Below, in pieces: positions 1-64,000 of a stretch of 64,000 bases of DNA. The translations under genes were made by a program, and so were the position numbers. The notes below the pieces were generated by a model. That model was not told the origin of the DNA, searched no databases, and worked only from the letters and a program-made list of their open reading frames with translations. Source of the DNA: an uncultured Gammaproteobacteria bacterium (GTDB lineage: Bacteria > Patescibacteriota > Patescibacteriia > UBA9934). The stretch covers positions 2,338-66,337 of the forward strand of contig CAYHFQ010000002.1 in NCBI GenBank assembly GCA_964355955.1, given 5' to 3'. Position 1 is the first letter of the stretch. Each line of letters opens with the position of its first letter.

Positions 1-1
1 A

Positions 2-1198
2 TTCGCTCATGAACGCGCGGCCGGTGAAAGTGGCGCCTTGCCGCATGATGTGGAAGAAGGTCCAGACGTCGTTAATATCATGACCGTGCACGGTGCCAAG
101 GGCCTGGAGTTCCGCTTTGTCTTCGTCGTCAACTTGGTCGAGCAGCGTTTCCCCTCACAGGCTCGCGGCACCTCGCTCTCATTCCCGCCGGGCCTCGTCA
201 ACGAAGACTGGTCAAGTGAAGAACATCACCGCGAAGAACGCCGCCTCTTTTACGTCGCCATGACCCGGGCCAAAGAAGGTCTCTATCTCATGTCAGCTGA
301 CGATTACGGTGGCGTCCGCTACAAAAAACCTTCGCGCTATCTAATCGAGCTCGGCTTCGTCGACCCCGCCACGATTAAAACCGGTCAGAAGGAAAAGGAC
401 GTTCTCGGCGGTTCGGTTGCAGTCACTGACACCGCCCCCTTCGTTTACAAAGTTCCAGAAAAACTCAGCTTCACCCAAATCACTGCCTTCGCCAAATGCC
501 CATTGCAATACAAATTCGCCCACGTCTTGCACGTGCCAATCTTCGGCCGTCACCAAATGAGCTACGGCAAGTCCATGCACAATACACTCCAGCATTTTAT
601 GGAGTCTCTATTGCCGTCAGGAGCTTCGGCCAAGGTACCGCTGCTAGTCGACCTCCTCAAACTCTTCGACGAGCAATGGATTGACGAATGGTACGAGAGC
701 GACGAACAACGAGAAGAATATCGCTCTGGCGGCCGATCATCGTTGGTGACTTTTCATAAACAGGTAATCGAGCAACAACCCAAACCAATCTATCTCGAAG
801 CCGGCTTCACGCTCAAAGTACTCGATGTCACGCTCAAAGGTCGCATTGACCGTATCGACCAGACAGCCGACGGTTGGGAAATTGTCGACTACAAAACTGG
901 CGGCGCTAAAACCATTAAAGATTTAGCTTGGGACGACAAACGCCAGTTGGTGCTGTACGCTATGGCGGTAGCCCAGTGTTTCCCCGACGCCCCCGCCAAC
1001 ATCAAACTCACTTACTATTATCTGGAAGATAACTCAACTGTCAGCTTTGAGGCGACAGAGAAGGACAAGGCCAAGCTCATCGACGACATTACCGAATTCA
1101 TGAGCGCCATCAAGGTCAGCAACTTCGCCCCAGAGCCAAGTCAGCACACCTGCAAGTTCTGCGACTTTAAGGATATCTGTGACTTCAACGCTTCGTAA
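2..1198 (+). CDS. C-terminal part of a UvrD/AddAB-family helicase-nuclease; 5' end lies outside the window
   Basis: Reading frame is open from the window start. It contains a helicase motif-VI-like segment (MTVHGAKGLEFRFVFVV) and a C-terminal RecB/Cas4-like PD-(D/E)XK core (IDRIDQ...EIVDYKTG) with a 4-Cys cluster (C...CKFCDFKDIC) typical of Fe-S nuclease domains. Confidence 0.6.
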   Translation, partial: FAHERAAGESGALPHDVEEGPDVVNIMTVHGAKGLEFRFVFVVNLVEQRFPSQARGTSLSFPPGLVNEDWSSEEHHREERRLFYVAMTRAKEGLYLMSADDYGGVRYKKPSRYLIELGFVDPATIKTGQKEKDVLGGSVAVTDTAPFVYKVPEKLSFTQITAFAKCPLQYKFAHVLHVPIFGRHQMSYGKSMHNTLQHFMESLLPSGASAKVPLLVDLLKLFDEQWIDEWYESDEQREEYRSGGRSSLVTFHKQVIEQQPKPIYLEAGFTLKVLDVTLKGRIDRIDQTADGWEIVDYKTGGAKTIKDLAWDDKRQLVLYAMAVAQCFPDAPANIKLTYYYLEDNSTVSFEATEKDKAKLIDDITEFMSAIKVSNFAPEPSQHTCKFCDFKDICDFNAS

Positions 1199-1200
1199 AT

Positions 1201-1548
1201 ATGGGCATGCAAGACATTAGCAACTTCCTCGCCACGTCATTCTTGAAACGCCACGGCATCGAGCAATCCGTCACCGCCACCATGATCGTGCAACGTGCCA
1301 ACGTCATCCTGGCCGAGCTCATCATCAACTCACCGCTTAAGAACGACGTCTACGTCATCTCCTACAAAAATGACGAGTTGGTGGTGGCTTGTCGTCACGC
1401 TGCCGCTAGTCACGCCGTGCAGGGACTACTGCCACAATTGCGTCAGGCCATTCAACAAGATTTTCCCAATAAATCTTTTCTAGCTCTCCGTACTCGCTTG
1501 AGCGGCCAAGAGTGGTATAATGACGCTAGTCTTGAACCTGGCTCCTGA
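1201..1548 (+). CDS. hypothetical small protein, 115 aa
   Basis: ORF follows the upstream stop directly and has a GC-rich codon pattern like its neighbours. No family recognised. Confidence 0.4.
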   Translation: MGMQDISNFLATSFLKRHGIEQSVTATMIVQRANVILAELIINSPLKNDVYVISYKNDELVVACRHAAASHAVQGLLPQLRQAIQQDFPNKSFLALRTRLSGQEWYNDASLEPGS

Positions 1549-1554
1549 ACCATT

Positions 1555-1938
1555 ATGAATTTACGCGATTATCTCCTCTCATTGTTAGCCGGAACTGTCG
1601 CCGCTCTCACCTCGGCGGTCATTGTGCTACTCATGATCGACCCTGTCAGTGCTGGCTTACTGGCTTTTGCGAGCCTCTACATAACCCTAGGTGCGGCTGC
1701 TGTCGGGCTATTTACCATCATCGGTACCCTGATTCGTGTTAAGCGCCAAGCCGCTGGTGCCGACGTCGGCCAGGCCGTGGCCCGGTCGCTCCGCCAAGCT
1801 ATCTTCTTTGCCGTCCTACTCCTCATCTCACTTTTCCTCTCGGCCCGCGATTTGCTCACGGTGTGGACAGTTTTACTGCTCGTTATTTTGGTAACCTTAG
1901 TCGAATTTTTCTTCCTAGCAGGGAAGCGTGAAGCGTAG
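1555..1938 (+). CDS. hypothetical membrane protein (3-4 TM helices)
   Basis: Hydrophobic helices (LLAGTVAALTSAVIVLLMI, LLLISLFL, LLLVILVTLVEFFFL). Tightly packed between neighbouring ORFs. Confidence 0.4.
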   Translation: MNLRDYLLSLLAGTVAALTSAVIVLLMIDPVSAGLLAFASLYITLGAAAVGLFTIIGTLIRVKRQAAGADVGQAVARSLRQAIFFAVLLLISLFLSARDLLTVWTVLLLVILVTLVEFFFLAGKREA

Positions 1939-1954
1939 TAAAGTGTGAGCTGAT

Positions 1955-3007
1955 ATGTTCAACCGACTCTTCGGTCGCTTTTCGCGCGACATTGCTATTG
2001 ACCTTGGTACTTCGCATACTCGCCTTTTCATTAAGGAGAAGGGTATTGTCATGCACGAGCCATCCATCGTTGCCGTCAACACCCGCACCAATCAAATTCT
2101 GGCCGTCGGTCACGCTGCTAAAGACATGGTGGGTAAAACGCCACCGCATATTATTACCACCAGACCACTCAGCAAGGGTGTTATTTCCGACTTCGAAGTG
2201 ACAGAGAAAATGCTTAAATATTTCGTCGACACCATTCACCAGGAATCATTCACTATCGTGCCCCGTCCACACATTGTGATGAGTGTGCCACTCGAAATTA
2301 CAGAGGTTGAACGCAAAGCTGTGGAAGACGCCGCTATTGGAGCCGGTGCTCGCGAAGTGTCTTTGGTGGAGTCACCAATTCTTGCTGCCTTGGGTGCTGG
2401 TCTGCCGATCGAAGCCTCCATCGGCAACATGATTGTCGACATTGGCGGCGGCACTACGGAGATTGCTGTCATCTCACTGTGCGGCATCGTCACCTGGAAG
2501 TCGCTCACGGTAGCTGGCGACGAAATGACTAAAAATATTATCACCTACGCTCGTGATGTCTTTAACATTTTGACTGGCGACAAAGTGGCGGAACAGGTCA
2601 AGATGCGGATTGGTAGCACGGTCGATACCGGCAACCGGCTCGAAATCGAAATGCGTGGTCGTGACCTTGTTACAGGCTTGCCTAAACAAGTCATTATCAA
2701 TGAAGGCCAAGTGCGTGAAGCCATCTACAAATCCGTCAAAGTCATTATCGAAAATATCAAAGCGACGATTGAAGTTACGCCACCAGAACTTGTGGCCGAC
2801 ATTTACGAGCGCGGTATTGTGCTGACCGGCGGGGGAGCATTACTCCGCGGTATTGAACGCAGCATCAGTAAGGAGGTGGACATCCCTGTACGTATTGCCG
2901 AAGACCCCATGACGGCCACGGTGCGCGGCGCTGGCCTCTTGCTCGACCAGCCGTTACTCCTCAAGGACATAGCCTTGCCTGCCACCGGTCACGACGCCGT
3001 CCGCTAA
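1955..3007 (+). CDS. mreB: rod-shape-determining actin homolog MreB
   Basis: N-terminus DIAIDLGTSHTRLF, the phosphate-2 motif DIGGGTTE, and typical length (350 aa). Followed by mreC and mreD. Confidence 0.92.
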   Translation: MFNRLFGRFSRDIAIDLGTSHTRLFIKEKGIVMHEPSIVAVNTRTNQILAVGHAAKDMVGKTPPHIITTRPLSKGVISDFEVTEKMLKYFVDTIHQESFTIVPRPHIVMSVPLEITEVERKAVEDAAIGAGAREVSLVESPILAALGAGLPIEASIGNMIVDIGGGTTEIAVISLCGIVTWKSLTVAGDEMTKNIITYARDVFNILTGDKVAEQVKMRIGSTVDTGNRLEIEMRGRDLVTGLPKQVIINEGQVREAIYKSVKVIIENIKATIEVTPPELVADIYERGIVLTGGGALLRGIERSISKEVDIPVRIAEDPMTATVRGAGLLLDQPLLLKDIALPATGHDAVR

Positions 3008-3017
3008 CTAAGCGAGT

Positions 3018-3824
3018 ATGCTTCGTCAATCGAGAATCACGAAGACGGGTTACGGCTTGCGCACAGCCGGTATTTTTGTCGCCATCGTCCTCGGCTATTT
3101 GTTGTTGCGCGCTATTCCGCCAGTTGGTCGAGTCTTGGCGCGGGTTGAACACGGCTTCGTAGTTTTAGGTACGGGTATTGGGGGCATCATTTCTCGTGTG
3201 ACAAGTTCCGAATCTTCGACTAATTCTAAGCTAAACGTCTGTACCACTCAGCTCGCGCTGGCCACAACACAGGTAGCTGGTTTAAGTGACGAAGCGAAGA
3301 ACATCAAAGAGCTAGAAGCTATGCTCGGTTATGTAGCCGAGTCCCACGTCACAGGAGTGGCAGCTCGCATCGTCACTCGATCGCTGCCTGAGACATCCGA
3401 ATTAACTATCGACAAGGGCAGCAGCGACGGCGTAGTGAGCGGCAGTGCCGTCACCATTGCGGATGGGCACCTACTCGGCGTAGTCACGAGCGTGGCTAAT
3501 GGTTCAGCTCAAGTCCGCCTAGTCCACAGTCAAGCCAGTAGTATTCCCGCCATGATTATAAATAGCGACCGCACTATCGGTTTGGTGGAAGGGCAGGAGG
3601 GTACGGTGCTCCGCATGCAGTACATTCCGCTCGATGCTAACGTCCATGAAGGCGACGTGGTCGTCACGTCCGGCCTAGCTGGGGGTTTGCCGGCTAACAT
3701 CGTCATCGGTTTGGTGACGAGCGTTATTAGCGTGGAGACGGCGCCTTTTCTAGAAGCCTTAATCGAGCCACTCTATGATGACCGTACCTGGACCAACGTG
3801 CTTGTCTTAAGTCCAACTTTTTAA
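3018..3824 (+). CDS. mreC: rod-shape-determining protein MreC
   Basis: N-terminal TM, coiled-coil, and the C-terminal beta domain with the GDVVVTSGLAGGLPANIVIG motif. Position is downstream of mreB. Confidence 0.85.
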   Translation: MLRQSRITKTGYGLRTAGIFVAIVLGYLLLRAIPPVGRVLARVEHGFVVLGTGIGGIISRVTSSESSTNSKLNVCTTQLALATTQVAGLSDEAKNIKELEAMLGYVAESHVTGVAARIVTRSLPETSELTIDKGSSDGVVSGSAVTIADGHLLGVVTSVANGSAQVRLVHSQASSIPAMIINSDRTIGLVEGQEGTVLRMQYIPLDANVHEGDVVVTSGLAGGLPANIVIGLVTSVISVETAPFLEALIEPLYDDRTWTNVLVLSPTF

Positions 3825-3825
3825 T

Positions 3826-4332
3826 ATGCGCGAGGCCATTTATCTCGCCATAGGTTTTGCGCTGACCATGCTGATGGCTATAGGCATTGTGCCGTCTTTG
3901 CCGTTCCCCCTAACTTACACACCACTCGTGTTAATCACCGGCTTGTTGGTACTCCAGCGTGAGGGAGTTGGGCCTGGTGTGGCCTGGTTATTGCTCGGTA
4001 GTTTACTCATGACTATTGATCACGTTGCACCCTACACACTTTGGCCAACCATCATTGCCACCCTAGTCGCCGTTATTTTCGCTACCCGAGTTTTCGCCAC
4101 CCGTTCCGTTTACGCTCTCATGGGTCTCGGGTTAGTTACTGGCCTCACTTATAGTTTAACTGTCCTGTTTGGTGCGCTCTTGGCGGTAATATTTTCAGCT
4201 ACCCCGCTACCGTCTACTTTGCTACCCAGCCTCTTAGCTTTTTTTGTACTTTTACAACTTTGCCTCTACCTTGGCTTCATGGCTATAGTCTCCCTCCGCA
4301 GCTGGACCTTACGAACCTTCGTTGTCCGCTAG
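3826..4332 (+). CDS. mreD: rod-shape-determining membrane protein MreD (probable)
   Basis: 168-aa polytopic membrane protein immediately downstream of mreC and upstream of PBP2. Confidence 0.6.
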   Translation: MREAIYLAIGFALTMLMAIGIVPSLPFPLTYTPLVLITGLLVLQREGVGPGVAWLLLGSLLMTIDHVAPYTLWPTIIATLVAVIFATRVFATRSVYALMGLGLVTGLTYSLTVLFGALLAVIFSATPLPSTLLPSLLAFFVLLQLCLYLGFMAIVSLRSWTLRTFVVR

Positions 4333-6229
4333 TATGAAATCTCCTTCGCCTTTCGGTACCTTGCTAAACGACGACTTGGGCGTGCTGTCAGACAGCTCGT
4401 CGGACATTGCTATGACGGAAGTAGTTGGTCGTCGTGGCCGCGTCGATAGTGAACCTGTTCGGGCTTTTGTCGGTAATGTCATTCCAGCCAAACGTTACAA
4501 ACTTGGAATTATTTTGACCCTCAGTTTACTCGGATTCTTTTTAGCTCGTGCTGGTTATTTCCAAATCATCCAAGGCGCCAACTATCGTGCCATTGCCGAG
4601 TCGAACCGTGGTCGCACACACATCTTGCCAGCCAAACGTGGCTTGATTACGGATCGGGACGGCGTCATCCTCGCTAAGAATATCCCGTCATTTACACTCA
4701 TCGCCCGACCAGCCGAATTGCCAAAGAAAGAAGTAGCTCGCAATAGTTTGTTTGCGGAGGTAGCTTCTGAGCTTGGTGGCGACGCTTTGGCCTGGACAGC
4801 AGCCTACGAAACTGGTCATGCCGCTTCATCCTTTGAGCTAATGGAGAACGTGCCGTATGAGCAGGCCTTAGCTTTTGCTGTGCATGATAGCGACGTGGTG
4901 GGTATCGACTTGATGCTCGACGCCAAACGGTCTTATGTTACCAACGCCATTCCATCGCTCTCGCATGTCATGGGTTACACTGGCGTCATGAATGCGGAAG
5001 ATTACGCAGCAGAGAAAAAGAATGGCTACCAACCTTACGACAAGATTGGTAAGCAGGGCGTGGAGTCGACGCATGAGGCGGAATTACGTGGTACGAACGG
5101 TTACGAAACGCTCGAGGTCAACGCCCAGGGCAAATACTTGCGCACGGTGGCTAAGCAGGACCCAGTTGATGGCGCCCGTTTGACGTTGTCTATCGACGCC
5201 AACTTGCAGCAGCATATTGAACAGGTCATGGCGGGGAGGCTCAAGGGTACCGTGGCCTCGCGTGGGGCCGTCGTCGTCATGAATCCGAAGAATGGGGAGA
5301 TTCTCGCCTTAGTTTCGTGGCCAGCCTATGACGCCAATCTTTTTACGGATGGCATTAGTCAGACTAATTACGACGCACTTCTCAACGACCCCGATCATCC
5401 GCTCTTCCCACGGGCCACGGCGGGGGAGTACCCCTCGGGCAGTACCATTAAGCCAATGTATGCTGCGGCCGCTTTAACCGAGGGCATCATCACCCCAAGT
5501 ACCACCGTCATCTCAACTGGTGGCTTGCAGATCGGCAACCGCTTCTTTCCCGACTGGCGGCCAGGTGGCCACGGCCTCACTAACGTCTACCACGCCATTG
5601 CGGACAGCGTGAATACTTTTTTCTACATGATCGGCGGTGGCTACGATACGTTTAAAGGCTTGGGTATCGACCGGCTCATGTCCTGGGCGGCCACTTTCGG
5701 CTTCGGAACTGTGAGCGGCCTTGATGTGCCAGGGGAGGGCAACGGTTTTTTGCCAAGCCCCGCTGCAAAACTCGAGGCCACTGGCGAGCCGTGGTACATC
5801 GGCGACACTTACAATGTCTCGATCGGTCAGGGCGACTTCTTAGTGACGCCCGTCCAAATCGCTCGCGCCACTTCCGTCTTTGCTAACGACGGTGTGCTCG
5901 AAACCCCACACCTCGAACTCGGCCTCGACTTGCCAGAGACACGTATTGTCTCAAGCGAAGTCGCCCAAGTCATTAAAGACGCCATGCGCCAAACAGTCAC
6001 CAATGGCTCAGCTAGCTCCATGCAGAGCGTACCTGTCGCTGTGGTCGGTAAAACTGGTACCGCCCAGTGGTCGCACTCTTCACCACCACATTCCTGGTTC
6101 ACCGGTTTCGCGCCGTACGATGATCCAGAGATAACGATTACCACTGTCATTGAAGAAGGCGGCAATGCGGCGCTGGCAATTCCCATCAGCCGGGAGATAT
6201 TAGAATGGTACTTTGCGGACCGCAAATAA
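4322..6229 (+). CDS. mrdA: penicillin-binding protein 2 (elongasome transpeptidase)
   Basis: N-terminal TM anchor, the PBP dimerisation region, and transpeptidase motifs SxxK (SGSTIKP), SxN and KTGTA. Lies within the mreBCD context. Confidence 0.9.
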   Translation: MSASMKSPSPFGTLLNDDLGVLSDSSSDIAMTEVVGRRGRVDSEPVRAFVGNVIPAKRYKLGIILTLSLLGFFLARAGYFQIIQGANYRAIAESNRGRTHILPAKRGLITDRDGVILAKNIPSFTLIARPAELPKKEVARNSLFAEVASELGGDALAWTAAYETGHAASSFELMENVPYEQALAFAVHDSDVVGIDLMLDAKRSYVTNAIPSLSHVMGYTGVMNAEDYAAEKKNGYQPYDKIGKQGVESTHEAELRGTNGYETLEVNAQGKYLRTVAKQDPVDGARLTLSIDANLQQHIEQVMAGRLKGTVASRGAVVVMNPKNGEILALVSWPAYDANLFTDGISQTNYDALLNDPDHPLFPRATAGEYPSGSTIKPMYAAAALTEGIITPSTTVISTGGLQIGNRFFPDWRPGGHGLTNVYHAIADSVNTFFYMIGGGYDTFKGLGIDRLMSWAATFGFGTVSGLDVPGEGNGFLPSPAAKLEATGEPWYIGDTYNVSIGQGDFLVTPVQIARATSVFANDGVLETPHLELGLDLPETRIVSSEVAQVIKDAMRQTVTNGSASSMQSVPVAVVGKTGTAQWSHSSPPHSWFTGFAPYDDPEITITTVIEEGGNAALAIPISREILEWYFADRK

Positions 6230-6252
6230 GCGGGATGATCATTCGCAAATAG

Positions 6253-6272
6253 GCGGGGTTACCATGCCCCGC
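6253..6272 (+). terminator. GC hairpin after mrdA (gcgggg-ttaccat-ccccgc); weak or partial terminator
   Basis: 6-bp GC stem with a 7-nt loop, 24 nt after the mrdA stop. No clear U-tract. Confidence 0.3.
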
Positions 6273-6293
6273 TGAAGTTATCCACGGCTCTCG

Positions 6294-6322
6294 TTGACCA
6301 ACAAAATTACGCATGATAATAC
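6294..6322 (+). promoter_or_regulatory. sigma70-like promoter for the Rhs toxin gene
   Basis: TTGACC, 17-bp spacer, TAATAC. The -10 overlaps the first ATG of the ORF-track ORF (6313), which argues the real start is the ATG at 6346. Confidence 0.45.
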
Positions 6323-6345
6323 TGAAGCAGTTTAAATACTGTCCT

Positions 6346-9300
6346 ATGCGCATTTTGCCATCACGCTGGCTGTTTGGTCTTATCGGTATCATAGGGCTTG
6401 GCTTATTGGCTTTACCATCAGCCACTTTCGCTACAGTCACAGATCAAGACAGCTCGCCGTTTGTGGTCAAAAATCAAATCAAACTCGCACCGGACATGCG
6501 CACCGGTGCGTTTTCGTATACTTACCCCATCACCTTACCTCCTGGCCGTAATGGTCTTCAGCCCAGCCTCGGTCTATCTTACAGTAGCAGTAATAGCGAT
6601 AACGCCAACCTCGCCGGCTACGGCTGGTTGCTGAATCTCCCAACCATCGAACGCATAGCCACCCACGGCACCGATGACCTCTACACTAGTCACGACTTTA
6701 CCTCATCACTTTCCGGCGACCTCGAAGACATTTCTTTAACCGACGCCACGCACGGCACATACGGCGCCAAGGTCGACGATGGTTCCTTCCTCGCTTACGT
6801 CTACAATTCCGACGAGTCGTGGACAGTCACGGACAAGCAGGGCACCATCTACACTTTTGCCGCAGACACCTCAGCTCAAATCGTTAGCAATACCGACACC
6901 ACGCACGTCTTCCGTTGGTACTTAACCGAGATGCGAGACACCAACGATAACTTCATCGCTTACACTTACTCCAAAGACGCTGGCCAAGTTTATCCCTCAT
7001 CTATCACCTACACCGGTCACGGTAGCACCGCTGGCATTTTTGCTGTTAACTTCACTCTGGAGAGCCGCAGCGACGCGGTCACTTCTTTCGCCACTGGTTT
7101 CTCTGTCAAAACCTCTTATCGCATCAGCGCCATCAACGTCACCGAGAATAGCTCCACTATTCGTAATTACGCCTTAGCCTACATCGCTGGTAGCAACGAC
7201 ATTCGTTCACTACTCTCAACTATCACGGAAACCGCCACCGACGAAGCGACCTCATCAATAATTACCAAACCAGCTACTACTTTTGACTATTCTGCCAACA
7301 CGGATTCATGGACGGAAGACACGAGTTTTGGCGGCTTACCAGAACCTATTGCTGGCACTAGTCTTGGCAGCCTCGGCATTTATTTCTTCGACGTCAACGG
7401 CGACGCTTTGCCAGACATGGTGAAGTCGAAAAGTACTACTCGCACTGTTTATATTAACAACGGCGACAATACGTGGACAGAGGACACCAGTATTACCGTA
7501 CCGTTGCAGTTCGCTAATTCTTTAGGAAAGGATACAGGCGTCCGAGTATTTGATTTGAATGGCGATGGCGAACAGGATTTAATCTCTTCACATATTGATT
7601 CTAGCGGCAATGTAGCTTCTGGAATTTATCTAAACAATGGTGACGGTACTGGCTGGACGGAGGATACGACGCTTGCTGTACCAATTGCTTTTACCAACGA
7701 CGGCAGTGGTTTAGATTTTGGTGTGCGCATTATAGATGCAGATGGAGACGGTATGCAGGACTTAGTCTACAGTCGAGATGGCATGACGACGGCAGTTTAT
7801 ATTAATAATGGTGACGGTACCGGCTGGACCGAGGACACTGGTTATGTGGTACCTATACAGTTTGTGACTTCTGGTTTGTACGACATGGGAGTTCGTCAGC
7901 TCGATGTTAATGGGGATGGGTTGCTTGATTTAGTAAAATCTAGATACACCGGCTCTTCATCGGTTATCGACGAAGCGGTCTACATTAATAACGGAAATGG
8001 TACAGGATGGAGCGAAGATACAAATTACTCCGTACCTGTTGCTGTAATTTTAAGTAATTTCGCGGATAACGGTGTTCGCTATCTAGATGTTAATAGAGAC
8101 GGGTTGACCGACATTGTCTACTTCCGTTCGTATTCCGGAACTGATTATAAAGATGTCTACATTAATAACGGAAATGGTACTGGTTGGACAGAAGATGCGT
8201 CCTATCAAGCTCCATTAGCGTATACGATTAACGGTTTTGATGTCGGTGTTCGTGAAGAAGACATCAACGGTGACGGACTGGATGATACTATTCGTTCTCG
8301 TGATATTAGTACTTTACAAGAAAATCTCTACCTCGCCAGTCCCACGTTCAGCGATAAACTTACCACTGTCACCACCAGCACTGGTGCTTCAACTTCCGTC
8401 ACTTACCAACCCTCAATCACAGTGGGTGGCGACCTCTCGTTCCCACTATCCGTTGTTGCGACTGAAACTGTCGACGACGGCCTAGGCCACACTGCCACCA
8501 CTAGCTACGACTTCGCGGATGGCGATTACTACTACGCCAGTGAGTATGACCGCAAGTTCGCTGGCTTCGGTATGGTCACCATCACTGACGCTAGTGGCAA
8601 AGTCACTAAGCGTTATTATCACCAGGGCAACGCCACCAATAGTACCCAGGGCGAAAGTAGCGACGACGTCAGCAAACTCTGGCAAATGTATCGCGAAGAA
8701 AGCTATGACGACGCCAGCCATCTATTCCGCACTGTCATTCATTCGTTCACCAGTGTCGACCTCGGCTATAGTCGAACCTTCGTTTACGAGAACCAAACGC
8801 TTGAACTCCGCTATGACGCGGACAGTGACCACACGGACTTAGCCACAAGCTACACTTATGATACTTCAACTGGTAATCTAACCGAAAAGAAAGAGTGGGG
8901 GAGAGTCACCGGCGTTGACGCTGGCACGTTTACAGATTCTGCCAGTGACACCCGGATCACAGATTACACTTACGCCAGTTTCTCGACCGGTCTGTGTGGC
9001 CTCGTCGACGATGAGCTGGTCAAAAACAACGCTGGCTCTACCGTTCAGGAAACAAAATATTATTACGATAGCTCAAGCCTCGGTACCGCCACGCTCGGCA
9101 ATCTGACGACCGAAGCGCATTGGACAGCTGGCAGTAGCTTCGTTAATACCGCCTATACTTACGACGGCTACGGTTTACTCGCCACTAAAACCGATGCTTT
9201 GAGTAACACCACCACCTTCACACCTGACTCGGCTAATCTCTACACAGCCACCCAGACGAATGCTTTAAGCCAGGCCACGGCTTACACTTACGATTACTCA

Positions 9301-12048
9301 TCGGGCCAAGTCTTAACGACGACGGACTCTAATGGGGGAGTCTTCGCCACTACTTACGACGCGCTTGATCGCCCTCTAACAACTTCTCAACCAGTTATCG
9401 GCAGCAGCGGCTCGGTCACTAGCAAGACTTTCAATTATGACGACTCGACCTTACCGACCATGGTCCACGAGACCGATGCTTATAATAGCTCGACTAATCG
9501 CGAGACCTACGTGTATTCGGACGGCCTAGGTCGCGTCATTCAGCAGCGTGTGGAAGCCGAGGGTACCAGCACGTTCGACATCACCGATACGCTCTATAAC
9601 GAACTCGGCCAGGTCGCTAGTACCACATTGCCTTACGCCTCAACTGGCTCGGCTTACACTACGCCGACCACAGACACGACGCTTTACCAAACTCTCGCTT
9701 ACGACGCCCTCGGCCGCGTCACTGCCTCAACCAACGTGGAAGGCACGTCGAGCAAGTCCTACGAAGATTGGGTCGTCACCGAAACCGATGCTCTCAGTAA
9801 CACCAAGAATTTTGCTTACGACGCTTACGGCAACTTGAGCGTGGTCGTCGAGCACAAGGGGGCTGTCAGCTATACCACAACTTACGTTTGGGACGCACTC
9901 GGTCGCCTGTACAGTTTGACGGATGCCGATGGCGCTGTGCGTGGTTTTAGCTATGACGGCTTGGGTCGACGTCTAACGGCGCAAGACCTACATGTCGCAA
10001 CAGATACCATGTTTGGCGTTTGGACCTACACTTACGACGCTGTAGGCAACCTAGCGATTTCCTATAGCCCGAACGGTATTACTACCACTTACATCTACGA
10101 CGTCCTCAATCGCGTAACCACCGAAGACGCCTCATCAGCCTCCGGCACAGAAATAACTTACACTTACGATAGTTGCACACTTGGCGTTGGTCGCCTCTGC
10201 CAAACCGTAGTCACCGGGGGAGCCACCACCGCTTACACTTACGATGCCCTCGGCCGCACTGCCACTGAAGCAAAAACTATTAGCAGCAACACCTACGCCA
10301 CCAGTTACACTTACGACTTGCAGGGCAATCAAGCCACTATCACCTATCCCGACGGCGCCATCACCACTTTTACTCTCGGCACCGCTGGTCGCGTCAGCCA
10401 AGTCGACTTCACGGACATCGTCAGTTCCGGCAACGCCACTCCAGCTAGCAGCGTGGTCTACGCCCCAAACGGCAAAATCAGCAGCTTCACTAACGGCAAC
10501 GGTGTCACCACCGCCTTCACCTACAACGCCGCTGACCTCTACCGCTTATCCAACCTAGTCAGTACGAGCGGCAGCAATAACATTCAGAATTTTGCTTACA
10601 CCTACGACGCAGCTGGCGACATCAGCCAAATCGCCGACACTTCCAGTCTCTACGCTGCGGACACTATTGCCTACACTTACGACGATCTCTACCGCTTAAC
10701 CGCCGCCACTGCCACCAGCACAGACTCAACACTCGCTTACAGCAAAACCTGGAGCTATGGTGCCACCGGCAACATCTTGGTTGGTGAAGGCCCCTCCCGC
10801 ACCTACGGCGGCACGGACACTGGCAACTACGCCAACCCGCACGCCGTCACGGCCATGGGTACGCGCACTCTCACCTACGACCACAACGGCAATACCACCA
10901 ACGAAGGCATTTGGACTAACACCTGGAACTGGCGGAACCAAATGACGCAGTCGGCAAGGAGTGGTCCCTCAGTCACAGTCACCTACACCTACGACGCCGA
11001 CGGCAACCGTGTCAGCCAAGTCAACGGCTCTCTCACCCTCGTCTACCCGAACGAATATTACTCCTACACCGGCACTACCCACGACCGCCAGATTCCACTC
11101 CCTGGCTACGGCATGGTCGCGACATCAAAGTACAAGGTCTCAACTTCAACATCGACGATCGCTTACCACCATCACGACCACTTGGGCGGTGAACACGTCG
11201 ACACCGACTCCACCGGAGCTACCCTCGAGTACACCATCTACTCGCCCTACGGCAGTATTCAGAAAACCTCTGGCACCTCGGGCTACCTCAACGTCAACAA
11301 ATTCACCGGCAAGCAAGTAGATAAGGACACCGGGTTCTACTACTACGGGGCAAGGTATTGCTCTGCGAATTATGGGCGTTTCCTCAGCGAGGATAATGTG
11401 TTTTTGGCAGTTGGCGACGACAACAGCCACTTACGAGATCCACAAGCACTGAACTCCTATTCGTACGCCAGGAACAACCCACTACGATTCGTCGATCCAG
11501 ATGGCAATTTCTTTAGTGGCTTTGGCGATATCGCCATTCTCGGTATCGACATAGGCTTCTTATTAAGCGATAATAAAGCAGGTGCTGGAATTGGCACAAT
11601 GGCAGCGGATGTGGGGTTCTTGGCTCTCGATACAATTAGCACCATTATTCCTGGTGTGCCTGCGGGTGCTGGAGTAGCAGCACATGGTATAACAGCCACA
11701 ACTAAAGCAGCTGAAGGAGTAATTAGAGCAGGCGAAGCCGCTCGGGTCACCAAAGCGACATTAAACGCAGAGAGGAAATCGGCAGTAAAGAATGCTTGGA
11801 AGGCAGAACGTGAAGCAGTGACTAAAACAGGTACAGGTACTCGACGCTGGAGCGAATCTCAAACTTCTGAATTATTAGGAAAAGGCAAGGTATCCGGCTA
11901 TGAAGGACATCATATTAACAGTGTGAACGGCAGCCCATTATTAGCTGGAATTGCCAATAATATTAAATTTCTGACACGGGATGAGCATTTAGCTGAGCAT
12001 GGTGGTAGTTGGCTTAATAAAACCGTTGGTAAATTACTTAATCGTTAA
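6346..12048 (+). CDS. secreted SpvB / FG-GAP / RHS-repeat polymorphic toxin (TcB-TcC-fusion-like Rhs protein) with a C-terminal GHH-type HNH/EndoVII nuclease tip
   Basis: N-terminal signal peptide (MRILPSRWLFGLIGIIGLGLLALPSATFA). SpvB-type motif FSYTYPITLPPGRNGLQPSLGLSYSS. Six FG-GAP blades (DxNGDGxxD). Many YD/RHS repeats (YTYDALGR...). RHS core (FYYYGARYCSANYGRFLSEDNV ... NNPLRFVDPDGN). Then a Gly/hydrophobic linker and a tip with GYEGHHINSV...FLTRDEHLAEHG. The ORF-track start at 6313 adds 11 aa before the signal peptide. Confidence 0.85.
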   Translation: MRILPSRWLFGLIGIIGLGLLALPSATFATVTDQDSSPFVVKNQIKLAPDMRTGAFSYTYPITLPPGRNGLQPSLGLSYSSSNSDNANLAGYGWLLNLPTIERIATHGTDDLYTSHDFTSSLSGDLEDISLTDATHGTYGAKVDDGSFLAYVYNSDESWTVTDKQGTIYTFAADTSAQIVSNTDTTHVFRWYLTEMRDTNDNFIAYTYSKDAGQVYPSSITYTGHGSTAGIFAVNFTLESRSDAVTSFATGFSVKTSYRISAINVTENSSTIRNYALAYIAGSNDIRSLLSTITETATDEATSSIITKPATTFDYSANTDSWTEDTSFGGLPEPIAGTSLGSLGIYFFDVNGDALPDMVKSKSTTRTVYINNGDNTWTEDTSITVPLQFANSLGKDTGVRVFDLNGDGEQDLISSHIDSSGNVASGIYLNNGDGTGWTEDTTLAVPIAFTNDGSGLDFGVRIIDADGDGMQDLVYSRDGMTTAVYINNGDGTGWTEDTGYVVPIQFVTSGLYDMGVRQLDVNGDGLLDLVKSRYTGSSSVIDEAVYINNGNGTGWSEDTNYSVPVAVILSNFADNGVRYLDVNRDGLTDIVYFRSYSGTDYKDVYINNGNGTGWTEDASYQAPLAYTINGFDVGVREEDINGDGLDDTIRSRDISTLQENLYLASPTFSDKLTTVTTSTGASTSVTYQPSITVGGDLSFPLSVVATETVDDGLGHTATTSYDFADGDYYYASEYDRKFAGFGMVTITDASGKVTKRYYHQGNATNSTQGESSDDVSKLWQMYREESYDDASHLFRTVIHSFTSVDLGYSRTFVYENQTLELRYDADSDHTDLATSYTYDTSTGNLTEKKEWGRVTGVDAGTFTDSASDTRITDYTYASFSTGLCGLVDDELVKNNAGSTVQETKYYYDSSSLGTATLGNLTTEAHWTAGSSFVNTAYTYDGYGLLATKTDALSNTTTFTPDSANLYTATQTNALSQATAYTYDYSSGQVLTTTDSNGGVFATTYDALDRPLTTSQPVIGSSGSVTSKTFNYDDSTLPTMVHETDAYNSSTNRETYVYSDGLGRVIQQRVEAEGTSTFDITDTLYNELGQVASTTLPYASTGSAYTTPTTDTTLYQTLAYDALGRVTASTNVEGTSSKSYEDWVVTETDALSNTKNFAYDAYGNLSVVVEHKGAVSYTTTYVWDALGRLYSLTDADGAVRGFSYDGLGRRLTAQDLHVATDTMFGVWTYTYDAVGNLAISYSPNGITTTYIYDVLNRVTTEDASSASGTEITYTYDSCTLGVGRLCQTVVTGGATTAYTYDALGRTATEAKTISSNTYATSYTYDLQGNQATITYPDGAITTFTLGTAGRVSQVDFTDIVSSGNATPASSVVYAPNGKISSFTNGNGVTTAFTYNAADLYRLSNLVSTSGSNNIQNFAYTYDAAGDISQIADTSSLYAADTIAYTYDDLYRLTAATATSTDSTLAYSKTWSYGATGNILVGEGPSRTYGGTDTGNYANPHAVTAMGTRTLTYDHNGNTTNEGIWTNTWNWRNQMTQSARSGPSVTVTYTYDADGNRVSQVNGSLTLVYPNEYYSYTGTTHDRQIPLPGYGMVATSKYKVSTSTSTIAYHHHDHLGGEHVDTDSTGATLEYTIYSPYGSIQKTSGTSGYLNVNKFTGKQVDKDTGFYYYGARYCSANYGRFLSEDNVFLAVGDDNSHLRDPQALNSYSYARNNPLRFVDPDGNFFSGFGDIAILGIDIGFLLSDNKAGAGIGTMAADVGFLALDTISTIIPGVPAGAGVAAHGITATTKAAEGVIRAGEAARVTKATLNAERKSAVKNAWKAEREAVTKTGTGTRRWSESQTSELLGKGKVSGYEGHHINSVNGSPLLAGIANNIKFLTRDEHLAEHGGSWLNKTVGKLLNR
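7300..8340 (+). repeat. six tandem intragenic FG-GAP (beta-propeller blade) repeats with near-identical nucleotide segments (YINNGDGTGWTEDT)
   Basis: Recurring 'tattaataa(t/c)gg(t/a)ga(c/t)gg...ggctggac(g/c)gag(g/a)aca' DNA. Protein repeats follow the pattern WTEDT...VPxxF...GVRxxDxNGDGxxDLV. Confidence 0.75.
10826..11505 (+). repeat. homology block (RHS core end, NYANPHAV...RFVDPDG) shared with the downstream orphan rhs-CT module
   Basis: About 680 bp aligns colinearly with 12712-13390 at roughly 85-90% nucleotide identity by eye. Protein similarity breaks exactly after DPDGN. Confidence 0.8.
11511..12045 (+). other. C-terminal toxin domain of the Rhs protein: Gly-rich hydrophobic pre-toxin linker plus a GHH-signature HNH/EndoVII-fold nuclease (Tox-GHH-like)
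   Basis: Sequence diverges from the orphan copy right after DPDGN. The GHH motif sits in YEGHHINSVNG, followed by N, H and E (NNIKFLTRDEHLAEHG), consistent with HNH superfamily toxins. The local GC drop is typical of swapped toxin tips. Confidence 0.5.
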
Positions 12049-12052
12049 TAGT

Positions 12053-12652
12053 ATGAATATTCAAGATACGATAATGCCAATTCTAAGAAAAGCTGAAACT
12101 TTAGGTACAGAAAAATTAGATGACGGAACTTTGTTAATTGGCAGAGTTCCGCATATCGCTCCTCTAGCCCGACTCCATATTGTACCGGGTGGTCTTAGAG
12201 AGGAGGGTATTGCTTTGTTGGAGGATCATATTAATAGGAAAATACCTAATAATTATAGAGATTTTTTGCGACAGACAAATGGACTTCACGTATATTCTGA
12301 TGCAATTAGCCTTGATGGATTACGGACTAATTATGCGCGTGACATCGCTGGAGCCTGGCAGCCATTTAGTCTTATTGAGCCTAATACTTATGAACGTCCA
12401 AGAGATGCTAAGGACTCTTATTTATTTATAGGTGGATATGGCTACGACGGATCCTCTCTATTCGTTGATTCCGATTCTGGTAAAGTTTATCGGTGTGCTC
12501 AAAAATATGCATCCGAAATTTTTAACGTCTGGCCTGACTTCTGGACAATGCTAACTTCTGAAGTTGAAAGATTAGATGGGTTGTTCGATGCTGAAGGAAA
12601 GAAGAAATATCCAGATCGGCCAACTACTCCAGAGCCAAATATAAATATATAG
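12053..12652 (+). CDS. SUKH-1 (SMI1/KNR4 family) immunity protein cognate to the Rhs nuclease tip
   Basis: Starts 4 nt after the Rhs stop. SUKH hallmark (IPNNYRDFLRQTNGLHVY, LFVDSDSGKVYRC). It is AT-rich like the toxin tip. The longer ORF-track start (11999) overlaps the Rhs gene and is unlikely. Confidence 0.7.
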   Translation: MNIQDTIMPILRKAETLGTEKLDDGTLLIGRVPHIAPLARLHIVPGGLREEGIALLEDHINRKIPNNYRDFLRQTNGLHVYSDAISLDGLRTNYARDIAGAWQPFSLIEPNTYERPRDAKDSYLFIGGYGYDGSSLFVDSDSGKVYRCAQKYASEIFNVWPDFWTMLTSEVERLDGLFDAEGKKKYPDRPTTPEPNINI

Positions 12653-12711
12653 ATTGTTAATTTTATAAGTTTTTTTATAATTTAATACGGCATTAAATCA
12701 GCTCCTCCCGC

Positions 12712-13390
12712 AACTACGCCAACCCGCACGCCGTCACCACCATGGGTACCCGCACCTTCACCTACGATAATAACGGCAATACCACCAACGAAGGCGTCTG
12801 GACCAACACCTGGAACTGGCGTAACCAAATGACACAATCCACCCGTACCGGCCCCTCCGTCACTGTCACTTACGCCTACGACGCGGACGGCAATCGTGTC
12901 AGCCAAATCAACGGCAGCCTCACCCTCATCTACCCGAACGAATACTACTCCTACACCGGCACCACCCACGATCGTCAGATCCCATTACCTGGTTACGGCA
13001 TGGTCGCGACTTCAAAATACAAAGTTAGCACTTCAACCTCCACCATCGCCTATCACCACCATGATCACTTGGGCGGCGAACACGTCGACACCGACTCCTC
13101 CGGCGCCACCCTCGAGTACACCATCTACTCACCGTACGGCAGTATTCAGAAGACGAGTGGAACAACCGGCTATGTTAACTCGAACAAATTCACTGGCAAG
13201 CAAGTAGACAAGGATACTGGGTTCTATTACTACGGAGCACGTTACTATTCTGCGAATTTTGGTAGGTTCCTAAGCCAAGATAACGTCTTCCTCGCCATCG
13301 GTGTAGATAACGGCATATTAAAAGACTCGCAGGCACTAAATTCCTACTCATACGCCAGGAACAACCCACTACGATTCGTCGATCCAGACG
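12712..13390 (+). repeat. second copy of the RHS-core homology block (partner of 10826-11505)
   Basis: See the partner repeat. It begins 15 nt after an in-frame stop at 12694-12696. Confidence 0.8.
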
Positions 13391-13980
13391 GTAACTCATT
13401 CTGGGATTTCGTAAATCGTGCTGGTAATAGTTTCGGTCGAATTGCTGACTCGATGATCAGAGCCAATAACAGAGTAATTGCTCCAGCAACCAACAGCGCT
13501 TATAATTTCATCACCCTTGGAGCAGGCGACGCCGCTTCTAACATGGGGCGTAACGGGGTAACTGTCGGTGGGTTAGCTCATGTGGGTTATGGGGTTGTGT
13601 ATGGAACTGTCACTACGGCTCTCGCTGCGCTAGATATCGGTGCTGCAGCTGGAGGAGCGGCTGTGAATTTTGGAGTTATGAGCGGTAGAGGCGGTGGTCA
13701 GAATTTGGGAAACGCTTCGGGTAAGTCTGTTAACGGCAGAACAACAATACCTTCTCATTGGACGGTTGAAGAATCTAAGCGTGGGGGAGGGTATATTTAT
13801 ACAAATCCAAACGACACAAGAGAAAATATTAGGCTAATGCCGGGAAACAAAAGCAGTCCCCACACGGTGAGTCAGGCTCCATATATGAGACATCAAGTAA
13901 ACGGAGGCTATCTAGATTCATCTAAAAGAATTAATTCAGATAACGCAGCTACGCACTTTCCAATTAAAACAATCAAATAA
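12742..13980 (+). CDS. orphan rhs-CT module: partial RHS core (no N-terminal shell) fused to a different C-terminal toxin domain of unknown family
   Basis: The first ~215 aa are 85-90% identical to Rhs residues ~1510-1730, including the HHHDHLGGEHVD, FYYYGARY and RFVDPDGN motifs. The in-frame homology (NYANPHAVT) extends upstream of the ATG to 12712 after a stop at 12694. The ~195-aa C-terminus is unique (Gly-rich linker, then HWTVEESKRGGGYIYTNPNDTRENIRLMPGN). Confidence 0.8.
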   Translation: MGTRTFTYDNNGNTTNEGVWTNTWNWRNQMTQSTRTGPSVTVTYAYDADGNRVSQINGSLTLIYPNEYYSYTGTTHDRQIPLPGYGMVATSKYKVSTSTSTIAYHHHDHLGGEHVDTDSSGATLEYTIYSPYGSIQKTSGTTGYVNSNKFTGKQVDKDTGFYYYGARYYSANFGRFLSQDNVFLAIGVDNGILKDSQALNSYSYARNNPLRFVDPDGNSFWDFVNRAGNSFGRIADSMIRANNRVIAPATNSAYNFITLGAGDAASNMGRNGVTVGGLAHVGYGVVYGTVTTALAALDIGAAAGGAAVNFGVMSGRGGGQNLGNASGKSVNGRTTIPSHWTVEESKRGGGYIYTNPNDTRENIRLMPGNKSSPHTVSQAPYMRHQVNGGYLDSSKRINSDNAATHFPIKTIK

Positions 13981-13982
13981 TT

Positions 13983-14348
13983 ATGAACTATATCAGAAAG
14001 CACATTTTCAATTTACTTAATCAGTACCAAGATCTCGCAATGCAACATAAAGAGTGGACCGAAAATTTAACCACTTCATATATAACACCAACGGAATTTA
14101 TCGCCGAATGGTTTGATGATATATTCAACCATGGAGCCGATGAGCTAATTAAGGCGGGTGAGATAAGTATTGAAGAGTGGGAAATTATAGAACCGTTCCA
14201 TGCGTCATTTCGTGCATTCGCAGATGAATACTATAAAAACGAAAATTCAATTCCAGCAGACATGACGACTTATGAGCCTTGGGTAGTAATTGCCAAGACA
14301 GCAGCAGAGACAGTCGAGAAGTTGGAAGATCTGGGTTGGAAGCTATGA
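13983..14348 (+). CDS. candidate immunity protein for the orphan toxin (acidic 121-aa protein)
   Basis: Starts 3 nt after the orphan toxin stop. AT-rich and small, in the position typical of cognate immunity genes. No family recognised. Confidence 0.5.
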   Translation: MNYIRKHIFNLLNQYQDLAMQHKEWTENLTTSYITPTEFIAEWFDDIFNHGADELIKAGEISIEEWEIIEPFHASFRAFADEYYKNENSIPADMTTYEPWVVIAKTAAETVEKLEDLGWKL

Positions 14349-14398
14349 TAAACAATAAAGAACAATTAGAAATTTGTGAGAAATATCAACTACCTTAA

Positions 14399-14686
14399 GT
14401 GGAATCAGCTGAGAATCTAAAAATCGGTATTTCACAAAACGTACGAGAAAGATTGTTATCAATTAATGGTCTTCGTCATAAACAGGAGGGAGATACGACT
14501 GGGTGGTATATCTGGACTGGTGAAGAGTGGACGGAAGATTCCGCATTCCTTGTTCCTGTTCACGTTAAACATATAAATGAATGGAACCCTTTAATCGGCA
14601 AATATCTTGGGCTTCCTCCTGGGACAAGATTCCTTATTACTTCGGAATATGAGGACGTATGGCAAGATCCGTCACTACTAAACTAA
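14399..14686 (+). CDS. hypothetical small protein (possible orphan immunity gene)
   Basis: AT-rich ORF in the immunity array. No motif recognised. Confidence 0.35.
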   Translation: MESAENLKIGISQNVRERLLSINGLRHKQEGDTTGWYIWTGEEWTEDSAFLVPVHVKHINEWNPLIGKYLGLPPGTRFLITSEYEDVWQDPSLLN

Positions 14687-14693
14687 CTTAACT

Positions 14694-15122
14694 ATGAAAA
14701 TTATAAACAAATTAAAACAATGGTGGATGAATCATCAGATAAATATTATGAAGTACACTTGTCCATGTTGTGGGTATATGACTTTCGATGAGGCTCTTGG
14801 TTCAGATGAAATTTGTGATATTTGTTCATGGCACGATGACCTGGTCTCTTATAACCATCCTGACAGGGCTATCGGACCTAACAAAGTCACATTGATACAG
14901 GCACAGGTAAACTATCTTGAATTCGGCATAAGCAATCCTAGCCTAAAAAAATCAAGAGTAAATATCACTAACTACCCAAAGGATAGTTTATGGCGTTTAA
15001 TTGATTTGACTATCGACAAAAATCTTATGAATGGTGGCGGTGAGAGATTTTGGGACCTCTTAATTAAAGAAGTTGGCGAACCCCTACCTAAGTATTACTG
15101 GCTTAGTAATAATGGGAGTTAA
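14694..15122 (+). CDS. Cys-rich CPCC-domain protein (family seen in polymorphic-toxin immunity loci)
   Basis: The YTCPCCGYMTFDE...CDICSWHDD motif matches the CPCC Cys-rich domain. Location is within the immunity array. Confidence 0.55.
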   Translation: MKIINKLKQWWMNHQINIMKYTCPCCGYMTFDEALGSDEICDICSWHDDLVSYNHPDRAIGPNKVTLIQAQVNYLEFGISNPSLKKSRVNITNYPKDSLWRLIDLTIDKNLMNGGGERFWDLLIKEVGEPLPKYYWLSNNGS

Positions 15123-15131
15123 AAAAGTAAT

Positions 15132-15737
15132 ATGGTTAAAAAATCTGTCGAGTCCAGTCTAACCGCTGACAACGAATGCGCAATCTGCCAAACGGGGAGT
15201 ACTGTTGAAAAGTTCGTTGCTCCAGGCATGAAAAGCCAATTAAGTACTAAGCTTTGTTTAGAGTGCAAAGAAAAAGTCAATCAACATTTTTTAGCCGAAA
15301 CACAGGACTCAAATATCGTCAGAGCTATAACCTGGGGAGTTCTTGCGGCTGCAGTTGGTAGTGCTGTTTGGTACTTTGTAGCCATCTGGACGGGTTTAGA
15401 AATAGGCTATCTCGCTATTGGCTTAGGACTTTGGATCGGTTTAGCGGTTCATTTCGGATCGGGTAAAAAGAAGGGCCGTCGATTACAAATAATCAGTTTA
15501 ATTCTGACTTTCTTAGCTATTATAATTGCGAAGAAACTAATCTTTGATTATTATCTCAACGATTATCTTCAGGGTCATTTGGCAGATTTTCAGGATTTTG
15601 TAGTCGGTCAAAAGGTGAGTGTATCATTTTTTGCGGTTGAATTTTGGCAAAGTGTCGCGTCCATCAAGGGTCTACTAATTAGTCTGCTCGGACTTGTTGT
15701 GGCCTTTGTCATTTGCGCACCAAGAAAACTTAAATAA
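15132..15737 (+). CDS. membrane protein with an N-terminal zinc-ribbon-like CxxC...CxxC and 4-5 TM helices
   Basis: ECAICQTG...CLECKEKV, then hydrophobic helices. Last gene of the AT-rich array. Confidence 0.45.
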   Translation: MVKKSVESSLTADNECAICQTGSTVEKFVAPGMKSQLSTKLCLECKEKVNQHFLAETQDSNIVRAITWGVLAAAVGSAVWYFVAIWTGLEIGYLAIGLGLWIGLAVHFGSGKKKGRRLQIISLILTFLAIIIAKKLIFDYYLNDYLQGHLADFQDFVVGQKVSVSFFAVEFWQSVASIKGLLISLLGLVVAFVICAPRKLK

Positions 15738-15744
15738 TAGTAGC

Positions 15745-15772
15745 TTGACTCCCTCACCTCATCTGCTATCAT
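15745..15772 (+). promoter_or_regulatory. candidate promoter for greA
   Basis: TTGACT, 16-bp spacer, TATCAT, about 78 nt upstream of the greA ATG. Confidence 0.35.
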
Positions 15773-15791
15773 AGAACTATCAAACAAATCC

Positions 15792-15822
15792 GTTCCGCTT
15801 TTAGCGGAGCGGCTTTCGTTCT
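15792..15822 (+). terminator. possible terminator of the immunity array (gttccgct-ttt-agcggagc, then a T-rich run)
   Basis: 8-bp stem with a 3-nt loop followed by ggctttcgttct. Confidence 0.3.
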
Positions 15823-15849
15823 ACCAAGAGAAATAGTTAAAACAGCAGT

Positions 15850-16314
15850 ATGTCCAATCCCAACGTTTGTTACATTTCAGCTAGCGGCCTCGTCGACATG
15901 AAGGCTGAGTTGATTGATCGTATTAAAAATATTCGCCCAATTATTGCCGGTAAGATTGGTGATGCTAAGGAACTTGGTGATATCTCGGAAAATTTTGAAT
16001 ATCACGACGCTAAAGAACAGCAAGCCCAAAACGAAATGCGCATTGTCGACTTGACGCACATGATTTCCACGGCCGTGATTGTGGACAATAAGGTGGGCGG
16101 TATGGTCGGCTTGGGCTCTAAGTTCACCGTCAAAGCGGGTGCCGTCGAGAAGACTTACCAATTGGTCGGCGAGAGCGAGGCCAACCCCATGGAAGCCAAA
16201 ATCAGCAATGTTTCGCCACTCGGCGCTGCCTTCATGAACAAGGCACTCGGCGAGAAAGTGAGCGTGACCACCCCGGGCGGCGAAGTCACTTACGAGATAA
16301 TCGCTATCGCTTAG
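15850..16314 (+). CDS. greA: transcription elongation factor GreA
   Basis: GDISENFEYHDAKEQQ (GreA coiled-coil signature) and C-terminal FKBP-like domain. 154 aa. Confidence 0.88.
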   Translation: MSNPNVCYISASGLVDMKAELIDRIKNIRPIIAGKIGDAKELGDISENFEYHDAKEQQAQNEMRIVDLTHMISTAVIVDNKVGGMVGLGSKFTVKAGAVEKTYQLVGESEANPMEAKISNVSPLGAAFMNKALGEKVSVTTPGGEVTYEIIAIA

Positions 16315-16333
16315 CCACAAATCTCGGCTTTAC

Positions 16334-16380
16334 AGAAGCACTTCTTTCCCGTAAAATTGGGCGAGAAGTGCTTTTGTATA
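16334..16380 (+). terminator. intrinsic terminator after greA
   Basis: 10-bp stem (aagcacttct / agaagtgctt) with an 18-nt loop, followed by ttttgtat. Confidence 0.55.
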
Positions 16381-16431
16381 GCTAGCGTTTTGCTTATGTC
16401 TGGAGATGCCAAATTAGGAAATGAAGGATTA

Positions 16432-17916
16432 ATGCGTCGAGACCGTTTGGCTAGCTTGCGTGAGCAGGGGATTGAGCCATATCCCGCCGAACTCGAGCGG
16501 ACTCATGTTATTGCCGACGTGGTCGGTCAGTTTGCGGAGCTTGAAGCCGCTGGCGCCTCAGTCACCATCGTCGGCCGTGTTAAGGCCTTGCGTCAAATGG
16601 GTGGCCTCACGTTTATTCGCCTCGTCGACGGCACGGGGGACATGCAGGTGGTCCTCAAAGAAGATCAAGTTGGTGCCGAACAATATCAACTCTTTATCAA
16701 TCACGCCGACGTGGGCGACTTCTTCGGTTTTACTGGCGGCATGTACGTCACCCAAAAAGGCGAACGCTCCGTGCTCGCCGGCAACTTTACCATTCTCGCT
16801 AAAGCACTCTCACCTTTGCCAGACAAGTGGAGCGGTTTGCAAGACGTTGAATTGCGCTATCGCCACCGCGAGCTCGATCTCATTAGCAATCCGGAAGTGC
16901 GTAAGCGTTTTGAGACTCGGAGTAAAATCGTTTCCACCATGCGTCGTTTCCTTGACGAGCGTGGCTTCATGGAAGTCGAAACACCTATTTTGCAACCAAT
17001 CCCCGGCGGCGCCAGTGCTCGTCCCTTCATTACTCACCACAACGCACTCGACGCTGATCTCTATTTACGCATCGCGCCTGAACTTTACCTCAAGCGTCTC
17101 GTTGTCGGCGGCTTCGAAAAGATTTACGAAATTGGCCGCTGCTTCCGCAACGAAGGCATCGACTACGCCCACAATCCAGAATTCACCATGATGGAGCTCT
17201 ACTGGGCCTACGCTGACAAAAACTCTTTCGTCGCCATGCTCGAAGAGCTCGTGGTCACCATTGTTAACGCCAGTTTTGGCGGCCTAGTCGTTCCATACGG
17301 CGAGGGCAGTATTGACTTCACCGCACCATGGAAGAAAGTCACTTTCCGTCAAGCCATCATCGACGCTTGCGGCATCGATATCGACACTATTCACTCGTCG
17401 GCCGAATTATTCGTCGCCATCAAAGCTGCTAAACTAAAAATCGACTTCAAAGGCTGCGTTGGCATGGGCGAGTTCTACGATCAGCTCTACAAGAAAACGG
17501 CTCGCGCCGCTATTACTCAGCCAACCTGGGTTTTTGACTATCCAATCGAACTCAAGCCATTAGCTAAAGCCAATCCAGCCGATCCAACCAAGAGTTCATC
17601 TGTTCAGTTGGTCGTGCAAGGCGCGGAAATTATCAACGCTTACTATTACGAACTCAACGACCCACTCGACCAGCGTGCCCGCTTTGAAGAACAACAGTCA
17701 CTCCGCGAACAGGGCAGTGAGGAAGCTCAGTGGATGGACGAGGACTTCCTGTCAGCCCTGGAACACGCCATGCCACCTACCTCTGGCGTCGGCATCGGTA
17801 TTGACCGCTTGGTCGCCTTCTTAACCAACTCACCAAGCCTTAAAGAAGTCATTCTTTTTCCAACCTTGAAACCAATCCAGCCAGCAGTCGTAAAAAATGA
17901 CGAGGCGGCCGTATGA
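16432..17916 (+). CDS. lysS: lysyl-tRNA synthetase, class II
   Basis: N-terminal anticodon-binding OB fold (FIRLVDGTG...QVVL) and class II motifs (FRNEGI, GIGIDRL). Start chosen at MRRDRL with the gaaggat RBS; the upstream ORF-track start overlaps the greA terminator. Confidence 0.9.
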   Translation: MRRDRLASLREQGIEPYPAELERTHVIADVVGQFAELEAAGASVTIVGRVKALRQMGGLTFIRLVDGTGDMQVVLKEDQVGAEQYQLFINHADVGDFFGFTGGMYVTQKGERSVLAGNFTILAKALSPLPDKWSGLQDVELRYRHRELDLISNPEVRKRFETRSKIVSTMRRFLDERGFMEVETPILQPIPGGASARPFITHHNALDADLYLRIAPELYLKRLVVGGFEKIYEIGRCFRNEGIDYAHNPEFTMMELYWAYADKNSFVAMLEELVVTIVNASFGGLVVPYGEGSIDFTAPWKKVTFRQAIIDACGIDIDTIHSSAELFVAIKAAKLKIDFKGCVGMGEFYDQLYKKTARAAITQPTWVFDYPIELKPLAKANPADPTKSSSVQLVVQGAEIINAYYYELNDPLDQRARFEEQQSLREQGSEEAQWMDEDFLSALEHAMPPTSGVGIGIDRLVAFLTNSPSLKEVILFPTLKPIQPAVVKNDEAAV

Positions 17917-18341
17917 AAAAAGTAATGGTCTTCGGCTCGTTCGACGTGCTGCACGAGGGTCACCACCACTTCCTAAAAGACGCTAAGGCGCTAGGTGACT
18001 ATCTAGTAGTCGCTCTAGCCTCGGACGCCAGCATCCGTTTCCTCAAAGAACATGAACCCAAGACTAGCTTCGACGTCAGAGCGGCGGCCTTAAGCCTCAG
18101 TGAATACGTCGACGAAGTAGTGGCAGGGGACGAGCTAGACGACGATGGGAATGACGCTTTCGGCACCTGGCAAGTAATAGACAAATTAAAACCAGACATC
18201 ATCGCCTGCGGTTACGACCAGCAGGCTATAAACGAACTTCTCACGCAACGTTTTGCGACACTAGATTCTCCGCAGATTGTTAGTCTGCCACCGTTTGAAC
18301 CAACAATTTACAAATCCTCACTGCTCAATTCCCTTATATGA
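17913..18341 (+). CDS. cytidylyltransferase-family protein (TagD / glycerol-3-phosphate cytidylyltransferase-like)
   Basis: MKKVMVFGSFDVLHEGHHHFLKDAKALGDYLVVALASD closely resembles the TagD N-terminus with its HxGH motif. Confidence 0.6.
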   Translation: MKKVMVFGSFDVLHEGHHHFLKDAKALGDYLVVALASDASIRFLKEHEPKTSFDVRAAALSLSEYVDEVVAGDELDDDGNDAFGTWQVIDKLKPDIIACGYDQQAINELLTQRFATLDSPQIVSLPPFEPTIYKSSLLNSLI

Positions 18342-19603
18342 TCGACTTAAAAATTCTGCGCGAAACGCCAAACGTAATCAGAGAAGCCGCTAAGGCTAAG
18401 AATGTCGAGATCGATATTGACCGCATTCTCGACCTGGACCGTAAAGTCCGCGGCTTGAAGGGCGAAATGGAAAGTATCGCGGCGCAAAAAAATGACTCCG
18501 GCAAGCGTATTGCTAAGGCTACGCCCGAGGAGCGCAAGGCCATGATTGAGGAAATGCGTCCACTAGACGCCCGCGCCGAAAATTTGCAAGCCGAATTCGC
18601 GCCGCTCGCCGAAGAACTCGAAGAGTTGCTGCACAAAATCCCTAATCCATCTTTGCCAGACGTGCGGATTGGCCACAGCGATACCGAGAACGTCGCTATC
18701 CGCTTGGTTGGCGAACCACGTAAATTTGCTTTCCCTGTTAAGGATCACTTGGAACTCGGCGAAGCGCTCGGCATTATCGACACCGTGCGGGCTGCTAAAG
18801 TCAGCGGCGCTCGCTTCACCTACTTGGTAGGGGACGGAGCCCTCCTTGAAATGGCTCTCGTCGACTACGCTGTTCGCACCGCCATCAAACACGGCTTCAC
18901 GCCAGTTACTGTGCCACATCTCGTCAGCGCCAAAGCTATGCGCGCTATGGGTTATTTGGAGCACGGTGGTCACGACGAAATCTATTATCTAGCCAAAGAC
19001 AACCTTTACCTCATCGGTACGTCGGAACAAGCCATCGGCCCCATGCACACGGATGAGATTCTCGACATCGACGCTGCTCCTAAGCGTTACGTCGGCATTT
19101 CACCGTGCTATCGCCGCGAGTCGGGCACCTACGGCAAGGACACCAAGGGTATCATTCGTTTGCACCAATTCACTAAAGTAGAAATGTTTAGTTTCTGTAA
19201 GCCGGAAGATTCCGCAGCGCAACACGAAATGATGCTGGTGATCGAAGAAGAGCTCATGCAGGGCCTTGGTTTGCCATACCACGTTCTCGACATCGTCTCG
19301 GGCGACCTTGGATTACCTGCCGCCAAAAAGTGGGACATCGAAGCCTGGTTCCCATCCCAAGAGCGTTACCGCGAAACTCATTCCACCAGTAACTGCACAG
19401 ACTTCCAAGCTCGCCGCCTCAATACTCGTTATCGTACAGAGGAGGGGATTAACTTCGTTCACACCGTCAACGGCACTGCCTTCTCCGGCCGACCAATCGC
19501 CGCTATCCTCGAAAACTTCCAGGAAGCCGACGGCAGCGTGCGCATTCCGGAAGTTTTGCAAGCCTACATGGGCAAGAGTGTCATCACCCCAAGAACAGTC
19601 TAG
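18338..19603 (+). CDS. serS: seryl-tRNA synthetase
   Basis: N-terminal coiled-coil arm (MIDLKILRE...) and class II core (FRxE, TAFSGRPIAAILE). Confidence 0.9.
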   Translation: MIDLKILRETPNVIREAAKAKNVEIDIDRILDLDRKVRGLKGEMESIAAQKNDSGKRIAKATPEERKAMIEEMRPLDARAENLQAEFAPLAEELEELLHKIPNPSLPDVRIGHSDTENVAIRLVGEPRKFAFPVKDHLELGEALGIIDTVRAAKVSGARFTYLVGDGALLEMALVDYAVRTAIKHGFTPVTVPHLVSAKAMRAMGYLEHGGHDEIYYLAKDNLYLIGTSEQAIGPMHTDEILDIDAAPKRYVGISPCYRRESGTYGKDTKGIIRLHQFTKVEMFSFCKPEDSAAQHEMMLVIEEELMQGLGLPYHVLDIVSGDLGLPAAKKWDIEAWFPSQERYRETHSTSNCTDFQARRLNTRYRTEEGINFVHTVNGTAFSGRPIAAILENFQEADGSVRIPEVLQAYMGKSVITPRTV

Positions 19604-19606
19604 TTT

Positions 19607-20737
19607 GTGCGTACTTGGGTCGAGATTTCGCGTACCGCCATGGCTAGCAACGTCGCTGCACTGCAGGCTTTATTAGAGCCGACTGTCTCTCTTTGTGCTT
19701 TCGTGAAGAGTTTCGCCTACGGCCATGACATTTCGCTCACCACCAAGTTACTCGGTGAATCCGGCGTGACGCATTTTGGCGTCGACAGCATTGACGAGGC
19801 CTTGGACGTGAGAGCAGTAGCACCAGAGGCCGCTATCTTTATTATGGGCATGGTGCCGGTCGAGCGTTTTGATGAAGTTGTGGCGCACGATTGCGTGCAA
19901 AATATTTACGACGAAGAAGGCTTGCGCGCCATTGTTGATGCGGCCGTCAAGCAGCAGAAAGTTGCGCTCATTAATATTGAGATAGAGACCGGCTTAAATC
20001 GATTGGGCGTCATCGAACGCGTTTTGGTCGACCTTTTACGAACCATAAAAAACAATCCTCGTAGTGTTAAACTTGTCGGTTTGTCGACCCATCTCTCGTC
20101 AGCGGAAGATGTCGCCGAGCAACATTACGTCTACGCTCAGGAAGATGGCTTGCAGCGCGCTCTGGAGCTTTGTGCGAGTTATGAACTCAGCGTGCCGTTC
20201 GTGCATTGCGCTAATAGTGCAGCGACAATTTTTGCGCCCCGCGTGCACGACACTATGGTTCGCGTCGGCATAGCCCTTTACGGTTTGTGGCCGAGCGCCG
20301 AACTCAAGCTAGCTGTACAACGTGGTCGGGCTTTTGAGTTACAGCCAGTTCTCAGTTGGAAAACTAAAGTTGTGCAAATAAAAGACGTACCAGCCGGCGG
20401 GGCAGTCGGTTATGATCGAACCTTTATTACCAATCGAGCCATCCGCGTCGCAGTTTTGCCAGTTGGCTATTGGGACGGTTACGATCGCGGGTTATCGAAC
20501 AAAGGCAAAGTGCTTATTCATGGCCGTCCCTGTGCTGTACTCGGTCGGATTTGCATGAACATGATGATGGTCGACGTCTCAGAAATTGCGCAAATCAAAG
20601 CGGGCGACGTGGCGACTCTGCTTGGCCGTGAAGGCATGGGTATGGTGACCGCGGAGACAATCGCCCAGGAACTTGGTACAATTAACTATGAAGTCGTCAC
20701 TCGCATCAATCCGCTCATCCCACGTTTAGTCGTATGA
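19607..20737 (+). CDS. alr: alanine racemase
   Basis: PLP-lysine motif AFVKSFAYGHD and C-terminal beta domain. 376 aa. Confidence 0.85.
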   Translation: MRTWVEISRTAMASNVAALQALLEPTVSLCAFVKSFAYGHDISLTTKLLGESGVTHFGVDSIDEALDVRAVAPEAAIFIMGMVPVERFDEVVAHDCVQNIYDEEGLRAIVDAAVKQQKVALINIEIETGLNRLGVIERVLVDLLRTIKNNPRSVKLVGLSTHLSSAEDVAEQHYVYAQEDGLQRALELCASYELSVPFVHCANSAATIFAPRVHDTMVRVGIALYGLWPSAELKLAVQRGRAFELQPVLSWKTKVVQIKDVPAGGAVGYDRTFITNRAIRVAVLPVGYWDGYDRGLSNKGKVLIHGRPCAVLGRICMNMMMVDVSEIAQIKAGDVATLLGREGMGMVTAETIAQELGTINYEVVTRINPLIPRLVV

Positions 20738-21621
20738 TGCAGCACCGCAACTTTACGCGCGTTGCCCACGCCAAATCTTATGCTGGCGGTCGTTTGCGCA
20801 ACCCATTTTTTGATCACGAGCCACGGCATATTAACCCGTGGTTTTTGTTAGTCGGTATTTCAGTCATCAGTTTAGGATTATTTGCCGCCTTTCTTTACGC
20901 ACCATTTCTCCAATACAATCAGCTAGAAGTTGACGGTCTGACCACCTTATCTTCCGGTGAAGTTGAGGCTACAGTCAACGAAGTACTGAATCATAACCGT
21001 TGGTTGTTAGTGCCTGGTCGTCAGTTATTTTTAATGAATAGTGCACGAGTTATTAAAGAGCTAGACATTAAATTTAACTTTGCTAGTATCTCTTTGCATC
21101 GCAGCGGGCGTCATTTAGTGATTAACGCTGTTGAACGGATTACGCAAGTGACATGGCTCGTTGGTGATAAAGGCTATTTACTTGATTTGTCCGGCTTGGC
21201 GGTAGCCGAGGCCTCGCCTGAAGTGCTGGCTAATGTGACCGCACGTAAAAGTGGTGCGGTGGAGATTCCCGCAGCTCCAGGCGTGCAACCTACCATGCCA
21301 ATTATTATAAATAACCAGGCGGAGGAAGTAGTGCTAGGCCAAGGCGTACTCGATGTAACACGACTAACCAACGTGCTCATGCTAGACAGTGCCCTGCGAG
21401 AGAGGGGACTCATACCTCGTTCTTACGTATTTGAGGACAGTTCGCAGCCTTGGTTAACAGTGCAAACAGATTCAATCGCACTGCTGGTCGACGTCACTCA
21501 AAGTATTATCGAGGCTGTCAGCATGTTCGATACTTACCGCACGCAAGGGAACACTTCTTTTACGACACTAAAGTACATTGATTTACGTTTTGGCAATCAC
21601 CTTTATATTCAAACTAAATAA
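20734..21621 (+). CDS. ftsQ: cell-division protein FtsQ/DivIB-like (POTRA domain)
   Basis: Cytoplasmic tail, single TM, then POTRA-like LEVDGLTTLSSGEV...LVINAVERITQVTWLVGDKGYLLDLSG. Confidence 0.55.
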   Translation: MMQHRNFTRVAHAKSYAGGRLRNPFFDHEPRHINPWFLLVGISVISLGLFAAFLYAPFLQYNQLEVDGLTTLSSGEVEATVNEVLNHNRWLLVPGRQLFLMNSARVIKELDIKFNFASISLHRSGRHLVINAVERITQVTWLVGDKGYLLDLSGLAVAEASPEVLANVTARKSGAVEIPAAPGVQPTMPIIINNQAEEVVLGQGVLDVTRLTNVLMLDSALRERGLIPRSYVFEDSSQPWLTVQTDSIALLVDVTQSIIEAVSMFDTYRTQGNTSFTTLKYIDLRFGNHLYIQTK

Positions 21622-21629
21622 ATTATAAT

Positions 21630-22103
21630 ATGACTACAATCGAACTCCTGAACACTAAGGCGCCAGCATTTTCGTTAGCCGACCAAGAAGGTAAGATTCA
21701 CAACTTGAAAGACTACGCTGGCAAGCTGCTTGTCCTATATTTCTACCCAAAGGATTTGACACCTGGCTGCACAATCGAGGCCTGCAACTTTCGTGACAAC
21801 CTAGCTCGGGTCAGGAGCGCTGGTGCAGCTGTGCTCGGCGTCTCAGCGGACTCTGTGAAGCGCCACGCTAAGTTCGCGGAGGTAGAGAAGCTTAACTTCC
21901 CGGTGCTGAGCGATGAGTCTCACGAGATGCTAAACGCTTACGGCGTGTGGCAGGAAAAGAAAATGATGGGGAAGAAGTACATGGGTATCGTCAGAACGAC
22001 ACTTATTATCGACGAGCAGGGGATGGTTCGTAAGATTTGGACTGATGTTAAAGTGAACGGCCATGTCGACGAAGTGATTGCGACGCTTAAGGAACTAAAA
22101 TAA
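21630..22103 (+). CDS. bcp: thiol peroxidase Bcp (peroxiredoxin, AhpC/TSA family)
   Basis: LVLYFYPKDLTPGCTIEACNFRD catalytic motif. 157 aa. Confidence 0.85.
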   Translation: MTTIELLNTKAPAFSLADQEGKIHNLKDYAGKLLVLYFYPKDLTPGCTIEACNFRDNLARVRSAGAAVLGVSADSVKRHAKFAEVEKLNFPVLSDESHEMLNAYGVWQEKKMMGKKYMGIVRTTLIIDEQGMVRKIWTDVKVNGHVDEVIATLKELK

Positions 22104-22192
22104 TTAGCCATAGCCATTATTATAACCCGTTATTGGGCTTTGTAATGGATCTGTCTGACTGGACACTTGTAGATAATAATTGAGGTGGGGTA

Positions 22193-22222
22193 GGCGAGAA
22201 CCATACATTCTCGCCTTTATTC
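22193..22222 (+). terminator. intrinsic terminator after bcp
   Basis: ggcgagaa-ccataca-ttctcgcc followed by tttattcc. Confidence 0.55.
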
Positions 22223-22594
22223 CTGCATAATTAGGTGTCGCGCATTATACCTTTTGCGAACCATAGGTTGACAATAAAAGAAAACCCAGTAAACGTTAGA
22301 ATCGTTAGTTGTCTTTATCTAATAATACATTTCTCCTACTGCCATGTAATACCAACAATACAGTAGTTCATTATACTGGCCGAGACCGACTAGTCACCAT
22401 CAGTAAGCCCTGAGGCTGGATGTCGTTGATCGCCTATGTGTCGCAATATGTTAATTACCTACCAATAGCCTAACTAGCTCCAATGAGAGCTATAGGGCTT
22501 AAATGACCGACGCATTTAAATGCGCTGTGTTAAACTAGGGGTCCTGTAGTACCTCTAATTTCAATATCGAAAAGCAGGCGTCAACCTGTGGCGC

Positions 22595-23803
22595 TTAGTT
22601 TGATAAATAGCTCATCGGATTAACCGGAATACCACTCTTACGTACCTCAAAATGTAAATGCGGCCCAGTCGAAAGACCGGCTCCTTGCATGCCAGGCTTA
22701 CCACCGGATAAGCCAATCTGCTCGCCGCGAGCTACGTACTGATCAGGCTTAACATCCATGCGCATCATGTGAGCATAAAGCGTCGCCATGCCGTTGGTAT
22801 GGATGATCATGACATAGTTGCCATATTGACTGCCGGTCTTTGCCCAAGCCACGTAGCCAGGTGCGGCAGCTTCAATTGAAGTACCAACAGGTACAGCAAT
22901 ATCTAAACCAGAGTGTTCAAACATTCTGCGGAAGGGGTACGTAGGGTCGTGAAATAATGTAGTGATAATTCCCCGTAATGGCCAAGTCATTTCAGAAGAC
23001 CCTTCCCCCACCTGGTCATTTTGCGCCAACTTAGCTTCAATCGAGTTCTGTAGAGCAGAAATTTCAGCAGCTACACTTTGCTGTTCCTGACGTAGCTCGC
23101 TCATGAGCGTGGTGTACCCTGCTTGGCTCTCCTCTGCTTGCGCCATGAGCACTTCCTTCGCCTGCTGCTGTCCTTCAAGCTTAGCGACTTTAGCCGTTAG
23201 TTCACTAGCTAAATCGTTCAGTGACGCTAGCTTAAGTTCGTGGTCGGCCTTATCTGCTTCGAGCCCCGCCTGGGTGGCCTGAGTAGCGTCGACGGTCTGT
23301 TTCAAGCCGCGGTTAACATCCTCCAACTGCGATACACTATTAAACGCTTCGTGGAAATTACCAGCGCCAAAAAACGTAGCTACTAAGCCGTGATCCTCAT
23401 GCTGATTCAAAGTGAAGAGCATGTTAGACAACATCGCCCGTTGACGTTCCAAGTCAGCCGCCTGCGCCCCGATGTCATTCTCAAGTACGCGCATCTCGAG
23501 GTTTTGTTGCTCGATTTCCGTTTGTGTGGCGGTAATATCAAGCTCAGCAATAGCTGTTTGATTCTCTATTAAGGCTACATCGTTAGCCAAGGATGCACTC
23601 ATGGCAGCAGCTCCATTTATTCTTTTCTTAAGCGTAGTTAGCTTATTGTTAACTTCACTTATAGCTGCCTTTTTTTGAGCTATCTGATCCTGCAGTTCTT
23701 GCGTCGTCGCTTCCGCCGAAACTCTATCTACGCGACCGGCAAACAAGACCATTGTTATCAATGGGATCAAGGCCAATAGTGCGATTGATTGGCGTCGAGA
23801 CAT
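22595..23803 (-). CDS. M23/LytM-family peptidase with an N-terminal coiled-coil (EnvC-like murein hydrolase or activator)
   Basis: Signal/TM, long coiled-coil, C-terminal LytM domain (GLDIAVPVGTSIEAAAPG...YGNYVMIIH...GPHLHFEVR). Confidence 0.8.
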   Translation of the reverse strand: MSRRQSIALLALIPLITMVLFAGRVDRVSAEATTQELQDQIAQKKAAISEVNNKLTTLKKRINGAAAMSASLANDVALIENQTAIAELDITATQTEIEQQNLEMRVLENDIGAQAADLERQRAMLSNMLFTLNQHEDHGLVATFFGAGNFHEAFNSVSQLEDVNRGLKQTVDATQATQAGLEADKADHELKLASLNDLASELTAKVAKLEGQQQAKEVLMAQAEESQAGYTTLMSELRQEQQSVAAEISALQNSIEAKLAQNDQVGEGSSEMTWPLRGIITTLFHDPTYPFRRMFEHSGLDIAVPVGTSIEAAAPGYVAWAKTGSQYGNYVMIIHTNGMATLYAHMMRMDVKPDQYVARGEQIGLSGGKPGMQGAGLSTGPHLHFEVRKSGIPVNPMSYLSN

Positions 23804-23813
23804 GGCAGAATGA

Positions 23814-25286
23814 TTAACCGACTAATTCAAGGGCTCGTTGCAAACGAGCTAACGATTCCTCTTTACCTAAAGCCCACAACAATTCATACGGGCTAGCAGA
23901 CTTCTCAAGACCGGACAGCGCTACACGCATTGGCCACAACACATTACCATTCTGCAGTCCGTTAATTGTAATATACTCCTTTATAGCCGCTTCGAGAAGT
24001 ACAACTTCTGCAAACGCTGCTTCATCTAGCTGTCCGATGACTGCCGTCACATTTTTTAATTGAAGTGCCGAGTCTTCCGTCGTCGATTTCTTCCACGTTA
24101 AAATAGCCGGGTCATAAGCAGCGACGCCAACGTAAGCGCCCAACTTATCAGCGAACTCGGTTAATCTGCTGACGCGCTCGCGTTCGATTATCAGCGCTTT
24201 CTGCAAGGTAGGTGACGCCAAATCTAGTGTCGTAAAAGGTTGTACCGCCGCGACAAGTTCATTCTGCGTCAGCTTCATTAAATACTGATGGTTCATCCAA
24301 TCCAATTTTTCGATATTCATCACCGCCCCTGCCCTACTGACTTTTGACAGGTCAAAAAGCTCAACCAACTCGGCCCGGTCGTAAATCTCCTGGTCTGCCT
24401 TCGGGTTATAGCCAAGCGTGCTGATGAAGTTAATTAGAGTTTCTGGCAAATAGCCCTTGCTCAAATAACTCTCCACCGACACGTCCCCTTTCCGCTTACT
24501 GAGCTTAGTTTTGTCTGGATTCAGAATTAGCGGAACGTGAGCGTAAACTGGCATCGCGATCCCAAGCATGGCGCACAAAATAATCTGCTTCGGCGTCGAT
24601 GAAATCCACTCTTCGCCACGCAGCACATGACTAATCTTCATCAAGTAATCATCAACGACGACAGCCAAATGATATGAAGCAAAGCCGTCGGACTTAATTA
24701 TTACCTGATCGTCGACGTCGGCGTTATTGAAGCTGATCTCGCCGCGAATTGCGTCGACAAATTTGGATTCGCCTTCCGGGATCCGCAGGCGAATAACAAA
24801 CTTCTCGCCAGCTTCTTGGCGTGCCTTCACTTCGTCGAGACTCAAGCCAGCACAGCGGCGGTCGTACTTAGGATTCTGTTTAGCGTCGACTTGAGCAGCT
24901 CGCATCTCGACGAGTCTCTCGCTAGTACAGAAACAGACGTAAGCATTACCGTCGGCCAACAAACGGTCAGCATGCGGGCGATATAAATCGAGTCTCTTCG
25001 ATTGTGTATATGGCCCAACGTCACCTTTCTCGCTGAGCGTGCCATCTGGCAACAAAATTGGCCCTTCGTCGTAATCAATATTCAGCTTCTTAAAAGTATT
25101 AAGCAAACTTTCCACTGCTCCTTCGACTAAACGAGCTTGGTCGGTGTCTTCGATGCGTACAATAAACTGACCGCCCGTTTGGCGCGCCAAATAATAATCA
25201 AACATGACGGTTCGTAGCGTACCGATGTGCATGTAACCGGTTGGTGATGGCGCGATGCGAGTTCGAGTAATCATATTAGCGACCAA
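23814..25286 (-). CDS. gltX: glutamyl-tRNA synthetase
   Basis: HIGH motif (YMHIGTLRT) and KMSKS-like KLSKRKGD. 490 aa. Confidence 0.9.
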   Translation of the reverse strand: MVANMITRTRIAPSPTGYMHIGTLRTVMFDYYLARQTGGQFIVRIEDTDQARLVEGAVESLLNTFKKLNIDYDEGPILLPDGTLSEKGDVGPYTQSKRLDLYRPHADRLLADGNAYVCFCTSERLVEMRAAQVDAKQNPKYDRRCAGLSLDEVKARQEAGEKFVIRLRIPEGESKFVDAIRGEISFNNADVDDQVIIKSDGFASYHLAVVVDDYLMKISHVLRGEEWISSTPKQIILCAMLGIAMPVYAHVPLILNPDKTKLSKRKGDVSVESYLSKGYLPETLINFISTLGYNPKADQEIYDRAELVELFDLSKVSRAGAVMNIEKLDWMNHQYLMKLTQNELVAAVQPFTTLDLASPTLQKALIIERERVSRLTEFADKLGAYVGVAAYDPAILTWKKSTTEDSALQLKNVTAVIGQLDEAAFAEVVLLEAAIKEYITINGLQNGNVLWPMRVALSGLEKSASPYELLWALGKEESLARLQRALELVG

Positions 25287-26133
25287 TTAATTGTAGAAAA
25301 ATTTCAGGTAAAGTTCGACGTACAGCTCGCCAGAAGCGATGTTCTCGTAGTGTAAGCAAGATGACCATCAGTGGAAAGACGACCGTCGCTCGCCAGATTC
25401 GGCGCCAACGTCGCGGTTCAATCGCCAGCCGCCACACCCATTCCAAGCCAATCCTCTGCAGCAGCCTCGGCGCTCTTGGCAAAGTTTTGCCAATCATCGC
25501 GGCTGCTCCACCCACGCCAATCATTACTCTCACTGTGGATAAGTGGTCTACATTCAATGTATACATTGAATGTAGACCAAATATGCACCTCTCCTGCTTC
25601 CCCTGCCCCAGTCCTACTGCAATCACTTGCGCCTGCAATCCTCGCATCTCGTCGATGACGTTCGGCGGTAAATCCCCTGCCTCAGCGATTACTCCAGGAT
25701 CAAGCACGACTACGTCCAGGCCGGGCCACTGCAAACGAAGCTCAGCCGCGGCTCGTTCGTTCGCGCCCTGTTCGCCGAGCAAGAGAAGACGTTGCTGAGA
25801 CTCGACGCATAGTTCAGCCAGCAGTAATAGCGCTTGCACGCCCGGCACGCGGTTTCGCAGAGTCTGTTCGGTCAAGGCGGCCGAGGCAAACCGCAAACCA
25901 ACACCGTCTGGCAAATTCAAGTCAAGGCCGTTCAATAGTTCTTTAAACGATGCATCATGTTGCGCCGCCAATAAAAACTCCGGATTCGGCGTACACACCA
26001 AGTGCGTCATCGCAGCCGCTTTATCGCCGAGCCAATCACGAAACAGCGCCCTCGTCTGTGCTACGTCGACGTTATCGATTCGAACTCCAAGCAAGCTCAC
26101 CGAATTCATACCCGGCGCCATAAAATCACGCAC
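25276..26133 (-). CDS. WecG/TagA-family glycosyltransferase (N-acetylmannosaminyltransferase-like)
   Basis: LLGVRIDNV...LPDGVGL...GLGQGKQERC...IGVGGAAAMIGKTLPRAPRLLQRIGLEWVWRLAIEPRRWRR, the characteristic C-terminal motifs. Confidence 0.65.
   Translation of the reverse strand: MRDFMAPGMNSVSLLGVRIDNVDVAQTRALFRDWLGDKAAAMTHLVCTPNPEFLLAAQHDASFKELLNGLDLNLPDGVGLRFASAALTEQTLRNRVPGVQALLLLAELCVESQQRLLLLGEQGANERAAAELRLQWPGLDVVVLDPGVIAEAGDLPPNVIDEMRGLQAQVIAVGLGQGKQERCIFGLHSMYTLNVDHLSTVRVMIGVGGAAAMIGKTLPRAPRLLQRIGLEWVWRLAIEPRRWRRIWRATVVFPLMVILLTLREHRFWRAVRRTLPEIFLQLIGR
25544..25579. repeat. perfect 36-bp palindrome (18-bp arms, no spacer) inside the tagA/wecG-like CDS
   Basis: tggtctacattcaatgta|tacattgaatgtagacca. 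Both strands encode LHSMYTLNVD. Confidence 0.9.
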
Positions 26134-26546
26134 AACGCACCAAGCAGATCAAAAAATAAGTCTGCTAAACTGTCGCCCAAACCCATCTGTACTAAACCCG
26201 ACCAACTATTTACCCGCGTCAATTCCGCCAAAATAAACTCCATCCATTCCCAACCAATACCAATCAACCCCACAAAACCTAGAACTACTCCGGCAAAAAA
26301 AACTTTACTCAACCATTCTTGCTTCAATTTAAAACGAACATCCAGCACTACATGGTCCCACAAGGCCAGCGCCAAGACAGCCATCGCTACCCCACCGCCG
26401 AAGTGCATAGGCACGTCGTAATATGGGTACCAAGAATACAGCGCGATCATGCCCAAGATGTGAAAGAATATAACCCAGGCTACGGCTTTTGCTGCTTGTT
26501 TATAAGTTGTCATATTGCCCAATTCTAGCAGCAAAAAAGCGAGCAA
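26106..26546 (-). CDS. hypothetical membrane protein (4 TM helices)
   Basis: Hydrophobic helices. Overlaps the tagA-like start by 28 nt, so the start is uncertain. Confidence 0.4.
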   Translation of the reverse strand: MLAFLLLELGNMTTYKQAAKAVAWVIFFHILGMIALYSWYPYYDVPMHFGGGVAMAVLALALWDHVVLDVRFKLKQEWLSKVFFAGVVLGFVGLIGIGWEWMEFILAELTRVNSWSGLVQMGLGDSLADLFFDLLGALCVILWRRV

Positions 26547-26625
26547 GCAAGGCTTGACGAGGCTTTGTTAGCACTCTATACTTAGGACTGCTAAGGTTGT
26601 TACCGTTTATTTTAGCCATTTTCCT

Positions 26626-29280
26626 ATGATGCCTAGTAATTTTACATCAAAGTCGAACCAAGCCATGCAGGCTGCCCAGATGATCGCCGCGGACAATGGT
26701 CAGCACGGGATTGAACCAATTCACCTTCTCGCCGCTCTTTTGGCCGATGATGAAGGCATGGTCATGACTCTTCTCCAAAAGCTGAATTCGCCAATCTCCG
26801 CCATTCAAAACGACGTCGTGCGGATGCTCGAAACCATCCCCCGCCACGCCAGCGTGGAGCAGCCAATTCCTGGCCAGATTTTCTTGACGCCACCTTTGGC
26901 CCACGTTCTCGAAAGCGCCATCACGCTCGCCAAACAATTCGGCGACGAATACATCTCCACCGAACATCTCCTCCTCGCTTTACTGACGGAAAAGATGACG
27001 GGCGGCTTACTCCACAATCACGGCTTAACGGCCGAGGGTATTTTGACGACGCTCAAAGAAATTCGCGGTGACGCTAAAATCAACACGCCAGACCCAGAAA
27101 AGAAGACGCAATCAATCGAACGTTTTAGCGTCAACATGACGGAACTCGCCCGTCGCGGCAAACTCGACCCGGTCATTGGCCGCGACGAAGAAATTCGCCG
27201 CGTCATGCAAGTTTTGTCCCGCCGCACCAAAAATAATCCTGTTCTAATCGGTGAAGCTGGCGTGGGAAAGACCGCCATTATCGAAGGTCTCGCTCAGCGC
27301 ATCATTGCCGGCGACGTGCCAGAGTCGCTCAAAGAAAAAGAAATCGTCAGCCTCGACTTGGGTGCCATGGTTGCCGGTACCAAATTCCGTGGCGAGTTCG
27401 AAGAGCGCCTCAAGTCCGTCGTCAATGAAATCAACGCCAGCAACGGCAAGATTATTTTATTCATCGACGAACTGCACATGTTAGTCGGCGCTGGTCATGG
27501 CGACGATGCTCCGATGGACGCTAGCAACTTACTGAAACCTGCTTTGGCGCGCGGTGAAATTCGCGTGGTTGGTGCCACTACCACCAAGGAATACCAAAAG
27601 CATATCGAGAAAGACCAGGCCCTAGAAAGACGTTTCCAACCTATCATGGTTAATGAGCCAAGCGTGGACGACACCATCGCCATTCTTCGCGGCATTAAGG
27701 AACGCTACGAAATTCACCACGGCGTGCGTATTTCCGACAACGCTATTATTGCCGCCACTGAACTTTCCACCCGCTATATTACCGACCGTCAGTTGCCCGA
27801 CAAAGCTGTCGATTTAATCGACGAAGCTGCCTCAGCGTTGCGTCTACAGATTGACTCCATGCCAGAAGAATTGGATCGCTTGAAGCGTGACGAAATGCGT
27901 TTGCAAATTGAACGCCAAGCCCTACTGAAAGAAGAAGACAAGGCGTCCAAGTCTCGCTTAAAAGAAATTGAGCGCCAAATCGCTGACTTGAAGGAGCAGT
28001 CCGGCGCCCTCGAAATCGCCTGGAATTCGGAAAAGCAATTGATTGAAGGTATTCGCGCTGCCAAAAATGACATGGACAAGCTTATCAACGAGGCTGAATT
28101 TGAAGAACGTCGTGGCAATCTACAACGCGTCGCCGAAATTCGTTACGGTCAAATTCCTGCCAAACGTGAAGCCCTCAAAAAAACCGAGGGCGAGCTAAAA
28201 GTTTTGCAGCAACAACGCGGCCTCCTAAAAGAAGTCGTTGGCGAAGAAGACATCGCTGCCGTGGTTGGCCGCTGGACGCATATTCCGGTATCAAAGATGT
28301 TGGAAGGCGAACTCACTAAACTTGCCCGCATGGAAGACGCCCTCAAAAAGCGTGTCATCGGCCAAGAAGAAGCTATTCACGCCGTCAGCAACGCCCTCCG
28401 CCGTTCCCGCGCTGGCATTAGCGAAGAAAACCGTCCGATTGGTAGCTTCATTTTCATGGGCCCAACCGGCGTCGGTAAAACCGAACTCGCCAAAGCCCTC
28501 GCTGAGTTCATGTTCAATGACGAGAAGGCTCTTGTTCGCTTAGACATGAGCGAATACATGGAGCGCCACAGTATGAGCAAGATGGTCGGTTCCCCACCAG
28601 GCTATGTGGGCTACGACGAAGCCGGTCAGCTAACCGAGAAGATTCGCAAGCATCCTTACTCCGTCGTCCTGTTCGACGAAATTGAAAAGGCCCATCCCGA
28701 CGTCTTCAATCTTCTCCTGCAAATTCTTGACGACGGCCACATTACGGACGCCAAGGGTCGCAAAGTCAATTTCAAAAATACCGTTATCATCATGACGAGC
28801 AACATTGGTTCCGACGCCATTCTAAGCAACGTTCAACGCTCGAGCCTCGGCTTCCATGACGGCACCGTCACCGCCGACGATTCAACCAAGGGCAAAGTCC
28901 TCGAACTTCTTAAGGAACATTTCCGACCCGAGTTCTTAAACCGCATCGACGAAACTATTGTCTTCCACGCCTTAACCCAAGAACAGATCGCCGAGGTCGT
29001 TGAGCTACAGTTGGCCATCGTCGGTAAACGATTAATAACCGAGCGCGGCATCGGCCTCAAAGTAACGGAGAAAGCCAAGAAACTCCTGGCCCTTCGCGGT
29101 TACGATCCACAATACGGCGCTCGTCCTCTCAAACGCGTCATTCAGTCCATGATTCTCGATCCACTAGCCATGAAGATTATCACTGGCGACATTCGTGACA
29201 GCGCCGCCCTCACCATTGATGCTAACAAAAAAGAAGAGATTGAGATTCGGAGTAAAGAATTGGTGGGTAGTAGAAAGTAG
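26626..29280 (+). CDS. clpB: chaperone disaggregase ClpB
   Basis: Clp N-domain, two AAA+ modules ([10 protein letters not shown]; [14 protein letters not shown]), long coiled-coil middle domain. 884 aa. Confidence 0.9.
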
Positions 29281-29306
29281 ATTGTAGAGGGTAGACTAAG
29301 AATTAT

Positions 29307-29339
29307 AAAAGAGCCCGGCTCAGGCCAGGCTTTTTTATA
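29307..29339. terminator. bidirectional terminator between the convergent clpB and ppa genes
   Basis: aaaagagcc-cggctcaggcca-ggcttttttat, an A-tract/T-tract-flanked GC hairpin. It sits within longer flanking inverted repeats (29269-29295 / 29350-29375: gtagaaagtagattgtagagggtaga ... tctaccctctacaat). Confidence 0.55.
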
Positions 29340-29386
29340 ATAGACTTTGTTAATCTACTCTCTACTTTCTACCCTCTACAATCCGC

Positions 29387-29893
29387 TTACTTCTTATAAT
29401 TCTCCATCGCTGCCACGATAATTGCTTTAGCTGCAGCTGCGTCCTGCCAGTCCTCAATCTTCGTCATCTTCTTTTCTAAGATTTTGTAGCTCTCGAAGAA
29501 GAACGAAATTTCATCCTTCAAGTGCTGAGTCACGTCGGCCAAGTCGTTGATGTGCTTAAAACGCACGTCGTCCTTCGCAACCGCCAAAATCTTTTCGTCC
29601 TGGCCCTTGTCGTCGCTCATCACGAGCACGCCAATTGGACGCACATCAACCGCCACGCCTGGGAAAAGTGGGTTGCTAACCATGACCAAAACGTCCAATG
29701 GATCGCCATCGCCGCCCAAAGTCTCCGGGAAGAAACCGTAGTCACAGGGGTAAAACATTGGTGAGAACAGCACGCGGTCGAGCTTGATGATGCCCTGTTC
29801 GTGGTCAAATTCGTACTTGTTCTGGCTGCCGCGTGGCACTTCAATCACGGCTTGGCAAACGTCTGGGGCCTTGCTTCCAATGCTCAAATTCAT
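29387..29893 (-). CDS. ppa: inorganic pyrophosphatase (family I)
   Basis: EIPRGSQNKYEFD, DGDPLDVLV, VLVMSDDKGQDEKIL motifs. Start set at MNLSIG; the longer ORF (to 30028) would overlap the next gene's start. Confidence 0.85.
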   Translation of the reverse strand: MNLSIGSKAPDVCQAVIEVPRGSQNKYEFDHEQGIIKLDRVLFSPMFYPCDYGFFPETLGGDGDPLDVLVMVSNPLFPGVAVDVRPIGVLVMSDDKGQDEKILAVAKDDVRFKHINDLADVTQHLKDEISFFFESYKILEKKMTKIEDWQDAAAAKAIIVAAMENYKK

Positions 29894-29981
29894 AGGTCTG
29901 TAGTTAAAGTCGATGCCCGCATAATAGTGCCCATTTTGCCCTCTGTCAAAGGCTTTTCCGCCTGTGGTATAATAAAGCCCT

Positions 29982-31349
29982 ATGAAACGACTTCTTGCTA
30001 CCCTGGCCCTGGCCACGCTCGTGCTCACACCACTCAGCTCGGTGTTAGCTTTTGATCCTAACTATATTATCTCCGACGACGAACTAACCAACCCTTTCGC
30101 TCTTGATCGCAATCAAATTCAAGCCTACCTCGACCGCGGCTACCTCGGCACCTATCGCACCGAAGATAATACTGGCGTCGTCCGTTACGCCGCGGACATT
30201 ATTTTACGCGCCGCGCAAAGTGCTGGCGTCAGTCCAAAATTCCTCCTCGTCCTCCTCCAAAAAGAACAGAGCCTTGTGGAGGACGACGCCCCGACCGATA
30301 ATCAGCTCGACTGGGCCACTGGTTACGCCGTTTGCGACGACTGCTCTAAAGATGACGGCACCATTCAGCGTTGGCGCGGTTTCGGCAAGCAAGTAAATTC
30401 CGCCGCCTTGCAATTCAGCGAAGGCTACATGGCCGACATTGCTGCCGCTGGTAGCACGCAGGGCAAATACGGTCCGGACCTGAAAGTGACCATTGACAGT
30501 ACCACCGTCACTCCGGTCAATGCTGCCACCGCTGCCCTCTACGCTTACACACCGCACATTCACGGCAACGCCAACTTCGCCTCTATTTGGGACCGCTGGT
30601 TCGGCGCCAACTATCCTAGCGGGTCACTTTTGCAGGTCGCAGGTCAAGCTGGCGTCTACTTAATTCAGGACGGCTACAAGCGTCACATCACTAGCTACAG
30701 CGCCCTCACTTCCCGCTTCAATTCAGACCTGATAGTCCAAGTCAGCCAAACAATCTTGAATAATTATCCAGACGGATCGCCTATCAGTTTCCCTAACTAT
30801 TCGTTATTAGCAGATGAAGAAAGCAACGTTTACTTATTGGTCGACGATAGTCTCCGCAAAATAGACAGCGACGCTACTTTCAAGTCAATCGGTTTTTCGA
30901 GCGACGAAATAGTGGAAATCACCAACGCCGAGCGTGACGCCTACACCATGGGTAGCGACATCACCAGCGCTACCATCAGCCCAGCCGGCATGCTTTACCA
31001 GTTAAAGTCGAACAAGGCTGTTTACTATGTTCGCGACGGCATCCGTCAGGTCATAGTCGACCCAGCTATCCTCGCCGCTCGCTTCCCTAACGAGCAGCCA
31101 ACACCGGCCGACTCGGTCGTCATCGAGCAATACAAAGAAGGTAAGGCTTTACTCTTGCCCGACGGCAACTTAGTTAAAGGCGTGCTCGATCCAACAGTTT
31201 ACGTCATCACGGGTGGCATGCGTCGCGCCATTGACTCCGAAGAAACTTTCTACAGTTTTGGCTGGTCTTGGAATCACGTCCTCACAATCAACGACGAAGC
31301 CCTCGCCTTGCACCCACTTGGCGCAGCGCTAACTTCAGCTTCAGAATAA
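29982..31349 (+). CDS. hypothetical secreted protein (signal peptide)
   Basis: N-terminal MKRLLATLALATLVLTPLSSVLA. 455 aa. No family recognised. Confidence 0.5.
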   Translation: MKRLLATLALATLVLTPLSSVLAFDPNYIISDDELTNPFALDRNQIQAYLDRGYLGTYRTEDNTGVVRYAADIILRAAQSAGVSPKFLLVLLQKEQSLVEDDAPTDNQLDWATGYAVCDDCSKDDGTIQRWRGFGKQVNSAALQFSEGYMADIAAAGSTQGKYGPDLKVTIDSTTVTPVNAATAALYAYTPHIHGNANFASIWDRWFGANYPSGSLLQVAGQAGVYLIQDGYKRHITSYSALTSRFNSDLIVQVSQTILNNYPDGSPISFPNYSLLADEESNVYLLVDDSLRKIDSDATFKSIGFSSDEIVEITNAERDAYTMGSDITSATISPAGMLYQLKSNKAVYYVRDGIRQVIVDPAILAARFPNEQPTPADSVVIEQYKEGKALLLPDGNLVKGVLDPTVYVITGGMRRAIDSEETFYSFGWSWNHVLTINDEALALHPLGAALTSASE

Positions 31350-31350
31350 T

Positions 31351-32142
31351 ATGATCGTCTTCGCCGCGCACGTTCCCAACTCGCCCCTCCTATTGCCCTC
31401 AATTAGCGGCGACCGGATTGGAGCAGTTAAAAAAACCTGCGCTGCCATGGATCAGCTAGCCGACGAGCTCTACGCCGCCAAACCAGACACCATCGTCATC
31501 ATCAGCGACCACCCGACGCGTTATAGCGAAGCCTTTTCTATCTCTGTTAGCGACCCTTACACCGCGGACTTAGCTAACGTGGGCGATTTGAGTTACAAGC
31601 AAACCTATCACCCAGACTTCAGTTTAATCGACGCCTTGCAAAGGGCTCTCCGCAAGTTCGACGAAGCCGTAACTTTAACCACAGATCCTCATCTTAATTT
31701 CGCCGCCGCCATTCCGCTGGATTTACTCACCGAACATTTGCCGAATATTCACATCGTGCCAATCAGTCCTTGCGACCTGGACCCCAAGGCCCACTTTACC
31801 TTCGGCCAATCACTTAAGCACACCCTGACCGAAAGCAAGAAACGTATTGCTGTTATCTCAGCTGGCGACTTGGCCCACACCCTCACGGATTTCGCTCCAG
31901 GCGGTTTACATACCAGCGGCTCTGATTACGACGACACCATGCTGACGCTACTCGAACAACACAACGTCGTTGGCATCTTGCAAATCGAAGAGAAATTGCG
32001 TCATGAAGCCCAGGAAGCAGCCTATTTCAAACTTATGATATTACTCGGCATTCTCGACGGAATGCCAGTTACCACTAATTTAATGAACTACGAGTACCCT
32101 TACGGCGTCGGCCTAGCTGTGGTAAATTTTATATTGGAGTAA
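31351..32142 (+). CDS. LigB-family (class III extradiol dioxygenase / DODA/YgiD-like) protein
   Basis: IVIISDHP... and ...RIAVISAGDLAHTL segments parallel the YgiD/LigB subunit B architecture. Confidence 0.5.
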   Translation: MIVFAAHVPNSPLLLPSISGDRIGAVKKTCAAMDQLADELYAAKPDTIVIISDHPTRYSEAFSISVSDPYTADLANVGDLSYKQTYHPDFSLIDALQRALRKFDEAVTLTTDPHLNFAAAIPLDLLTEHLPNIHIVPISPCDLDPKAHFTFGQSLKHTLTESKKRIAVISAGDLAHTLTDFAPGGLHTSGSDYDDTMLTLLEQHNVVGILQIEEKLRHEAQEAAYFKLMILLGILDGMPVTTNLMNYEYPYGVGLAVVNFILE

Positions 32143-32154
32143 TAACCTTCCACC

Positions 32155-33963
32155 ATGTACCTCCGAGTTTACCCAATCTTAAGACTGCCGCGGAGGTTCG
32201 GCGTCTTTGACTATCAGCTACCGGAGGGACTCAACGTCTCGTCCGGCGATTTAGTGCATGTCCCGTTTCATAATCGCGTCATCCTAGCTGTCGCCGTAGC
32301 CCTAACCGAAGTGACCGAGGTCAGGAGCAAACTCGCCGAGGTGATCGACGTCGCCTTTCCGCAAGCCCTAGCCGAACGCGATACTCACCGCTTAGTGAAT
32401 CTGGCCCAAACAATTGCCCAGTCACCTTCCACTATTTTTTTATCTACCTTCGGCCAGTTAAAATCAGAACATTCCGCCCCACGTCTAGTGTCGCAAAATA
32501 ACACTCAACTCTCACTACCAAAAGACCTAGTGGAGCAGTTACAGAACATCGTAAAGCTAATTTCGTTAAAACAAATCAATCAAGGTAGCGATGGTATAAC
32601 TTGCCAACTAGGCACCGAGGCTTCTTTTGCCCTCGCCCGCCTCCTCCGCCAACGGACTAATGGACAAATGCTCATCATCATGCCCCGCGAACGCGACGTC
32701 GAACTCCTTGGCAAGCTCATCGACCTCGGCAAAAGCACCGCCATGCTCCACGGTCACACCAAACCCTACGAGCGCGAAAAAATCATTCACGCCTGGCGTT
32801 CTGGCCGCCTACAAACCTTGATCGGTACCCTCCAAGCTACTCTCATTCCAGCCCACAAAATCGACACCGTCCTCCTCATGAGCACCGGCACGGACGACCA
32901 TTTTTCCGATCGCCGTAATCCACGGCTCGATAACCGCCTTTGTGCCCAAGCTCAGGCCGTCCAGCATAACGCCCTCTTTGTCACTACTGACTTTTTGCCA
33001 CGACCTGAAGAATTGGCCACCTTCGAACTCTCCTCATTCTCACCAGCCGCCGAGCCGATCATGGTCGATTTGCGTAAACCAGACGAACAAACCGACACTC
33101 AGCTACTCTCCGAAACCCTCCTCGCTGAGGTAAATAAGGCTTTACAAAGCCAAAAAAAGGTGCTACTTTTCTACAACCGCAAAGGCGTCGCCAAACGCGT
33201 CGTCTGCTCCAGTTGTTGCGCCATGGTCATTTGCCCCACTTGCGGCAACGTCCCGTCCATCCGGCCGCCAACTGCCCATTGCTTACGCTGCGGTCACGTC
33301 TGGCCAATTCCGGAGAAATGCGGCGCTTGTACCACCGGTCACCTCGGCCTCAAAGGTATCGGCAACGCCCACCTGGAAAAAGCATTAGTCGCCCTCTTCC
33401 CTACCTACTCTGTCGGTCGCGTCGAGAAGAATCACACCGAGGGCCGCAACGCCCAAATCCAGCTAGTCACCGAATATTTCTTTTCGAGTTTAGTCGAACC
33501 ATTCGGCCGCAAAGAATACGGTTTGGTCGCCGACTTGGCTGCGGACCTATCACTCAACCCCGAGAACTTCCGAGCCGAAGAAGAAACGGCTCGCAAGCTG
33601 CACCGCCTAGCCAGCTTCGGCAAGCAGCAAAATGCCACGGTCCTCATCCAAACTTGGTTGCCGGACTTAATCGAAGAAATGCGTAACGCCGAAACCTGGC
33701 TGAACAACGAGACAACTACTAGGCAAAGCTACGGTCTGCCACCATTTGCCGCGGAGCTTACCGTGCGTCACGTCGACTCAGCTGCGCTCATCGCTATCAC
33801 CAATCAAACCTTTATCGACGTTCCGGAAAAGCTTGAAGCGATCGGCCGAATTCCGTACAATAAACTCGACGAAGTTATCAATACTCTAGCAACTTTGCCA
33901 GACACCGCCGTCATTTCTATTGATCAAACCTATGCCAGCTCTAACCGTCCTCTGCAATCCTAA
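32155..33963 (+). CDS. priA: primosomal protein N' (PriA)-like, with a degenerate Walker A
   Basis: Characteristic PriA Zn-binding Cys cluster (CSSCCAMVICPTCG...CLRCGH...CGAC) and LHG...ERE...W..G...IGT helicase-core conservation. Expected GxGKT reads QLGTEASF and DEEHD reads STGTDDHF. Confidence 0.6.
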   Translation: MYLRVYPILRLPRRFGVFDYQLPEGLNVSSGDLVHVPFHNRVILAVAVALTEVTEVRSKLAEVIDVAFPQALAERDTHRLVNLAQTIAQSPSTIFLSTFGQLKSEHSAPRLVSQNNTQLSLPKDLVEQLQNIVKLISLKQINQGSDGITCQLGTEASFALARLLRQRTNGQMLIIMPRERDVELLGKLIDLGKSTAMLHGHTKPYEREKIIHAWRSGRLQTLIGTLQATLIPAHKIDTVLLMSTGTDDHFSDRRNPRLDNRLCAQAQAVQHNALFVTTDFLPRPEELATFELSSFSPAAEPIMVDLRKPDEQTDTQLLSETLLAEVNKALQSQKKVLLFYNRKGVAKRVVCSSCCAMVICPTCGNVPSIRPPTAHCLRCGHVWPIPEKCGACTTGHLGLKGIGNAHLEKALVALFPTYSVGRVEKNHTEGRNAQIQLVTEYFFSSLVEPFGRKEYGLVADLAADLSLNPENFRAEEETARKLHRLASFGKQQNATVLIQTWLPDLIEEMRNAETWLNNETTTRQSYGLPPFAAELTVRHVDSAALIAITNQTFIDVPEKLEAIGRIPYNKLDEVINTLATLPDTAVISIDQTYASSNRPLQS

Positions 33964-34411
33964 TCCTGAACTCCGCGTTCTCTCTGTCGCCTTAAGCACC
34001 GAAGAGATCTTGTTGCCACACACGCAAAAACTTATTGACGACATGATTGTCACCATGCAAGTGGAAGACGGCGTTGGTCTGGCTGCCCCGCAAGTTGGTG
34101 CTCATCTCCGCCTGATAGTCGCCGAGACTCCACGCGGTAACATGGCTTTCATTAATCCCGTCATCACTTCCCGCTCGGTTCGCCTCATCAACTCCACCGA
34201 AGGTTGTCTCTCCGTGCCTGGTATGTCTGGCGTTGTTAAGCGTCACTCCAGCGTCAAAGTAACCGCTCAAGACCGTACCGGTAAAACCATCGAGCTCAAA
34301 GCCAACGGCCTCCTCTCCATCATCTTCCAACACGAAATCGATCACTTGGACGGCGTTCTCTTCATTGACCGCGCCGAAAAAGTTGTTACCGACGCCAAAT
34401 CCCGCCTGTAA
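33920..34411 (+). CDS. def: peptide deformylase
   Basis: GVGLAAPQVG, EGCLSVPG, QHEIDHLDG motifs. Start may be a few codons in (overlaps the priA end). Confidence 0.9.
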   Translation: MIKPMPALTVLCNPNPELRVLSVALSTEEILLPHTQKLIDDMIVTMQVEDGVGLAAPQVGAHLRLIVAETPRGNMAFINPVITSRSVRLINSTEGCLSVPGMSGVVKRHSSVKVTAQDRTGKTIELKANGLLSIIFQHEIDHLDGVLFIDRAEKVVTDAKSRL

Positions 34412-34425
34412 TTTTGAAAACTTAT

Positions 34426-34497
34426 CAGGCTTTCCCCTAACAGGTTTTCCCCCTAATAGATATTCATCGGATGTAGACTCAGTCTACATCGGATGTA
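34426..34497 (+). promoter_or_regulatory. structured def-fmt spacer: tandem caggCTTTCCCCTAA / caggTTTTCCCCCTAA repeats, then a 9-bp-arm palindrome gatgtagac-tca-gtctacatc flanked by catcggatgta direct repeats
   Basis: Read directly from the sequence. Shares the ATGTAGAC/GTCTACAT core with the palindrome inside tagA. Confidence 0.5.
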
Positions 34498-34508
34498 TAT
34501 CGTATCCT

Positions 34509-35435
34509 ATGAAAATCGTTTTCTTCGGCACCCCCCAATTTTCCGCTGATTTTTTACTCGGCCTCATCAACGAGCCTTCTTTCGAAGTCATCGCCGTCGT
34601 CTGCCAACCCGACGAACCGCAAGGCCGCAAGAAAATCATGACTGCGCCACCAACCAAATCATTAGCCGAGTCTCGTAACATCCCCGTCTTCCAACCAACC
34701 AAACTCAAGGACGACACGTTCGTCGAGTCTCTTCGATCACTTAACGCCGACGCTTTCGTAGTGGTTGCTTACGGCCGCATAATCCCCCAAATCGTCCTCG
34801 ACTTACCCAAGCTCGGTACTATCAACGTTCACCCATCGCTCTTGCCCAAGTACCGCGGCCCTTCGCCCATGCAATCCGCCATCGCTGCTGGTGAAACAGA
34901 AACTGGCATCTCCATCATGCTCCTCGACGCACTCATGGACCACGGACCAATCTTGGCGCAAACGAAGTTATCGATAACCTCGGATACCACTAGCGAATCG
35001 TTGATGGCCGAAGTTGTTGCTACTGGCGTGCCATTGCTTATCGAAACTCTAAAAAAGTTTGAACTCGGTGAAATCACGCCAATCGAGCAAGATCATTCAG
35101 CCGCTACCATCTGTTCATTACTCTCACGAGCCGACGGTATCATTGACTGGACGCAACCAGCGGCCCTCATCGACGCCAAAATCCGCGGCCTCAATCCTTG
35201 GCCAGGTACATCGAGCGCTAATCTCAAAATCTTTTCAGCCTGTATACGCTCAACGTATACGCTCAACTTAGACCTATCACCAGGTCAAATCCTCATCGAC
35301 GGCGACCACCTCCTCATCGGCACCGGCACCACCGCCCTCGCCATCCTGGAACTCCAGCCCGCCGCCGGCAAGCGTATGTCTGCCGCCGCTTTCATTGCTG
35401 GGCATCACGAACTTAACGGAACGAGTTTATTATAA
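34509..35435 (+). CDS. fmt: methionyl-tRNA formyltransferase
   Basis: MKIVFFGTPQFS N-terminus, HPSLLPKYRG motif, C-terminal domain. The ORF-track start at 34365 would cover the structured spacer. Confidence 0.9.
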   Translation: MKIVFFGTPQFSADFLLGLINEPSFEVIAVVCQPDEPQGRKKIMTAPPTKSLAESRNIPVFQPTKLKDDTFVESLRSLNADAFVVVAYGRIIPQIVLDLPKLGTINVHPSLLPKYRGPSPMQSAIAAGETETGISIMLLDALMDHGPILAQTKLSITSDTTSESLMAEVVATGVPLLIETLKKFELGEITPIEQDHSAATICSLLSRADGIIDWTQPAALIDAKIRGLNPWPGTSSANLKIFSACIRSTYTLNLDLSPGQILIDGDHLLIGTGTTALAILELQPAAGKRMSAAAFIAGHHELNGTSLL

Positions 35436-35467
35436 ACTTTTTAGACGAACTATAGTCCCCGAGCCTT

Positions 35468-35522
35468 GGCCTGCACGAGCGACAATAAAAAATCACCTCA
35501 CCGGACGCTTTCTCGCGTCACG
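35468..35522. terminator. bidirectional intrinsic terminator (fmt on plus, ABC exporter on minus)
   Basis: aaaaaatcacctc...gaggtgattttttttc: 9-bp outer stem, inner gacgc/gcgtc stem, A-tract 5' and T-tract 3'. Confidence 0.6.
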
Positions 35523-35540
35523 GGAGGTGATTTTTTTTCA

Positions 35541-37298
35541 TTACGGTAAGAACCCACCAGCTTGAATACTCCACAACTTCTTGTACGTCCCCTCATGCTG
35601 GATCAACTCTTCGTGCGTGCCAGCGTCGACTACAGCCCCCTTTTCGATGACCACAATGCGGTCCATCTGCATAATCGTACTCAAGCGATGCGCGATGACA
35701 ATCACCGTCTTACTCTTCATCAACTCATGCAAAGCGTCCTGAATAAGTGATTCGCTCTCGGAGTCAAGACTACTCGTCGCCTCGTCGAGTACCAGGATTG
35801 GCGCGTTCTTGAGAATTGCTCGAGCAATCGCCACGCGTTGCCTCTCACCACCAGACAGTTTAACGCCACGCTCACCAACCTTCGTGTCATAACCATGCGC
35901 CAGCTCCGAGATAAACTCATGACAATGGGCCTTCTTGCTGGCCGCAATCACTTCTTTGTCACTCGCATCACGCCGACCATAACGAATATTCTCCATCACC
36001 GTTCGATGAAAGAGCAACGAATCTTGCGGCACGAGCGATACCAGCGACCGCAAACTCTCCTGCGTCACTTTGCTAATATCCTGTCCGTCGATAGTAATCG
36101 CCCCCTTCGTCACGTCAAAGAACCGCATGAGCAGTTTGATCACCGTACTCTTCCCCGCCCCGCTCGGCCCAATGAACGCCACCTTCTCGCGTGGTTTAAT
36201 ATCAATCGTCAGATCGCGCAAAATTGGTTTACTCTCACTGTAACCAAACGTCACATTCTTAAAAGCAATTTCCCCCTTCTTAACCATGAGCTTCTTGGCC
36301 CCCTTTTTGTCGACTAATTCAAAAGGCAATTCCAATACGTCGACCATCTCTTTAGCGTCCGCAAAGCCTTCATAAACATCACGAATAACGCGACCAAAGT
36401 CCCACAAACGATTAAAAAGGCCAATCAAAGCAGCCTGAATAAGCGCGAAGTCACCCAAGGTAATTCGACCAAGAACATACAGGTGGATAGCAATATACAT
36501 CGCCACCGCGTTCAAAACCAACATGAAACCACCCTGCACGGCGTCGTTCACCGCCCCCAGGTTCCAGGTAAACGTCATCATCTTGCGCCACCTGGCGTTC
36601 ACCTCCACAAATCGTGTCTCCTCAAACTTTTTACCTACAAACTGCTGAATCGTCACAGCATTGCCAACAGCATCCGCCAACACGCCGCTCGCCTCAGTAT
36701 CCAACTGTGCCCGAATTAAGTCATACTTAAGCTTCCATTTGGCCACGAAGATATTGGCGATGATAAATAAGACCGCCCAAATACAAAGTATGCCCGCAAA
36801 CAACGGACTACGGAGATAAAAGATTATGATCGTACCAACAATCGCAACAACAATAGAAATCAGCTTCCAAGTGAACTGATCCATCAAGCGTTCGAAAGCG
36901 CGGCCAAAACGATGAATCTTCTTTACCAACGAACCAGCAAAGTTATCGGTAAAAAAACGATAGGAGTGACTGAGTAGATGACTAAAGGCCGTCTGCTCCA
37001 AATCAGCAATAATTTTTGGCTGAATATAATTATTGGTAACGCCGGCTAAGCGATGCAACAACCAAGAAGATGCGTTCACACCAACCATCAAACCCAAAAT
37101 ACCAAGCAAAGTCGCCGCTAACACCTCACCTGTTTGCCCGGTCGCGAATGCATCAAAAAACCTCTTACTCAGCAATGATGGTATTAGTTCTAAAACGTTC
37201 ACCCCCACCAGCACGAGCAACAAAAAACTCATGGACCACGGATACCGCTTAACGTGCTGCCAGTAAACTTTGATTGTTGAGTTGATAGATAATGACAT
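35541..37298 (-). CDS. ABC exporter, fused TMD-NBD (MsbA/type-I-exporter family)
   Basis: Six N-terminal TM helices, Walker A GPSGAGKST, signature LSGGERQRVAIARAIL, Walker B ILVLDEATS. Confidence 0.85.
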   Translation of the reverse strand: MSLSINSTIKVYWQHVKRYPWSMSFLLLVLVGVNVLELIPSLLSKRFFDAFATGQTGEVLAATLLGILGLMVGVNASSWLLHRLAGVTNNYIQPKIIADLEQTAFSHLLSHSYRFFTDNFAGSLVKKIHRFGRAFERLMDQFTWKLISIVVAIVGTIIIFYLRSPLFAGILCIWAVLFIIANIFVAKWKLKYDLIRAQLDTEASGVLADAVGNAVTIQQFVGKKFEETRFVEVNARWRKMMTFTWNLGAVNDAVQGGFMLVLNAVAMYIAIHLYVLGRITLGDFALIQAALIGLFNRLWDFGRVIRDVYEGFADAKEMVDVLELPFELVDKKGAKKLMVKKGEIAFKNVTFGYSESKPILRDLTIDIKPREKVAFIGPSGAGKSTVIKLLMRFFDVTKGAITIDGQDISKVTQESLRSLVSLVPQDSLLFHRTVMENIRYGRRDASDKEVIAASKKAHCHEFISELAHGYDTKVGERGVKLSGGERQRVAIARAILKNAPILVLDEATSSLDSESESLIQDALHELMKSKTVIVIAHRLSTIMQMDRIVVIEKGAVVDAGTHEELIQHEGTYKKLWSIQAGGFLP

Positions 37299-37321
37299 GG
37301 CGGGATTATAACACGAGCTAA

Positions 37322-40300
37322 CTATTTCACTCCAGCCGGAGTTACGCCAGACAAGAACCCAAAGTTATTGTTAGTACCGTCTCGATCCTGTACCTGGCCT
37401 AAGACAGACCTCATTCCTGCGGCATCATAAACAACAGCATGATCGTAATAGCCGGTATCAAGGTTAACCAGACCCTTCACATTCATGGACTTAGCGATTA
37501 CGGCCTCTTCATAAAGCGTCATCGGCTGTGAGAAGTCAATAATACCGAATGTGCCGTCTTTGAAAGTAGCTATTGCTCGACGCTTATCCCTAACATTACT
37601 CGAGTTTCCAGCCACTGCCAATTCCCCATCGTCGACCAATAGATGCCCAGACATCATATCGATTTTATTCTTTTTAGCTAAACTGAGTAGCGTTGAAAAA
37701 TCCTCCAAATTCTTACGGAAAGCCAATGGTTCTGCGGTCTCATTGCTATCCAAGTCATGTTTAGTTAGCTTATCACGGTTCACAATTATCATGTGTCCTT
37801 CAGCATCTACAATTACCGCGCCATCACGATTAGAAATTAGATAGTTCACCACACTTCCGTTGTCGATAGCTAATTCTGCCGGCTTCATAGCGCCTGTCGT
37901 GTAAGCACCGACGCTTTCCGCTACCAAGGCACCATCCGGGTAATTATCGCGCATAACCTGCTCAGTCAACCCACCGCCAACTTTGACTGTATAATCAACA
38001 GTCGCTCCCTTGCTTGGGTCGCCAATTACAACCGTAGCCAATTCTTTGCCATCAGTGCGCCAAGTTACCATTCTGAAACCAGCTTTGAGTTTCTTGGAAC
38101 TACGTCTTACCTCCGGCGTTATCGACGCCCATTCATCACGCATGACCCCTGCAGATAGTAATCGATCAAAACCTTTATTTAATACATATCCAAAATTACC
38201 ATCTTTTAAACTGCGGGTAGTCTTGCTAAGACTTCCCTCGGTAATTGGAATATTTGCCCCAGCATCTTGCAACTGAGCAATAATATCGGCCGCCCGCCTA
38301 TCACCAGTATCCGTCTCCAGGCCTTCGGTATTAAAAAATTCTAAGATTTTCTGCACCTGGAAAGACCCTAACATTGTGTACATACCAAGTACATCACTAG
38401 GTATGCCTCTACCATCAGCCTTTAAATAATTTTTGGCAAAAGTGGTTTTCTGGTTAATATTGTCCCAAGTCACCGGTTCACCGTCAATTGCCCTTGTCCC
38501 AACATCAATCAATATTTTGTCTCCCGCCGCCGCGTCAATAGCCGCATTTATTTTTTTACGAATATCTTCAACTTTAGAAATATCATTAACATCTATCCCT
38601 TGCGCTACTCCATGCCAATCAACTTGCTTCATGAATTCTGCCTCCAGAGTATTTGCAGCGTCTTTATTGATATCACGAATCAACGAGATCTTAGCCAGAC
38701 CCTGCGTAAACTCGGTAAAGTTGGCTGCTTTAGGCACGCTCACCTTAACAGTTGAATTAAATTGGCCCCTTCCCTCCTGCTGTCCAATGCCAAAGTTGAT
38801 AAATAATAGCTTGGCGTGTTCCGACTCTAGATTCTCGTCTGTAATGACATCAGCAAAACCGTAGACTTCGGTTGAATGTAAGGTATTGGCATAAGCCTGA
38901 GCCAAGCGAAAACCATTAATATTGGTCATTAACTTCAAGACGGCAGCTACGTCCGCCTCAGTCGAAGCGTTCATTTCTGTAGGAAATCCCTTAAAGTTTA
39001 GCTTACTAAAATAAAGTTCACCAGCATTTGTACCAAACTCCTGAGTTATATAGTTAGCCTGGGCCACTACCTCGTCCATGGTCTCCGGTGAGAGAGTAAA
39101 CTGCACGTTAGAATAATCAGCTCTTTCTGCTAATTTACTCATAAAACTCCGGTATTGGAAATACCCATACAATGGCTTGGTTTCCGCATCATACCGCGCC
39201 GAAAAAACCGGGAAACCGGAAAAATCTAGATGCTTAAGAATTTCACTCCTCGTCCTATCTGACTTAAACTGTCGCAATAACTCATCGATGTTTCTTAAAT
39301 CTTCTAATGACTTCGGCTGTTGCCAATTTCCCTCTAAGTGAACGTCCTCGTAGCCAGTAATTTTCAATCTATGCAAATTGCTCTCGAGAGAGGCAGTCTC
39401 TATAATTAAATTAATGTTATCTGCTTCCTTAAGATTATCTATCGTCCAATTAGTCGGATAACCAACTATCTTAACATTGATTCCGTCATCATACCTATTA
39501 ACTAAACTGGCCAGCAAAACCGTCGCAACGGGACTACTATTGATTTCCGCTAATGAAATTTGACCCTCAGATCTATGTTGCTTATCAACAGCGATAGCAA
39601 TATCACCTTTCACTAAACTAGGGTCATTCACTAAATACGCCATCCGTGCAGAATCATAGCCGGAAGATTGTTCAAGATCTTTGATCTTTTTAATTAGCTG
39701 AAAAAAATTATCATCAGTTACTACGCCGCCATAGAATTGCTCCCGAGCTTGCTTTAATAAAATAGCCTCAAGACCAACCTTCGGCTGAAAGTCTTCACTA
39801 TTTTTAATAGCCTTCAGAAAGTTCTCGTATTCTGGTAATCCTAAAGCGTCAAATTTAGGAAACGACGATGGATCAGCATTCTCAATATAGCGCGGGATTA
39901 AGGTTGCATAATAATCCTTAGAACCAACATCTTTTATTAAGGATTCTAACTGATTACCAATTTCTATAAACTGCTGCGGATTTTTAAAATCTAAGCCAGG
40001 AAATCCTTCAAAAGAGGCCGAGTTTAGCAAATGGGTGCCAATTTCAAAACTAAATTTACGGTCATCATAATGATCCCCTTGGAAATCATAATTCTGCGCT
40101 TTCGTAAGACCAAACTCCCAATACCCAATGTCATTAAGCTGCTTGGCAGCCGCCACAATATCTTTAGTGTATTTTTGATTAATTACGGTTGGGAACTCAT
40201 GCGGATCAAAAGTTAATGAATCAATATATTCATCGACTAAAAAAGAACTGTATCTAGCCCCATAATCATCTCTATCAGATTCTTGAACTGCTTTAAATAA

Positions 40301-41044
40301 AAAAGCTCTTAAGCGTGGTAAGTCTTTCTTGTGCAATTCATGAGGTAAATCCTTGAATTCAAAATGTTCAACTAAATTCGCCATCCCCCTACCCAACAAA
40401 TGCTGCATTTTTAAAAAATCAGTCTGACCGTCAATTTCAACGCTAGGTACACGCTGATTAGAATATTCCCTAGCCTGTCTGTACAGCAGCCCTTGAGCAC
40501 ATGTAGCTACATCGTTATACTCGACAATTTCTTCATGTTTTGGGTCTTTGATAACAATGTTATCAATAAACTTCCCCCAGGCTTCGCGTTCATCTAAATA
40601 TTGACGCAAGTCTTGCTCGTCTTTTAGTTCAACCGGTAGTCCATCTAATTTAAAGTGTTCTTCAAAAACGTAAGATAGTTCATTATTATCAAGCTTTGGA
40701 TAATAAGCATGAAGTTTTTTAATCAACTCAGGAATTCTCTCCCTCGTCACTGGTGTCGCCATCTCGCCGGCAAATTCTTTAACAAATTTAGCCTCTGCCT
40801 CGGCCCGCTCGTCAGTTACTTTGCTCGCTACTAATTCCAACTTTTTAAACGGTACATTCCTCTCCGCGAACTCTTCCGCTGTAGTTGCGTGCGGAGGAAC
40901 TGGATGTTCAATCTGGTTCCCTTCAGCCAAAGTCGTCAAACCGAGCAGAACGCCTTGCATCAGGCGACTCTTCCAGGTAAACCTAACTGGCTCTTTTCTC
41001 ACCTCAGGTGAATATCCACCTCTCTCACCATGGCCAAAACTCAT
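37322..41044 (-). CDS. giant hypothetical protein (1240 aa), paralog 1. Internal 'xxGFPxxxxxxxEAD' repeat modules. C-terminal ~330 aa resembles a phosphodiester-glycosidase (NAGPA-like) domain with a degenerate LDGGGS site
   Basis: No recognisable catalytic family in the N-terminal 800 aa. The C-terminus RRAIATFKDGTFGIIDFSQPMTLYEEAVIAKSMNVKGLVNLDTGYYD parallels the NAGPA-family pattern (R.A.G..dG.l.l..vdg...g.tl.ela.....ga.nAlNLDGGGS). An N-terminal hydrophobic segment (LMQGVLLGLTTLAEG) may be a signal anchor. Confidence 0.55.
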   Translation of the reverse strand: MSFGHGERGGYSPEVRKEPVRFTWKSRLMQGVLLGLTTLAEGNQIEHPVPPHATTAEEFAERNVPFKKLELVASKVTDERAEAEAKFVKEFAGEMATPVTRERIPELIKKLHAYYPKLDNNELSYVFEEHFKLDGLPVELKDEQDLRQYLDEREAWGKFIDNIVIKDPKHEEIVEYNDVATCAQGLLYRQAREYSNQRVPSVEIDGQTDFLKMQHLLGRGMANLVEHFEFKDLPHELHKKDLPRLRAFLFKAVQESDRDDYGARYSSFLVDEYIDSLTFDPHEFPTVINQKYTKDIVAAAKQLNDIGYWEFGLTKAQNYDFQGDHYDDRKFSFEIGTHLLNSASFEGFPGLDFKNPQQFIEIGNQLESLIKDVGSKDYYATLIPRYIENADPSSFPKFDALGLPEYENFLKAIKNSEDFQPKVGLEAILLKQAREQFYGGVVTDDNFFQLIKKIKDLEQSSGYDSARMAYLVNDPSLVKGDIAIAVDKQHRSEGQISLAEINSSPVATVLLASLVNRYDDGINVKIVGYPTNWTIDNLKEADNINLIIETASLESNLHRLKITGYEDVHLEGNWQQPKSLEDLRNIDELLRQFKSDRTRSEILKHLDFSGFPVFSARYDAETKPLYGYFQYRSFMSKLAERADYSNVQFTLSPETMDEVVAQANYITQEFGTNAGELYFSKLNFKGFPTEMNASTEADVAAVLKLMTNINGFRLAQAYANTLHSTEVYGFADVITDENLESEHAKLLFINFGIGQQEGRGQFNSTVKVSVPKAANFTEFTQGLAKISLIRDINKDAANTLEAEFMKQVDWHGVAQGIDVNDISKVEDIRKKINAAIDAAAGDKILIDVGTRAIDGEPVTWDNINQKTTFAKNYLKADGRGIPSDVLGMYTMLGSFQVQKILEFFNTEGLETDTGDRRAADIIAQLQDAGANIPITEGSLSKTTRSLKDGNFGYVLNKGFDRLLSAGVMRDEWASITPEVRRSSKKLKAGFRMVTWRTDGKELATVVIGDPSKGATVDYTVKVGGGLTEQVMRDNYPDGALVAESVGAYTTGAMKPAELAIDNGSVVNYLISNRDGAVIVDAEGHMIIVNRDKLTKHDLDSNETAEPLAFRKNLEDFSTLLSLAKKNKIDMMSGHLLVDDGELAVAGNSSNVRDKRRAIATFKDGTFGIIDFSQPMTLYEEAVIAKSMNVKGLVNLDTGYYDHAVVYDAAGMRSVLGQVQDRDGTNNNFGFLSGVTPAGVK

Positions 41045-41073
41045 ATGCGTTTATTATAACACGAATATTTTAT

Positions 41074-44000
41074 CTATTCCTGTGCGGTCTGATAGACCAT
41101 CGGCATACCTGTCAAAAAAGCAAACTTGTTATTCGTTCCATCCTGATCCTGTTGACCTAAGGCAAATAACATACCAGAAGCATCGTACACATTTGCATGA
41201 TCGTAATAACCAGTATCGAGGTTGACGAGACCTTTTACGTTCATCGACTTAGCAATAACCGCTTCCTCATACAGGGTCATTGGCTGCGAGAAATCTATCA
41301 AGCCAAAAGTGCCGTCCTTAAACGTCGCAATCGCCCGCCGCTTATCTCTGACGTTACTCGAGTTACTGGCTATAGCGAGTTCACCATTATCCACCAATAA
41401 ATGACCAGACATGACATCAATCTCGTTCTTGCGAGCTAACGTAAGTAGAGTCGAAAAATCCTCTAGCTTGTCGCGAAAAGCTAAATGATCAGCAGCCTCT
41501 TTACTATCCAGGTCATGCCTAGTTAGTTTATCGCGGTTAACGATATTCAAGGCCCCGTTGACATCAACAATCGCTAACCCATCGCGATCGGAAATTAAAT
41601 AGTTAACCACATAACCGTGGTTAATAGTTAACTCAGCTGGCTTCATCGCACCAGTCGTGTAAGCGCCCACGCTTTCGGCTACCAAGGCGCCTTCTGGGTA
41701 TTTGTCATGCATAACCTGTTCGGTTAACCCACCACCAACCTTCACGGTATAATCTACCGTCGCTCCTTTAGCTGGATCGCCTATCACCGCCTTCGCCAAC
41801 TCCTCACCATTATTTTTCCAATTAACAAAAGTATACCCAGCCTTAAGTCGCTCGGTTCGAGTTTCAAAAATAGGCGTAATACCCTGCCATTCTGGCCGCA
41901 TAACGTCGGCTGCTGCCAACTTGTTTTCAATTTTGCTCCAAATATAAGCTGGGTCACCCATGCTCCGCCAAGCCTTTTGCCAACTGCCCTCAGTCACAGG
42001 GATATTAGCTCCTGCCGCTTGCAAACGCTCAATAGTTTCCGCTACTCGGGCGTCACCTGTATCTGCGGCCAAGCCTTCAGCGTCAAAGAACTCTAAAATC
42101 TTCCGCACTTCAAAAGATCCCAACATCTTATAGACGCCTACTACATCTGGGTCTATACCGTATTGTTCAGCCTGTAAATAATGCTCAGCAAAAGTAATTT
42201 TTTTCTCCATTGTCAGCCAACTGACAGGTACGTTAGCGATATCTCTAATACCGACCTCCACAACCAGTCCGTCCCCTGCTGCAGCATCGATTGCCAAGTT
42301 AATATTCTGGCGTACCGACTCCACGGCCTCGATATTATCGATATCAACACCCTTGGCAACTCCTACCCAGTCTACTTGAGATAAAAATTTTTGCTTCAGC
42401 TCTTCCGCTACCTTATTATCCAAATCTTGCACTAACCCAATTTTCGCCAGGCCAGCAGTAAACTCGGCAAACGTTGTGGCTAGTGGAATAGAAACTTCAA
42501 ATTTTGGCTTTATTCCAGAATATCGAGTCTCTGGCGTAGAACCTATGCCGTAATACACTAATAATCTCTTAGTATTTTCATGCTCTAAATTCTCATCAGT
42601 AATAATTGGGGCGAAAGTATAAAGATGATCAGAATGTAGAGTTTTAGCATAACTACTGGCCAAATCTTCCTGAAAACTATTAATAAATAGTTTTAGAGTA
42701 GCGGCCACATCAGCTTCGGTTTTTTCATTAACTTCTTGTGGAAAGGCAGCAAAAGTTAGTTTGTTCAAATAGCCCCTAGCCTCACCAGTTCCAACAACAT
42801 CTACTAAATAGTCAAACTGCCGTTTTATTTCTGGTAGATTATCGGGAGTTACCGCAAAAATACAGTCAGAGAAGTCGGCTCGTTCCACTAAGCCCGGGCC
42901 GAACCAGCGACTGACCAGAGAGCCACGTTTTAATATGTTGGCCTTGTAACTTGCCGAAAAGACTGGAAATTTTGAATAATCAAGATGTCTAACAATTATT
43001 CGTCCAGTTCTTTCGTGCTCTTTTAAAATTGCCGCCAGATTCTCTAGATCATGCCAAGTTCTGGGCTGACTCAGTTCACCCTCAAACTTCACGTCACGAT
43101 AATTACTGGACCCGATGTCAATTTGGCTACCTAATAAATCAACAGCCTCGATTGCTTTCTCGATTTCCGTAATGTTTTCTAAAGTCCAAACCATCGGGAA
43201 GCCATTTAAGGAGATTTTATCCGGAATTCTGTAATTAAAAAATTGGTGAAAAAAGGCTTTACCTGTTGGGCTCTTTTCTACTTCTTGTAGTGCTAGTTCA
43301 CCAGGCAGCTTATGTTCAGCAGCAAGCGATAAGGTTAAGTCACCTCGCCAATGAGCAACTGGAGCCATCAAGGAAACGAGAAGTTCCGGTTCAACATCTG
43401 ACTCGGCATCAAGTCTAGCTAACTCAGCCAAGACAGTCTCTAAATTTTCAGGCGTTATATCCCCCAATTGCGCTTGGCGTCGAATAATCCTTATTAATTC
43501 GTTTCTTGTATTATCTCGATCCCAGGCAAAATCAATATTATTATCAAATTCAATAAAGAAAGTTTGATACGTTTCCAAGCCTGCAGTATTAAGTTCAGGG
43601 AAATTTCTTGTTTCAGCTAAATCTACAAAATGTGACGCCAGACTTGACCGATAAATCGTTGAACCAGCAGACTTACCGAGATCAGTCAAAATTCTAACAG
43701 TGTCCGCAAATTGCTCAGGGTGGTGAAAATCTAATGGATTAAAACCCTCAAATGTTGAACTCCTAAGTAGTTGATGGCCTAATCCAAAACTGACAGGAGC
43801 ATCTTTATTCACCCAATCACCATCTTGAATATCTAATGATTTGCTAATCCCATTCTTATAAAAGCTTATTTGGTTCAACTGTTTAGCGGCCGCTAAACTA
43901 TCTGCTGAATCATCCTTGTGGATGACTGTCGGAAATTCAGCTGAATCGAAGGTTAATGTGGCAATATATCTATCTAACAAAGCAGTCGTACAAGCATCGT

Positions 44001-44691
44001 CAACATGGTTCAATGCGCCACCACGACGAACCGCCTCCAATAAAAACGAACGTAAGCGTGGTAAATCACGCTTGTGAATTATATGCGGTAAACCTGCAAA
44101 TTCTATTTCTTCCACGCGTCGTAACTGATCGTCAACGGTTTCTACCTGCAACTGATAAAAATCTTCTTTGTCTCTAACTACTAGCTTAGGAATAGGACTC
44201 TTTTGGTAAGTATGTTCATGTTCATACAAGACGCTGAGCAACCATGAATCCTCCGACTTTTCAAAAATTTTCTTCCACGACTCGTGAGTTGCGAGATATT
44301 GACGAAAATCTTGCTCATTTTTTATTTTCTCGGGAAAACCGGCTAATTTGAATTGTAGTATGAAATCAGTGGGTATAGTGTCGTGAGGAGTGGCGAAAGA
44401 TTGAAGCTTTTTATCCAAAGCTGGCAACTGGTCAGCCGTAATCGGAGATTGTAATTCAACGGCAAAAACACGCTTGAATTCTTCACCTCGTTCAGCTAAA
44501 TCTTGAGCCGCTGGATTCGCGCCCACTTCACTTATTTTCACTAATGGCTCAGAACGCGCTGCAAATTCAGCTGTGGAAGTTTCACTATAGCCATCTGGTA
44601 CGTCCAACCGCTCTCCGGCAGCCATCGTCGCCAGACCAAGCAAAGCGCCCCGCATCAACCGGCTACCTCCCTCCCCTTGGCCAAACTTCAT
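41074..44691 (-). CDS. giant hypothetical protein (1205 aa), paralog 2 (tandem duplicate of 37322-41044)
   Basis: Same architecture. N-terminus MKFGQGEGG vs MSFGHGERGG. The C-terminal 350 aa are about 75% identical to paralog 1. The 29-nt gap to paralog 1 contains TATAAT. Confidence 0.55.
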   Translation of the reverse strand: MKFGQGEGGSRLMRGALLGLATMAAGERLDVPDGYSETSTAEFAARSEPLVKISEVGANPAAQDLAERGEEFKRVFAVELQSPITADQLPALDKKLQSFATPHDTIPTDFILQFKLAGFPEKIKNEQDFRQYLATHESWKKIFEKSEDSWLLSVLYEHEHTYQKSPIPKLVVRDKEDFYQLQVETVDDQLRRVEEIEFAGLPHIIHKRDLPRLRSFLLEAVRRGGALNHVDDACTTALLDRYIATLTFDSAEFPTVIHKDDSADSLAAAKQLNQISFYKNGISKSLDIQDGDWVNKDAPVSFGLGHQLLRSSTFEGFNPLDFHHPEQFADTVRILTDLGKSAGSTIYRSSLASHFVDLAETRNFPELNTAGLETYQTFFIEFDNNIDFAWDRDNTRNELIRIIRRQAQLGDITPENLETVLAELARLDAESDVEPELLVSLMAPVAHWRGDLTLSLAAEHKLPGELALQEVEKSPTGKAFFHQFFNYRIPDKISLNGFPMVWTLENITEIEKAIEAVDLLGSQIDIGSSNYRDVKFEGELSQPRTWHDLENLAAILKEHERTGRIIVRHLDYSKFPVFSASYKANILKRGSLVSRWFGPGLVERADFSDCIFAVTPDNLPEIKRQFDYLVDVVGTGEARGYLNKLTFAAFPQEVNEKTEADVAATLKLFINSFQEDLASSYAKTLHSDHLYTFAPIITDENLEHENTKRLLVYYGIGSTPETRYSGIKPKFEVSIPLATTFAEFTAGLAKIGLVQDLDNKVAEELKQKFLSQVDWVGVAKGVDIDNIEAVESVRQNINLAIDAAAGDGLVVEVGIRDIANVPVSWLTMEKKITFAEHYLQAEQYGIDPDVVGVYKMLGSFEVRKILEFFDAEGLAADTGDARVAETIERLQAAGANIPVTEGSWQKAWRSMGDPAYIWSKIENKLAAADVMRPEWQGITPIFETRTERLKAGYTFVNWKNNGEELAKAVIGDPAKGATVDYTVKVGGGLTEQVMHDKYPEGALVAESVGAYTTGAMKPAELTINHGYVVNYLISDRDGLAIVDVNGALNIVNRDKLTRHDLDSKEAADHLAFRDKLEDFSTLLTLARKNEIDVMSGHLLVDNGELAIASNSSNVRDKRRAIATFKDGTFGLIDFSQPMTLYEEAVIAKSMNVKGLVNLDTGYYDHANVYDASGMLFALGQQDQDGTNNKFAFLTGMPMVYQTAQE

Positions 44692-44700
44692 ATAGCCCCA

Positions 44701-46185
44701 TTATACCATGCTCTTCAACACCCGATAAATCTCCACCATCGCCCAGGTATCGAGGGCACAGTAGTCGAGCAAGTCGCGTTTAATCTTCTCCTTGTCACTG
44801 GCTGACGTCGACGGAGATATAAGCTTCTCCCAGCGCTCACTCGCTTGGTCACCCTTACTGATATTCATCACCGAATAATTCAACGATGGTACTAAGACTG
44901 GCAAAACCTTTTTAATACTGGCACTCCCCTTAAAAGCCGGGTCGACGTAATAGCCATCAGAAAAAATCGTCATCAAGTCGAACATCTTGTCATTGATTTC
45001 TTTCAAGAACGCTGCATGCTCAGGGTGCAGTTCGGCGAGTTTGTCATTCCGTTGCTTCTCATAACTGCTATACCAACTAATCACCGTCCCATTCGGATCG
45101 AGGTCCTTCTTCATCCGTTCAATCAGCGGCAACGTCAAATCTCCCTCCGGCTCAGTTATAAGAAACTCGCGATGTTCTATCTCCCCATCTGCTCCCATAA
45201 TGTGCAAACTGTACTGGAAAGGAATCTGCTCATACGCCCCAAAGCCGTCAAACATCGGAATAGCGCTACTGTATCCCTCGTAATCAAAGAACTGGAGTGG
45301 AAACTGCAAGCCGTCTAACGCTTCTTTAATCGCGCCATGATCGATTATCGCCTTGCCGAGCACATAAGACTCATACTGCAACTTCTGCGCCACGTTCAAG
45401 TCCTCGGGATTATGAATGTCGGTCAGCGCTAACTCCCCGCGGTCCACCCAATCAATCAACTTCTTCTTGCTCATGCCAATCCGGTTAAAGTTATGCACGG
45501 AATATGCCGGCACCTCTGGATTAGAATAACCAAAGGTGGAGCACTGATTACTCCGTCCCTCGTACACGCAAGCGCAACCTTTGCTCTCCGGCATTTCCAA
45601 ACACTCTTTCATCTGCATCATCTCCCCCTTTACCTGTTCTTCCGCCGCTATCACCTCCCCCGTCAAATCAGCTTCGATGAATAACTCACAATTCACCACC
45701 TTGCCGTTTTTACGATATTCACGATTCAAATGAATAACGCCGGTCTTAACTACTTTCACCCCACACGCTTCAATGACAATCTTCTGAAAGGCCAAGTCGT
45801 TGACGTGGTGATGCGGCACTTTACGCTTCACCTCATTCGTCGCCTTCACCTCCCACAATTCCCAAGAATCGAGCTCGGTATTGAACTTCAAAATATCCGC
45901 CCGCAAATAAAACACATCGCTCTGAAACGTCGCCTGAAAAATCGTCTGCTTCTCCTCAATGGCCTTCTTGGTATCTATCACCGCCTGGCCATGATGACTC
46001 TCAATCAGCACTCCCTCAGGATACAGCAGCCGACACGCCGCCTCCGCCAAGTTACCATCCTCAATAATCTTCTTCTCAAAGTCGCTAAACTCCACGTCCG
46101 CAAACAACTCTGGCTTATGCTTCCGCAGCCACAGGTTCTTCTTACAAAAAGTGTATTCGAGGTAATCGGTTTTGGTGATGAGCAT
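44701..46185 (-). CDS. Cas4/RecB-like PD-(D/E)XK nuclease with Cys cluster fused to a C-terminal DEDD-like exonuclease-type domain (DUF2779-like architecture)
   Basis: N-terminal C...ADIL...ELWEVKAT (D/ExK), Cys cluster GCACVYEGRSNQC, C-terminal FFDYEGY...DTWAMVEIY. Ends 9 nt before giant paralog 2. Confidence 0.5.
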   Translation of the reverse strand: MLITKTDYLEYTFCKKNLWLRKHKPELFADVEFSDFEKKIIEDGNLAEAACRLLYPEGVLIESHHGQAVIDTKKAIEEKQTIFQATFQSDVFYLRADILKFNTELDSWELWEVKATNEVKRKVPHHHVNDLAFQKIVIEACGVKVVKTGVIHLNREYRKNGKVVNCELFIEADLTGEVIAAEEQVKGEMMQMKECLEMPESKGCACVYEGRSNQCSTFGYSNPEVPAYSVHNFNRIGMSKKKLIDWVDRGELALTDIHNPEDLNVAQKLQYESYVLGKAIIDHGAIKEALDGLQFPLQFFDYEGYSSAIPMFDGFGAYEQIPFQYSLHIMGADGEIEHREFLITEPEGDLTLPLIERMKKDLDPNGTVISWYSSYEKQRNDKLAELHPEHAAFLKEINDKMFDLMTIFSDGYYVDPAFKGSASIKKVLPVLVPSLNYSVMNISKGDQASERWEKLISPSTSASDKEKIKRDLLDYCALDTWAMVEIYRVLKSMV

Positions 46186-46192
46186 AATGAAA

Positions 46193-47191
46193 TTAATCGA
46201 TCAACTTTTTAATCTGCTTTTCAAAGTCCGACTCAATTGGCTGTGTTTTATTGAACATCTCATATTCAGATAATGCCTTTTTCTCAGCCGTAGCCATACT
46301 TACCACACCTTTATTCTTCAACACCTTAAACTTGTTAAAAGCTAAGAAATTACCAATACTCTCGGCAAACTCCTTCATGGTTAAAGTCTGTTCCTGTTCA
46401 ATCAAGTTTTCGACATAGTCAAAGTAGTTAGTTATCGTTCGCTCTAACCTCTTGATATCCTTCTCGGCTAAATAATTCTTAGCCACCACGACATCCGACG
46501 GCAACACCCGACCATCTGGACTATTCTTCCAACTCGTTAACCCCATATGCTTCTTGTTCCTATCGACCTTACTATGGATAATCTCCGCCGCCGTCTGACC
46601 AGTAATCGCAAAATGGAATAGGTTTTGTACGGTCGCAAAAAATGCTCGAGTCGTAGGTGACTTGGGATCATAGTCAACACTACACTCCGAAAATATATCC
46701 GTGATCTGCAAATACACCCTACGTTCACTCGCCCGAATCGACCGAACTCTCTCCAGCAACTCTCTAAAATAATCCTTACCAAATACTTCCTTACCCTGTT
46801 TCAACCTCTCATCATCCATGGCGAAACCTTTAACCACATACTCCTGCAGCACCCTTGTCGCCCATATCCTAAACTGTGTCGCCTGCACAGAATTCACCCG
46901 GTATCCAACGGAAATAATGGCGTCGAGGTTATAGAACTGAGTTTCATATTCCTTGCCATCAGCGGCAGTTATTCGAATTTTTCGAATAACTGCTTTTTCG
47001 CTTAACTCAGCAGTTTTAAACACCTCTTTAAGGTGATAATTGATAGTATTTGCCTCCACGCCAAATAACTCCGCCATCATCTTCTGCGTCAACCACAAAG
47101 TTTCCCCCTCTACCCGCACCTCAAACCTAACCGCTCCACTTGGGGTGGTGTAGAGGATAAAAGGGGTCAAGTTTGATTTTTCTTTAGCCAT
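46193..47191 (-). CDS. RhuM-family protein (virulence-protein RhuM family)
   Basis: N-terminus FILYTTPSGAVRFEVRVEGETLWLTQKMMAELFGV...YNLDAIISVGYRVNSVQATQFRIWATRVL matches the conserved RhuM N-domain. 332 aa. Confidence 0.75.
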   Translation of the reverse strand: MAKEKSNLTPFILYTTPSGAVRFEVRVEGETLWLTQKMMAELFGVEANTINYHLKEVFKTAELSEKAVIRKIRITAADGKEYETQFYNLDAIISVGYRVNSVQATQFRIWATRVLQEYVVKGFAMDDERLKQGKEVFGKDYFRELLERVRSIRASERRVYLQITDIFSECSVDYDPKSPTTRAFFATVQNLFHFAITGQTAAEIIHSKVDRNKKHMGLTSWKNSPDGRVLPSDVVVAKNYLAEKDIKRLERTITNYFDYVENLIEQEQTLTMKEFAESIGNFLAFNKFKVLKNKGVVSMATAEKKALSEYEMFNKTQPIESDFEKQIKKLID

Positions 47192-47258
47192 ATCTCAATC
47201 CTCAATATTAACCAGAAAATTAGCCCTTATTTACCGCTCAGTTAAATATATTGTACTA

Positions 47259-47287
47259 AAAATGGACCCCTAATTCAAGCTAAATAA
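47259..47287 (-). promoter_or_regulatory. near-consensus sigma70 promoter reading into RhuM, DUF2779, the two giant proteins and the ABC exporter
   Basis: On the minus strand: TTGAAT, 17-bp spacer, TACAAT. A GAGGA RBS lies 6 nt before the RhuM ATG. Confidence 0.6.
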
Positions 47288-47311
47288 AGCAAGAAGTAAA
47301 CCACGCACTCG

Positions 47312-47800
47312 CTATAACTCCACATACTCCTCAACCGCCGTATCCTCCTGACTATACGCCATATCATCATCCTCGCTCTCACTCTCCCCACTACCCTGCC
47401 ACCCAGCGGCCAGCTGAGCTGGTCCCGCTACGCCCCTACCCAGCCCCTGAACACACTGTTCCTTAACTGCCCGCTCTGCCCACACTCTAAACCTATTCGC
47501 TAACCCCGGATTACTCCTATACCCAACGGCCAGTATCGCCTCCAAACTATAACTCTTAACCTCATAGTTCTTCCCATCCCTCGCAGTTATCCGGTTTTTC
47601 CGGACAACTGTATTCTCGCTAATCTCACCACCTTTAAACGCATTCTGTAAATGCTCGCTGACTGTTTTGATACTAATGCCGAACACCTCTCCTATTTCCT
47701 TTTGGGTGAGCCAGACGGTGCAATCCTCAACTCGTACATTAAAACGAATTGAACTGTTAGGTATTGCGTAGACAGCAGACTTAGGCTCAGAGGCAATCAC
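47312..47800 (-). CDS. stand-alone RhuM N-domain paralog with an acidic tail (truncated RhuM-like protein)
   Basis: AVYAIPNSSIRFNVRVEDCTVWLTQKEIGEVFGI...YSLEAILAVGYRSNPGLANRFRVWAERAV is about 50% identical to the N-domain of 46193-47191. The C-terminus is Glu/Asp-rich. Confidence 0.65.
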   Translation of the reverse strand: MIASEPKSAVYAIPNSSIRFNVRVEDCTVWLTQKEIGEVFGISIKTVSEHLQNAFKGGEISENTVVRKNRITARDGKNYEVKSYSLEAILAVGYRSNPGLANRFRVWAERAVKEQCVQGLGRGVAGPAQLAAGWQGSGESESEDDDMAYSQEDTAVEEYVEL

Positions 47801-47803
47801 ACT

Positions 47804-49654
47804 CTACAAAGCTAATCGACTCTTAAAAAACTCTCTTACATTCTCATCCACAAAATAAACATAACACCCCTTCATCCCACGAGTCATTAAGATCTTGTAT
47901 ATATTACGAACGTATTTATTAAGTTGATCTGGATTATTCTTCAGCGACTTCTTGCCGCTAGCATCTTTGTAAGAAGTCCAATTAGTTTTATATTCAAGTG
48001 TCTCTGAATCAAACTTCAAGTCACCGCCAACTATCACGCCCACATAATCAAACTCTAAGCCCTGTGACGTATGAATGCAGCCAACCTGGTCGAGGCCTCG
48101 AGGATCTATCGCCCAGGTAGTACCAACCTTACGAGAGTTCCAAGGCATTCTAAAATCGTGGCTCATTATCTCGACGTCAGCAACACCTCCATCAGCGTTG
48201 CCATCACGAATGGGCGTCCACTTCCAAGCATAACCAGCCACTATACGAGCGCTGTTACCTTCTGCCGATTTATCTTTAATAGCATCCCTAAGAGCATGCG
48301 GATCATCAAAGATTTGAAAATCAAAAGCCATCTTGTCCCAGCCATTAAAATTAGCTGTGGACTTGAGGTGTAAAACATCATTCAACCAATTGATATAACC
48401 TTCAGCTCCAGAACATCTGAATTGAGCAACTAAATCAACCGTATGAACTTTGGCACTAAATAGTTCTGCAACTCTGATTATTTCCTTTACTGTACCAATA
48501 TCTTCCGGTCTAATCGCCTGATCATCATCAACAAAGAATATACTTGTCTTAGCTGCCTTCACGATATCTTCTACTTGGTTTTGTCCGTAATATTGGTACG
48601 CTGTTTTATTCTTAAGACGATGAGCTTCGTCGACAATAACCACATCAAACGTGTCAGGCAATGCATCGACAAAACCAGCCGAACCCTTAAACAAATTCTT
48701 TAGACGGTTCTTCTTGTGCTCCTTGGCCAGTTTGTGAACGATTGTATCGCGAAATGAGGCGTTAGGAGCTACAAAGATGGTATTGAGCTCGTTCTTAAGC
48801 AATCCGCCAAGCAGATTGACTGAGATTACAGACTTGCCAGTGCCTGGGCCACCCTTAATAATTACTACTGATTTCTCCTTATTAGTTAGTGCTACCGAAC
48901 GAGCAGTCTCATAAGCCACCTTTTGCTCATCCAATAAAATAAACTCCTGGTTACCGCTAAACATACCAGCGACATGGTCAATCAACTTCTTGCTTGGCTT
49001 AATCTTACCGTATTCTATTTCGTAGAGAATCTCCTCGCCGTTACCTTTTCCAACATACTTCTTAAGAAACTGCTCGAGCTTAACCTGATCATTTTTGAAA
49101 TAAATAGGCGTCTCTTGAACTAACTCCTCATAAATACCGGTCGACAACGGCTCAGGCGAACGCTTTTCAAAATTATGTAGATAAGCGCAAGAAAATGGCG
49201 TCAGGTCCTTGGAATCAATATTCTCATTATAATCCTGTAAAAAATGCTTATAAGATTGGGCCTGATAGGATGGATGCGGCGTATCCCTAACTCCACCACC
49301 AAGATAGGTGCTCACAACTCCATCCTTCTCAGTTGCCTCAGCTGACTCCCACTGTTTGAGCTCGACTAAAATAAAGTTCTTGTTACCCTCTTCGTCATGT
49401 CCAGAAACGAAAAAGTCGATTCGGTTCGAGGTAGCAGGAATTACATACTCAATCAGAACTCCACAGCTCAGGTCCAGCTCGGCTTTTCGCACAACCCTCT
49501 CCATATACTGGAGCGAGTTCTCCCATGCTCGGCGTTCACTCGGAGCAACACGTCTCCCTAACATCCGCTGAAATTGCCCCTCAATAATCGGTGCAATCAT
49601 GTTCGAGTCGACGTCCTCTCTAAATCCGCCAATGGTGCTCTTATATAGAAACAT
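47804..49654 (-). CDS. DUF2075-type protein: N-terminal PD-(D/E)XK-like nuclease domain, P-loop ATPase, UvrD-C-like domain (defence-island ATPase-nuclease)
   Basis: RIDFFVSG...ILVELKQW (nuclease-like), Walker A GGPGTGKS, Walker B VVIVDEAHRL, C-terminal TSQGLEFDYVGVIVG (UvrD_C-type). Confidence 0.7.
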   Translation of the reverse strand: MFLYKSTIGGFREDVDSNMIAPIIEGQFQRMLGRRVAPSERRAWENSLQYMERVVRKAELDLSCGVLIEYVIPATSNRIDFFVSGHDEEGNKNFILVELKQWESAEATEKDGVVSTYLGGGVRDTPHPSYQAQSYKHFLQDYNENIDSKDLTPFSCAYLHNFEKRSPEPLSTGIYEELVQETPIYFKNDQVKLEQFLKKYVGKGNGEEILYEIEYGKIKPSKKLIDHVAGMFSGNQEFILLDEQKVAYETARSVALTNKEKSVVIIKGGPGTGKSVISVNLLGGLLKNELNTIFVAPNASFRDTIVHKLAKEHKKNRLKNLFKGSAGFVDALPDTFDVVIVDEAHRLKNKTAYQYYGQNQVEDIVKAAKTSIFFVDDDQAIRPEDIGTVKEIIRVAELFSAKVHTVDLVAQFRCSGAEGYINWLNDVLHLKSTANFNGWDKMAFDFQIFDDPHALRDAIKDKSAEGNSARIVAGYAWKWTPIRDGNADGGVADVEIMSHDFRMPWNSRKVGTTWAIDPRGLDQVGCIHTSQGLEFDYVGVIVGGDLKFDSETLEYKTNWTSYKDASGKKSLKNNPDQLNKYVRNIYKILMTRGMKGCYVYFVDENVREFFKSRLAL

Positions 49655-49669
49655 ACACGATAAATTCTT

Positions 49670-50719
49670 TTAAATACGTGATAATCTTTTTAATACATTT
49701 TGATACTTACTGATAAATTCACCAGTCTCATAAGGTTCACCCGAATAGAACATATCCTTATCCACGTTATAATCTTCTGAAAGCTGCAATGCGTTGCGTA
49801 AACTCTTCATGACACCCTTATCTACCTCTTCACCCTGTTTAATTTTGTTTGCAGATAGATGATACGATAAGGTTTGATGCCTTTTAAAAAATTTATTTCC
49901 GTTCGTTATTGTTCTTTCAAAACACTCAGTTTGGTTATTATATATACAATTAAAATTACGTAGAATACGAGTAAGTTTCATTAAAGTTACTGGTCGTTGA
50001 CCTTTTTTCATTATTTTAGCATTTTTTACAATCCAAAGCGCGAGATTATATATCACACCATCCTCACTCAAACCGTTATCGTGTTGAGCGATCTTCATTG
50101 AAATTTGGAATAATTCGTCATCATTACATATTAAAGAAACATGATGTCGGTCAAGAAAAACTAGAAGAGAGACGAGGGCGGATCTCTTATTACCATTATG
50201 GAATGAATGGTTATTTGAGATAGCATACATTAATGCAGCCCCAGATGTTTCTACAGTTGGATATTTGTAATTATATCCAAATGATGTTTGAGGGTGAAAA
50301 ACAGCAGACTCTAACAAGTTAATATTCTTAATACCGTCAGGAGAAATAGGATCCTCTGATAGCGCGGCATCCTTCGCTAATTCAGAGTGAATGGCGATAA
50401 TCTCAGAAGTAGTCAGATAAACAGGCTCGTCTAATCTCTTGCCTATAGTAGAATAATCGAAATACTCTACTTTAGCATTTTTCTTGGCTTCTTTTCGCGT
50501 CAAAGAAATATCTGCAGGATTTACATTAGATATAGTTTTTAGGATAAAAGCTAAATGCTTCTGCCTGATTACACTATTTCGATTAATTAAATAATCAAAC
50601 TTATCACTGCTAGCGCCAAGATCCCAAAGCAATATTAATAGATTATCAGGGTCGATGTTATAATTTCTTGCAATTCGGCCAATTGTTCTTTTTGTCGATT
50701 TCATATTTTGCATTCTCAA
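49670..50719 (-). CDS. Fic/Doc-family protein with a Doc-type active-site motif (HSFHNGNKRSALV), flanked by extra N- and C-terminal regions
   Basis: HxFx(D/N)GNKR is the Doc-class signature of the Fic fold. 349 aa. Very AT-rich codon usage. Confidence 0.7.
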   Translation of the reverse strand: MRMQNMKSTKRTIGRIARNYNIDPDNLLILLWDLGASSDKFDYLINRNSVIRQKHLAFILKTISNVNPADISLTRKEAKKNAKVEYFDYSTIGKRLDEPVYLTTSEIIAIHSELAKDAALSEDPISPDGIKNINLLESAVFHPQTSFGYNYKYPTVETSGAALMYAISNNHSFHNGNKRSALVSLLVFLDRHHVSLICNDDELFQISMKIAQHDNGLSEDGVIYNLALWIVKNAKIMKKGQRPVTLMKLTRILRNFNCIYNNQTECFERTITNGNKFFKRHQTLSYHLSANKIKQGEEVDKGVMKSLRNALQLSEDYNVDKDMFYSGEPYETGEFISKYQNVLKRLSRI

Positions 50720-50720
50720 C

Positions 50721-51071
50721 CTATAACTCCGTATACTTCACCGCACTCCCCTTACTCTTCTCCACCGGATACTTCTCCCCATTCTTCGCCAGTTTGCGTT
50801 CGAAGGCGTCACTCAGGTCAATCCCTAAGTCATGCGTCATGAGGAGTACCCAGTAGAATACGTCCGCCAGTTCGTCCGCCACGTCGGCCTTGTGCTCCGC
50901 GAGGTACTTGGTCAAAGCATCGCCATTCCGCCACTGGAAGTGTTCAAGTACCTCTGTGGCCTCTAGTTGGAGCGAAATAGCGCAGTCCTTGGGATTATGA
51001 AACTGCCGCCAATTCCTAGCGTCGCGAAAGGAGGTGACGAGGGCGGTCAGTTCGGCGATGGATTTAGGCAT
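50721..51071 (-). CDS. MazG-like nucleotide pyrophosphohydrolase (YpjD-type, all-alpha NTP-PPase)
   Basis: WRQFHNPKD...SLQLEATEVLEHFQW...ELADVFYWVL...GIDL...KYP, the EExxE/D motifs of small MazG proteins. Starts 1 nt after the Doc gene stop. Confidence 0.8.
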   Translation of the reverse strand: MPKSIAELTALVTSFRDARNWRQFHNPKDCAISLQLEATEVLEHFQWRNGDALTKYLAEHKADVADELADVFYWVLLMTHDLGIDLSDAFERKLAKNGEKYPVEKSKGSAVKYTEL

Positions 51072-51181
51072 ATGTTGTGGATAAGTTGACTTTTACTCAA
51101 ATATACACTATTCTAACACATGTAAGCCCTCGGGTTTGCCCGATTTTGATCAAGATCCGTCCCTCGGGGCGGATCTTTGAG

Positions 51182-51781
51182 TTAATGGCCAACTTTTAAA
51201 CGATAGTCCAAATCTTGGGCAAAGATTATTTCATCTAAATATCCCTGCTTTTTAGCGTCAAAAACTTCTCGACCTATATGGTCACGCGCCCCAATTACAA
51301 TACACGATTTTTGATATTCGTCTTTCAAATAGCGTACCGCGTGCATTAAATCCCCATCCCCTGAGAAAAGTACCAATGAATCATAGGAATCACGATACTT
51401 CACTAGGTCGATTGCCATTTCAACATCCAAATCACACTTCTTTTCAAACCCAATCTTATTATCAGAAGAATGGATATATTTAACTCGCTTAGTGACAATT
51501 TCAAATTTATTCCATTTGGCTTTTTCCAAAATCAATCGCGACCATTCAGAAAGTGCTGACGACCTTTCATCTTTGCCAAAATCTGAACCATAGTAAAAAC
51601 GTCTATTCTGTCTATTACCGAGCGAAAAGTGCTTGACCAACTGAGCCAATTTACCAATATCAATATTCCAACCTAGACTATTCTTCCATTTCTCTACATT
51701 ACCAAAATCAACAATAACCATCGTTCGGTCAAGCTTAACTGCATATGTATCGAGATATTTCTTAATCTGTTCCTTATTCAT
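51182..51781 (-). CDS. NYN-domain (LabA-like, PIN-related) predicted RNase
   Basis: VIVDFGNVEKW ... LVLFSGDGDLMHAV, the NYN acidic motifs. 199 aa. Confidence 0.65.
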   Translation of the reverse strand: MNKEQIKKYLDTYAVKLDRTMVIVDFGNVEKWKNSLGWNIDIGKLAQLVKHFSLGNRQNRRFYYGSDFGKDERSSALSEWSRLILEKAKWNKFEIVTKRVKYIHSSDNKIGFEKKCDLDVEMAIDLVKYRDSYDSLVLFSGDGDLMHAVRYLKDEYQKSCIVIGARDHIGREVFDAKKQGYLDEIIFAQDLDYRLKVGH

Positions 51782-51797
51782 AATCCAGATCCATCTT

Positions 51798-51858
51798 ACA
51801 CCATTTTCGTGATATCACGAAAATGGTGTGTCGGTATGTTCCAATCTGGAACATACCG
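51798..51858. promoter_or_regulatory. two strong palindromes just upstream of NYN: a 32-bp perfect palindrome acaccattttcgtgat|atcacgaaaatggtgt and cggtatgttcca-atc-tggaacataccg
   Basis: Read directly. The first starts 17 nt upstream of the NYN start codon. Confidence 0.6.
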
Positions 51859-51940
51859 GGTTTCCCTTTATTTAATGATTTGTTGACGTCAACAAAATGA
51901 TAATTCATTGGTGAATTGATAAAAATGTGCAATAAATAAT

Positions 51941-52030
51941 AAACGTGAAAAACATCAAAATTTAGTCATAATTCACGTTTATCTTGACTATAAACGTGAA
52001 AAATGGTAAAATATCGTCATAATTCACGTT
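51941..52030 (+). promoter_or_regulatory. Fic promoter/operator: two tandem ~40-bp units (aaacgtgaaaaa-N-gtcataattcacgtt, each an inverted repeat) around a TTGACT-17-TAAAAT promoter (51984-52012)
   Basis: Unit 1 is 51941-51980 and unit 2 is 51992-52030. Further palindromes: ttgacgtcaa (51882-51891), aattcattggtgaatt (51902-51917). Confidence 0.55.
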
Positions 52031-52041
52031 AATTATTTGCT

Positions 52042-52914
52042 ATGGCTAGGCTCAAGTCGTATCTAAAAGAGATTGATAATTTGCGTAAACGCTATTTTTT
52101 GGCTTTACCAGGCAAAGAATCGCTCGTGAAACTAATTAGTGAAGCTGAGGTTTCGGAGCAAGTTTATAACTCAAATGCTATTGAGAATAGTACGTTAACC
52201 TTGGAAGAGACCGAGAAGATTTTGCTTAAATTGGACCTCGATCGCTACATCAGCGAACGAGAACTATTTGAAGCTAAGAATCTAGCTCAGGTGACTAACT
52301 ACATGGAGATACGGGCTCATGAGCAGCCACTCAATGAGGACGTGGTGCTCCTGCTCCACAAAATGCTGTTAACGAATATTCGTACCGATATCGCCGGACG
52401 GTTCCGAGCGGCAGACGAATGGGTTCGTGTTGGTAGCTATATTGCTGCCAACCCAGCTGAAATTTACGAGCTTCTGGCTAACATGTTTACAGAATATGCC
52501 GCCAATCCGCAGCTGCACATTGTTAAACGTCTAGCTAGGTTCCATTTAACCTTTGAGCATATTCACCCGTTTGTTGACGGCAATGGTCGCATGGGCCGCA
52601 CCATGAATAACTACCTCTTGCTACGTGACGGTTATGTGCCGCTCACTATTCTTTTCGCTACCCGCGAGTTGTATTACCAGGCTTTCAAGGAGTTTGATGC
52701 GACAGGTTCAACGTCGACTATGGAAGATATCATCGGTTTAGCCCTACGAGAAAGTTACCACAAGCGCTTGGCATATCTTGAAGGTAAAAAGATTATTACC
52801 CTCAATGAATATGGGAAGATAAACAATATCACGCTTTCTGCCCTACTCAATAAAGCCGCACGCCAAACTATTGAAGCTTTTCGCGAGAAAGGGACGTGGA
52901 AGATTGGAGTTTAA
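52042..52914 (+). CDS. Fic-family protein (class II, with N-terminal inhibitory-helix motif SNAIEN and canonical HPFVDGNGRMGR)
   Basis: The HPFx(D/E)GNGR active-site loop is exact. (S/T)xxxE(G/N) is present near residue 44. 290 aa. Confidence 0.85.
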   Translation: MARLKSYLKEIDNLRKRYFLALPGKESLVKLISEAEVSEQVYNSNAIENSTLTLEETEKILLKLDLDRYISERELFEAKNLAQVTNYMEIRAHEQPLNEDVVLLLHKMLLTNIRTDIAGRFRAADEWVRVGSYIAANPAEIYELLANMFTEYAANPQLHIVKRLARFHLTFEHIHPFVDGNGRMGRTMNNYLLLRDGYVPLTILFATRELYYQAFKEFDATGSTSTMEDIIGLALRESYHKRLAYLEGKKIITLNEYGKINNITLSALLNKAARQTIEAFREKGTWKIGV

Positions 52915-54469
52915 AAGGCAACCTAACCATCTCCTTCTCCCCCTCTTGTTTACGGAGCGCCAACGTCAATCCCTCCCAGTCAAAGAACGGCAAGACAAAC
53001 AACATATACCCCAAGCCGATCGGGTGATTTAGGTACGGCGAGAAGACGTGGGTGATGAAGAGAGCCACTACGCCAGCGTACAGGCCGATGGTGAGCCAAC
53101 GGTGGCCGTGATTGTGATAGGTGAAGTAAAACGCGCGGCTGACGACGACGAAATACCACACGAAGGCGATGAGGCCGAGCAAGCCCATCTTGAGCCAAAT
53201 ATCTTGATAACCCCATTCAAAACGGTAGGTGGTGTATTCGCCCGTTGGGTTGGTAGCGCGGATGCGGGGGTCGTCGGTAATGAAGGTGACGTCGTGACCA
53301 AAGCCACGGCCGAGCATCGGGCTCGCTACAATTTCCTGGTACATCGGGTAAAGCAAGTTCCAACGACTGCTAATGGCAAGCCCTCTGTCATCCGCTTGCG
53401 ACGCTTTATAGAAGGCCGCCTCTTTCAAATTCGGATGTTTCGGAATCGGTGAAACGATAACCGCCCAGAACAACACGGCACCCAAAGCCATCACCAAACC
53501 AACTCGGCCAGCATTCAAAACATATTTACCGACACTCTTCGGTGCATCAAGCAGCGCAAACAAGGCAACGATGCCAGCCCCAGCCATAGCACCTAGCACA
53601 AAGCTGCGGGAAAGACTTGCTATAAACGTGGCCGTACAAAGAATTAACGTCGCCTTAGCAATTAGTGGCATCCTTTCGCTCTTCCAGACGGTGAACCTCG
53701 CAGCGACCAGAGCAAAGATCATGACCATCGGGAAGAAATGGGCTGGCTCGAACACGCGGAAGTACCATGGGCTAGCAGAAGGCAAAAGATTACCAACGAA
53801 CCACTTAGGCCCTGTGAGCAACGTCACCTCGGCAATCCGGGCATCACGCACAAACTCATACACTCCCCGTAGTAATCCTCCTGGCAAATGCGTAAACAGG
53901 AAAACGATCAAGAGCGTATTAACGCAAATAAAAATCGTACTAGCAAACAGCACCTGCAGCAGCTCTCGCTTCTTATTGCTGTCCCAAGCGATCGACAACA
54001 GCGGCAACAAATAAGCAATCGTCACATAACTATTAGCGTCATCAAAGGCTTCGCCGACATTGTTCTGCGCTAAACCGATAATCGCGCCTATACCAACCGC
54101 CAACAACAGCAGCAACCACGGCGTATCGCGGAGTACCATAAACTTCGGCCACGTCTTTGTCCTTATCGACGACGCCAACCAGGCCAACATGACAGCCGCA
54201 AAAATTACCATCCTAATACTCAAACTAAATCCGCCAACGCTGGCATCGATCAAATGCCCATGCCCGCCGACCATAATTTCGGCAAAGGCAATCAGCAATC
54301 CGTTAATCGGATTCTTATATGCCATTACCGCTGTCGCCACAAAAATGACACCCAGCGCTATCAACGACGGAATTTGCTGATGTTGAATAGGAATCGCCAC
54401 CAGTGTCAGCAAAGTCAACGCCGCCAACACTATCCCTGCTGTTTTTCCTACAAATTGCTTGTTAAACAT
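52868..54469 (-). CDS. polytopic membrane protein, O-antigen ligase/polymerase (Wzy_C)-like
   Basis: About 12 TM helices with a central large loop, next to the GT and Wzx genes. The start likely lies internal to the ORF, which overlaps the Fic gene's 3' end. Confidence 0.5.
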   Translation of the reverse strand: MFNKQFVGKTAGIVLAALTLLTLVAIPIQHQQIPSLIALGVIFVATAVMAYKNPINGLLIAFAEIMVGGHGHLIDASVGGFSLSIRMVIFAAVMLAWLASSIRTKTWPKFMVLRDTPWLLLLLAVGIGAIIGLAQNNVGEAFDDANSYVTIAYLLPLLSIAWDSNKKRELLQVLFASTIFICVNTLLIVFLFTHLPGGLLRGVYEFVRDARIAEVTLLTGPKWFVGNLLPSASPWYFRVFEPAHFFPMVMIFALVAARFTVWKSERMPLIAKATLILCTATFIASLSRSFVLGAMAGAGIVALFALLDAPKSVGKYVLNAGRVGLVMALGAVLFWAVIVSPIPKHPNLKEAAFYKASQADDRGLAISSRWNLLYPMYQEIVASPMLGRGFGHDVTFITDDPRIRATNPTGEYTTYRFEWGYQDIWLKMGLLGLIAFVWYFVVVSRAFYFTYHNHGHRWLTIGLYAGVVALFITHVFSPYLNHPIGLGYMLFVLPFFDWEGLTLALRKQEGEKEMVRLPFKLQSSTSLSREKLQ

Positions 54470-54477
54470 ATTTTCGA

Positions 54478-55332
54478 CTAACCTCGTTTAATAATCGCCG
54501 CGCCATATGCCAAAACAATGAACACTGGCGCTAGTACCCACAACATAAGTGCCGAGCCAACACCGTGATGCTTGGCGAAATACTTGCGCATACTCTCCCG
54601 CACCCATTTTTGCTTCCTAATCGTCGCCAACTGGTCGAACGTATGGCCCTTATGATGCACAATCTCCACGTCGGCATAATGTCGTATTTTGAAGCCAGCG
54701 TCGTGCGCCATCTTGCAATAATCCACCTCCTCAAACCAAATGAAATAACGCTCGTCAAACAAACCAATTTTATCGATAACTTCCTTACGAATCATCATGA
54801 ACGCCCCCATGATCGAGTCGACATCTTGCGTCTTCAAGGCGTCGACGTCACGCATCATGTAATCATCAATGCTCCGTACTCGACGAATGAAGTGCGGCAC
54901 TTTAAGCATTATCAGCAACTGGTCGATCATCTTCGGGAAGCGACGAATACTGTCTTGCAACTCACCGTTCGGATAGCGAATAATACAACTCCCAATCCCC
55001 ACCTCCGCATCCCTATCCATATGCTGCACCATTTTTTCGATGGCATCTGCGGGAATGACAGTATCAGGATTGAGGAGAAGCACATATCTCCCCTTGGCCA
55101 ACTTCATTCCCTGATTCACTGCTGCCGCGAACCCTCGGTTCTCCTCGTTGGACTTATAGGTCACATCGGTCAAGTATTCTTTAACGAGTTTTTCTGTAGC
55201 TGCATTAGCTGCATTATCAATTACAATCACTTCGCGGTCTACGCCAGTCGAGGCTTGTACAGCCGCCAAGCACGCCGTCAAAACAGCTGGAGCTTCCTTA
55301 TACGTCAGGATTACGATGGAGACGTCGGTCAT
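54478..55332 (-). CDS. family-2 glycosyltransferase
   Basis: VSIVILTYKEAP...VIVIDNA...DxD region. Confidence 0.75.
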   Translation of the reverse strand: MTDVSIVILTYKEAPAVLTACLAAVQASTGVDREVIVIDNAANAATEKLVKEYLTDVTYKSNEENRGFAAAVNQGMKLAKGRYVLLLNPDTVIPADAIEKMVQHMDRDAEVGIGSCIIRYPNGELQDSIRRFPKMIDQLLIMLKVPHFIRRVRSIDDYMMRDVDALKTQDVDSIMGAFMMIRKEVIDKIGLFDERYFIWFEEVDYCKMAHDAGFKIRHYADVEIVHHKGHTFDQLATIRKQKWVRESMRKYFAKHHGVGSALMLWVLAPVFIVLAYGAAIIKRG

Positions 55333-56042
55333 ACAAGATGATGTTTTTTAACCATGATTTCACGAGCCGCTTCGTACTTACTCACCCTCGCTGGCTTCCA
55401 CGGCAACCAACGCCACGGCAATTGATACACGAACGACGGCAACCAACTGCTCCCAATGCGTGACGGCCCGTCGATAGTAACGTCAAACCACACACCCGGC
55501 ACCAACACACCTTCAAAGCCCCGTTCGAGCATAGTCAACCACACATCCCAATCCTGAAAGCGTTTAATGGTTTCATCGAACCCCGGAAAGACGCTGTGCT
55601 TCACTAAACAAGTGGTATGCACAAAATTCACCCGCTTTAAACGATTGGCGCTGAACGGCAGACCACGGAAGATCTTCCAACCAAAACGGAAACCGGTGTA
55701 GGCGTAACCAACATTTTTCGGCGCCGACTCAAGTGTCGCGAAACATTTGGTTAGCATGCCTTTTTTGAGGACGACGTCCGCATCCGCAAACATAAGATAC
55801 TTACCAGTCGCCGCATAGAGTCCCCTATTCCTGGCTGGATTAGAGCCTTTATTCTCCTGGTGGATCACTGTCACTTTATTCGCATATTTTTTGAGCACCT
55901 CGGCCGTATTGTCCGTGCTCCCATCGTCGACCACGATCACCTCAATACCGACTCCCGCCTGCGCCAAAATCGAATCCAAGCAAGCCGGCAAAGTTGCGGC
56001 ATGCTGGTAAGTTGGCACGATGACGGAAATAAGTGGCTTCAT
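55329..56042 (-). CDS. family-2 glycosyltransferase
   Basis: ISVIVPTYQHAATL...VIVVDDGSTDNT. Confidence 0.75.
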   Translation of the reverse strand: MKPLISVIVPTYQHAATLPACLDSILAQAGVGIEVIVVDDGSTDNTAEVLKKYANKVTVIHQENKGSNPARNRGLYAATGKYLMFADADVVLKKGMLTKCFATLESAPKNVGYAYTGFRFGWKIFRGLPFSANRLKRVNFVHTTCLVKHSVFPGFDETIKRFQDWDVWLTMLERGFEGVLVPGVWFDVTIDGPSRIGSSWLPSFVYQLPWRWLPWKPARVSKYEAAREIMVKKHHLV

Positions 56043-56043
56043 A

Positions 56044-57207
56044 CTAGCTCAGTAATTCATCTAACTTCGACATCTGCGCCAACCTTGTAAACTCGGCGAG
56101 CACGCGTTCCCTCCCCTTCTGTCCTTGCTCTCGTCCGAGCCTATCATCGTTCATGTAGCCCTCGATGGCCTTCGTTAAGTCTGCCACCGAGCCGTCGATG
56201 AGTTTCCCCGTCACACCGTCGACCACCGCCTCATCAACTCCTGGCGTGTTATTCGCCACCACCGGCAAGCCGAACAACCCAGCCTCCAGATAAACTATGC
56301 CGAAGCCTTCGCGATCCGTAGCCGACTTCTTAGCCGGCATGACGAACAGGTCGGCGTCACGGTAGAACTGAGCCAGCGCCGCATTCTCGATGATACTGTG
56401 CACAGTTACACGATTACGCAAACCAAGTTCCGCAATCTTCTCCTCGATGATTTTACGGTATGGCCCGTCGCCGATGATATCGTACGTAACCCCAGGCAAG
56501 TTCTTGATAGCTTCGAGGACTAGCAAATGGCCCTTACGCTCTACCAGCCTAGCCACCGTCAACAGCCGCAATCCAGTTCTTGCCTCACCTACTACCGAGT
56601 CCGAGCCTGGCTTCTCATTAGTTTTCTCTTCCCTCACCTCATCGATTGCAATTCCCTCCGTCTTTGCGAGCTCGGTGAAGCAATCTTCTGCACTCTTAAC
56701 CATCTCATCCGCCACGCACGGATACACCACCAACGGCGTAACACCCGGCACAAAAGTCGATACTTCGTCGGCCAACGCTTGCGAGTTCGTCACCACCTTT
56801 TTAGCGAGCCTTAGAATTCTCTTCGTTAATTCCCTTCTGATGAAGCCCTGTCGCGCTAAGTCAAAATCAAGTCCGTGCAAAAATATCACGTACGGTTTAC
56901 CACCCAACAACTTCGCCGCCAACGCCGCTGTCCCAAACGGCAAAACATGATGAATCCATAATTGATCGTAATCTTCACGTCTCTGCCAATATAACGAAAA
57001 TAGCTCATTATAACTCGGCATGACATCAAACGCCGCTATCTCAACATTCCCCGGAAACGTCTTGACGATACCCTCAATATAACGGGCCACGCCACCCTTG
57101 AACCCCGGCGCCTCAATTGTCGGCAAGAGAATGCGAGCCATATTAGCGTCGACGAAGAATCTGGCGGAAGGAATGAAGGTGGTCAACGGTGAAGGCACGG
57201 CTGGCAA
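56044..57207 (-). CDS. family-1 (GT4) glycosyltransferase
   Basis: C-terminal EGFGIVYLEAGLFGLPVVANNTPGVDEAV (EX7E-type motif). Confidence 0.8.
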   Translation of the reverse strand: MPAVPSPLTTFIPSARFFVDANMARILLPTIEAPGFKGGVARYIEGIVKTFPGNVEIAAFDVMPSYNELFSLYWQRREDYDQLWIHHVLPFGTAALAAKLLGGKPYVIFLHGLDFDLARQGFIRRELTKRILRLAKKVVTNSQALADEVSTFVPGVTPLVVYPCVADEMVKSAEDCFTELAKTEGIAIDEVREEKTNEKPGSDSVVGEARTGLRLLTVARLVERKGHLLVLEAIKNLPGVTYDIIGDGPYRKIIEEKIAELGLRNRVTVHSIIENAALAQFYRDADLFVMPAKKSATDREGFGIVYLEAGLFGLPVVANNTPGVDEAVVDGVTGKLIDGSVADLTKAIEGYMNDDRLGREQGQKGRERVLAEFTRLAQMSKLDELLS

Positions 57208-58573
57208 AGATACAGACGACGTAAACGAGGCCCCCGATTATCATGGAAGCGACGAATGGGACGTGTGATTTGACCGCGAACACGACAAGCGCCATGACCA
57301 GGCCGGACAAATAGAAACCCCCCACGCTCTTAATAAGCTCGACAAACTTGAGTGAAGCAATTGGGGCGGCGAAATACCAGCCCGCCGCAAACATGAAGAT
57401 GAAAGAAATGAGGGCGGCTACACAAGCGCCAGCAATGCCAAGGATTGGAATCAGTATGAGATTAGCCATTACGTTGATAACCATGACGCTACCCATAATG
57501 GCAGTTTTGATATGTTGGCGACGCGTGGCGTTGAGCAGTGAACCAATCGGGAAGTCGAGGAAAATTGGTAAAAGTACAAAGATTAGAATCGACAACGGCA
57601 CGGCGGCACTAGCGTAGTCATGGTTAAAATAACTAATAATTTCTGGGGCTAGCGACCAAATACCAAAAACAATCGGCGCTGCCAATAACGAGACGTACCA
57701 CTCGGCGTCAAGAAAAATCTTTTTGAGGTCCGCAGGTTTATCCGCTGCCGCACTCATAGTTGGATACAACGCACCAATAAAGGCTAAAGGCAGGAACTGA
57801 AAGGCATACGTCAGCTTGTAGGCCACGCCGTAAACACCAACGGCTGCCTGACCAAGAATGGCGTTAAGTACAAAACTATCAAAGTAAGAATAGATCTTGA
57901 CGAAGACGGCGGCCAGGAAGAACGGAAAAGCCATGCGGAGGAGGACCGTGTCGAAAGAAACTTTCGGCAAGAGCGACTTGAGGCCAAGGCGACGAGTAAC
58001 TTGGTAGGCCGAGAAGCAGAGGTTAAAAGTGCTACCAAGCGTCAATGCTAAAACGAGTGTTGGCAAGGTGGCGGTGTGAGTGACAATGAGAATAAGGCCG
58101 AGCACCGTCGACAACAACTGGCCAGAAAAGATGCCAAGCGACTCATAAGCCAAGTTCTGCATGCCACGCAAAACGCTGTAGAAAGTTAGCGACAAAGTGT
58201 CGGCGATCATGATACCCAGTGCTAGCAAGACGAGCATCTGTACTTGCTCCGTATAGCCAACTACAGCCGGTAAAATGAAAGCGATGATGATGGAGAATGG
58301 GATGGTGAAAAGCTTGAAGCCGAGGATGCTGCGTAACCAACGAGTAGCGTCTCCCGGTGTTCGCGCCACTTCGCGGGTCAGTACAGAGGTCAAACCAATA
58401 TCGTCGAGCACACCAATCGTCGTCACCATGCCAAGCGCCAAAAAGTACGCGCCGTTCCCGGAACTGCCCAAATAATTGGCCAGAATAGCAAAATAGGCAA
58501 AAGCTATACACTTCTGCCCAATGCTCGCCGCCGTCAAAAACAGGGTATTTTTAGCTAATTTGCTGGTGGTCAT
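57143..58573 (-). CDS. polysaccharide flippase (Wzx / MOP superfamily)
   Basis: MTTSKLAKNTLFLTAASIGQKCIAFAYFAILANYLG... with 12-14 TM helices. Overlaps the GT4 gene by 65 nt. Confidence 0.75.
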   Translation of the reverse strand: MTTSKLAKNTLFLTAASIGQKCIAFAYFAILANYLGSSGNGAYFLALGMVTTIGVLDDIGLTSVLTREVARTPGDATRWLRSILGFKLFTIPFSIIIAFILPAVVGYTEQVQMLVLLALGIMIADTLSLTFYSVLRGMQNLAYESLGIFSGQLLSTVLGLILIVTHTATLPTLVLALTLGSTFNLCFSAYQVTRRLGLKSLLPKVSFDTVLLRMAFPFFLAAVFVKIYSYFDSFVLNAILGQAAVGVYGVAYKLTYAFQFLPLAFIGALYPTMSAAADKPADLKKIFLDAEWYVSLLAAPIVFGIWSLAPEIISYFNHDYASAAVPLSILIFVLLPIFLDFPIGSLLNATRRQHIKTAIMGSVMVINVMANLILIPILGIAGACVAALISFIFMFAAGWYFAAPIASLKFVELIKSVGGFYLSGLVMALVVFAVKSHVPFVASMIIGGLVYVVCIFASRAFTVDHLHSFRQILRRR

Positions 58574-58605
58574 GTGGCCTCATGGTACTCCAAATTGGTG
58601 ATGTT

Positions 58606-58636
58606 TACAAACAAAAATCCCCCACTTGCGTGAGAG
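58606..58636 (-). terminator. intrinsic terminator after rpsI
   Basis: On the minus strand: ctcac-GCAA-gtggg (GNRA loop) followed by ggatttttgtttg. Confidence 0.5.
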
Positions 58637-58656
58637 ATTCCTGCTGGATAAGCGAA

Positions 58657-59052
58657 TTAACGCTTGCGCCACTGTGGTGAACGGCGAGCACCGTGCTTAC
58701 CGAACTTCTTGCGCTCCTTCTTGCGAGGATCGCGGGTCAAGAGGCTCTGGGCCTTCAAGGTTGCTTTGAGCGCTTCATCCATCATGACGAGGGCGCGAGC
58801 AATACCGAGCTTTACAGCGTCGGACTGACCGGTTGGGCCACCACCGACGGTCTTGACGGTGACGTCCATGCTGGTCAAGTTACCCGTTTCCTTGAGTGGG
58901 CGTTCAACTGAAGCCTGCAAGGTTGGGGTGGTGAAGAACTCCTGATATGGTTTACCGTTGACGGTGATCTTACCACTACCAGCTGGGTACAAACGCACCT
59001 GAGCTACTGCAGTCTTACGACGACCGACGGATTGGAAATACTTTTCAGCCAT
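58657..59052 (-). CDS. rpsI: 30S ribosomal protein S9
   Basis: MAEKYFQSVGRRKTAVAQVRL...KKFGKHGARRSPQWRKR. Confidence 0.95.
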   Translation of the reverse strand: MAEKYFQSVGRRKTAVAQVRLYPAGSGKITVNGKPYQEFFTTPTLQASVERPLKETGNLTSMDVTVKTVGGGPTGQSDAVKLGIARALVMMDEALKATLKAQSLLTRDPRKKERKKFGKHGARRSPQWRKR

Positions 59053-59053
59053 A

Positions 59054-59422
59054 TTAGGAAATTGACAACCGCTTCATGCGGTTCGTGCGGTGCTTGTTCT
59101 TAGGAAGCATACGTGACACGGCAGCGCGGAGGACGGATGCTGGATCCTTTTCCCACATCACACGCATGGTGGTCTCGTGAATACCGCCTGGGTGACCACT
59201 GTGATGGAAGTACTTCTTGTCTTCGTACTTTTTGCCCGTCACCTTGATTCCGGCGCAGTTGGTCACGACGACCAGGTTGCCAGCGTCGACGTTTGGCTGA
59301 TAGACAGCACTGGTTTTGCCCACCAGGTTCATGGCAATTTGTGTTGCCAAGCGACCGAGGATTTTGCCAGTAGCGTCGAAGGCCACCGTCTTACGGACTG
59401 GATTGATTATTGTGTTTGCCAT
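59054..59422 (-). CDS. rplM: 50S ribosomal protein L13
   Basis: MANTIINPVRKTVAFDATGKILGRLATQIA... Confidence 0.95.
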   Translation of the reverse strand: MANTIINPVRKTVAFDATGKILGRLATQIAMNLVGKTSAVYQPNVDAGNLVVVTNCAGIKVTGKKYEDKKYFHHSGHPGGIHETTMRVMWEKDPASVLRAAVSRMLPKNKHRTNRMKRLSIS

Positions 59423-59424
59423 AT

Positions 59425-59775
59425 TTAGACGAATTCGATGAGCGCCAAGTCAGCTGCATCACCCTTACGAGCACCGAGTTTGGTGATTCGTGTGTAGCCG
59501 CCAGTGCGAGTGAGGAAACGAGGACCGAGAACTTCGAGCAACTTCTTCACTGGCTGTTCAGTCGTGAAGTAGCCGAGCAAAGCGCGGCGGGTTGCCAAGT
59601 CGTTCTTGCGGGCCATGGTGACCAACTTCTCCACTGCTGGACGAGCATACTTAGCACGAGCGATGGTGGTTTCAATCTTTTCGTAGGTGATAAGACTGGT
59701 CACCAAGTCGCGTAACATTGCTTTGCGGCCAGAAGTGTGGCGACTAAAGGTTTTCTTATTTTTACGATGTCGCAT
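59425..59775 (-). CDS. rplQ: 50S ribosomal protein L17
   Basis: MRHRKNKKTFSRHTSGRKAMLRDLVTSLI... Confidence 0.95.
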   Translation of the reverse strand: MRHRKNKKTFSRHTSGRKAMLRDLVTSLITYEKIETTIARAKYARPAVEKLVTMARKNDLATRRALLGYFTTEQPVKKLLEVLGPRFLTRTGGYTRITKLGARKGDAADLALIEFV

Positions 59776-59780
59776 ACGTG

Positions 59781-60524
59781 TTAGCCTTCGGCCGAAGCAT
59801 CAGATGCTTTCGCGATCTGTTCGGTGAGTGAGGCGTGGCTAAGCTGGCTTTGAATCCAGGTGAAGTGATTGAGAAGAATTTTGGTGGCGTGTTCAACAGC
59901 TTCTTGGGCCGTCACCGTGCCGTCCGTGATGATGTTCATGATGACCTTGTCGTAGTTGGTGATTTCACCGACACGGGTGTTTTCAATGCGGATACCGCAC
60001 TGACGCACCGGGCTGAACAAAGCGTCAACGCCGATCATACCAATCTCTGTGTTTGGTACTTCGCGTTCCTCGGTTGGCATATAACCGCGGCCACGGGAGA
60101 CCACGATGTCCATTTCGAAGTTGATGCTGTCAGTCAAGGTACAAAGGACCAAGTCTGGGTTCATGATTTCCACGTCAGCGTTGGCTGAGATGTCGGCGGC
60201 AGTGATGACGCCTGGCTTGCTAGCAGTAACTTTGAGGGACACCGGTTCTTCCGAGTGGACCTTCAAGCGCAACTGTTTCAAGTTCAACATGATTTCCAAA
60301 CCGTCTTCTTTGACACCAGTGATGGCGGCAAACTCATGCTGCACACCCTTGATCTTCATGGCCGTAACTGCGGCACCAGGCAAAGACGAGAGCAAGACGC
60401 GGCGAAGTGCATTGCCCACTGTCGTACCGTAACCGTGATGGAGAGGCTCGATAGTGAGAATAGCTTCGTGCTCGTGTTCGCCGGCAGTGAAGTACATCTT
60501 TGACGGAAGAAGAATGTTCTCCAT
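59781..60524 (-). CDS. rpoA: DNA-directed RNA polymerase alpha subunit, N-terminal domain only (no alpha-CTD)
   Basis: Alpha-NTD motifs (LHHGYGTTVGNALRRVLLSSLPGAAV). Only 247 aa; ends ~5 nt before rplQ with no helix-hairpin-helix CTD. Confidence 0.9.
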   Translation of the reverse strand: MENILLPSKMYFTAGEHEHEAILTIEPLHHGYGTTVGNALRRVLLSSLPGAAVTAMKIKGVQHEFAAITGVKEDGLEIMLNLKQLRLKVHSEEPVSLKVTASKPGVITAADISANADVEIMNPDLVLCTLTDSINFEMDIVVSRGRGYMPTEEREVPNTEIGMIGVDALFSPVRQCGIRIENTRVGEITNYDKVIMNIITDGTVTAQEAVEHATKILLNHFTWIQSQLSHASLTEQIAKASDASAEG

Positions 60525-60536
60525 AGGATGATGGGA

Positions 60537-61160
60537 TTAGCGCATCGAGTAAAACTCGACGATTAGCTTAGGATCAAACACTTCCTTAAGGTCCTCGCCT
60601 GCCGGAATGCTGACCACTTTGCCCACATTGTTTTCCATATGGAGCCAACCAGGAACGGTTGTGGTCTTCAAACGATCACTGAGGTCGCTGAATACTTTCT
60701 TTTCCTTCTTGTTTTCGCGGAGGCCGACGACGTCACCGACACGGACCTGGTATGAAGGGATGTTAACCTTGATACCGTTGACCGTGAACATGCCGTGGCT
60801 GACCATCTGACGAGCCTGTGGACGAGTCTTGGCGAAACCGAGACGGAAGGCTGTGTTGTCCAAGCGGAGCTCGAGCAAACGACACAACTGTTCACCGGTG
60901 TTACCTTCCATCTTCTCCGCCTTGGCGAAGTAGTTGCGGAACTGACGCTCCATCATGCCGTACAAACGCTTGGCCTTTTGCTTCTCACGCAACTGCTGGC
61001 CGTAGACCGAGAGACGTGATGGGCGACCCATGTTCTTCTTGCCGTGCACACCCGGTGGGTATGGACGCTTCTGCATGAGCTTGAGGATGCTGGAACTCGT
61101 GGAAAGTGGGACGCCTTCACGACGACTCATTTTGCCGAGCTTATTTAATGTTTTTCCCAT
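60537..61160 (-). CDS. rpsD: 30S ribosomal protein S4
   Basis: S4 N-terminus and S4 RNA-binding domain (GMFTVNGIKVNIPSYQVRVGDVV). Confidence 0.95.
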   Translation of the reverse strand: MGKTLNKLGKMSRREGVPLSTSSSILKLMQKRPYPPGVHGKKNMGRPSRLSVYGQQLREKQKAKRLYGMMERQFRNYFAKAEKMEGNTGEQLCRLLELRLDNTAFRLGFAKTRPQARQMVSHGMFTVNGIKVNIPSYQVRVGDVVGLRENKKEKKVFSDLSDRLKTTTVPGWLHMENNVGKVVSIPAGEDLKEVFDPKLIVEFYSMR

Positions 61161-61163
61161 AGA

Positions 61164-61631
61164 TTACATGCGACGTGCTCGACGTGGACGGCAGCCGTTG
61201 TGGGCTACTGGCGTCAAGTCGTTGATCGAGAGAACGTTGAAACCGTTGCCGTTCAAAGCGCGCAAGGCTCCGTCGCGGCCGTTGCCGATACCACTGACGA
61301 AAACGTGCAAATCCTTGAGTCCGTACACGGCGCTGGCCTCGGCAATCTTTTTGACGATGACGCTAGCGGCGTATGGAGTGGCCTTCTTCGGACCTTTGAA
61401 ACCACAGTTACCGGCGCTTGACCAGGTGACAGTGTTACCATTTGGATCCGTCAAAGTTACGATTGTGTTGTTAAAGCTGGCTTGGATGTAAGCGCGGCCT
61501 TGGGGAATGGTGCGCATCACGCGCTTCTTACCCTTAGCTGTGCGGAGCGTCTTGTCGGCCTTGCCCTTGGCTACTGGAGCCTTGGCGTCGGCAACTTCCG
61601 CTACTTTGTCTTTGATAATTTCTTCAGTCAT
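61164..61631 (-). CDS. rpsK: 30S ribosomal protein S11 (with ~25-aa N-terminal extension)
   Basis: AYIQASFNNTIVTLTDPNGNTVTWSSAG...RRARRM. Confidence 0.92.
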   Translation of the reverse strand: MTEEIIKDKVAEVADAKAPVAKGKADKTLRTAKGKKRVMRTIPQGRAYIQASFNNTIVTLTDPNGNTVTWSSAGNCGFKGPKKATPYAASVIVKKIAEASAVYGLKDLHVFVSGIGNGRDGALRALNGNGFNVLSINDLTPVAHNGCRPRRARRM

Positions 61632-61639
61632 AGCAGGGC

Positions 61640-62026
61640 TTAGGTCTTGGTTAACATGCGGCGACCACTTCCGGCCGTCTTACGAACGTTGCCACGTACT
61701 GTACGTGAGTTCGACTTGGTGCGTTGACCACGAACCGGCAAACCCTTGGAATGACGGGAACCGCGGTAAGAACCAATGTCCTTAAGACGCTTGATGTGGC
61801 CCATGACTTCGCGGCGCAATTCACCTTCGACGCGGAATTCCTTTTCCACAATCGTGCGGATGGCGTTTTCCTCGTCTGGGGTCAAATCCTTAACGCGAGT
61901 TTCTGGACTTACCTTCGAGCGGGTAAGAATGTCAGCTGCACGGGTCTCACCGACTCCAAAAATGTATTGGAGGGCAATGACGATGCGCTTGTTGTTTGGG
62001 AGTGTTACTCCAGCAATACGTGCCAT
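61640..62026 (-). CDS. rpsM: 30S ribosomal protein S13
   Basis: [26 protein letters not shown]... Confidence 0.95.
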
Positions 62027-62029
62027 AGA

Positions 62030-62146
62030 CTAACCTTGACGTTGTTTATGCTTCGGACTCTTGGGACAAATGACGTGGACTCGACCCTGGCGGCGCACCA
62101 CCTGGCAGTCGCGACACATCGGCTTCACTGATGCACGAACTTTCAT
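62030..62146 (-). CDS. rpmJ: 50S ribosomal protein L36 (not in the ORF track; found by hand)
   Basis: Minus-strand translation [38 protein letters not shown] with the CxxC...C..H Zn ribbon. 4 nt after rpsM. Confidence 0.85.
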
Positions 62147-62244
62147 ACGCAAATTAATTGACTACTAGTTCTTAACTGTGTCTTACGACAAAATCATCCG
62201 GCAAACGGGGGATGATTTTGACGAAGGATGTCATGCCTTCCCGC

Positions 62245-62460
62245 CTAGAAACGGAAAGTGATGCGTCCTTTTGTGAGATCATACGGACTGATCTCAACTT
62301 TGACATCGTCACCCGGCAGGATACGAATGCGATTTTGGCGCATTTTACCCGACAAGTGAGCGAGAATCTCTTGGTCGTTCTCGAGGGTTACTCGGAACGA
62401 GCCTGCAGGTAAGGCCTCCATGACCTCTCCCCGCATCTCAATAAACTGCTTTTCTACCAT
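62245..62460 (-). CDS. infA: translation initiation factor IF-1
   Basis: 71 aa; S1-like OK: [60 protein letters not shown]. Confidence 0.95.
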
Positions 62461-62557
62461 AGTGTAGCGGGACTATAGCAAATCTTCGCTATCTTTGCAA
62501 GAAAAGCTTGGTTTCCTGAGCTGGCGCAATGGTACTTCATGTAGATATTAGTGTCAA

Positions 62558-63412
62558 TTATTTAGCCTTATTTCTAATAAATAAGTTTTTTATATCTTTT
62601 CCCAGATTTCTGACATTCTCCAAGAATGACTTTGCGGGACGTAATTCGGCTGGCTCCGCAATTTTTGCAGTTCTAAGCTCTAATGGTAAAACTGGTGGTC
62701 GAGCCCCTTCTTCATTCACAACCAAACGCTTAAAATCTGCTAAATTATTAATTTTGATTATATTTGGAAAGCCTTCCATGCCTGCTCTACCTTGCATTTT
62801 AGTGTTCAGAGCCCAGTAATCCTTAAAAGCCTGGTAACGATCTTCTGGCGTCATTTGCTCATTTTTAACCTCTGCCATCAACCGACGTTTTTCCAAATTC
62901 TGCGCATCCCTCTCCTGCCTATCAGGACTAAGACTTGGCCTTGTCATAGCCATTAATTCGTCGTCCTGAACTGGCTCGGGTTCTGGCTCTGGCTCAGGCT
63001 CGCCTCGCAACTGACGCAATTTCTGGCTTGCTCTCGCCCTATCTCTTGCCACTAGTGCCTTGTCTGCTTTTGAAGTTTTCCTCAGGCTCTCATTGTGAAG
63101 TTTATCAGCGTCTGCCCACAAGTTGAATTCCATTAAACTCAATTCCTTATCAACAGATGGCAAATGAGCCGATACTTCCACGCCACCACCTCCAGCTAAA
63201 GACGCCTGTCTGTATGCGACGTAGGCATCATAGCGCTCCTCCAGTGGCGATGCTTCATTCAAAATCTTACTCTCTGCCTCCATTTTCACCGCTTTCCACT
63301 TTCGCTCATTTTCTCGCCGACTTGCCCTCGCCTCTTTCTCCGCTGGTGATAATTCATGATACGTCTTTGGAAGCTCACCTCGCTGAGTCTTACTCATTAC
63401 ATCATTTGCCAT
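62558..63412 (-). CDS. hypothetical charged protein with EPEPEPEPEP low-complexity linker
   Basis: 284-aa ORF in the position where secY-adk-map usually precede infA. No family recognised. Confidence 0.4.
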   Translation of the reverse strand: MANDVMSKTQRGELPKTYHELSPAEKEARASRRENERKWKAVKMEAESKILNEASPLEERYDAYVAYRQASLAGGGGVEVSAHLPSVDKELSLMEFNLWADADKLHNESLRKTSKADKALVARDRARASQKLRQLRGEPEPEPEPEPVQDDELMAMTRPSLSPDRQERDAQNLEKRRLMAEVKNEQMTPEDRYQAFKDYWALNTKMQGRAGMEGFPNIIKINNLADFKRLVVNEEGARPPVLPLELRTAKIAEPAELRPAKSFLENVRNLGKDIKNLFIRNKAK

Positions 63413-63429
63413 AATACATGATTAACTCA

Positions 63430-63768
63430 TTATTCTCCCCAACCAAACATCTTCGCCCACCATCCCCCAATGCCCTTACTTACTCTCTTTTCTTCAACAG
63501 CTGGCGAGAACGTCGGCAGATCTCCGGTGTCAAATGTATCCTCAGCCCTGTGCGCTTCACCTGGTGGAGCCTGATCGATACTCTGCCGTATAGCTCTCGC
63601 CTTAGCTGCTTCTAATCTCGCCATAGCGATCTCCGCATATGGTTGCTTAACAGGTTTTTGCTCACGAATCGTTTTAAACTCTCCCTCATAACCAGGCAGC
63701 TCTGCTCTCCCGCCAAACCTAAGCTCAACCACTTCTCCCTGTCGCGGTGACAAAATATCATCTTCCAT
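63430..63768 (-). CDS. hypothetical small protein (C-terminal GIGGWWAKMFGWGE)
   Basis: 112-aa ORF. Its C-terminal motif resembles the C-terminus of the next partial ORF upstream. Confidence 0.35.
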   Translation of the reverse strand: MEDDILSPRQGEVVELRFGGRAELPGYEGEFKTIREQKPVKQPYAEIAMARLEAAKARAIRQSIDQAPPGEAHRAEDTFDTGDLPTFSPAVEEKRVSKGIGGWWAKMFGWGE

Positions 63769-63778
63769 ATATTATCAA

Positions 63779-64000
63779 TTACTTCTTCTCGCTACTCCCA
63801 AACATCATCTTAAGCCAACTCTTGATACCTTCAATCATCCCCTTGCCAGGCTTCCGTTCTCCATTCCCACCATAACTCTTCTCCCAACCTGAGTCACCCA
63901 TTCCTGTACTGATCTTTTGTACCTTACTTTTTCCTGCATCTAAATTCTTGGTCTGTTCCTTCTTAACCGATTTTCTAACATCACTCTTCCCTACATCTGG
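63779..64000 (-). CDS. 3' part of a hypothetical ORF running off the window (ends ...SWLKMMFGSSEKK*)
   Basis: Open minus-strand frame from the window edge to the stop at 63779-63781. Its C-terminal W..KMMFG motif is paralogous to the downstream small ORF. Confidence 0.3.
   Translation of the reverse strand, partial: PDVGKSDVRKSVKKEQTKNLDAGKSKVQKISTGMGDSGWEKSYGGNGERKPGKGMIEGIKSWLKMMFGSSEKK

Follow-up and report, generated by a model that had tools for sequence, protein, structure and literature searches.

A very probable Rhs-type polymorphic toxin locus with a predicted exported cocoon, nuclease tip and tip reservoir in an Uhrbacteria-like CPR bacterium

Little is known of how CPR/Patescibacteria attack, compete with or exploit other cells, and their defined effectors are few. 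The locus described here lies in a 64-kb window (the whole stretch of DNA that was analysed) and raises the question of which kind of toxin system it represents, since its main product joins features of Tc toxins, Rhs proteins and nuclease toxins in one chain. The nearest genome is that of Candidatus Uhrbacteria UBA11707 (Patescibacteria/Parcubacteria), with 79-81% nucleotide identity and collinear flanks; in it the same locus is flanked by PBP2 and greA, and its collinearity with the window picks up again at 15743. The sequence is consistent with an ultra-small Uhrbacteria-like CPR bacterium as the bearer of the locus, and a preliminary description of this DNA had supposed a small-genome organism, possibly episymbiotic, which fits the 1,085,513-bp source contig as well as the identity and synteny with UBA11707. 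The main gene and its immediate neighbour are laid out as follows.

6294-6323, plus strand: promoter-like site before the Rhs gene, TTGACC, 18-nt spacer, AATACT, 9 of 12 consensus matches
6313-12048, plus strand: main Rhs polymorphic-toxin gene, longest ORF of 1911 aa (from ORF list, translation and domain matches)
6346-6432, plus strand: predicted Sec-type signal peptide, MRILPSRWLFGLIGIIGLGLLALPSATFA, cut predicted before TVTDQD
6502-6987, plus strand: SpvB/TcB-type N-terminal domain, aa 64-225 (Pfam SpvB E 4.4e-16, 59 bits against a cut-off of 22)
7378-8373, plus strand: FG-GAP beta-propeller, about aa 356-687 (FG-GAP_3 in four stretches, E 6e-18)
8374-11238, plus strand: RHS/YD-repeat shell, the cocoon wall (RHS_repeat E 2.5e-26; YD_repeat_2x E 1.4e-17; DUF6443)
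11239-11508, plus strand: Rhs-associated core, aa 1643-1731, ending PLRFVDPDGN (TIGR03696 E 5.9e-17)
11509-11760, plus strand: pre-toxin linker A, hydrophobic and Gly/Ala-rich, between cleavage motif and toxin domain (GC 0.49)
11761-12048, plus strand: predicted Tox-GHH (HNH/EndoVII-fold) nuclease tip with GHH and DEHLAEH motifs
12053-12652, plus strand: SUKH-1 (SMI1/KNR4) protein, predicted immunity for the GHH tip (SMI1_KNR4 E 7e-10, 40 bits against a cut-off of 25.4)

The main gene probably starts at M12 (nt 6346) and encodes 1900 aa, rather than at 6313, because the homologues P0001 and P0002 begin there and because the promoter-like site overlaps the 6313 ATG. P0001, a database protein of 1900 aa, is identical to the product read from M12. 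The site itself is weak evidence, as a promoter consensus scan returned 17 sites in the region against 13.6 expected. Position 6294, given as the start in the preliminary description, is non-coding and corresponds to the -35 box of this promoter-like site. In the sequence itself the predicted signal peptide can be read as a positively charged n-region followed by a hydrophobic core, whose KD19 maximum is 2.0 (aa 14-43), and by a c-region of A-x-A-like type.

The features named in that description were otherwise found at their places, well beyond chance, and the profile searches it had proposed gave SpvB, FG-GAP, RHS, Tox-GHH, SUKH and CPCC matches above the curated cut-offs. Its reading of the main protein as a SpvB/FG-GAP/RHS fusion with a GHH nuclease tip, a SUKH neighbour and predicted Sec export agrees with these domain matches. 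The propeller is six-bladed, as it had stated: six DxNGDG motifs (aa 360, 414, 475, 531, 592 and 650) match six four-strand groups in the AlphaFold model, and the underlying DNA sequence recurs every 171-183 nt. The shell DNA is made of periodic repeats coding YTYD, its PDB sequence matches are RhsA (7q97) and Tse5, and the predicted structure of the main protein aligns to TcdB2-TccC3 and YenB. Like the Tc BC subcomplex, the protein has a TcB-type N-terminal SpvB domain and a propeller within its cocoon, and the proposal of TcB plus TcC in one chain holds at the level of domains and fold.

The core end, PLRFVDPDGN, is the PxxxxDPxG demarcation and predicted autoproteolysis motif, with N in place of the L of PxxxxDPxGL. 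Of the two canonical DPxGL motifs, the first is present in degenerate form (SEDNVF) and at a distance of 34 residues from the second, instead of 22, and for these two reasons the cleavage competence of the core is an assumption. Linker A (KD19 1.74 at aa 1733-1751) had no Pfam match, and its GC content resembles that of the shell and differs from that of the toxin domain. Tox-GHH (PF15636) matches aa 1817-1887 (E 2.9e-19, 69 bits against a cut-off of 25) and the isolated tip at E 1.7e-20, with 69-73 bits across both searches; the GHH signature seen earlier in the tip is thus borne out. The best PDB sequence matches of this tip are teneurin C-terminal GHH domains (E 5e-11). The SUKH-1 gene begins 4 nt past the Rhs stop, and both its profile match and its position uphold the original assignment; its product has no signal peptide. 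It adjoins a GHH tip in two genomes and has been displaced jointly with it in UBA11707 (67% aa identity).

Downstream lies a second, orphan toxin module. The preliminary description had recognised it and left its tip unnamed; it consists of a core copy followed by a different tip, which we now describe as PT7-like.

12654-12681, plus strand: promoter-like site (TTGTTA, 16-nt spacer, TATAAT) ahead of the orphan cassette, 10 of 12 matches, indistinguishable from chance
12710-13394, plus strand: orphan Rhs core copy, direct repeat of 10823-11507 (684 nt, 82.6% identical, ends at DPDGN)
12742-13980, plus strand: orphan toxin ORF of 412 aa, truncated core plus linker B plus toxin (TIGR03696 aa 129-217, E 5.6e-21)
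13395-13690, plus strand: pre-toxin linker B (SFWDFVNRAGNSF...GVTVGGLAHVGYGV...), hydrophobic and Gly-rich, common to several Rhs proteins
13705-13977, plus strand: PT7-like toxin domain, predicted metal-dependent DNase, remote relative of PT7(Bc) (PDB 8owu)
13983-14348, plus strand: candidate immunity gene for the PT7-like tip, 121 aa, starting 3 nt past the orphan stop, no Pfam family match

The orphan core is a 5'-truncated copy of the main core, with an in-frame stop just upstream, and the repeat is bounded by exact runs of 28 and 38 nt, one at each end. The two cores share 90% amino acid identity. Decay of the orphan core as a pseudogene was considered and rejected, given a dN/dS of 0.076 at a dS of 0.99. 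The orphan ORF has neither signal peptide nor shell, its start region shows no obvious Shine-Dalgarno sequence, and it may be silent. Linker B had no Pfam match; it precedes differing toxin domains in UBA11707/P0002, P0010-P0012 and P0014-P0017. By fold and sequence profile the orphan tip appears to be distantly related to the PT7(Bc) DNase, at 23% identity and missed by Foldseek; R43, Y60 and H84 are invariant in the family alignment (alignment numbering; the catalytic residues of PT7 are D37 and H47 in PT7 numbering). PT7 is a Mg-dependent non-specific endo-DNase, and its family has been reported from Firmicutes and Proteobacteria only (bioRxiv 10.1101/2021.10.19.465003); a literature look-up of "8OWU" by name returned no paper. 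A word-indexed homologue search with the orphan tip returned one protein, matched through the linker alone, and when the isolated tips, the linkers and the small proteins without an assignment were run against Pfam at E<=5, Tox-GHH was the only credible match. The product of 13983-14348 is 33% identical (E 9e-17) to that of the gene immediately following P0014, a Rhs protein of full length whose tip is homologous to the orphan PT7-like tip, and 13983-14348 is therefore predicted to be an immunity gene co-varying with the orphan toxin. In a PDB sequence search this candidate matched no chain, PIM7 included. The cassette differs from the PT7(Bc)-PIM7 pair of B. cereus in its carrier, a Rhs cocoon for the PT7-like tip here and LXG/T7SS there, and in an immunity candidate without detectable similarity to PIM7.

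Comparison with UBA11707 directly shows that tip replacement has occurred in this lineage, since there the GHH and SUKH cassette is a displaced orphan and the main gene bears a different tip. Identity between the main protein and its orthologue is 60-94% per 50-aa window up to aa 1700 and collapses immediately past DPDGN, to 16-28% in the tip. Window positions 11320-13394 align to 16146-18211 of L003, the sequence used for this comparison, and 12710-13656 to its positions 14484-15430. Across 90 homologues the tips are 143-235 aa long and comprise many unrelated sequences, and 41% of tips in the family have a TM-grade hydrophobic segment.

The remainder of the island holds further small genes and a closing hairpin.

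14399-14686, plus strand: Imm33-like protein, 95 aa, stand-alone immunity-family gene (Pfam Imm33-like E 1.6e-33)
14694-15122, plus strand: Cys_rich_CPCC protein (Pfam E 1e-24; GC 0.36)
15132-15737, plus strand: 201-aa membrane protein with N-terminal CxxC...CxxC and hydrophobic helices, in the low-GC island
15790-15812, plus strand: terminator-like hairpin closing the island ahead of greA (10-bp stem, 7 GC pairs, T-rich tail)

With the genes starting at 13983, 14399, 14694 and 15132, the count of at least four small AT-rich genes downstream, the CPCC gene among them, is correct, as is the AT-richness noted for the tip: GC is 0.36-0.41 in the toxin domains, immunity cassettes and small genes against 0.52 in the shell and flanks. 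The label of an immunity-gene graveyard fits in part. It suits 13983-14348 and the Imm33-like gene (whose match spans profile positions 16-103, leaving the N-terminus about 13 residues short), but the CPCC and 201-aa proteins show no link to immunity. Both of these genes are absent from the UBA11707 locus. Only two relatives of the CPCC protein were found in the database, and a homologue search with it returned itself and one short-contig relative; the 201-aa protein had no family match in Pfam or PADLOC. PADLOC on the small genes gave no credible defence system, only one weak and implausible methyltransferase match, and the island flanks contain no tRNA or integration hallmark.

Taken as a whole, the locus shows shell repeats, a core with its motif, a variable tip, an adjacent immunity gene and orphan modules, as Rhs/YD polymorphic toxins do, and we consider it very likely to be a Rhs-type polymorphic toxin locus of an Uhrbacteria-like CPR bacterium, with exported cocoon, nuclease tip, immunity and tip reservoir. 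For a cell that lacks an outer membrane, the best functional parallel seems to be the Sec-dependent Gram-positive Rhs/YD toxins such as WapA of B. subtilis, which likewise has a signal peptide, YD shell, nuclease tip past the core motif, adjacent immunity gene and independence from T6SS, and differs in carrying N-terminal cell-wall-binding repeats instead of SpvB and propeller. Contact-dependence of WapA was reportedly demonstrated by Koskiniemi and colleagues in 2013, and contact-dependent competition is what we infer for the present locus. The main protein would be exported by Sec. In its domains and fold it is a self-contained, TcB+TcC-like cocoon of SpvB N-domain, six-bladed propeller, YD shell and core plug, and the aspartyl-protease motif of the core would cut after ...VDPDGN and leave in the cage a tip of ~180 aa, made of the hydrophobic linker and the GHH HNH/EndoVII nuclease. 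Contact with a target cell would release the tip, which would cross the target membrane, possibly aided by the linker, and degrade DNA, while cytoplasmic SUKH-1 would shield the producer and its kin. The orphan cassette and further small genes would serve as a reservoir: the immunity genes could guard against the tips of relatives, and homologous recombination through the conserved 684-nt core repeat could place another tip on the main gene.

Delivery by partner machinery has to be weighed against this account. The preliminary description had stated that no TcA, PAAR, VgrG or T6SS gene lies in the window, and none of these domains was found in the about 45 ORFs scanned across its 64 kb. Rhs effectors of the T6SS (RhsA 7q97, Tse5 8cp6, Rhs1/Tre23 7pq5) come with PAAR, VgrG, Eag chaperones and an N-terminal plug, none of which is present in the window, and the N-terminus here is a signal peptide and SpvB domain, not a PAAR or VgrG-binding one; to our knowledge, this class of organism has no T6SS. 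In Tc toxins the propeller is the part that docks TcB onto TcA, and it is retained here though no TcA lies nearby. The protein could then be the BC part of a three-component toxin whose TcA is encoded elsewhere, docking as in Photorhabdus, a reading to which the matches of several homologues to TcdB_toxin_midN lend some colour. We consider it very improbable. The only two other proteins of more than 1200 aa in the window match only NAGPA, a phosphodiester glycosidase domain, and four related loci, set in three distinct neighbourhoods, have neither a TcA, PAAR or VgrG nor a TcA-sized neighbour bearing a Tc domain within 8-10 kb. Known BC subcomplexes (P. luminescens TcdB2-TccC3, PDB 6sue/4o9x; Y. 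entomophaga YenB-YenC2) are two polypeptides instead of one, have a longer shell (about 2150 aa, against 1732 aa before the tip here) and carry eukaryote-directed enzymes without immunity, whereas the present locus combines nuclease tips, predicted to be antibacterial, with immunity genes and orphan cassettes that, as far as we know, mark antibacterial Rhs systems and not Tc toxins. The predicted Sec signal peptide is also unlike known TcB and TcC.

That the closest solved GHH relatives are teneurin C-termini, and that propeller, YD shell and GHH domain together make up the teneurin layout as well, could point to a surface adhesion or recognition protein in which GHH has lost its nuclease activity and the genes downstream are unrelated passengers. 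This is hardly credible for a tip that keeps the GHH triplet and DEHLAEH, where teneurin-3 has GYY, that stays linked to a SUKH-1 gene through rearrangement, and that is replaced wholesale between sister genomes. Teneurins are, moreover, type II membrane receptors of eukaryotes; they have an NHL propeller and no immunity gene, and their tip sits outside the shell (PMC8636562). A different matter is whom the toxin is aimed at. The same machine could be the weapon of an epibiotic CPR cell against its host bacterium, injecting DNase tips that kill it or free nucleotides that CPR cells cannot make, with immunity serving mainly against self-intoxication. The organism is a small-genome Patescibacterium, the two tips found in its locus are both predicted to be DNases, members of the family are widespread among CPR and have relatives in DPANN/archaeal bins, and the TM-grade segments in 41% of family tips could putatively cross a host membrane. 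Yet orphan tips and stand-alone immunity genes in arrays, and tips that change fast from one sister genome to the other, are the mark of systems that discriminate kin or competitors, not of a fixed host-directed effector, and a host-directed role is unlikely. A broader proposal, which we regard as distinctly unlikely, is that the SpvB-propeller-Rhs proteins of CPR and some DPANN and other archaea form a distinct Sec-exported, TcA-independent delivery class, in which the propeller would bind a receptor on the target surface and the pre-toxin segment would insert into the single membrane of the target and carry the nuclease across without a partner. That segment is hydrophobic and Gly/Ala-rich, lies past the cleavage site, is common to different toxin domains and has shell-like GC.

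Returning to the polymorphic toxin reading, the locus is real but fairly ordinary, textbook in kind. The protein family has hundreds of members, mostly CPR among those named, and public CPR genomes already list homologues under names such as SpvB/TcaC- or FG-GAP-containing protein. The remark that the locus would be a notable investment for such a small genome stands only in weakened form; it is less exceptional than implied, the family being common in CPR genomes. Our literature search turned up no work devoted to Rhs toxins of CPR bacteria, and a RHS/YD toxin with an immunity gene has been noted in passing in a soil Saccharibacterium (PMC6031116).

As an example of a self-contained Rhs cocoon toxin in a CPR-type organism, the locus is clean, complete and open to testing, with two predicted DNase tips, each accompanied by a candidate immunity gene. 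Its orphan tip would extend the PT7 DNase family to CPR, the recurrent hydrophobic pre-toxin module is a candidate membrane-translocation element, and the sister genome UBA11707 catches tip replacement in the act. Should the proposal of a distinct delivery class prove true, and the target be the host, such proteins would give ultra-small epibionts a way to kill or mine their hosts.

The locus encodes, at the level of sequence and fold, a complete cocoon with its demarcation motif and two nuclease-type tips, each adjoining a candidate immunity gene, and it also holds a recombination substrate. According to the ORF list and translation, the main Rhs ORF is followed, in the same orientation and as far as 15737, by six smaller ORFs. 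All domain matches on the main ORF were above the curated cut-offs:

6313-12048, + strand, main Rhs ORF, 1911 aa
aa 64-225 of the main ORF, SpvB, E 4.4e-16
four stretches of the main ORF, FG-GAP_3, E 6e-18
aa 1052-1134, DUF6443, E 2.3e-6
three stretches of the main ORF, RHS_repeat, E 2.5e-26
two stretches of the main ORF, YD_repeat_2x, E 1.4e-17
aa 1643-1731, Rhs-associated core TIGR03696, E 5.9e-17
aa 1817-1887, Tox-GHH, E 2.9e-19
12053-12652, + strand, SMI1_KNR4/SUKH-1 protein, E 7e-10, starting 4 nt past the main stop and without signal peptide
14399-14686, + strand, Imm33-like protein, E 1.6e-33, N-terminus slightly short
14694-15122, + strand, Cys_rich_CPCC protein
15132-15737, + strand, unassigned protein, several hydrophobic helices and a CxxC...CxxC motif

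The preliminary description had read the main protein as a fusion of SpvB, FG-GAP and RHS parts ending in a core and a GHH tip, and the HMM matches bear this out for every one of these domains. A Sec signal peptide had also been claimed, and its predicted features are all present in the N-terminal sequence, namely a positive n-region, a hydrophobic core of ~20 residues (maximum KD19 hydrophobicity score 2.0) and a PSATFA c-region. M12 (nt 6346) is the probable translation start: P0001, the 1900-aa database copy, and P0002, the nearest homologue, both have it as their first residue, and the ATG further upstream falls within a promoter-like site (6294-6323). In structure comparison, the model of the main protein matched the TcdB2-TccC3 fusion (6sue; 25.7; 681), YenB (5kis; 21.7; 696), the SpvB N-domain (6p0x; 21.7; 236) and, at 13-23 and about 300-330, T6SS Rhs shells and teneurins. 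On these matches of the predicted fold, the wording TcB plus TcC in one chain is structurally accurate.

PLRFVDPDGN (aa 1723-1732) closes the core and conforms to PxxxxDPxGL, the motif that marks off the tip in Rhs proteins (PMC8636562); of the two canonical DPxGL motifs, the first is degenerate. A hydrophobic, Gly/Ala-rich stretch of ~85 residues separates the core motif from the nuclease domain, in which GHH and DEHLAEH are both intact, as had been proposed for this tip. By PDB sequence search, the closest solved relatives of this domain (11761-12045) were the C-terminal GHH domains of teneurins (E 5e-11), but teneurin-3 has GYY at the position where the bacterial tip retains GHH. The SUKH-1 gene was likewise found where it had been placed, 4 nt after the tip. 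Going by what is known of the family, the main protein would be exported by Sec and cleave itself after N1732, the tip would be encapsulated in the cocoon, released upon target contact and degrade DNA, and the SUKH protein would serve as protection. Any route across the target membrane is speculative, as is a choice among kin, competitors or host as the target.

The orphan toxin module described downstream is present, as an ORF that joins a core repeat to a different tip. The stretch 12710-13394 is a direct repeat, 82.6% identical, of 10823-11507, that is, of the final 228 core codons, and it stops exactly at DPDGN. An in-frame stop directly precedes the repeat and 12742 is the earliest ATG, so the module has neither signal peptide nor shell. 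The main and orphan cores share 90% protein identity, with dN/dS of 0.076 and dS of 0.99, and by these estimates the orphan core is an old sequence maintained by selection, not one newly duplicated or in decay. Exact runs of 28 and 38 nt, one at each end of the repeat, could act as seeds for recombination.

No Pfam family matched the orphan tip, and an exhaustive HMMER search found relatives in 398 representative clusters at E<=1e-3. Among the 150 proteins listed, the domain lies within 10 residues of the C-terminus in 135 of 157 matched stretches, and its carriers vary in length, several having RHS repeats. An alignment of 38 sequences gave the consensus GIPxxW..PSKKGGG..Y.P.N....VR.MPGNPNSP.P.QQ.PYV.....G...D.NG..V......AHIP. 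and an AlphaFold model with pLDDT 91.9. The toxin domain of the tip (13705-13977) is remotely PT7-like, and PT7, reported from Firmicutes and Proteobacteria, has been characterised as a non-specific endo-DNase that depends on Mg and has a novel fold (bioRxiv 10.1101/2021.10.19.465003); most likely, then, the orphan tip is a second DNase. A full-length Rhs protein from another bin (P0014) carries a homologous tip, and the gene directly 3' of it is 33% identical to 13983-14348 (E 9e-17). This co-variation supports 13983-14348 as the candidate cognate immunity gene.

The linkers preceding the two toxin domains (11509-11760 and 13395-13690) had no Pfam match. Of 90 family tips, 37 reach KD19>=1.6 (TM-grade) and 65 reach KD19>=1.2 in the 120 aa next to the motif, compared with 1 and 4 in a control of 400 aa of shell. 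The orphan's linker precedes different toxin domains in several homologues (P0002, P0010-P0012 and P0014-P0017), and the GC content of the linkers is shell-like (~0.50), compared with 0.41 in the toxin domains. Frequent hydrophobicity, re-use and shell-like GC together suggest that the hydrophobic pre-toxin segment is an independent module, which may be one for membrane insertion or translocation.

The last three small genes, at 14399-14686, 14694-15122 and 15132-15737, all have low GC (0.36-0.41) and are absent from the UBA11707 locus; a terminator-like hairpin (15790-15812) lies beyond them. Of these three, only the Imm33-like gene has a family match that supports the description of this region as an immunity-gene graveyard. 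Downstream of two different CPR Rhs genes, the arrays of small genes each include a DUF695 gene (L003, the UBA11707 locus, 18915-19370; L010, the P0014 locus, 14650-15102), which makes DUF695 a candidate immunity family.

An ENA metagenome contig of 1,085,513 bp (ERZ4201064 NODE_1) encodes exactly the main protein. The closest GTDB genome is Candidatus Uhrbacteria UBA11707 (Patescibacteria/Parcubacteria group). It shares with the window the order UvrD-like helicase, mreB, mreC, a 168-aa ORF, PBP2, Rhs gene with its array, greA, lysS and serS, the 168-aa ORF in the mreD position having no family match. The flanks are 79-81% identical in nucleotides, and the variable part spans 11524-15743 in the window and 15185-19779 in L003. 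UBA11707 also has the first linker, GHH tip and SUKH gene (~67% aa identity for SUKH), there as an orphan starting only at ...VDRDGN (L003 16314-17482). On its main gene, the linker of the window's orphan is joined to yet another toxin domain, the third of the comparison, and a 124-aa gene comes next. Because the GHH/SUKH cassette is orphaned in UBA11707 and another tip sits on the main gene, these loci are direct evidence of tip displacement at the conserved core. The UBA11707 array ends, just before greA, in a solitary 118-nt Rhs core fragment (L003 19647-19764) that shares 87-91% identity with 11000-11117 and 12887-13004 of the window and was probably left behind by an earlier cassette.

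Three kinds of neighbourhood surround the related loci. One is that of PBP2 and greA; the second has a glycosyltransferase on one side and, on the other, an ECF sigma factor, an anti-sigma factor and an HTH gene; the third has a Y1 transposase and, close by, T4SS-like genes. The downstream small-gene array is the sole constant companion of the Rhs gene in all three. At L010 and L012 (the loci of P0014 and P0013, from another CPR lineage), an HTH_17 gene lies 5' of the Rhs gene, which is also preceded by a divergent ECF sigma factor and a DUF5667 anti-sigma-like gene, and these predicted genes hint at regulated expression there. At the P0003 locus (L011), the Rhs homologue adjoins a Y1 transposase gene, and PrgI, TraC-like and VirB4-like genes (monoderm-type T4SS) and an M23 peptidase gene lie ~8 kb away.

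Across the 64-kb window, the ~45 ORFs scanned included no TcA, PAAR, VgrG, Hcp or other T6SS domain, in agreement with the preliminary description, and an ARAGORN scan of 1-64000 was negative for tRNA and tmRNA genes. A second accessory island (44701-52914, mostly - strand) encodes DUF2779, two RhuM-family proteins (one truncated), a Schlafen-group-3-like helicase, two Fic/DOC proteins and an NYN-domain protein, and resembles a defence or mobile-element island. Two adjoining genes on the - strand (37322-41044 and 41074-44691) encode proteins of ~1200 aa whose sole match each is a C-terminal NAGPA (phosphodiester glycosidase) domain; they may be large surface proteins and are possibly paralogous.

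Among 8000 scored candidates, a database search found 482 homologues of the main protein at E<=1e-10. Those with a named organism are mostly from CPR (Ryan-, Vogel-, Uhr- and Doudnabacteria, Paceibacterota and Parcubacteria), a few being archaeal or from other bacteria. A homologue in a Woesearchaeota bin (L004) is 28% identical across aa 32-1734, and an archaeal bin of Ca. Methanoperedens has a protein of the same architecture (P0055), which suggests that the device has spread between archaea and CPR bacteria, or else that these sequences were mis-binned. The SpvB/FG-GAP/Rhs architecture is thus a common one among these organisms. Our literature search found no dedicated study of Rhs toxins in CPR; the only hit was a soil Saccharibacterium for which an RHS/YD toxin and an immunity gene are mentioned in passing (PMC6031116). 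The initial observation is confirmed and its interpretation supported, with minor corrections. This is a well-known kind of toxin system, in a class of organisms where such systems are under-studied.

Follow-up and report, generated by a model that had tools for sequence, protein, structure and literature searches.

A probable orphan rhs-CT/immunity cassette behind a full-length Rhs toxin gene in a ~1-Mb Patescibacteria-group genome

What is a second, 5'-truncated piece of an Rhs gene doing directly behind a complete one, joined to a different toxin tip and followed by a different immunity gene? Our study addresses this question in a 64,000-nucleotide stretch of DNA (the window), in which a full-length ('main') Rhs polymorphic toxin gene, with its own tip/immunity pair, precedes such a fragment. 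Our preferred reading, to which we give a probability of about 0.82, is that positions 12697-14348 are an orphan rhs-CT/immunity cassette. An earlier note on this DNA had come to the same reading, and the structural hallmarks of an orphan rhs-CT/rhsI module are all present: a truncated, co-oriented fragment downstream of the main gene, core homology extending to DPxG, an unrelated tip, and an immunity gene behind it. The features of the locus are as follows.

6313-12048, plus strand: full-length (main) Rhs polymorphic toxin, 1911 aa (open reading frame with Pfam and TIGR03696 domains)
10823-11507, plus strand: repeat copy 1 (NYANPHAVT...RFVDPDGN), the final ~228 codons ahead of the main gene's tip
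11509-12048, plus strand: main tip, a Gly/Ala/hydrophobic linker (about 11509-11690) and then a Tox-GHH HNH/EndoVII-type nuclease domain (Pfam)
12053-12652, plus strand: SUKH (SMI1/KNR4) immunity gene for the GHH tip (Pfam PF09346, E=7e-10)
12653-12709, plus strand: AT-rich spacer and junction, with a sigma-70-like site (12654-12681), a TAA (12694-12696) and a five-codon lead-in
12697-13980, plus strand: orphan rhs-CT open frame, 427 codons, whose only start codon, ATG 12742, gives 412 aa (TIGR03696, E=6e-21)
12710-13394, plus strand: repeat copy 2, the core fragment of the orphan (82% nucleotide and 90% amino acid identity to copy 1)
13396-13704, plus strand: pre-toxin linker of the orphan, 'linker-1' (SFWDFVNRAGNSFGRIADS...GAGDAAS...AAAGGAAVNFG), a separable module
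13705-13980, plus strand: orphan toxin domain 'toxY', ~90 aa, a putative distant PT7-superfamily member with no Pfam or NCBIfam model
13983-14348, plus strand: putative cognate immunity gene for toxY, 121 aa, with conserved pairing with toxY homologues
14399-14686, plus strand: Imm33-like gene, stand-alone and immunity-type, with no adjacent toxin (Pfam PF24719, E=1.6e-33)
14694-15122, plus strand: gene for a Cys-rich CPCC protein, with no adjacent toxin (Pfam PF14206, E=1e-24)
15132-15737, plus strand: open reading frame for a 201-aa hydrophobic protein with a Cys motif, the last gene of the low-GC island

The main gene has the features of a Rhs/YD-repeat polymorphic toxin, namely RHS/YD repeats, a core with DPxG and a variable C-terminal toxin. 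Its protein runs from an N-terminal hydrophobic, signal-like segment through SpvB, FG-GAP repeats, RHS/YD repeats and the Rhs-associated core to a linker and Tox-GHH; Pfam matches are to SpvB, FG-GAP_3, RHS_repeat (PF05593, E=2.5e-26) and Tox-GHH (residues 1817-1887, E=2.9e-19), and TIGR03696 matches residues 1643-1731 (E=5.9e-17). The signal-like segment is a putative signal peptide, and the toxin is probably Sec-exported. The SUKH gene that the earlier note had placed behind the first tip is borne out by its Pfam match to SMI1_KNR4/SUKH, the tip itself being Tox-GHH; the two also adjoin in a groundwater contig (L081) and in a Candidatus Uhrbacteria locus (L087-L089).

A repeat search (seed at 10823/12710) and MAFFT alignment show that the end of the main gene's core recurs in the orphan as a direct, ungapped, in-frame repeat at an offset of 1887 nt (10823-11507 vs 12710-13394). 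This is the pairwise alignment that the earlier note had proposed for its repeat (10826-11505 vs 12712-13390), and the homology is real: identity is 82.1% over 680 nt at this offset vs 20-34% at neighbouring offsets, far exceeding chance similarity, and reaches 90% over 228 codons at the protein level. The 'high identity' ascribed to the repeat holds as similarity but not in degree, with only 82% at the nucleotide level, a dS of ~1.0 (dN/dS 0.074) and longest identical runs of 38, 26, 24 and 23 nt. The 38-nt block (11464/13351) is not significantly long (permutation P=0.10), and on this ground we rejected it as a patch of recent conversion. Past DPDGN the two copies are unrelated (MAFFT; BLASTP of the tips, E=57), in agreement with the claim that they diverge wholly into different tips; tblastn of the whole window found no third core remnant. 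Three retrieved contigs from three assemblies, one of them of 1.09 Mb, match the window at 99.99-100% with an identical arrangement among the contigs listed, and no recombinant allele of the window's own locus was seen in them. By these measures the repeat is old and poorly matched, and the phrase 'caught in place', with its implication of recency, has to be given up in view of this age and of the constant arrangement.

The orphan frame opens at 12697, after the TAA, at the equivalent of parent residue 1505, and runs for 427 codons with no frameshift or stop. Five unrelated codons (ISSSR) precede NYANPHAVT, just as had been described; the further description of the orphan as having no shell is mistaken, as ~140 aa of YD-repeat shell are retained ahead of the Rhs_assc_core (residues 144-232 of the 427-aa frame). 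Behind the core lies linker-1 (peak 19-residue Kyte-Doolittle hydropathy 1.5), which precedes a different toxin in P0001/L081 and is also found on the L088 main gene; because the same linker recurs with a different toxin, we regard it as a separate module. BLASTP detects no homology between this linker and that of the main gene, and the idea of a Gly/hydrophobic linker shared by both tips comes down to a likeness of composition.

Searched at E<=10, the toxY tip matches no Pfam or NCBIfam model, and phmmer of the tip against the PDB returned chance matches only; as a query the 194-aa tip drew no relative from the metagenomes, and an alignment-based scan found one contig, L086. The earlier note could name no family for this tip, which holds as far as Pfam and NCBIfam models are concerned, but the remote-homology search and structure prediction that it had suggested now allow toxY to be placed as a putative distant member of the PT7 superfamily, with a homologous sequence profile and the same fold. 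The model was obtained with AlphaFold from a 64-sequence alignment (a single-sequence prediction reached a pLDDT of only 43), and Foldseek of this model against the PDB gave nothing significant and did not recover the PT7 match. The PT7 toxin of Bacillus cereus (with PIM7, PDB 8OWU) is a Mg-dependent non-specific DNase in which mutation of D37 or H47 abolishes toxicity (bioRxiv 10.1101/2021.10.19.465003). D37 aligns with Met55 (or Pro56) of toxY, against conservation of the PT7 active residues, and H47 aligns with the invariant Tyr70 (profile-profile) or with a non-conserved position (profile-versus-PDB); all five residues invariant in the toxY family are present in the orphan. The orphan tip family may have kept the PT7 fold and rebuilt its active site around Arg/Tyr/His, with a different activity.

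This family comprises at least 406 clusters and is C-terminal in every match listed. The Rhs core is present in 19 of 64 short toxY homologues, and a 1906-aa match, with 42% identity to the parent over a BLASTP alignment that starts at residue 21, is a full-length parent homologue that carries a toxY-family toxin as its tip. The putative immunity gene begins 3 nt after the orphan stop codon, and its 121-aa product has no family and no PDB sequence match at E<=0.5, PIM7 included. In both L082 and L086 a 63%-identical toxin is directly followed by a 54%-identical homologue of this immunity protein (E=4e-49). The assignment of 13983-14348 as the orphan's own immunity gene is strengthened by this conserved neighbour, and the co-occurrence in independent contexts argues for a toxin and putative immunity pair, in which toxY would be toxic and its partner would protect specifically against it.

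The tips and immunity genes have a GC content of 0.37-0.43, below the ~0.52-0.59 of the backbone and core. As for the Imm33-like and CPCC genes, they are probably immunity genes that this island has either acquired or retained as leftovers; the CPCC family presumably recurs in polymorphic-toxin loci. The 201-aa gene is absent from the syntenic L088 locus, where other small genes stand instead, and is followed by the only strong terminator-like hairpin (15790-15812). Rfam has no match anywhere in the window.

The modules of this locus take other positions in related genomes. In the syntenic Ca. Uhrbacteria locus (L087-L089) the order is pbp2, Rhs-main (linker-1 and toxX), imm124, an orphan (62-aa core remnant and GHH), SUKH, a further orphan (220-aa core and toxZ) and greA. 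The GHH/SUKH module is an orphan there, and the main gene there bears linker-1, which in the window is found on the orphan; these diverged genomes have kept the orphan slot and its junction in common, though the tips differ. Among informative sites in the 672-nt core, 35 group the copies by genome, 9 by position and 14 cross, a pattern of concerted evolution between the main and orphan cores of the same genome. Main/orphan identity in L088 runs along the repeat as 0.98, 0.91, 0.80, 0.78 and 0.63. L081 is a clean orphan-5'/main-3' hybrid of the two L088 repeats: its first 260 nt are 100% identical to the L088 SUKH-spacer-orphan core, orphan-specific variants continue to about position 490, and thereafter it is 99% identical to the 3' part of the main core and the following sequence, with one switch only, inside a 9-nt shared motif. 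It reads SUKH, spacer, orphan-core 5' part, main-core 3' part, toxX, immunity, GHH, SUKH, with one period of 3037 nt. Being such a hybrid, 'orphan1' of L081 was rejected as a true positional orthologue, and the real orphan of L088 was used when comparing same-slot orphan copies between two genomes (dN/dS 0.065); dN/dS is 0.05-0.10 in every comparison, a low range that also fits a translated stand-alone product.

Taken together, the module positions in L087-L089, the genome-wise grouping of the cores and the L081 hybrid indicate that tip switching is real on evolutionary time, in this lineage and its sister. The earlier note's proposal that recombination swaps tips is upheld by these relatives and by the 1906-aa homologue, but not by any recombinant of the window's own locus. 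Two further candidates were set aside. A simple deletion origin was rejected: the 3' core of the window's main gene is 68% identical to the L088 GHH-orphan remnant vs 75% to the L088 main gene, and both comparisons are saturated. A universal boundary, suggested by the clustering of fragment N-termini near parent residues 1479-1515, was rejected as dominated by one other lineage, whose fragments have lead-ins homologous to main-gene sequence.

We propose a model for the cassette. The orphan comprises three YD repeats and the Rhs-associated core, which ends in DPDGN; to these are joined a modular linker rich in Gly and Ala and a ~90-aa toxin domain, putatively of the PT7 superfamily. It lacks the first 1504 residues, on which export and encapsulation would depend, so that its tip would be deliverable only after recombination with the main gene. 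Since 1887 = 3 x 629, a crossover anywhere in the 685-nt repeat would be in frame, giving a 1926-aa Rhs protein with the new tip and deleting the 1887 nt that bear the GHH tip and SUKH. The main and orphan copies would also exchange sequence by gene conversion, which would account for an orphan core that is intact and apparently strongly constrained. We infer that the 82% repeat may still recombine at a useful rate at present. Loss of SUKH through a deletion crossover would leave recombinants exposed to the GHH toxin of their siblings. Rhs tips may also cycle through recombination-made tandem duplications or excised circles, and L081 has such a joint; under this cycling reading the ~228-codon orphan core may act as a conserved landing pad. 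That cassettes cycle between expressed and silent slots and that toxY is at the same time a large, rebuilt PT7-fold family is a conjunction that we put forward tentatively and consider rather unlikely.

The best-surviving alternative, unlikely in our judgement though compatible with the cassette model, is that the orphan has a promoter of its own and is translated in place from ATG 12742. With its immunity partner it would then act inside the cell much like a toxin/antitoxin pair, stabilising the island or modulating growth, a behaviour reported for Salmonella rhs-CT main and orphan. There, rhs-CT regions are expressed internally as type II TA-like modules, with internal promoters and toxic internal ORFs (PMC7043789). 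A sigma-70-like site with a 10/12 match (TTGTTA-16-TATAAT, 12654-12681) does stand ahead of the intact frame and its Met, but promoter-like sites are no more frequent in the region than in shuffles (17 found vs 14.0 +/- 2.9 expected), the hexamers are not conserved in the homologous spacers of L081 and L088, and the Met belongs to the core consensus found in main genes too. The orphan fragment looks promoterless. The missing Shine-Dalgarno sequence at ATG 12742 is no objection, and is uninformative, since the genome hardly uses such sequences. The dN/dS of 0.065 between same-slot orphans favours expression in place, but concerted evolution with the main copy already explains it; low dN/dS need not mean stand-alone function, and we rejected it as proof of one. 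Nor would the 228 shell/core residues have any obvious intracellular role.

Considerably less probable is a dead relic of a displaced tip, kept only for immunity against neighbours, with a functionless core fragment and toxin. Such a relic would suit the old main/orphan repeat (dS about 1.0), the lack of recombinants of the window's locus among the three retrieved contigs and the toxin-less immunity-type genes next door, but it is hard to reconcile with a 427-codon frame free of stops and frameshifts, with a dN/dS of 0.05-0.10 throughout, with the retention of every invariant toxin residue, and with an intact orphan, showing recent exchange, in the same slot of the sister lineage. We consider it virtually out of the question that the repeat arose in assembly, through collapse or duplication of a strain variant of the Rhs 3' end: related assemblies do break at the repeat, and the L001 contig stops inside the Rhs core, but the copies differ at 18% of positions and have unrelated tips, three contigs from three assemblies (one of 1.09 Mb) match the window across the locus at 99.99-100%, and L087-L089 show the same architecture.

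Orphan Rhs tips are textbook knowledge in enterobacteria, and the orphan cassette therefore adds no new principle; it extends the silent-cassette logic to a ~1-Mb Patescibacteria-group genome, where the cassette occupies a conserved chromosomal slot flanked by pbp2 and greA. Three related genomes with the same modules in different positions make a compact natural system for tip exchange, and a widespread unmodelled toxin domain gains a name and a testable hypothesis, a predicted PT7-like fold with an altered catalytic set. Two more tips (toxX and toxZ) and several small immunity-type genes without a family are also flagged. A search of PMC open-access and bioRxiv for CPR-Rhs toxin/immunity work gave no match with Rhs or CPR in title or abstract, and is too narrow to establish absence.

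Among known systems, the Sec-dependent YD/Rhs toxins of monoderms (WapA type) and TcB/TcC-like SpvB-RHS proteins combine a signal peptide, an RHS cocoon, a core, a C-terminal toxin and an immunity gene. The domain matches give the main gene the same make-up, with a predicted signal peptide and a downstream immunity gene; it differs in having SpvB and a five-blade FG-GAP region in front of its RHS repeats, fused into one protein with them. PT7 occurs alone or linked to LXG, whereas toxY is carried by Rhs proteins; the partner immunity protein has no PIM7 similarity, and D37 and H47 are not conserved. Given these differences in residues, carriers and immunity, the Mg-dependent DNase activity of PT7 is not simply transferable to toxY. 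Like the internally expressed Salmonella modules, the window's orphan pair could have its transcription start inside the fragment or shortly before it, but unlike them it has no conserved promoter or start signal that we could find.

The closest parallel is with the orphan rhs-CT/rhsI modules of enterobacteria (Poole et al., 2011, PMC3150448; Koskiniemi et al., 2014, PMC3967940). As there, a 5'-truncated, same-strand fragment lies behind a full-length rhs gene, with core homology to DPxG, a divergent tip and its own immunity gene, and the orphan tip would come into use through recombination across the repeat. Salmonella rhs-main and its orphan have 522 bp in common at 95% identity, and recombination deploys the orphan toxin (PMC3967940), whereas the repeat here has 685 nt but only 82% identity, and no exact run in it exceeds 38 nt, which makes it a far worse substrate for recombination. 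Unlike the enterobacterial hosts, the present one is not a proteobacterium but has a ~1.09-Mb genome related to Candidatus Uhrbacteria (Patescibacteria), and its main protein has a signal-like N-terminus, SpvB and FG-GAP instead of PAAR/VgrG-linked T6SS delivery. A last difference from the enterobacterial modules is that the orphan slot and its junction persist between diverged genomes while the tips that fill them change.

Comparison among related genomes shows that the toxin tips of this Rhs locus have been switched between silent and expressed positions. In the window, the locus comprises the following features:

6313-12048, plus strand: 1911-aa ORF, the main Rhs gene (SpvB, FG-GAP, RHS-repeat, TIGR03696 Rhs-associated core and Tox-GHH matches)
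to 12652, plus strand: 217/199-aa ORF with a SMI1/KNR4 (SUKH) match
12742-13980, plus strand: 412-aa ORF, the orphan; sole match TIGR03696 (E=6e-21)
13983-14348, plus strand: 121-aa ORF, putative immunity gene (ORF listing; conserved pairing with the toxin)
14399-14686: Imm33-like gene, downstream of the orphan cassette
14694-15122: CPCC gene, downstream of the orphan cassette
15132-15737: 201-aa hydrophobic protein with a Cys motif, downstream of the orphan cassette

The orphan frame opens at 12697 after a TAA and runs through five unrelated codons, the lead-in that an earlier note had described, into NYANPHAVT; its sole start codon is the ATG at 12742. The same note credited it with an RHS core and no shell; the core is present, but some 140 residues of YD-repeat shell are kept upstream of the TIGR03696 domain. 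GC content is ~0.52-0.59 in the backbone and core and 0.37-0.43 across the tips and all the small genes. The sole strong plus-strand terminator-like hairpin (15790-15812) lies past the end of the low-GC island (0.37-0.42), before greA; within that island the three genes at 14399-15737 stand without an adjoining toxin. The syntenic Candidatus Uhrbacteria locus has other small genes in this place (one of 82 aa that weakly matches Imm40, DUF695 and one of 87 aa), and this slot behaves like a variable immunity island. Within the main gene, four diverged ~45-nt direct repeats at 7625-8198 (spacing 171-183 nt) code for the YINNG(D/N)GTGWTEDT motif that recurs in the FG-GAP blades and are ordinary repeat-domain structure. 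A search of the whole 64 kb against Rfam gave no family at gathering score, including tRNA, riboswitch and leader families.

Repeat finding in the window seeded a direct repeat at 10823/12710, which pairwise alignment extends without gaps over ~10823-11507 versus 12710-13394, with similarity lost sharply at both edges. Identity is 82% over 680 nt at offset 1887, against 20-34% at neighbouring offsets. The repeat that the note claimed is thus borne out, as is the divergence beyond it, although its "high identity" has to be read as 82% between copies that are old relative to one another. The copies share 90% protein identity over 228 codons, with 26, 10 and 87 differences at codon positions 1, 2 and 3 (dN/dS 0.074, dS ~1.0). 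The four longest stretches of unbroken identity measure 38, 26, 24 and 23 nt, the first of which is not significantly long (P=0.10), and tblastn found no further core remnant in the window.

Since the offset is divisible by three, a crossover between the copies would keep the frame and yield a 1926-aa Rhs protein with a PT7-like tip; the GHH tip and SUKH would be lost, as the note had predicted. The present pair is a poor recombination substrate, with 82% identity and no unbroken match longer than 38 nt, and no recombinant of the window's own locus was seen among the available assemblies. To call the switch "caught in place" therefore overstates the case for copies this old; the cassette is a long-term resident of a slot whose activity over evolutionary time is demonstrable. 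The exact 412-aa orphan product is on record in five contigs, and the three of these compared (three assemblies; one contig of 1,085,513 bp) match the window at 99.99-100% and have its arrangement.

The evidence for exchange comes from relatives. The MAG DeMMO3_42 is syntenic with the window at ~73-74% nucleotide identity; its contig, from the closest GTDB representative, stops inside the Rhs core repeat (locus position 10416), which is the break expected in assembly if that genome too has orphan copies, and such loci are probably under-represented in MAGs. The closest annotated relative, Candidatus Uhrbacteria bacterium GCA_003518105.1 (Patescibacteria/Parcubacteria group), is 77-81% identical across the flanking housekeeping genes. 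The syntenic Uhrbacteria contigs (L087-L089) have the order pbp2, Rhs-main, 124-aa gene, Tox-GHH orphan, SUKH, third-toxin orphan, small genes and greA, with these Rhs elements:

Rhs-main, 1909-1911 aa: tip of linker-1 (the window orphan's pre-toxin linker) plus another toxin, toxX
first orphan: 62-aa core remnant plus Tox-GHH, SUKH next
second orphan: 220-aa core plus a third toxin (toxZ, in protein P0152)

GHH/SUKH therefore forms the expressed tip in the window and an orphan in L087-L089, and linker-1, part of the orphan in the window, belongs to the main gene there; apart from a 16-nt indel, both genomes have the same junction from SUKH through the spacer into the core of the orphan slot. 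Among four copies of the 672-nt core (two genomes, two slots), 35 informative sites group by genome, 9 by slot and 14 crosswise. Along the repeat, main/orphan identity in L088 runs 0.98, 0.91, 0.80, 0.78 and 0.63, with an identical stretch of 177 nt. This grouping and gradient show that the main and orphan copies have traded sequence since the two genomes diverged.

A groundwater contig, L081, is a hybrid of the two copies. Its first 260 nt are 100% identical to L088, from the 3' end of SUKH across the spacer into the orphan core. The contig has the orphan variant at 19 orphan-specific sites up to position 490 and the main-copy variant at each of the 183 diagnostic sites beyond, and it reads on at 99% into toxX, the 124-aa gene, GHH and SUKH. 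The single switch falls inside a 9-nt shared motif, outside the 177-nt identical stretch, which rules out a k-mer path switch between the L088 copies. The contig may hold a crossover joint from a duplication or circle, the event with which orphan deployment has been proposed to begin (Koskiniemi et al., PMC3967940), or it may show where a conversion tract stops, the strain's assembly graph being incomplete; on both readings the two repeats have exchanged sequence recently. Positions, concerted cores and hybrid contig together indicate that, for the lineage, the repeat recombines.

Elsewhere, 24 of 120 Rhs-fragment proteins (P0187-P0261), projected to parent residues 1479-1515, start within ~35 residues of the orphan's start, just before YANPHAVT, and bear many different tips; this region may be a preferred cassette boundary, although most of the 24 come from one other lineage and their independence is doubtful. 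In L086, a JGI contig, the next cassette begins 9 nt past the stop of the immunity gene of a homologue of the orphan toxin; its opening 227 nt repeat the upstream RHS segment at 100% identity (103-329 and 1670-1896), and divergence follows. The pattern resembles a tandem cassette, or a conversion, of very recent date.

The orphan may be expressed alone where it stands, as reported in Salmonella (PMC7043789). A promoter-like site matching at 10 of 12 positions lies at 12654-12681, but sites of this kind show no enrichment (17, against an expected 14.0 +/- 2.9), this one is not kept in the sister lineage, and the start Met is part of the core consensus. The uniformly low dN/dS (0.05-0.10) is explained by main/orphan exchange and does not require stand-alone function. 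A missing SD is no criterion for the orphan start because SD sequences are nearly absent from the genome. Among sampled gene starts in the window, ~8 of 39 have an SD-like match of even 4 nt, and in several genes, including two ORFs of >1200 aa at 37322-44691, an extended -10 box (TGnTATAAT) ends 6-9 nt 5' of the ATG (SD-poor or -10-box examples: 29982, plus; 37298, 41044 and 44691, minus); this pattern suggests that leaderless or near-leaderless mRNAs are widespread here. That the cassette is a dead relic is unlikely, given its intact frame, its retained invariant residues and the low dN/dS. The copies differ by 18% and independent contigs show the same locus, which excludes an assembly artefact.

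Both tips open with a Gly/Ala-rich, moderately hydrophobic segment (19-residue hydropathy peak 1.5-1.7). The note's shared entry or translocation linker holds for this make-up and not for descent, as the two are not homologous (E=57); a membrane-active or entry role is plausible. The orphan linker recurs as a unit with another toxin. A word-indexed search found only two relatives: P0001 has core and linker in common with the orphan and a different toxin, while P0002 shares its last ~90 residues and differs in core and linker, so the tip is modular. The note gave each tip its own immunity gene, and this agrees with SUKH after Tox-GHH and with contigs L082 and L086, where a gene 54% identical to the 121-aa gene (E=4e-49) directly follows a 63%-identical toxin in a core and linker context unlike the window's. 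The 121-aa protein matches no family and no PDB entry; the conserved pairing argues that its gene provides the cognate immunity.

The orphan's last 101 residues, used as query in an exhaustive HMMER search (E<=0.001), recovered 406 cluster representatives of its toxin family, toxY, the domain being C-terminal in all matches listed. One, P0003 (1906 aa), is 42% identical to the parent over a BLASTP alignment starting at residue 21; a toxY tip on a parent-like protein implies that the family is also an expressed tip of the same shell type. In an alignment of 64 sequences P26, G39, R53, Y70 and H94 are invariant, all present in the window sequence; 19 of the 64 carry an Rhs-associated core and none matches a Pfam or NCBIfam toxin model. 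The L088 toxins toxX (7613-8196; ...IANGHAYDKHA...) and toxZ (10661-11125; P0152 C-terminus) and the 124-aa gene after toxX (8198-8572) likewise have no Pfam match; among these bacteria, Rhs tips seem to be a pool of toxin and immunity families that are as yet unclassified.

The note could name no family for the second tip; this holds for Pfam and NCBIfam models, but the tip can be placed as a divergent domain of the PT7 superfamily. The polymorphic toxin PT7 has been reported to be a non-specific, Mg-dependent endo-DNase with a novel fold, and 8OWU is its PT7(Bc) D37A-PIM7 complex (bioRxiv 10.1101/2021.10.19.465003). Local profile-profile comparison of 150 toxY domains with 33 PT7 relatives (probability 96.3%, E=1.8e-9, 74 columns) supports homology well, aligning PT7 R35, D59 and H73 with toxY R53, D81 and H94. 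Many PT7 relatives (P0272-P0289) are 78-aa stand-alone proteins labelled 'transposase' in NCBI and UniRef, and the PDB chain has the same label; this appears to be a propagated misannotation. Mutation of D37 or H47 abolishes PT7 toxicity, whereas toxY has Met55 and the invariant Tyr70 at these positions of the alignment, so DNase activity is not transferable on homology alone. The segment 12697-14348 is an orphan rhs-CT/immunity cassette, a known type of element in an unusual host.

Follow-up and report, generated by a model that had tools for sequence, protein, structure and literature searches.

Enterobacterial Rhs loci (E. coli, Salmonella, Dickeya, and Serratia) carry orphan rhs-CT/rhsI modules. 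A shell of SpvB, an FG-GAP propeller, and RHS repeats is the architecture of TcB/TcC, the cocoon of the Tc toxins, and the monoderm Bacillus subtilis has WapA, a YD-repeat CT toxin that depends on Sec and has its immunity gene next to it. Arrays of orphan immunity genes are represented by the acquired interbacterial defense clusters of the Bacteroidales. The general Rhs toxin/immunity scheme is set out in PMC3482391 (Zhang et al. 2012), which also lists the GHH/SUKH pairing, TcdB/TcaC as a route for Tox-GHH, and heterogeneous polyimmunity, or orphan-immunity arrays.

How does the present locus compare? The DNA analyzed, referred to here as the window, is 64,000 nucleotides long. The explanation that we favor, and as a whole consider quite probable, is that the region described below makes up the 3' end of a polymorphic-toxin island of the Rhs type, about 8.9 to 9.5 kb long and lying between mrdA (encoding PBP2) and greA in a member of Candidatus Uhrbacteria (Patescibacteria). 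Judged from its sequence, the island contains an Rhs toxin gene paired with an antidote gene, a spare toxin that likewise has its own antidote, and two leftover antidote genes, one of which is broken (Table 1). The same block holds a probably unrelated membrane-protein gene (201 aa), which a preliminary description mistook for an antidote. The anatomy is that of a classic, ordinary Rhs polymorphic-toxin array; the host is a tiny-genome bacterium, a Patescibacterium with about 1.1 Mb.

Table 1. Features of the Rhs island and its right-hand border (positions within the window)
Feature	Position	Strand	Basis or remark
Main Rhs polymorphic toxin, 1911 aa	6313..12048	+	Pfam domains, GC3 change point
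SUKH-1 (SMI1/KNR4) immunity gene, predicted cognate to GHH toxin	12053..12652	+	PF09346, position
AT-rich spacer, GC about 0.22	12653..12709	+	Promoter-like TTGTTA-16-TATAAT at 12654-12681
5'-truncated orphan Rhs core copy	12710..13395	+	Homologous to main-gene nt 10823-11508
Orphan CT	13396..13980	+	Linker 13396-13743, then putative toxin tail of ~79 aa, 13744-13980
Predicted 121-aa immunity protein, unnamed family	13983..14348	+	Starts 3 nt past orphan-toxin stop
Imm33-like immunity gene, interrupted	14345..14686	+	PF24719
142-aa CPCC-domain protein, orphan immunity candidate	14694..15122	+	PF14206, 1e-24
201-aa membrane protein, N-terminal Zn ribbon and four TM helices	15132..15737	+	Accessory gene, edge of variable site
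Terminator-like hairpin	15790..15812	+	Within conserved 112-nt greA leader

The main Rhs protein opens with a hydrophobic signal-like segment (aa 14 to 43), followed by SpvB (4.4e-16), FG-GAP (FG-GAP_3, 6e-18), and RHS repeats (RHS_repeat, 2.5e-26). Its core ends in DPDGN at nt 11494 to 11508, which bears out the start of 11511 previously given for the block. Downstream come a Gly-rich linker (11509 to 11760) and a Tox-GHH HNH nuclease (about 11761 to 12045; 2.9e-19, 72.7 bits against a cutoff of 25), whose GHH, NIxF, and DEH signatures are readable in ...GYEGHHINS...NNIKFLTRDEHLAEHGG. The SUKH-1 gene matches its family at 9e-10 (39.7 bits against a cutoff of 25.4). Its longest ORF runs from 11999, but the likely start is the ATG 4 nt past the Rhs stop; the SUKH homologue in a related locus, L007, begins MPSMNIQ directly after the GHH stop there. 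With both Pfam matches above cutoff and the toxin followed by its immunity gene, the pair differs in nothing substantial from the Tox-GHH/Imm-SUKH pair of Zhang et al. (PMC3482391), apart from a host that is new at the phylum level.

The island shares three features with the enterobacterial Rhs loci. (i) A YD/RHS shell ends in a DPxG core motif and is followed by a variable CT toxin and, immediately 3', an immunity gene. (ii) A 5'-truncated core fragment with an alternative CT/immunity pair lies further downstream. (iii) The core/CT junction is also a break in composition, and relatives have shuffled cassettes. Unlike those loci, this one has a Patescibacterium as host, a predicted Sec-type signal at the N terminus followed by SpvB and FG-GAP, and a long, conserved Gly/Ala-rich linker between DPDGN and the tail, the linker being followed by a second swap junction; no PAAR, VgrG, or T6SS context was seen around this Rhs within the window. 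The SpvB/FG-GAP/RHS layout is shared with the TcB-TcC cocoon, while the YD-repeat CT toxin, the adjacent immunity gene, and (as inferred here) Sec export are shared with WapA. In a departure from the Tc and WapA systems, no TcA-like partner or cell-wall-binding domain was identified within the window.

The spare toxin is attached to an orphan core that has 82.5 to 86% DNA identity to the main gene and matches TIGR03696 (Rhs_assc_core, 5.6e-21). The duplication stops exactly at DPDGN (13381 to 13395 in the orphan). Upstream, inside the spacer, is an in-frame stop (12694 to 12696), and the ATG of the orphan ORF (12742) is a conserved internal Met of the core. The orphan tail had zero matches in sequence searches of Pfam, NCBIfam, and PDB, and a single-sequence structure model failed (pLDDT of 39), so its label as a toxin rests on position and conserved pairing. 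The partner is the 121-aa gene. Homologues of the tail are present in L088, L089, and L105, and the only homologues of the 121-aa protein (P0004, P0005, L088 573-953, and one in L105) each directly follow a homologous toxin tail, making four loci with the pair. The preliminary description had left the 121-aa gene without a partner toxin; on this sequence evidence it is the cognate immunity gene of the orphan toxin and not an orphan.

Base composition had been described as dropping sharply at DPDGN and staying low through 15737. A likelihood segmentation of GC gave 0.524 for 4322 to 11392, 0.414 for 11393 to 12698, 0.514 for 12699 to 13880, 0.387 for 13881 to 16037, and 0.527 for 16038 to 19603. 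Within the main Rhs ORF, the best GC3 change point is at nt 11560 (0.64 to 0.29), about 50 nt past DPDGN, and its log-likelihood gain of 35.6 makes the drop real and well beyond chance. The composition does not stay low, however: the orphan core lifts GC back to 0.51, and since this core (GC3 of 0.65 to 0.74) and its Gly/Ala-rich linker are host-like, there are two low-GC blocks around 12699 to 13880, not one tract. In both Rhs copies GC3 is already falling over the last ~70 to 80 core codons ahead of DPDGN. Every cassette gene has a foreign-like GC3 (0.27 to 0.40), compared with 0.58 to 0.65 in the shell, greA, and lysS. Calling the Rhs gene GC-rich is true only relatively (shell GC is 0.52 to 0.54, and the window as a whole has 0.484), and the block is appended at the gene's 3' end rather than embedded in it. 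Further low-GC tracts occur at 38 to 52 kb of the window.

Among relatives, the PBP2-greA site is empty, holds only a homologue of the 201-aa gene, or carries Rhs arrays with shuffled cassettes. Two close relatives lack the island: homology with L008 is lost at 6218 and returns at 15736, and with L087, which has the 201-aa homologue only, it is lost at 6234 and returns at 15129. L009 has only remnants there. In L007, GHH and SUKH (82% and 66% aa identity) form an orphan module, and the main Rhs ends in a different toxin tail, preceded by a linker almost the same as our orphan's. Rhs is absent between PBP2 and greA in 17 further, more distant Patescibacteria loci, with gaps of 84 to 353 nt in 15 of them and of 1.2 kb with a multi-TM ORF in L015 and L029. 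The proposed accretion and exchange of cassettes at the Rhs 3' end is upheld by the L007 arrangement, and the presence/absence comparison supports it as well. Could the low GC instead reflect weak selection and AT-biased mutation acting on small, poorly expressed, long-resident genes? Small-genome Patescibacteria are often AT biased, the Imm33-like gene is already decaying, and low-GC tracts occur elsewhere in the window too. Yet at the core/CT junction composition breaks where homology does, L007 holds the same modules elsewhere in its array, the island is missing from L008 and L087, and purifying selection acts on both GHH and SUKH (dN/dS of 0.07 and 0.17). We regard mutation bias as very improbable and retain horizontal exchange.

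What of the small genes behind the orphan toxin? ORFs of 121, 95, 142, and 201 aa are indeed present where they had been placed, with their CPCC and CxxC...CxxC motifs, and all four had been taken for partnerless orphan immunity genes against the toxins of neighboring strains. All are small and low in GC, and they lie close together on one strand; tblastn detected none of them in 24 related loci (L007 to L030), and profile searches assign two of the four to immunity-type families, Imm33-like (PF24719) and CPCC (PF14206). For these two, the absence of a matching toxin from the window stands. The idea is refuted, however, for the 121-aa gene, whose toxin lies 3 nt upstream; the 95-aa ORF is what a nonsense codon has left of a longer gene; and the 201-aa family is linked to M48/HtpX and not to toxins. 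As a reading of all four genes it is quite unlikely, and we hold to one cognate immunity gene, one remnant, one orphan candidate, and one accessory gene.

The remnant belongs to an Imm33-like gene of 113 codons, whose ATG overlaps the stop of the 121-aa gene (ATGA). An in-frame TAA (14396 to 14398) splits it, leaving a GTG-started ORF of 95 aa (14399 to 14686) that alone matches PF24719 positions 16 to 103 (115 bits). With the TAA read through, the match covers positions 1 to 103 of 103 (129 bits). Because it is full length only in that case, the 95-aa ORF is the tail of a nonsense-interrupted gene rather than a retained immunity gene. The identical TAA is found in L001, L002, and L004; the closest assemblies, L001 to L006, are 99.98 to 100% identical and may stem from the same samples, so they provide neither strain-level polymorphism nor independent confirmation of the TAA.

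The CPCC gene is intact (YTCPCCGY...CDICSWHDD). In PDB its product matches 8EY3_A (3e-10) and 8EY4_I (6e-10), the latter being the CPCC protein of E. coli pO113 bound to a CdiA-CT toxin. In pO113 the CPCC gene immediately follows the VENN-motif CdiA encoding its toxin partner, and the orphan-immunity guess gains support from this toxin/immunity (CdiA-CT/CdiI) complex. A literature search found no publication describing 8EY4. Our protein shares with it the Cys_rich_CPCC domain, all four cysteines and W[HE]DD being aligned, and so belongs to a family that binds a toxin domain and, in pO113, is encoded directly after the toxin gene. It differs in being only about 40% identical, in a C-terminal extension of ~55 aa missing from the solved 65- to 70-aa proteins, and in having no adjacent or detectable cognate toxin, a homologue of 8EY4_A included, in the window. 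CPCC and Imm33-like genes occur together in a Ralstonia locus (L091), beside a two-partner-secretion locus. Five other plasmid contexts have CPCC genes without a toxin neighbor, so a CPCC protein need not always be an immunity protein. The 142-aa gene is nonetheless a credible orphan immunity gene. Known orphan-immunity arrays likewise string together small genes of unrelated immunity families that lack matching toxins, but only two such genes are found here, one of them inactivated.

By analogy with the Rhs, WapA, and Tc systems, the N-terminal segment would take the Rhs protein out through Sec, with the C-terminal toxin sitting inside the SpvB/FG-GAP/RHS shell. Autoproteolysis at the DPDGN core end would free the toxin for delivery into neighboring cells, and SUKH-1 would shield the producer. 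The spare pair could be swapped in when the orphan core recombines with the main gene, and the CPCC gene, formerly also the Imm33-like gene, would guard against the toxins of other strains. The 201-aa gene would have no part in immunity, being a separate accessory gene and a displaced representative of a family whose normal partner is an M48/HtpX peptidase.

That family, in which a CxxC...CxxC pair precedes hydrophobic helices in our protein, has at least 1944 clusters and its usual place is directly behind the peptidase gene. In six of seven sampled distant homologues the gene is immediately downstream of, and translationally coupled to, Peptidase_M48, and a toxin neighbor was found in none of the seven contexts. 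GC3 is 0.36 here (flanks, 0.58 to 0.61) and 0.38 in L087 (flanks, 0.47 to 0.51); this foreign GC3 and the gene's absence from L007 and L008 mark it as accessory. Contrary to what had been supposed, it is probably not an immunity gene. Might it still have been recruited from the HtpX-partner family as immunity against a membrane-targeting (pore-forming) toxin? Precedents for multi-TM immunity proteins exist among pore-forming colicins and T6SS effectors, and the gene is last in the array, foreign-like in both carrier genomes, and has a dN/dS (0.14) resembling that of SUKH. Against this, no membrane-targeting toxin was found in the window or beside any homologue examined, the coupling to Peptidase_M48 prevails, the L087 copy stands alone between PBP2 and greA without any Rhs, and dS similar to that of the flanking genes fits long residence at the site. 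Recruitment as immunity is unlikely, and we still read the gene as an accessory one on the edge of the variable site. The right-hand end of that site is marked by the hairpin and by homology with L007 and L008 resuming at 15736 to 15743.

Every structural feature of the toxin array between mrdA and greA matches the established Rhs polymorphic toxin paradigm, and the GHH/SUKH pair found there is textbook. The novelty lies in the host lineage, in one pair of toxin and immunity families that is unclassified, and in two links found incidentally, from the CPCC family to PDB entry 8EY4 and from a Zn-ribbon/transmembrane (TM) family to HtpX. The closest genome relatives of the window are MAGs labelled Candidatus Uhrbacteria (Patescibacteria), and an ENA metagenome contig of 1,085,513 bp is 100% identical to it over the stretch compared (6313-16314). 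The textbook scheme combines a conserved shell and swappable toxin/immunity cassettes with orphan modules and leftover immunity genes, and it extends here to a Candidatus Uhrbacteria genome (source contig of ~1.1 Mb). The preliminary description gave the ORF sizes and motifs correctly; its observations are partly confirmed and its interpretation is partly supported.

Features of the mrdA-greA region, GC segments, and M48-coupled gene pairs. Positions are window coordinates unless a locus (L) is named.
Feature	Position	Strand	GC
PBP2/mrdA	4322-6229	+	
Rhs, 1911 aa	6313-12048	+	
SUKH-1 ORF of 217 aa (199 aa from ATG 12053)	11999/12053-12652	+	
Orphan-module 412-aa ORF	12742-13980	+	
121-aa ORF	13983-14348	+	
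95-aa ORF	14399-14686	+	
142-aa ORF	14694-15122	+	
201-aa ORF	15132-15737	+	
greA	start 15850	+	
lysS	start 16357	+	
Cytidylyltransferase gene and serS	17913-19603	+	
GC segment	4322-11392		0.524
GC segment	11393-12698		0.414
GC segment	12699-13880		0.514
GC segment	13881-16037		0.387
GC segment	16038-19603		0.527
M48-then-Zn-ribbon/4-TM (~200 aa) pair	L096 1751-3212		
M48-then-Zn-ribbon/4-TM (~200 aa) pair	L102 191-1673		
M48-then-Zn-ribbon/4-TM (~200 aa) pair	L103 110-1338		
M48-then-Zn-ribbon/4-TM (~200 aa) pair	L104 4126-5621		
M48-then-Zn-ribbon/4-TM (~200 aa) pair	L098 2-971		

The main Rhs protein has a hydrophobic, signal-like N-terminal segment (aa 14 to 43), an RHS/YD-repeat shell (PF05593 at 2.5e-26, plus DUF6443, SpvB, and FG-GAP_3), and a partial match to the Rhs-associated core TIGR03696, which the orphan copy of the core matches at 5.6e-21. 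The core ends in the motif DPDGN, at 11494-11508 in the main gene and at 13381-13395 in the orphan module, and homology between the two copies stops there. Beyond it lies the variable C-terminal toxin part (CT). In the main protein this ends in Tox-GHH (PF15636, 72.7 bits against a cut-off of 25), a toxin family of HNH/EndoVII nucleases, whose translation carries the motifs GHH, NIKF, and DEH; the published signatures are G[HQ]H, NIxF, and [DE]H (PMC3482391). The gene after Rhs encodes a SUKH-1 (SMI1/KNR4) protein (PF09346, 39.7 bits against a cut-off of 25.4) that likely starts at the ATG at 12053, 4 nt past the Rhs stop. Tox-GHH and Imm-SUKH on RHS proteins were tabulated as a pair by Zhang et al. 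2012 (PMC3482391), and the GHH-then-SUKH pairing is also kept in L007, the locus of a relative.

Where does the base composition change? Likelihood segmentation over 4322-19603 found four change points; the GC of the whole window is 0.484. Because the linkers after DPDGN are rich in Gly and Ala, GC3 is more telling than GC. For GC3 along the main Rhs ORF, the best-fitting change point is nt 11560, with 0.64 before it and 0.29 after it (gain of 35.6). GC3 is 0.64 in the shell, 0.36 in the main linker, 0.28 in the GHH domain, and 0.27 in SUKH; in the orphan module it is 0.65 in the core, 0.40 in the linker, and 0.30 in the tail. The four small ORFs lie at 0.30 to 0.39, and the flanking greA and lysS at 0.61 and 0.58. 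The GC drop at the core/CT junction is real, as the preliminary description had it, but the low GC that it took to continue through 15737 is split into two blocks with the orphan core copy between them. In both core copies, GC3 sags from ~70 to 80 codons ahead of DPDGN, which is expected if cassette exchange recombines within the conserved core end. The FG-GAP part of the Rhs gene (7400-8400), made up of diverged tandem units of ~171 to 183 nt, is also low in GC (0.44) and GC3 (0.40).

The window has no tRNA genes, inverted repeats were not reported over 6000-16500, and no transposase-sized ORF is obvious at the borders of the island, so that nothing points to a classical integrative element. 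Rfam had no match over 6000-16500, PADLOC had no meaningful match, and no T6SS genes were seen within the window.

The orphan module is preceded by a 57-nt AT-rich spacer with a promoter-like site (12654-12681). Its core (12710-13395) is directly visible as a repeat of 10823-11508 of the main gene, at 82 to 86% identity and ending exactly at DPDGN. Core homology extends 11 codons upstream of the ATG of the orphan ORF, and five codons past the point where the homology ends there is an in-frame stop, so that this ATG is just a conserved internal Met of the core; judged by its sequence, the orphan is a 5'-truncated module. After DPDGN comes a Gly/Ala-rich linker of ~115 aa (13396-13743), possibly a functional domain and perhaps one for translocation. 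It is nearly identical to 4766 to ~5120 of the main CT of L007, and the tails behind the two linkers are unrelated, which points to a second swap junction inside the CT, between linker and toxin tail.

What kind of toxin does the orphan encode? Nothing in Pfam, NCBIfam, or PDB sequences matches its CT, and searches of PDB sequences with the CT and the tail (phmmer and profile searches) gave nothing significant. A word-indexed search with the 94-aa tail returned no matches and missed the tail itself too, and a single-sequence AlphaFold model of the tail (pLDDT of 39) was unusable. The consensus of the tail (~80 to 95 aa) reads ...GKxINGxxTIPxxW...GGYxYxNP...E.xRLMPG...PYxRHQ...YLD...THFxI, and K, E, R, R-H-Q, D, and T-H-F are invariant across four sequences. 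It may be speculated from these residues that the tail is an enzyme, possibly a nuclease.

The four small genes behind the orphan toxin had all been proposed as immunity genes with no partner toxin in the window. For the 121-aa gene, the partner is directly at hand, since it starts 3 nt after the stop of the orphan toxin. It has only two homologues in an index of 5.8 billion proteins, both directly behind an orphan-type toxin tail (L088 and L089), and in L088 the homologue is joined by a tandem copy that is more divergent. A fourth locus, L105, came from a metagenome scan; there, the end of an Rhs core leads into a linker, a homologous tail, and a gene of the 121-aa family. The family is therefore directly 3' of the same toxin family in four of four loci (window, L088 with its two tandem copies, L089, and L105), and this conserved adjacency argues that the 121-aa gene is no orphan; it is the predicted cognate immunity gene of the orphan toxin. 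The immunity family (~120 aa) has conserved EWT.N and WFDD motifs. Its profile found no match in PDB, and the 121-aa gene gave a weak full-length NCBIfam match to the SCO4402 family (E of 0.031). Without Pfam, NCBIfam, or PDB sequence matches to place them, the tail and 121-aa families are so far seen only on or after Rhs-type C termini in metagenomic contigs, and together they define a new toxin/immunity pair cleanly at the genomic level. After its toxin tail, L088 has a longer polyimmunity-like array (573-3325) of two tandem 121-aa paralogues, a 127-aa ORF, a 329-aa TM protein, and a Barstar-domain gene. The N-terminal region of the 329-aa protein is shared with a 138-aa ORF of L089.

The 95-aa ORF does belong to an immunity family (Pfam Imm33-like, PF24719, 1.6e-33), but the gene is not intact. 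The match covers profile positions 16 to 103 only. The missing N terminus is encoded in frame upstream, its ATG overlapping the stop of the 121-aa gene (ATGA), and an in-frame TAA at codon 18 (14396-14398) splits the reading frame. Reading the TAA as X extends the match to the whole profile (positions 1 to 103 of 103, 129 bits). Since TAA is the stop codon of neighbouring genes, the Imm33-like gene is nonsense-interrupted, and the decay of one orphan immunity gene can be seen directly. The gene may still yield an N-terminally truncated product from the GTG at 14399. Three assemblies carry the TAA; these may not be independent samples.

The 142-aa protein is a Cys_rich_CPCC member (PF14206, 1e-24, 86.5 bits against a cut-off of 24.5) with the conserved cysteines present. 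CPCC is absent from the immunity families of Zhang et al. 2012 (PMC3482391), and the literature yielded no relevant paper on CPCC, PF14206, or 8EY3/8EY4. What ties this family to immunity? The 142-aa protein matches PDB chains 8EY3_A (3e-10) and 8EY4_I (6e-10), and the CPCC protein of 8EY3/8EY4_I is encoded, with 100% identity, by a CPCC gene of the E. coli plasmid pO113. On pO113 (L093, NC_007365.1, 31-5201), the first base of that gene is also the final base of a CdiA-type ORF of 1661 aa that carries a VENN motif, and chain A of 8EY4 corresponds to the C-terminal 88 residues of the pO113 CdiA-CT (2e-57). Taken together, the chains of 8EY4 and the gene order on pO113 make a CPCC protein the immunity partner in a solved toxin/immunity complex, to which an uncharacterised Pfam family is thereby tied. 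The PLSDB gene table has nothing over the pO113 CdiA ORF.

In the window, the upstream neighbour of the CPCC gene is the Imm33-like remnant and not a toxin gene, and no relative of the 8EY4_A toxin was found; the gene is thus an orphan at best. None of five other plasmid contexts of CPCC genes has a toxin neighbour. The original label of orphan immunity candidate is a fair one for this gene, at moderate confidence. A string of small ORFs on a Ralstonia solanacearum megaplasmid (L091, CP052127.1, 4314-7923) includes DUF2247, CPCC, and Imm33-like genes and sits between an IS5 transposase and a filamentous-haemagglutinin/ShlB (two-partner-secretion) pair; the CPCC and Imm33-like families co-occur there as in the window. 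The main toxin tail of L007 (GHAYDKH...EF motif) was considered as kin of the CPCC-neutralised pO113 CdiA-CT, in which case the CPCC gene of the window would shield against the toxin of a sister species. This kinship is unsupported (BLASTP E of 1.3) and was rejected.

Does the 201-aa gene encode an immunity protein, as had been proposed? A word-indexed search with the protein found only itself and the L087 protein. Exhaustive HMMER searching of 1.84 billion representatives gave 1944 relatives at E <= 1e-3, of which 136 reach E <= 1e-10, for a family of at least 1944 clusters at 50% identity. The family features a conserved CxxC...CxxC ribbon, an ETxNPN linker, four TM helices, and a GSGxKRGxxLQ loop; the AlphaFold model of the 201-aa protein has a pLDDT of 90, and the membrane part is not covered by Pfam or NCBIfam. 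Contigs were fetched for seven distant homologues. A Peptidase_M48/HtpX gene is directly upstream in six, with spacing from a 14-nt overlap to a 13-nt gap, and the seventh homologue has khpA on one side and a GTPase gene on the other. Composition was measured for four pairs, and in these the homologue matches its M48 neighbour. None of the seven contexts has a toxin neighbour, and the 201-aa protein matches no described immunity family; it is not a demonstrated immunity gene. The gene order suggests instead that the M48-coupled Zn-ribbon/4-TM family is an unrecognised HtpX partner, and an uncharacterised membrane-protein family is flagged as such.

No M48 gene is present in the window, and in L087, which has the closest homologue of the 201-aa gene, that homologue stands between PBP2 and greA without Rhs. 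Between the window and L087, dN/dS is 0.14 and dS is like that of the flanking genes, indicating that the gene is functional and long resident at the site. Its GC3 is below that of the flanks in both genomes (0.36 in the window and 0.38 in L087), and it is absent from L007 and L008. It is read as an accessory, probably anciently transferred copy of the HtpX-partner family at the edge of the hot spot. The alternative to leftover immunity genes, that the small ORFs are conserved housekeeping genes, applies in part, to the 201-aa gene alone, whose family is widely conserved and of housekeeping type.

How does the island vary among relatives? A LysS scan of species-representative genomes gave loci with the synteny mreD-PBP2-greA-lysS-cytidylyltransferase-serS. 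In 18 loci no Rhs lies between PBP2 and greA, and the gap is 84 to 353 nt in 16 of the 18 and ~1.2 kb in L015 and L029. The closest of these, L008 (PBP2 93% and LysS 94%), lacks the whole 9.5 kb, with homology stopping at 6218 and resuming at 15736. In L087 (PBP2 90%), homology stops at 6234 and resumes at 15129, and only the 201-aa homologue is found between the two genes. The comparison of presence and absence called for at the outset thus finds a variable island. L009 (LysS 84%) has remnants only. No homologues of the 121-aa, Imm33-like, CPCC, or 201-aa genes were detectable in the 24 loci L007 to L030.

L007 (LysS 96%) has Rhs with a shell 83% identical and its cassettes in a different arrangement. 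(i) The main CT is polymorphic, with the near-identical copy of the linker of the window's orphan and, behind it, an unrelated toxin tail and then a 124-aa gene. (ii) GHH and SUKH (82% and 66% identical to those of the window) are displaced downstream as an orphan. (iii) Next comes a third core fragment, whose CT is different again, and the array ends in three small genes, one a DUF695 family member and one weakly Imm40-like. The exchange of cassettes first proposed is borne out, and the relatives document their shuffling at one chromosomal hot spot, mrdA to greA.

In L015 (8256-9456) and L029 (8221-9446), which are more distant and Uhrbacteria-like, the ~1.2 kb is a low-GC insertion encoding a multi-TM protein of ~380 to 400 aa; the PBP2-greA site may be a general hot spot for accessory membrane genes. 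Exact-match contigs (L001 to L006) are 99.98 to 100% identical where they overlap the island. Four from other samples or assemblies (L002, L003, L005, and L006) begin inside it, at window positions 13359, 14490, 14739, and 15203, one of them at the end of the repeated core. These starts may be repeat-induced breaks or a coverage artefact, or they may reflect strain variation.

How might the parts work together? By analogy with Rhs, WapA, and Tc proteins (general knowledge and PMC3482391), Rhs would be exported via Sec with the CT encapsulated inside the RHS shell. Aspartyl autoproteolysis would occur at the core end, represented here by the DPDGN sequence motif, and the GHH nuclease would be delivered into neighbouring cells, with SUKH protecting the producer. 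The expressed CT would be replaced when the orphan core recombines with the main gene, and orphan immunity genes would protect from non-self toxins. In an ultra-small Patescibacterium, a Sec-exported Rhs built like a Tc cocoon could be a weapon against rival epibionts or the host cell. Only tentatively do we combine such a weapon with two undescribed families, namely the toxin tail/~120-aa immunity pair and the M48-coupled Zn-ribbon/4-TM proteins. Current understanding is not overturned by any of these findings.

A second low-GC tract lies at 37322-51781, on the minus strand. It encodes two paralogues of ~1200 aa with C-terminal NAGPA phosphodiester-glycosidase domains, followed by DUF2779, RhuM, Schlafen-group-3-like helicase, Fic/DOC, and NYN genes, and it looks like an accessory or defence island.
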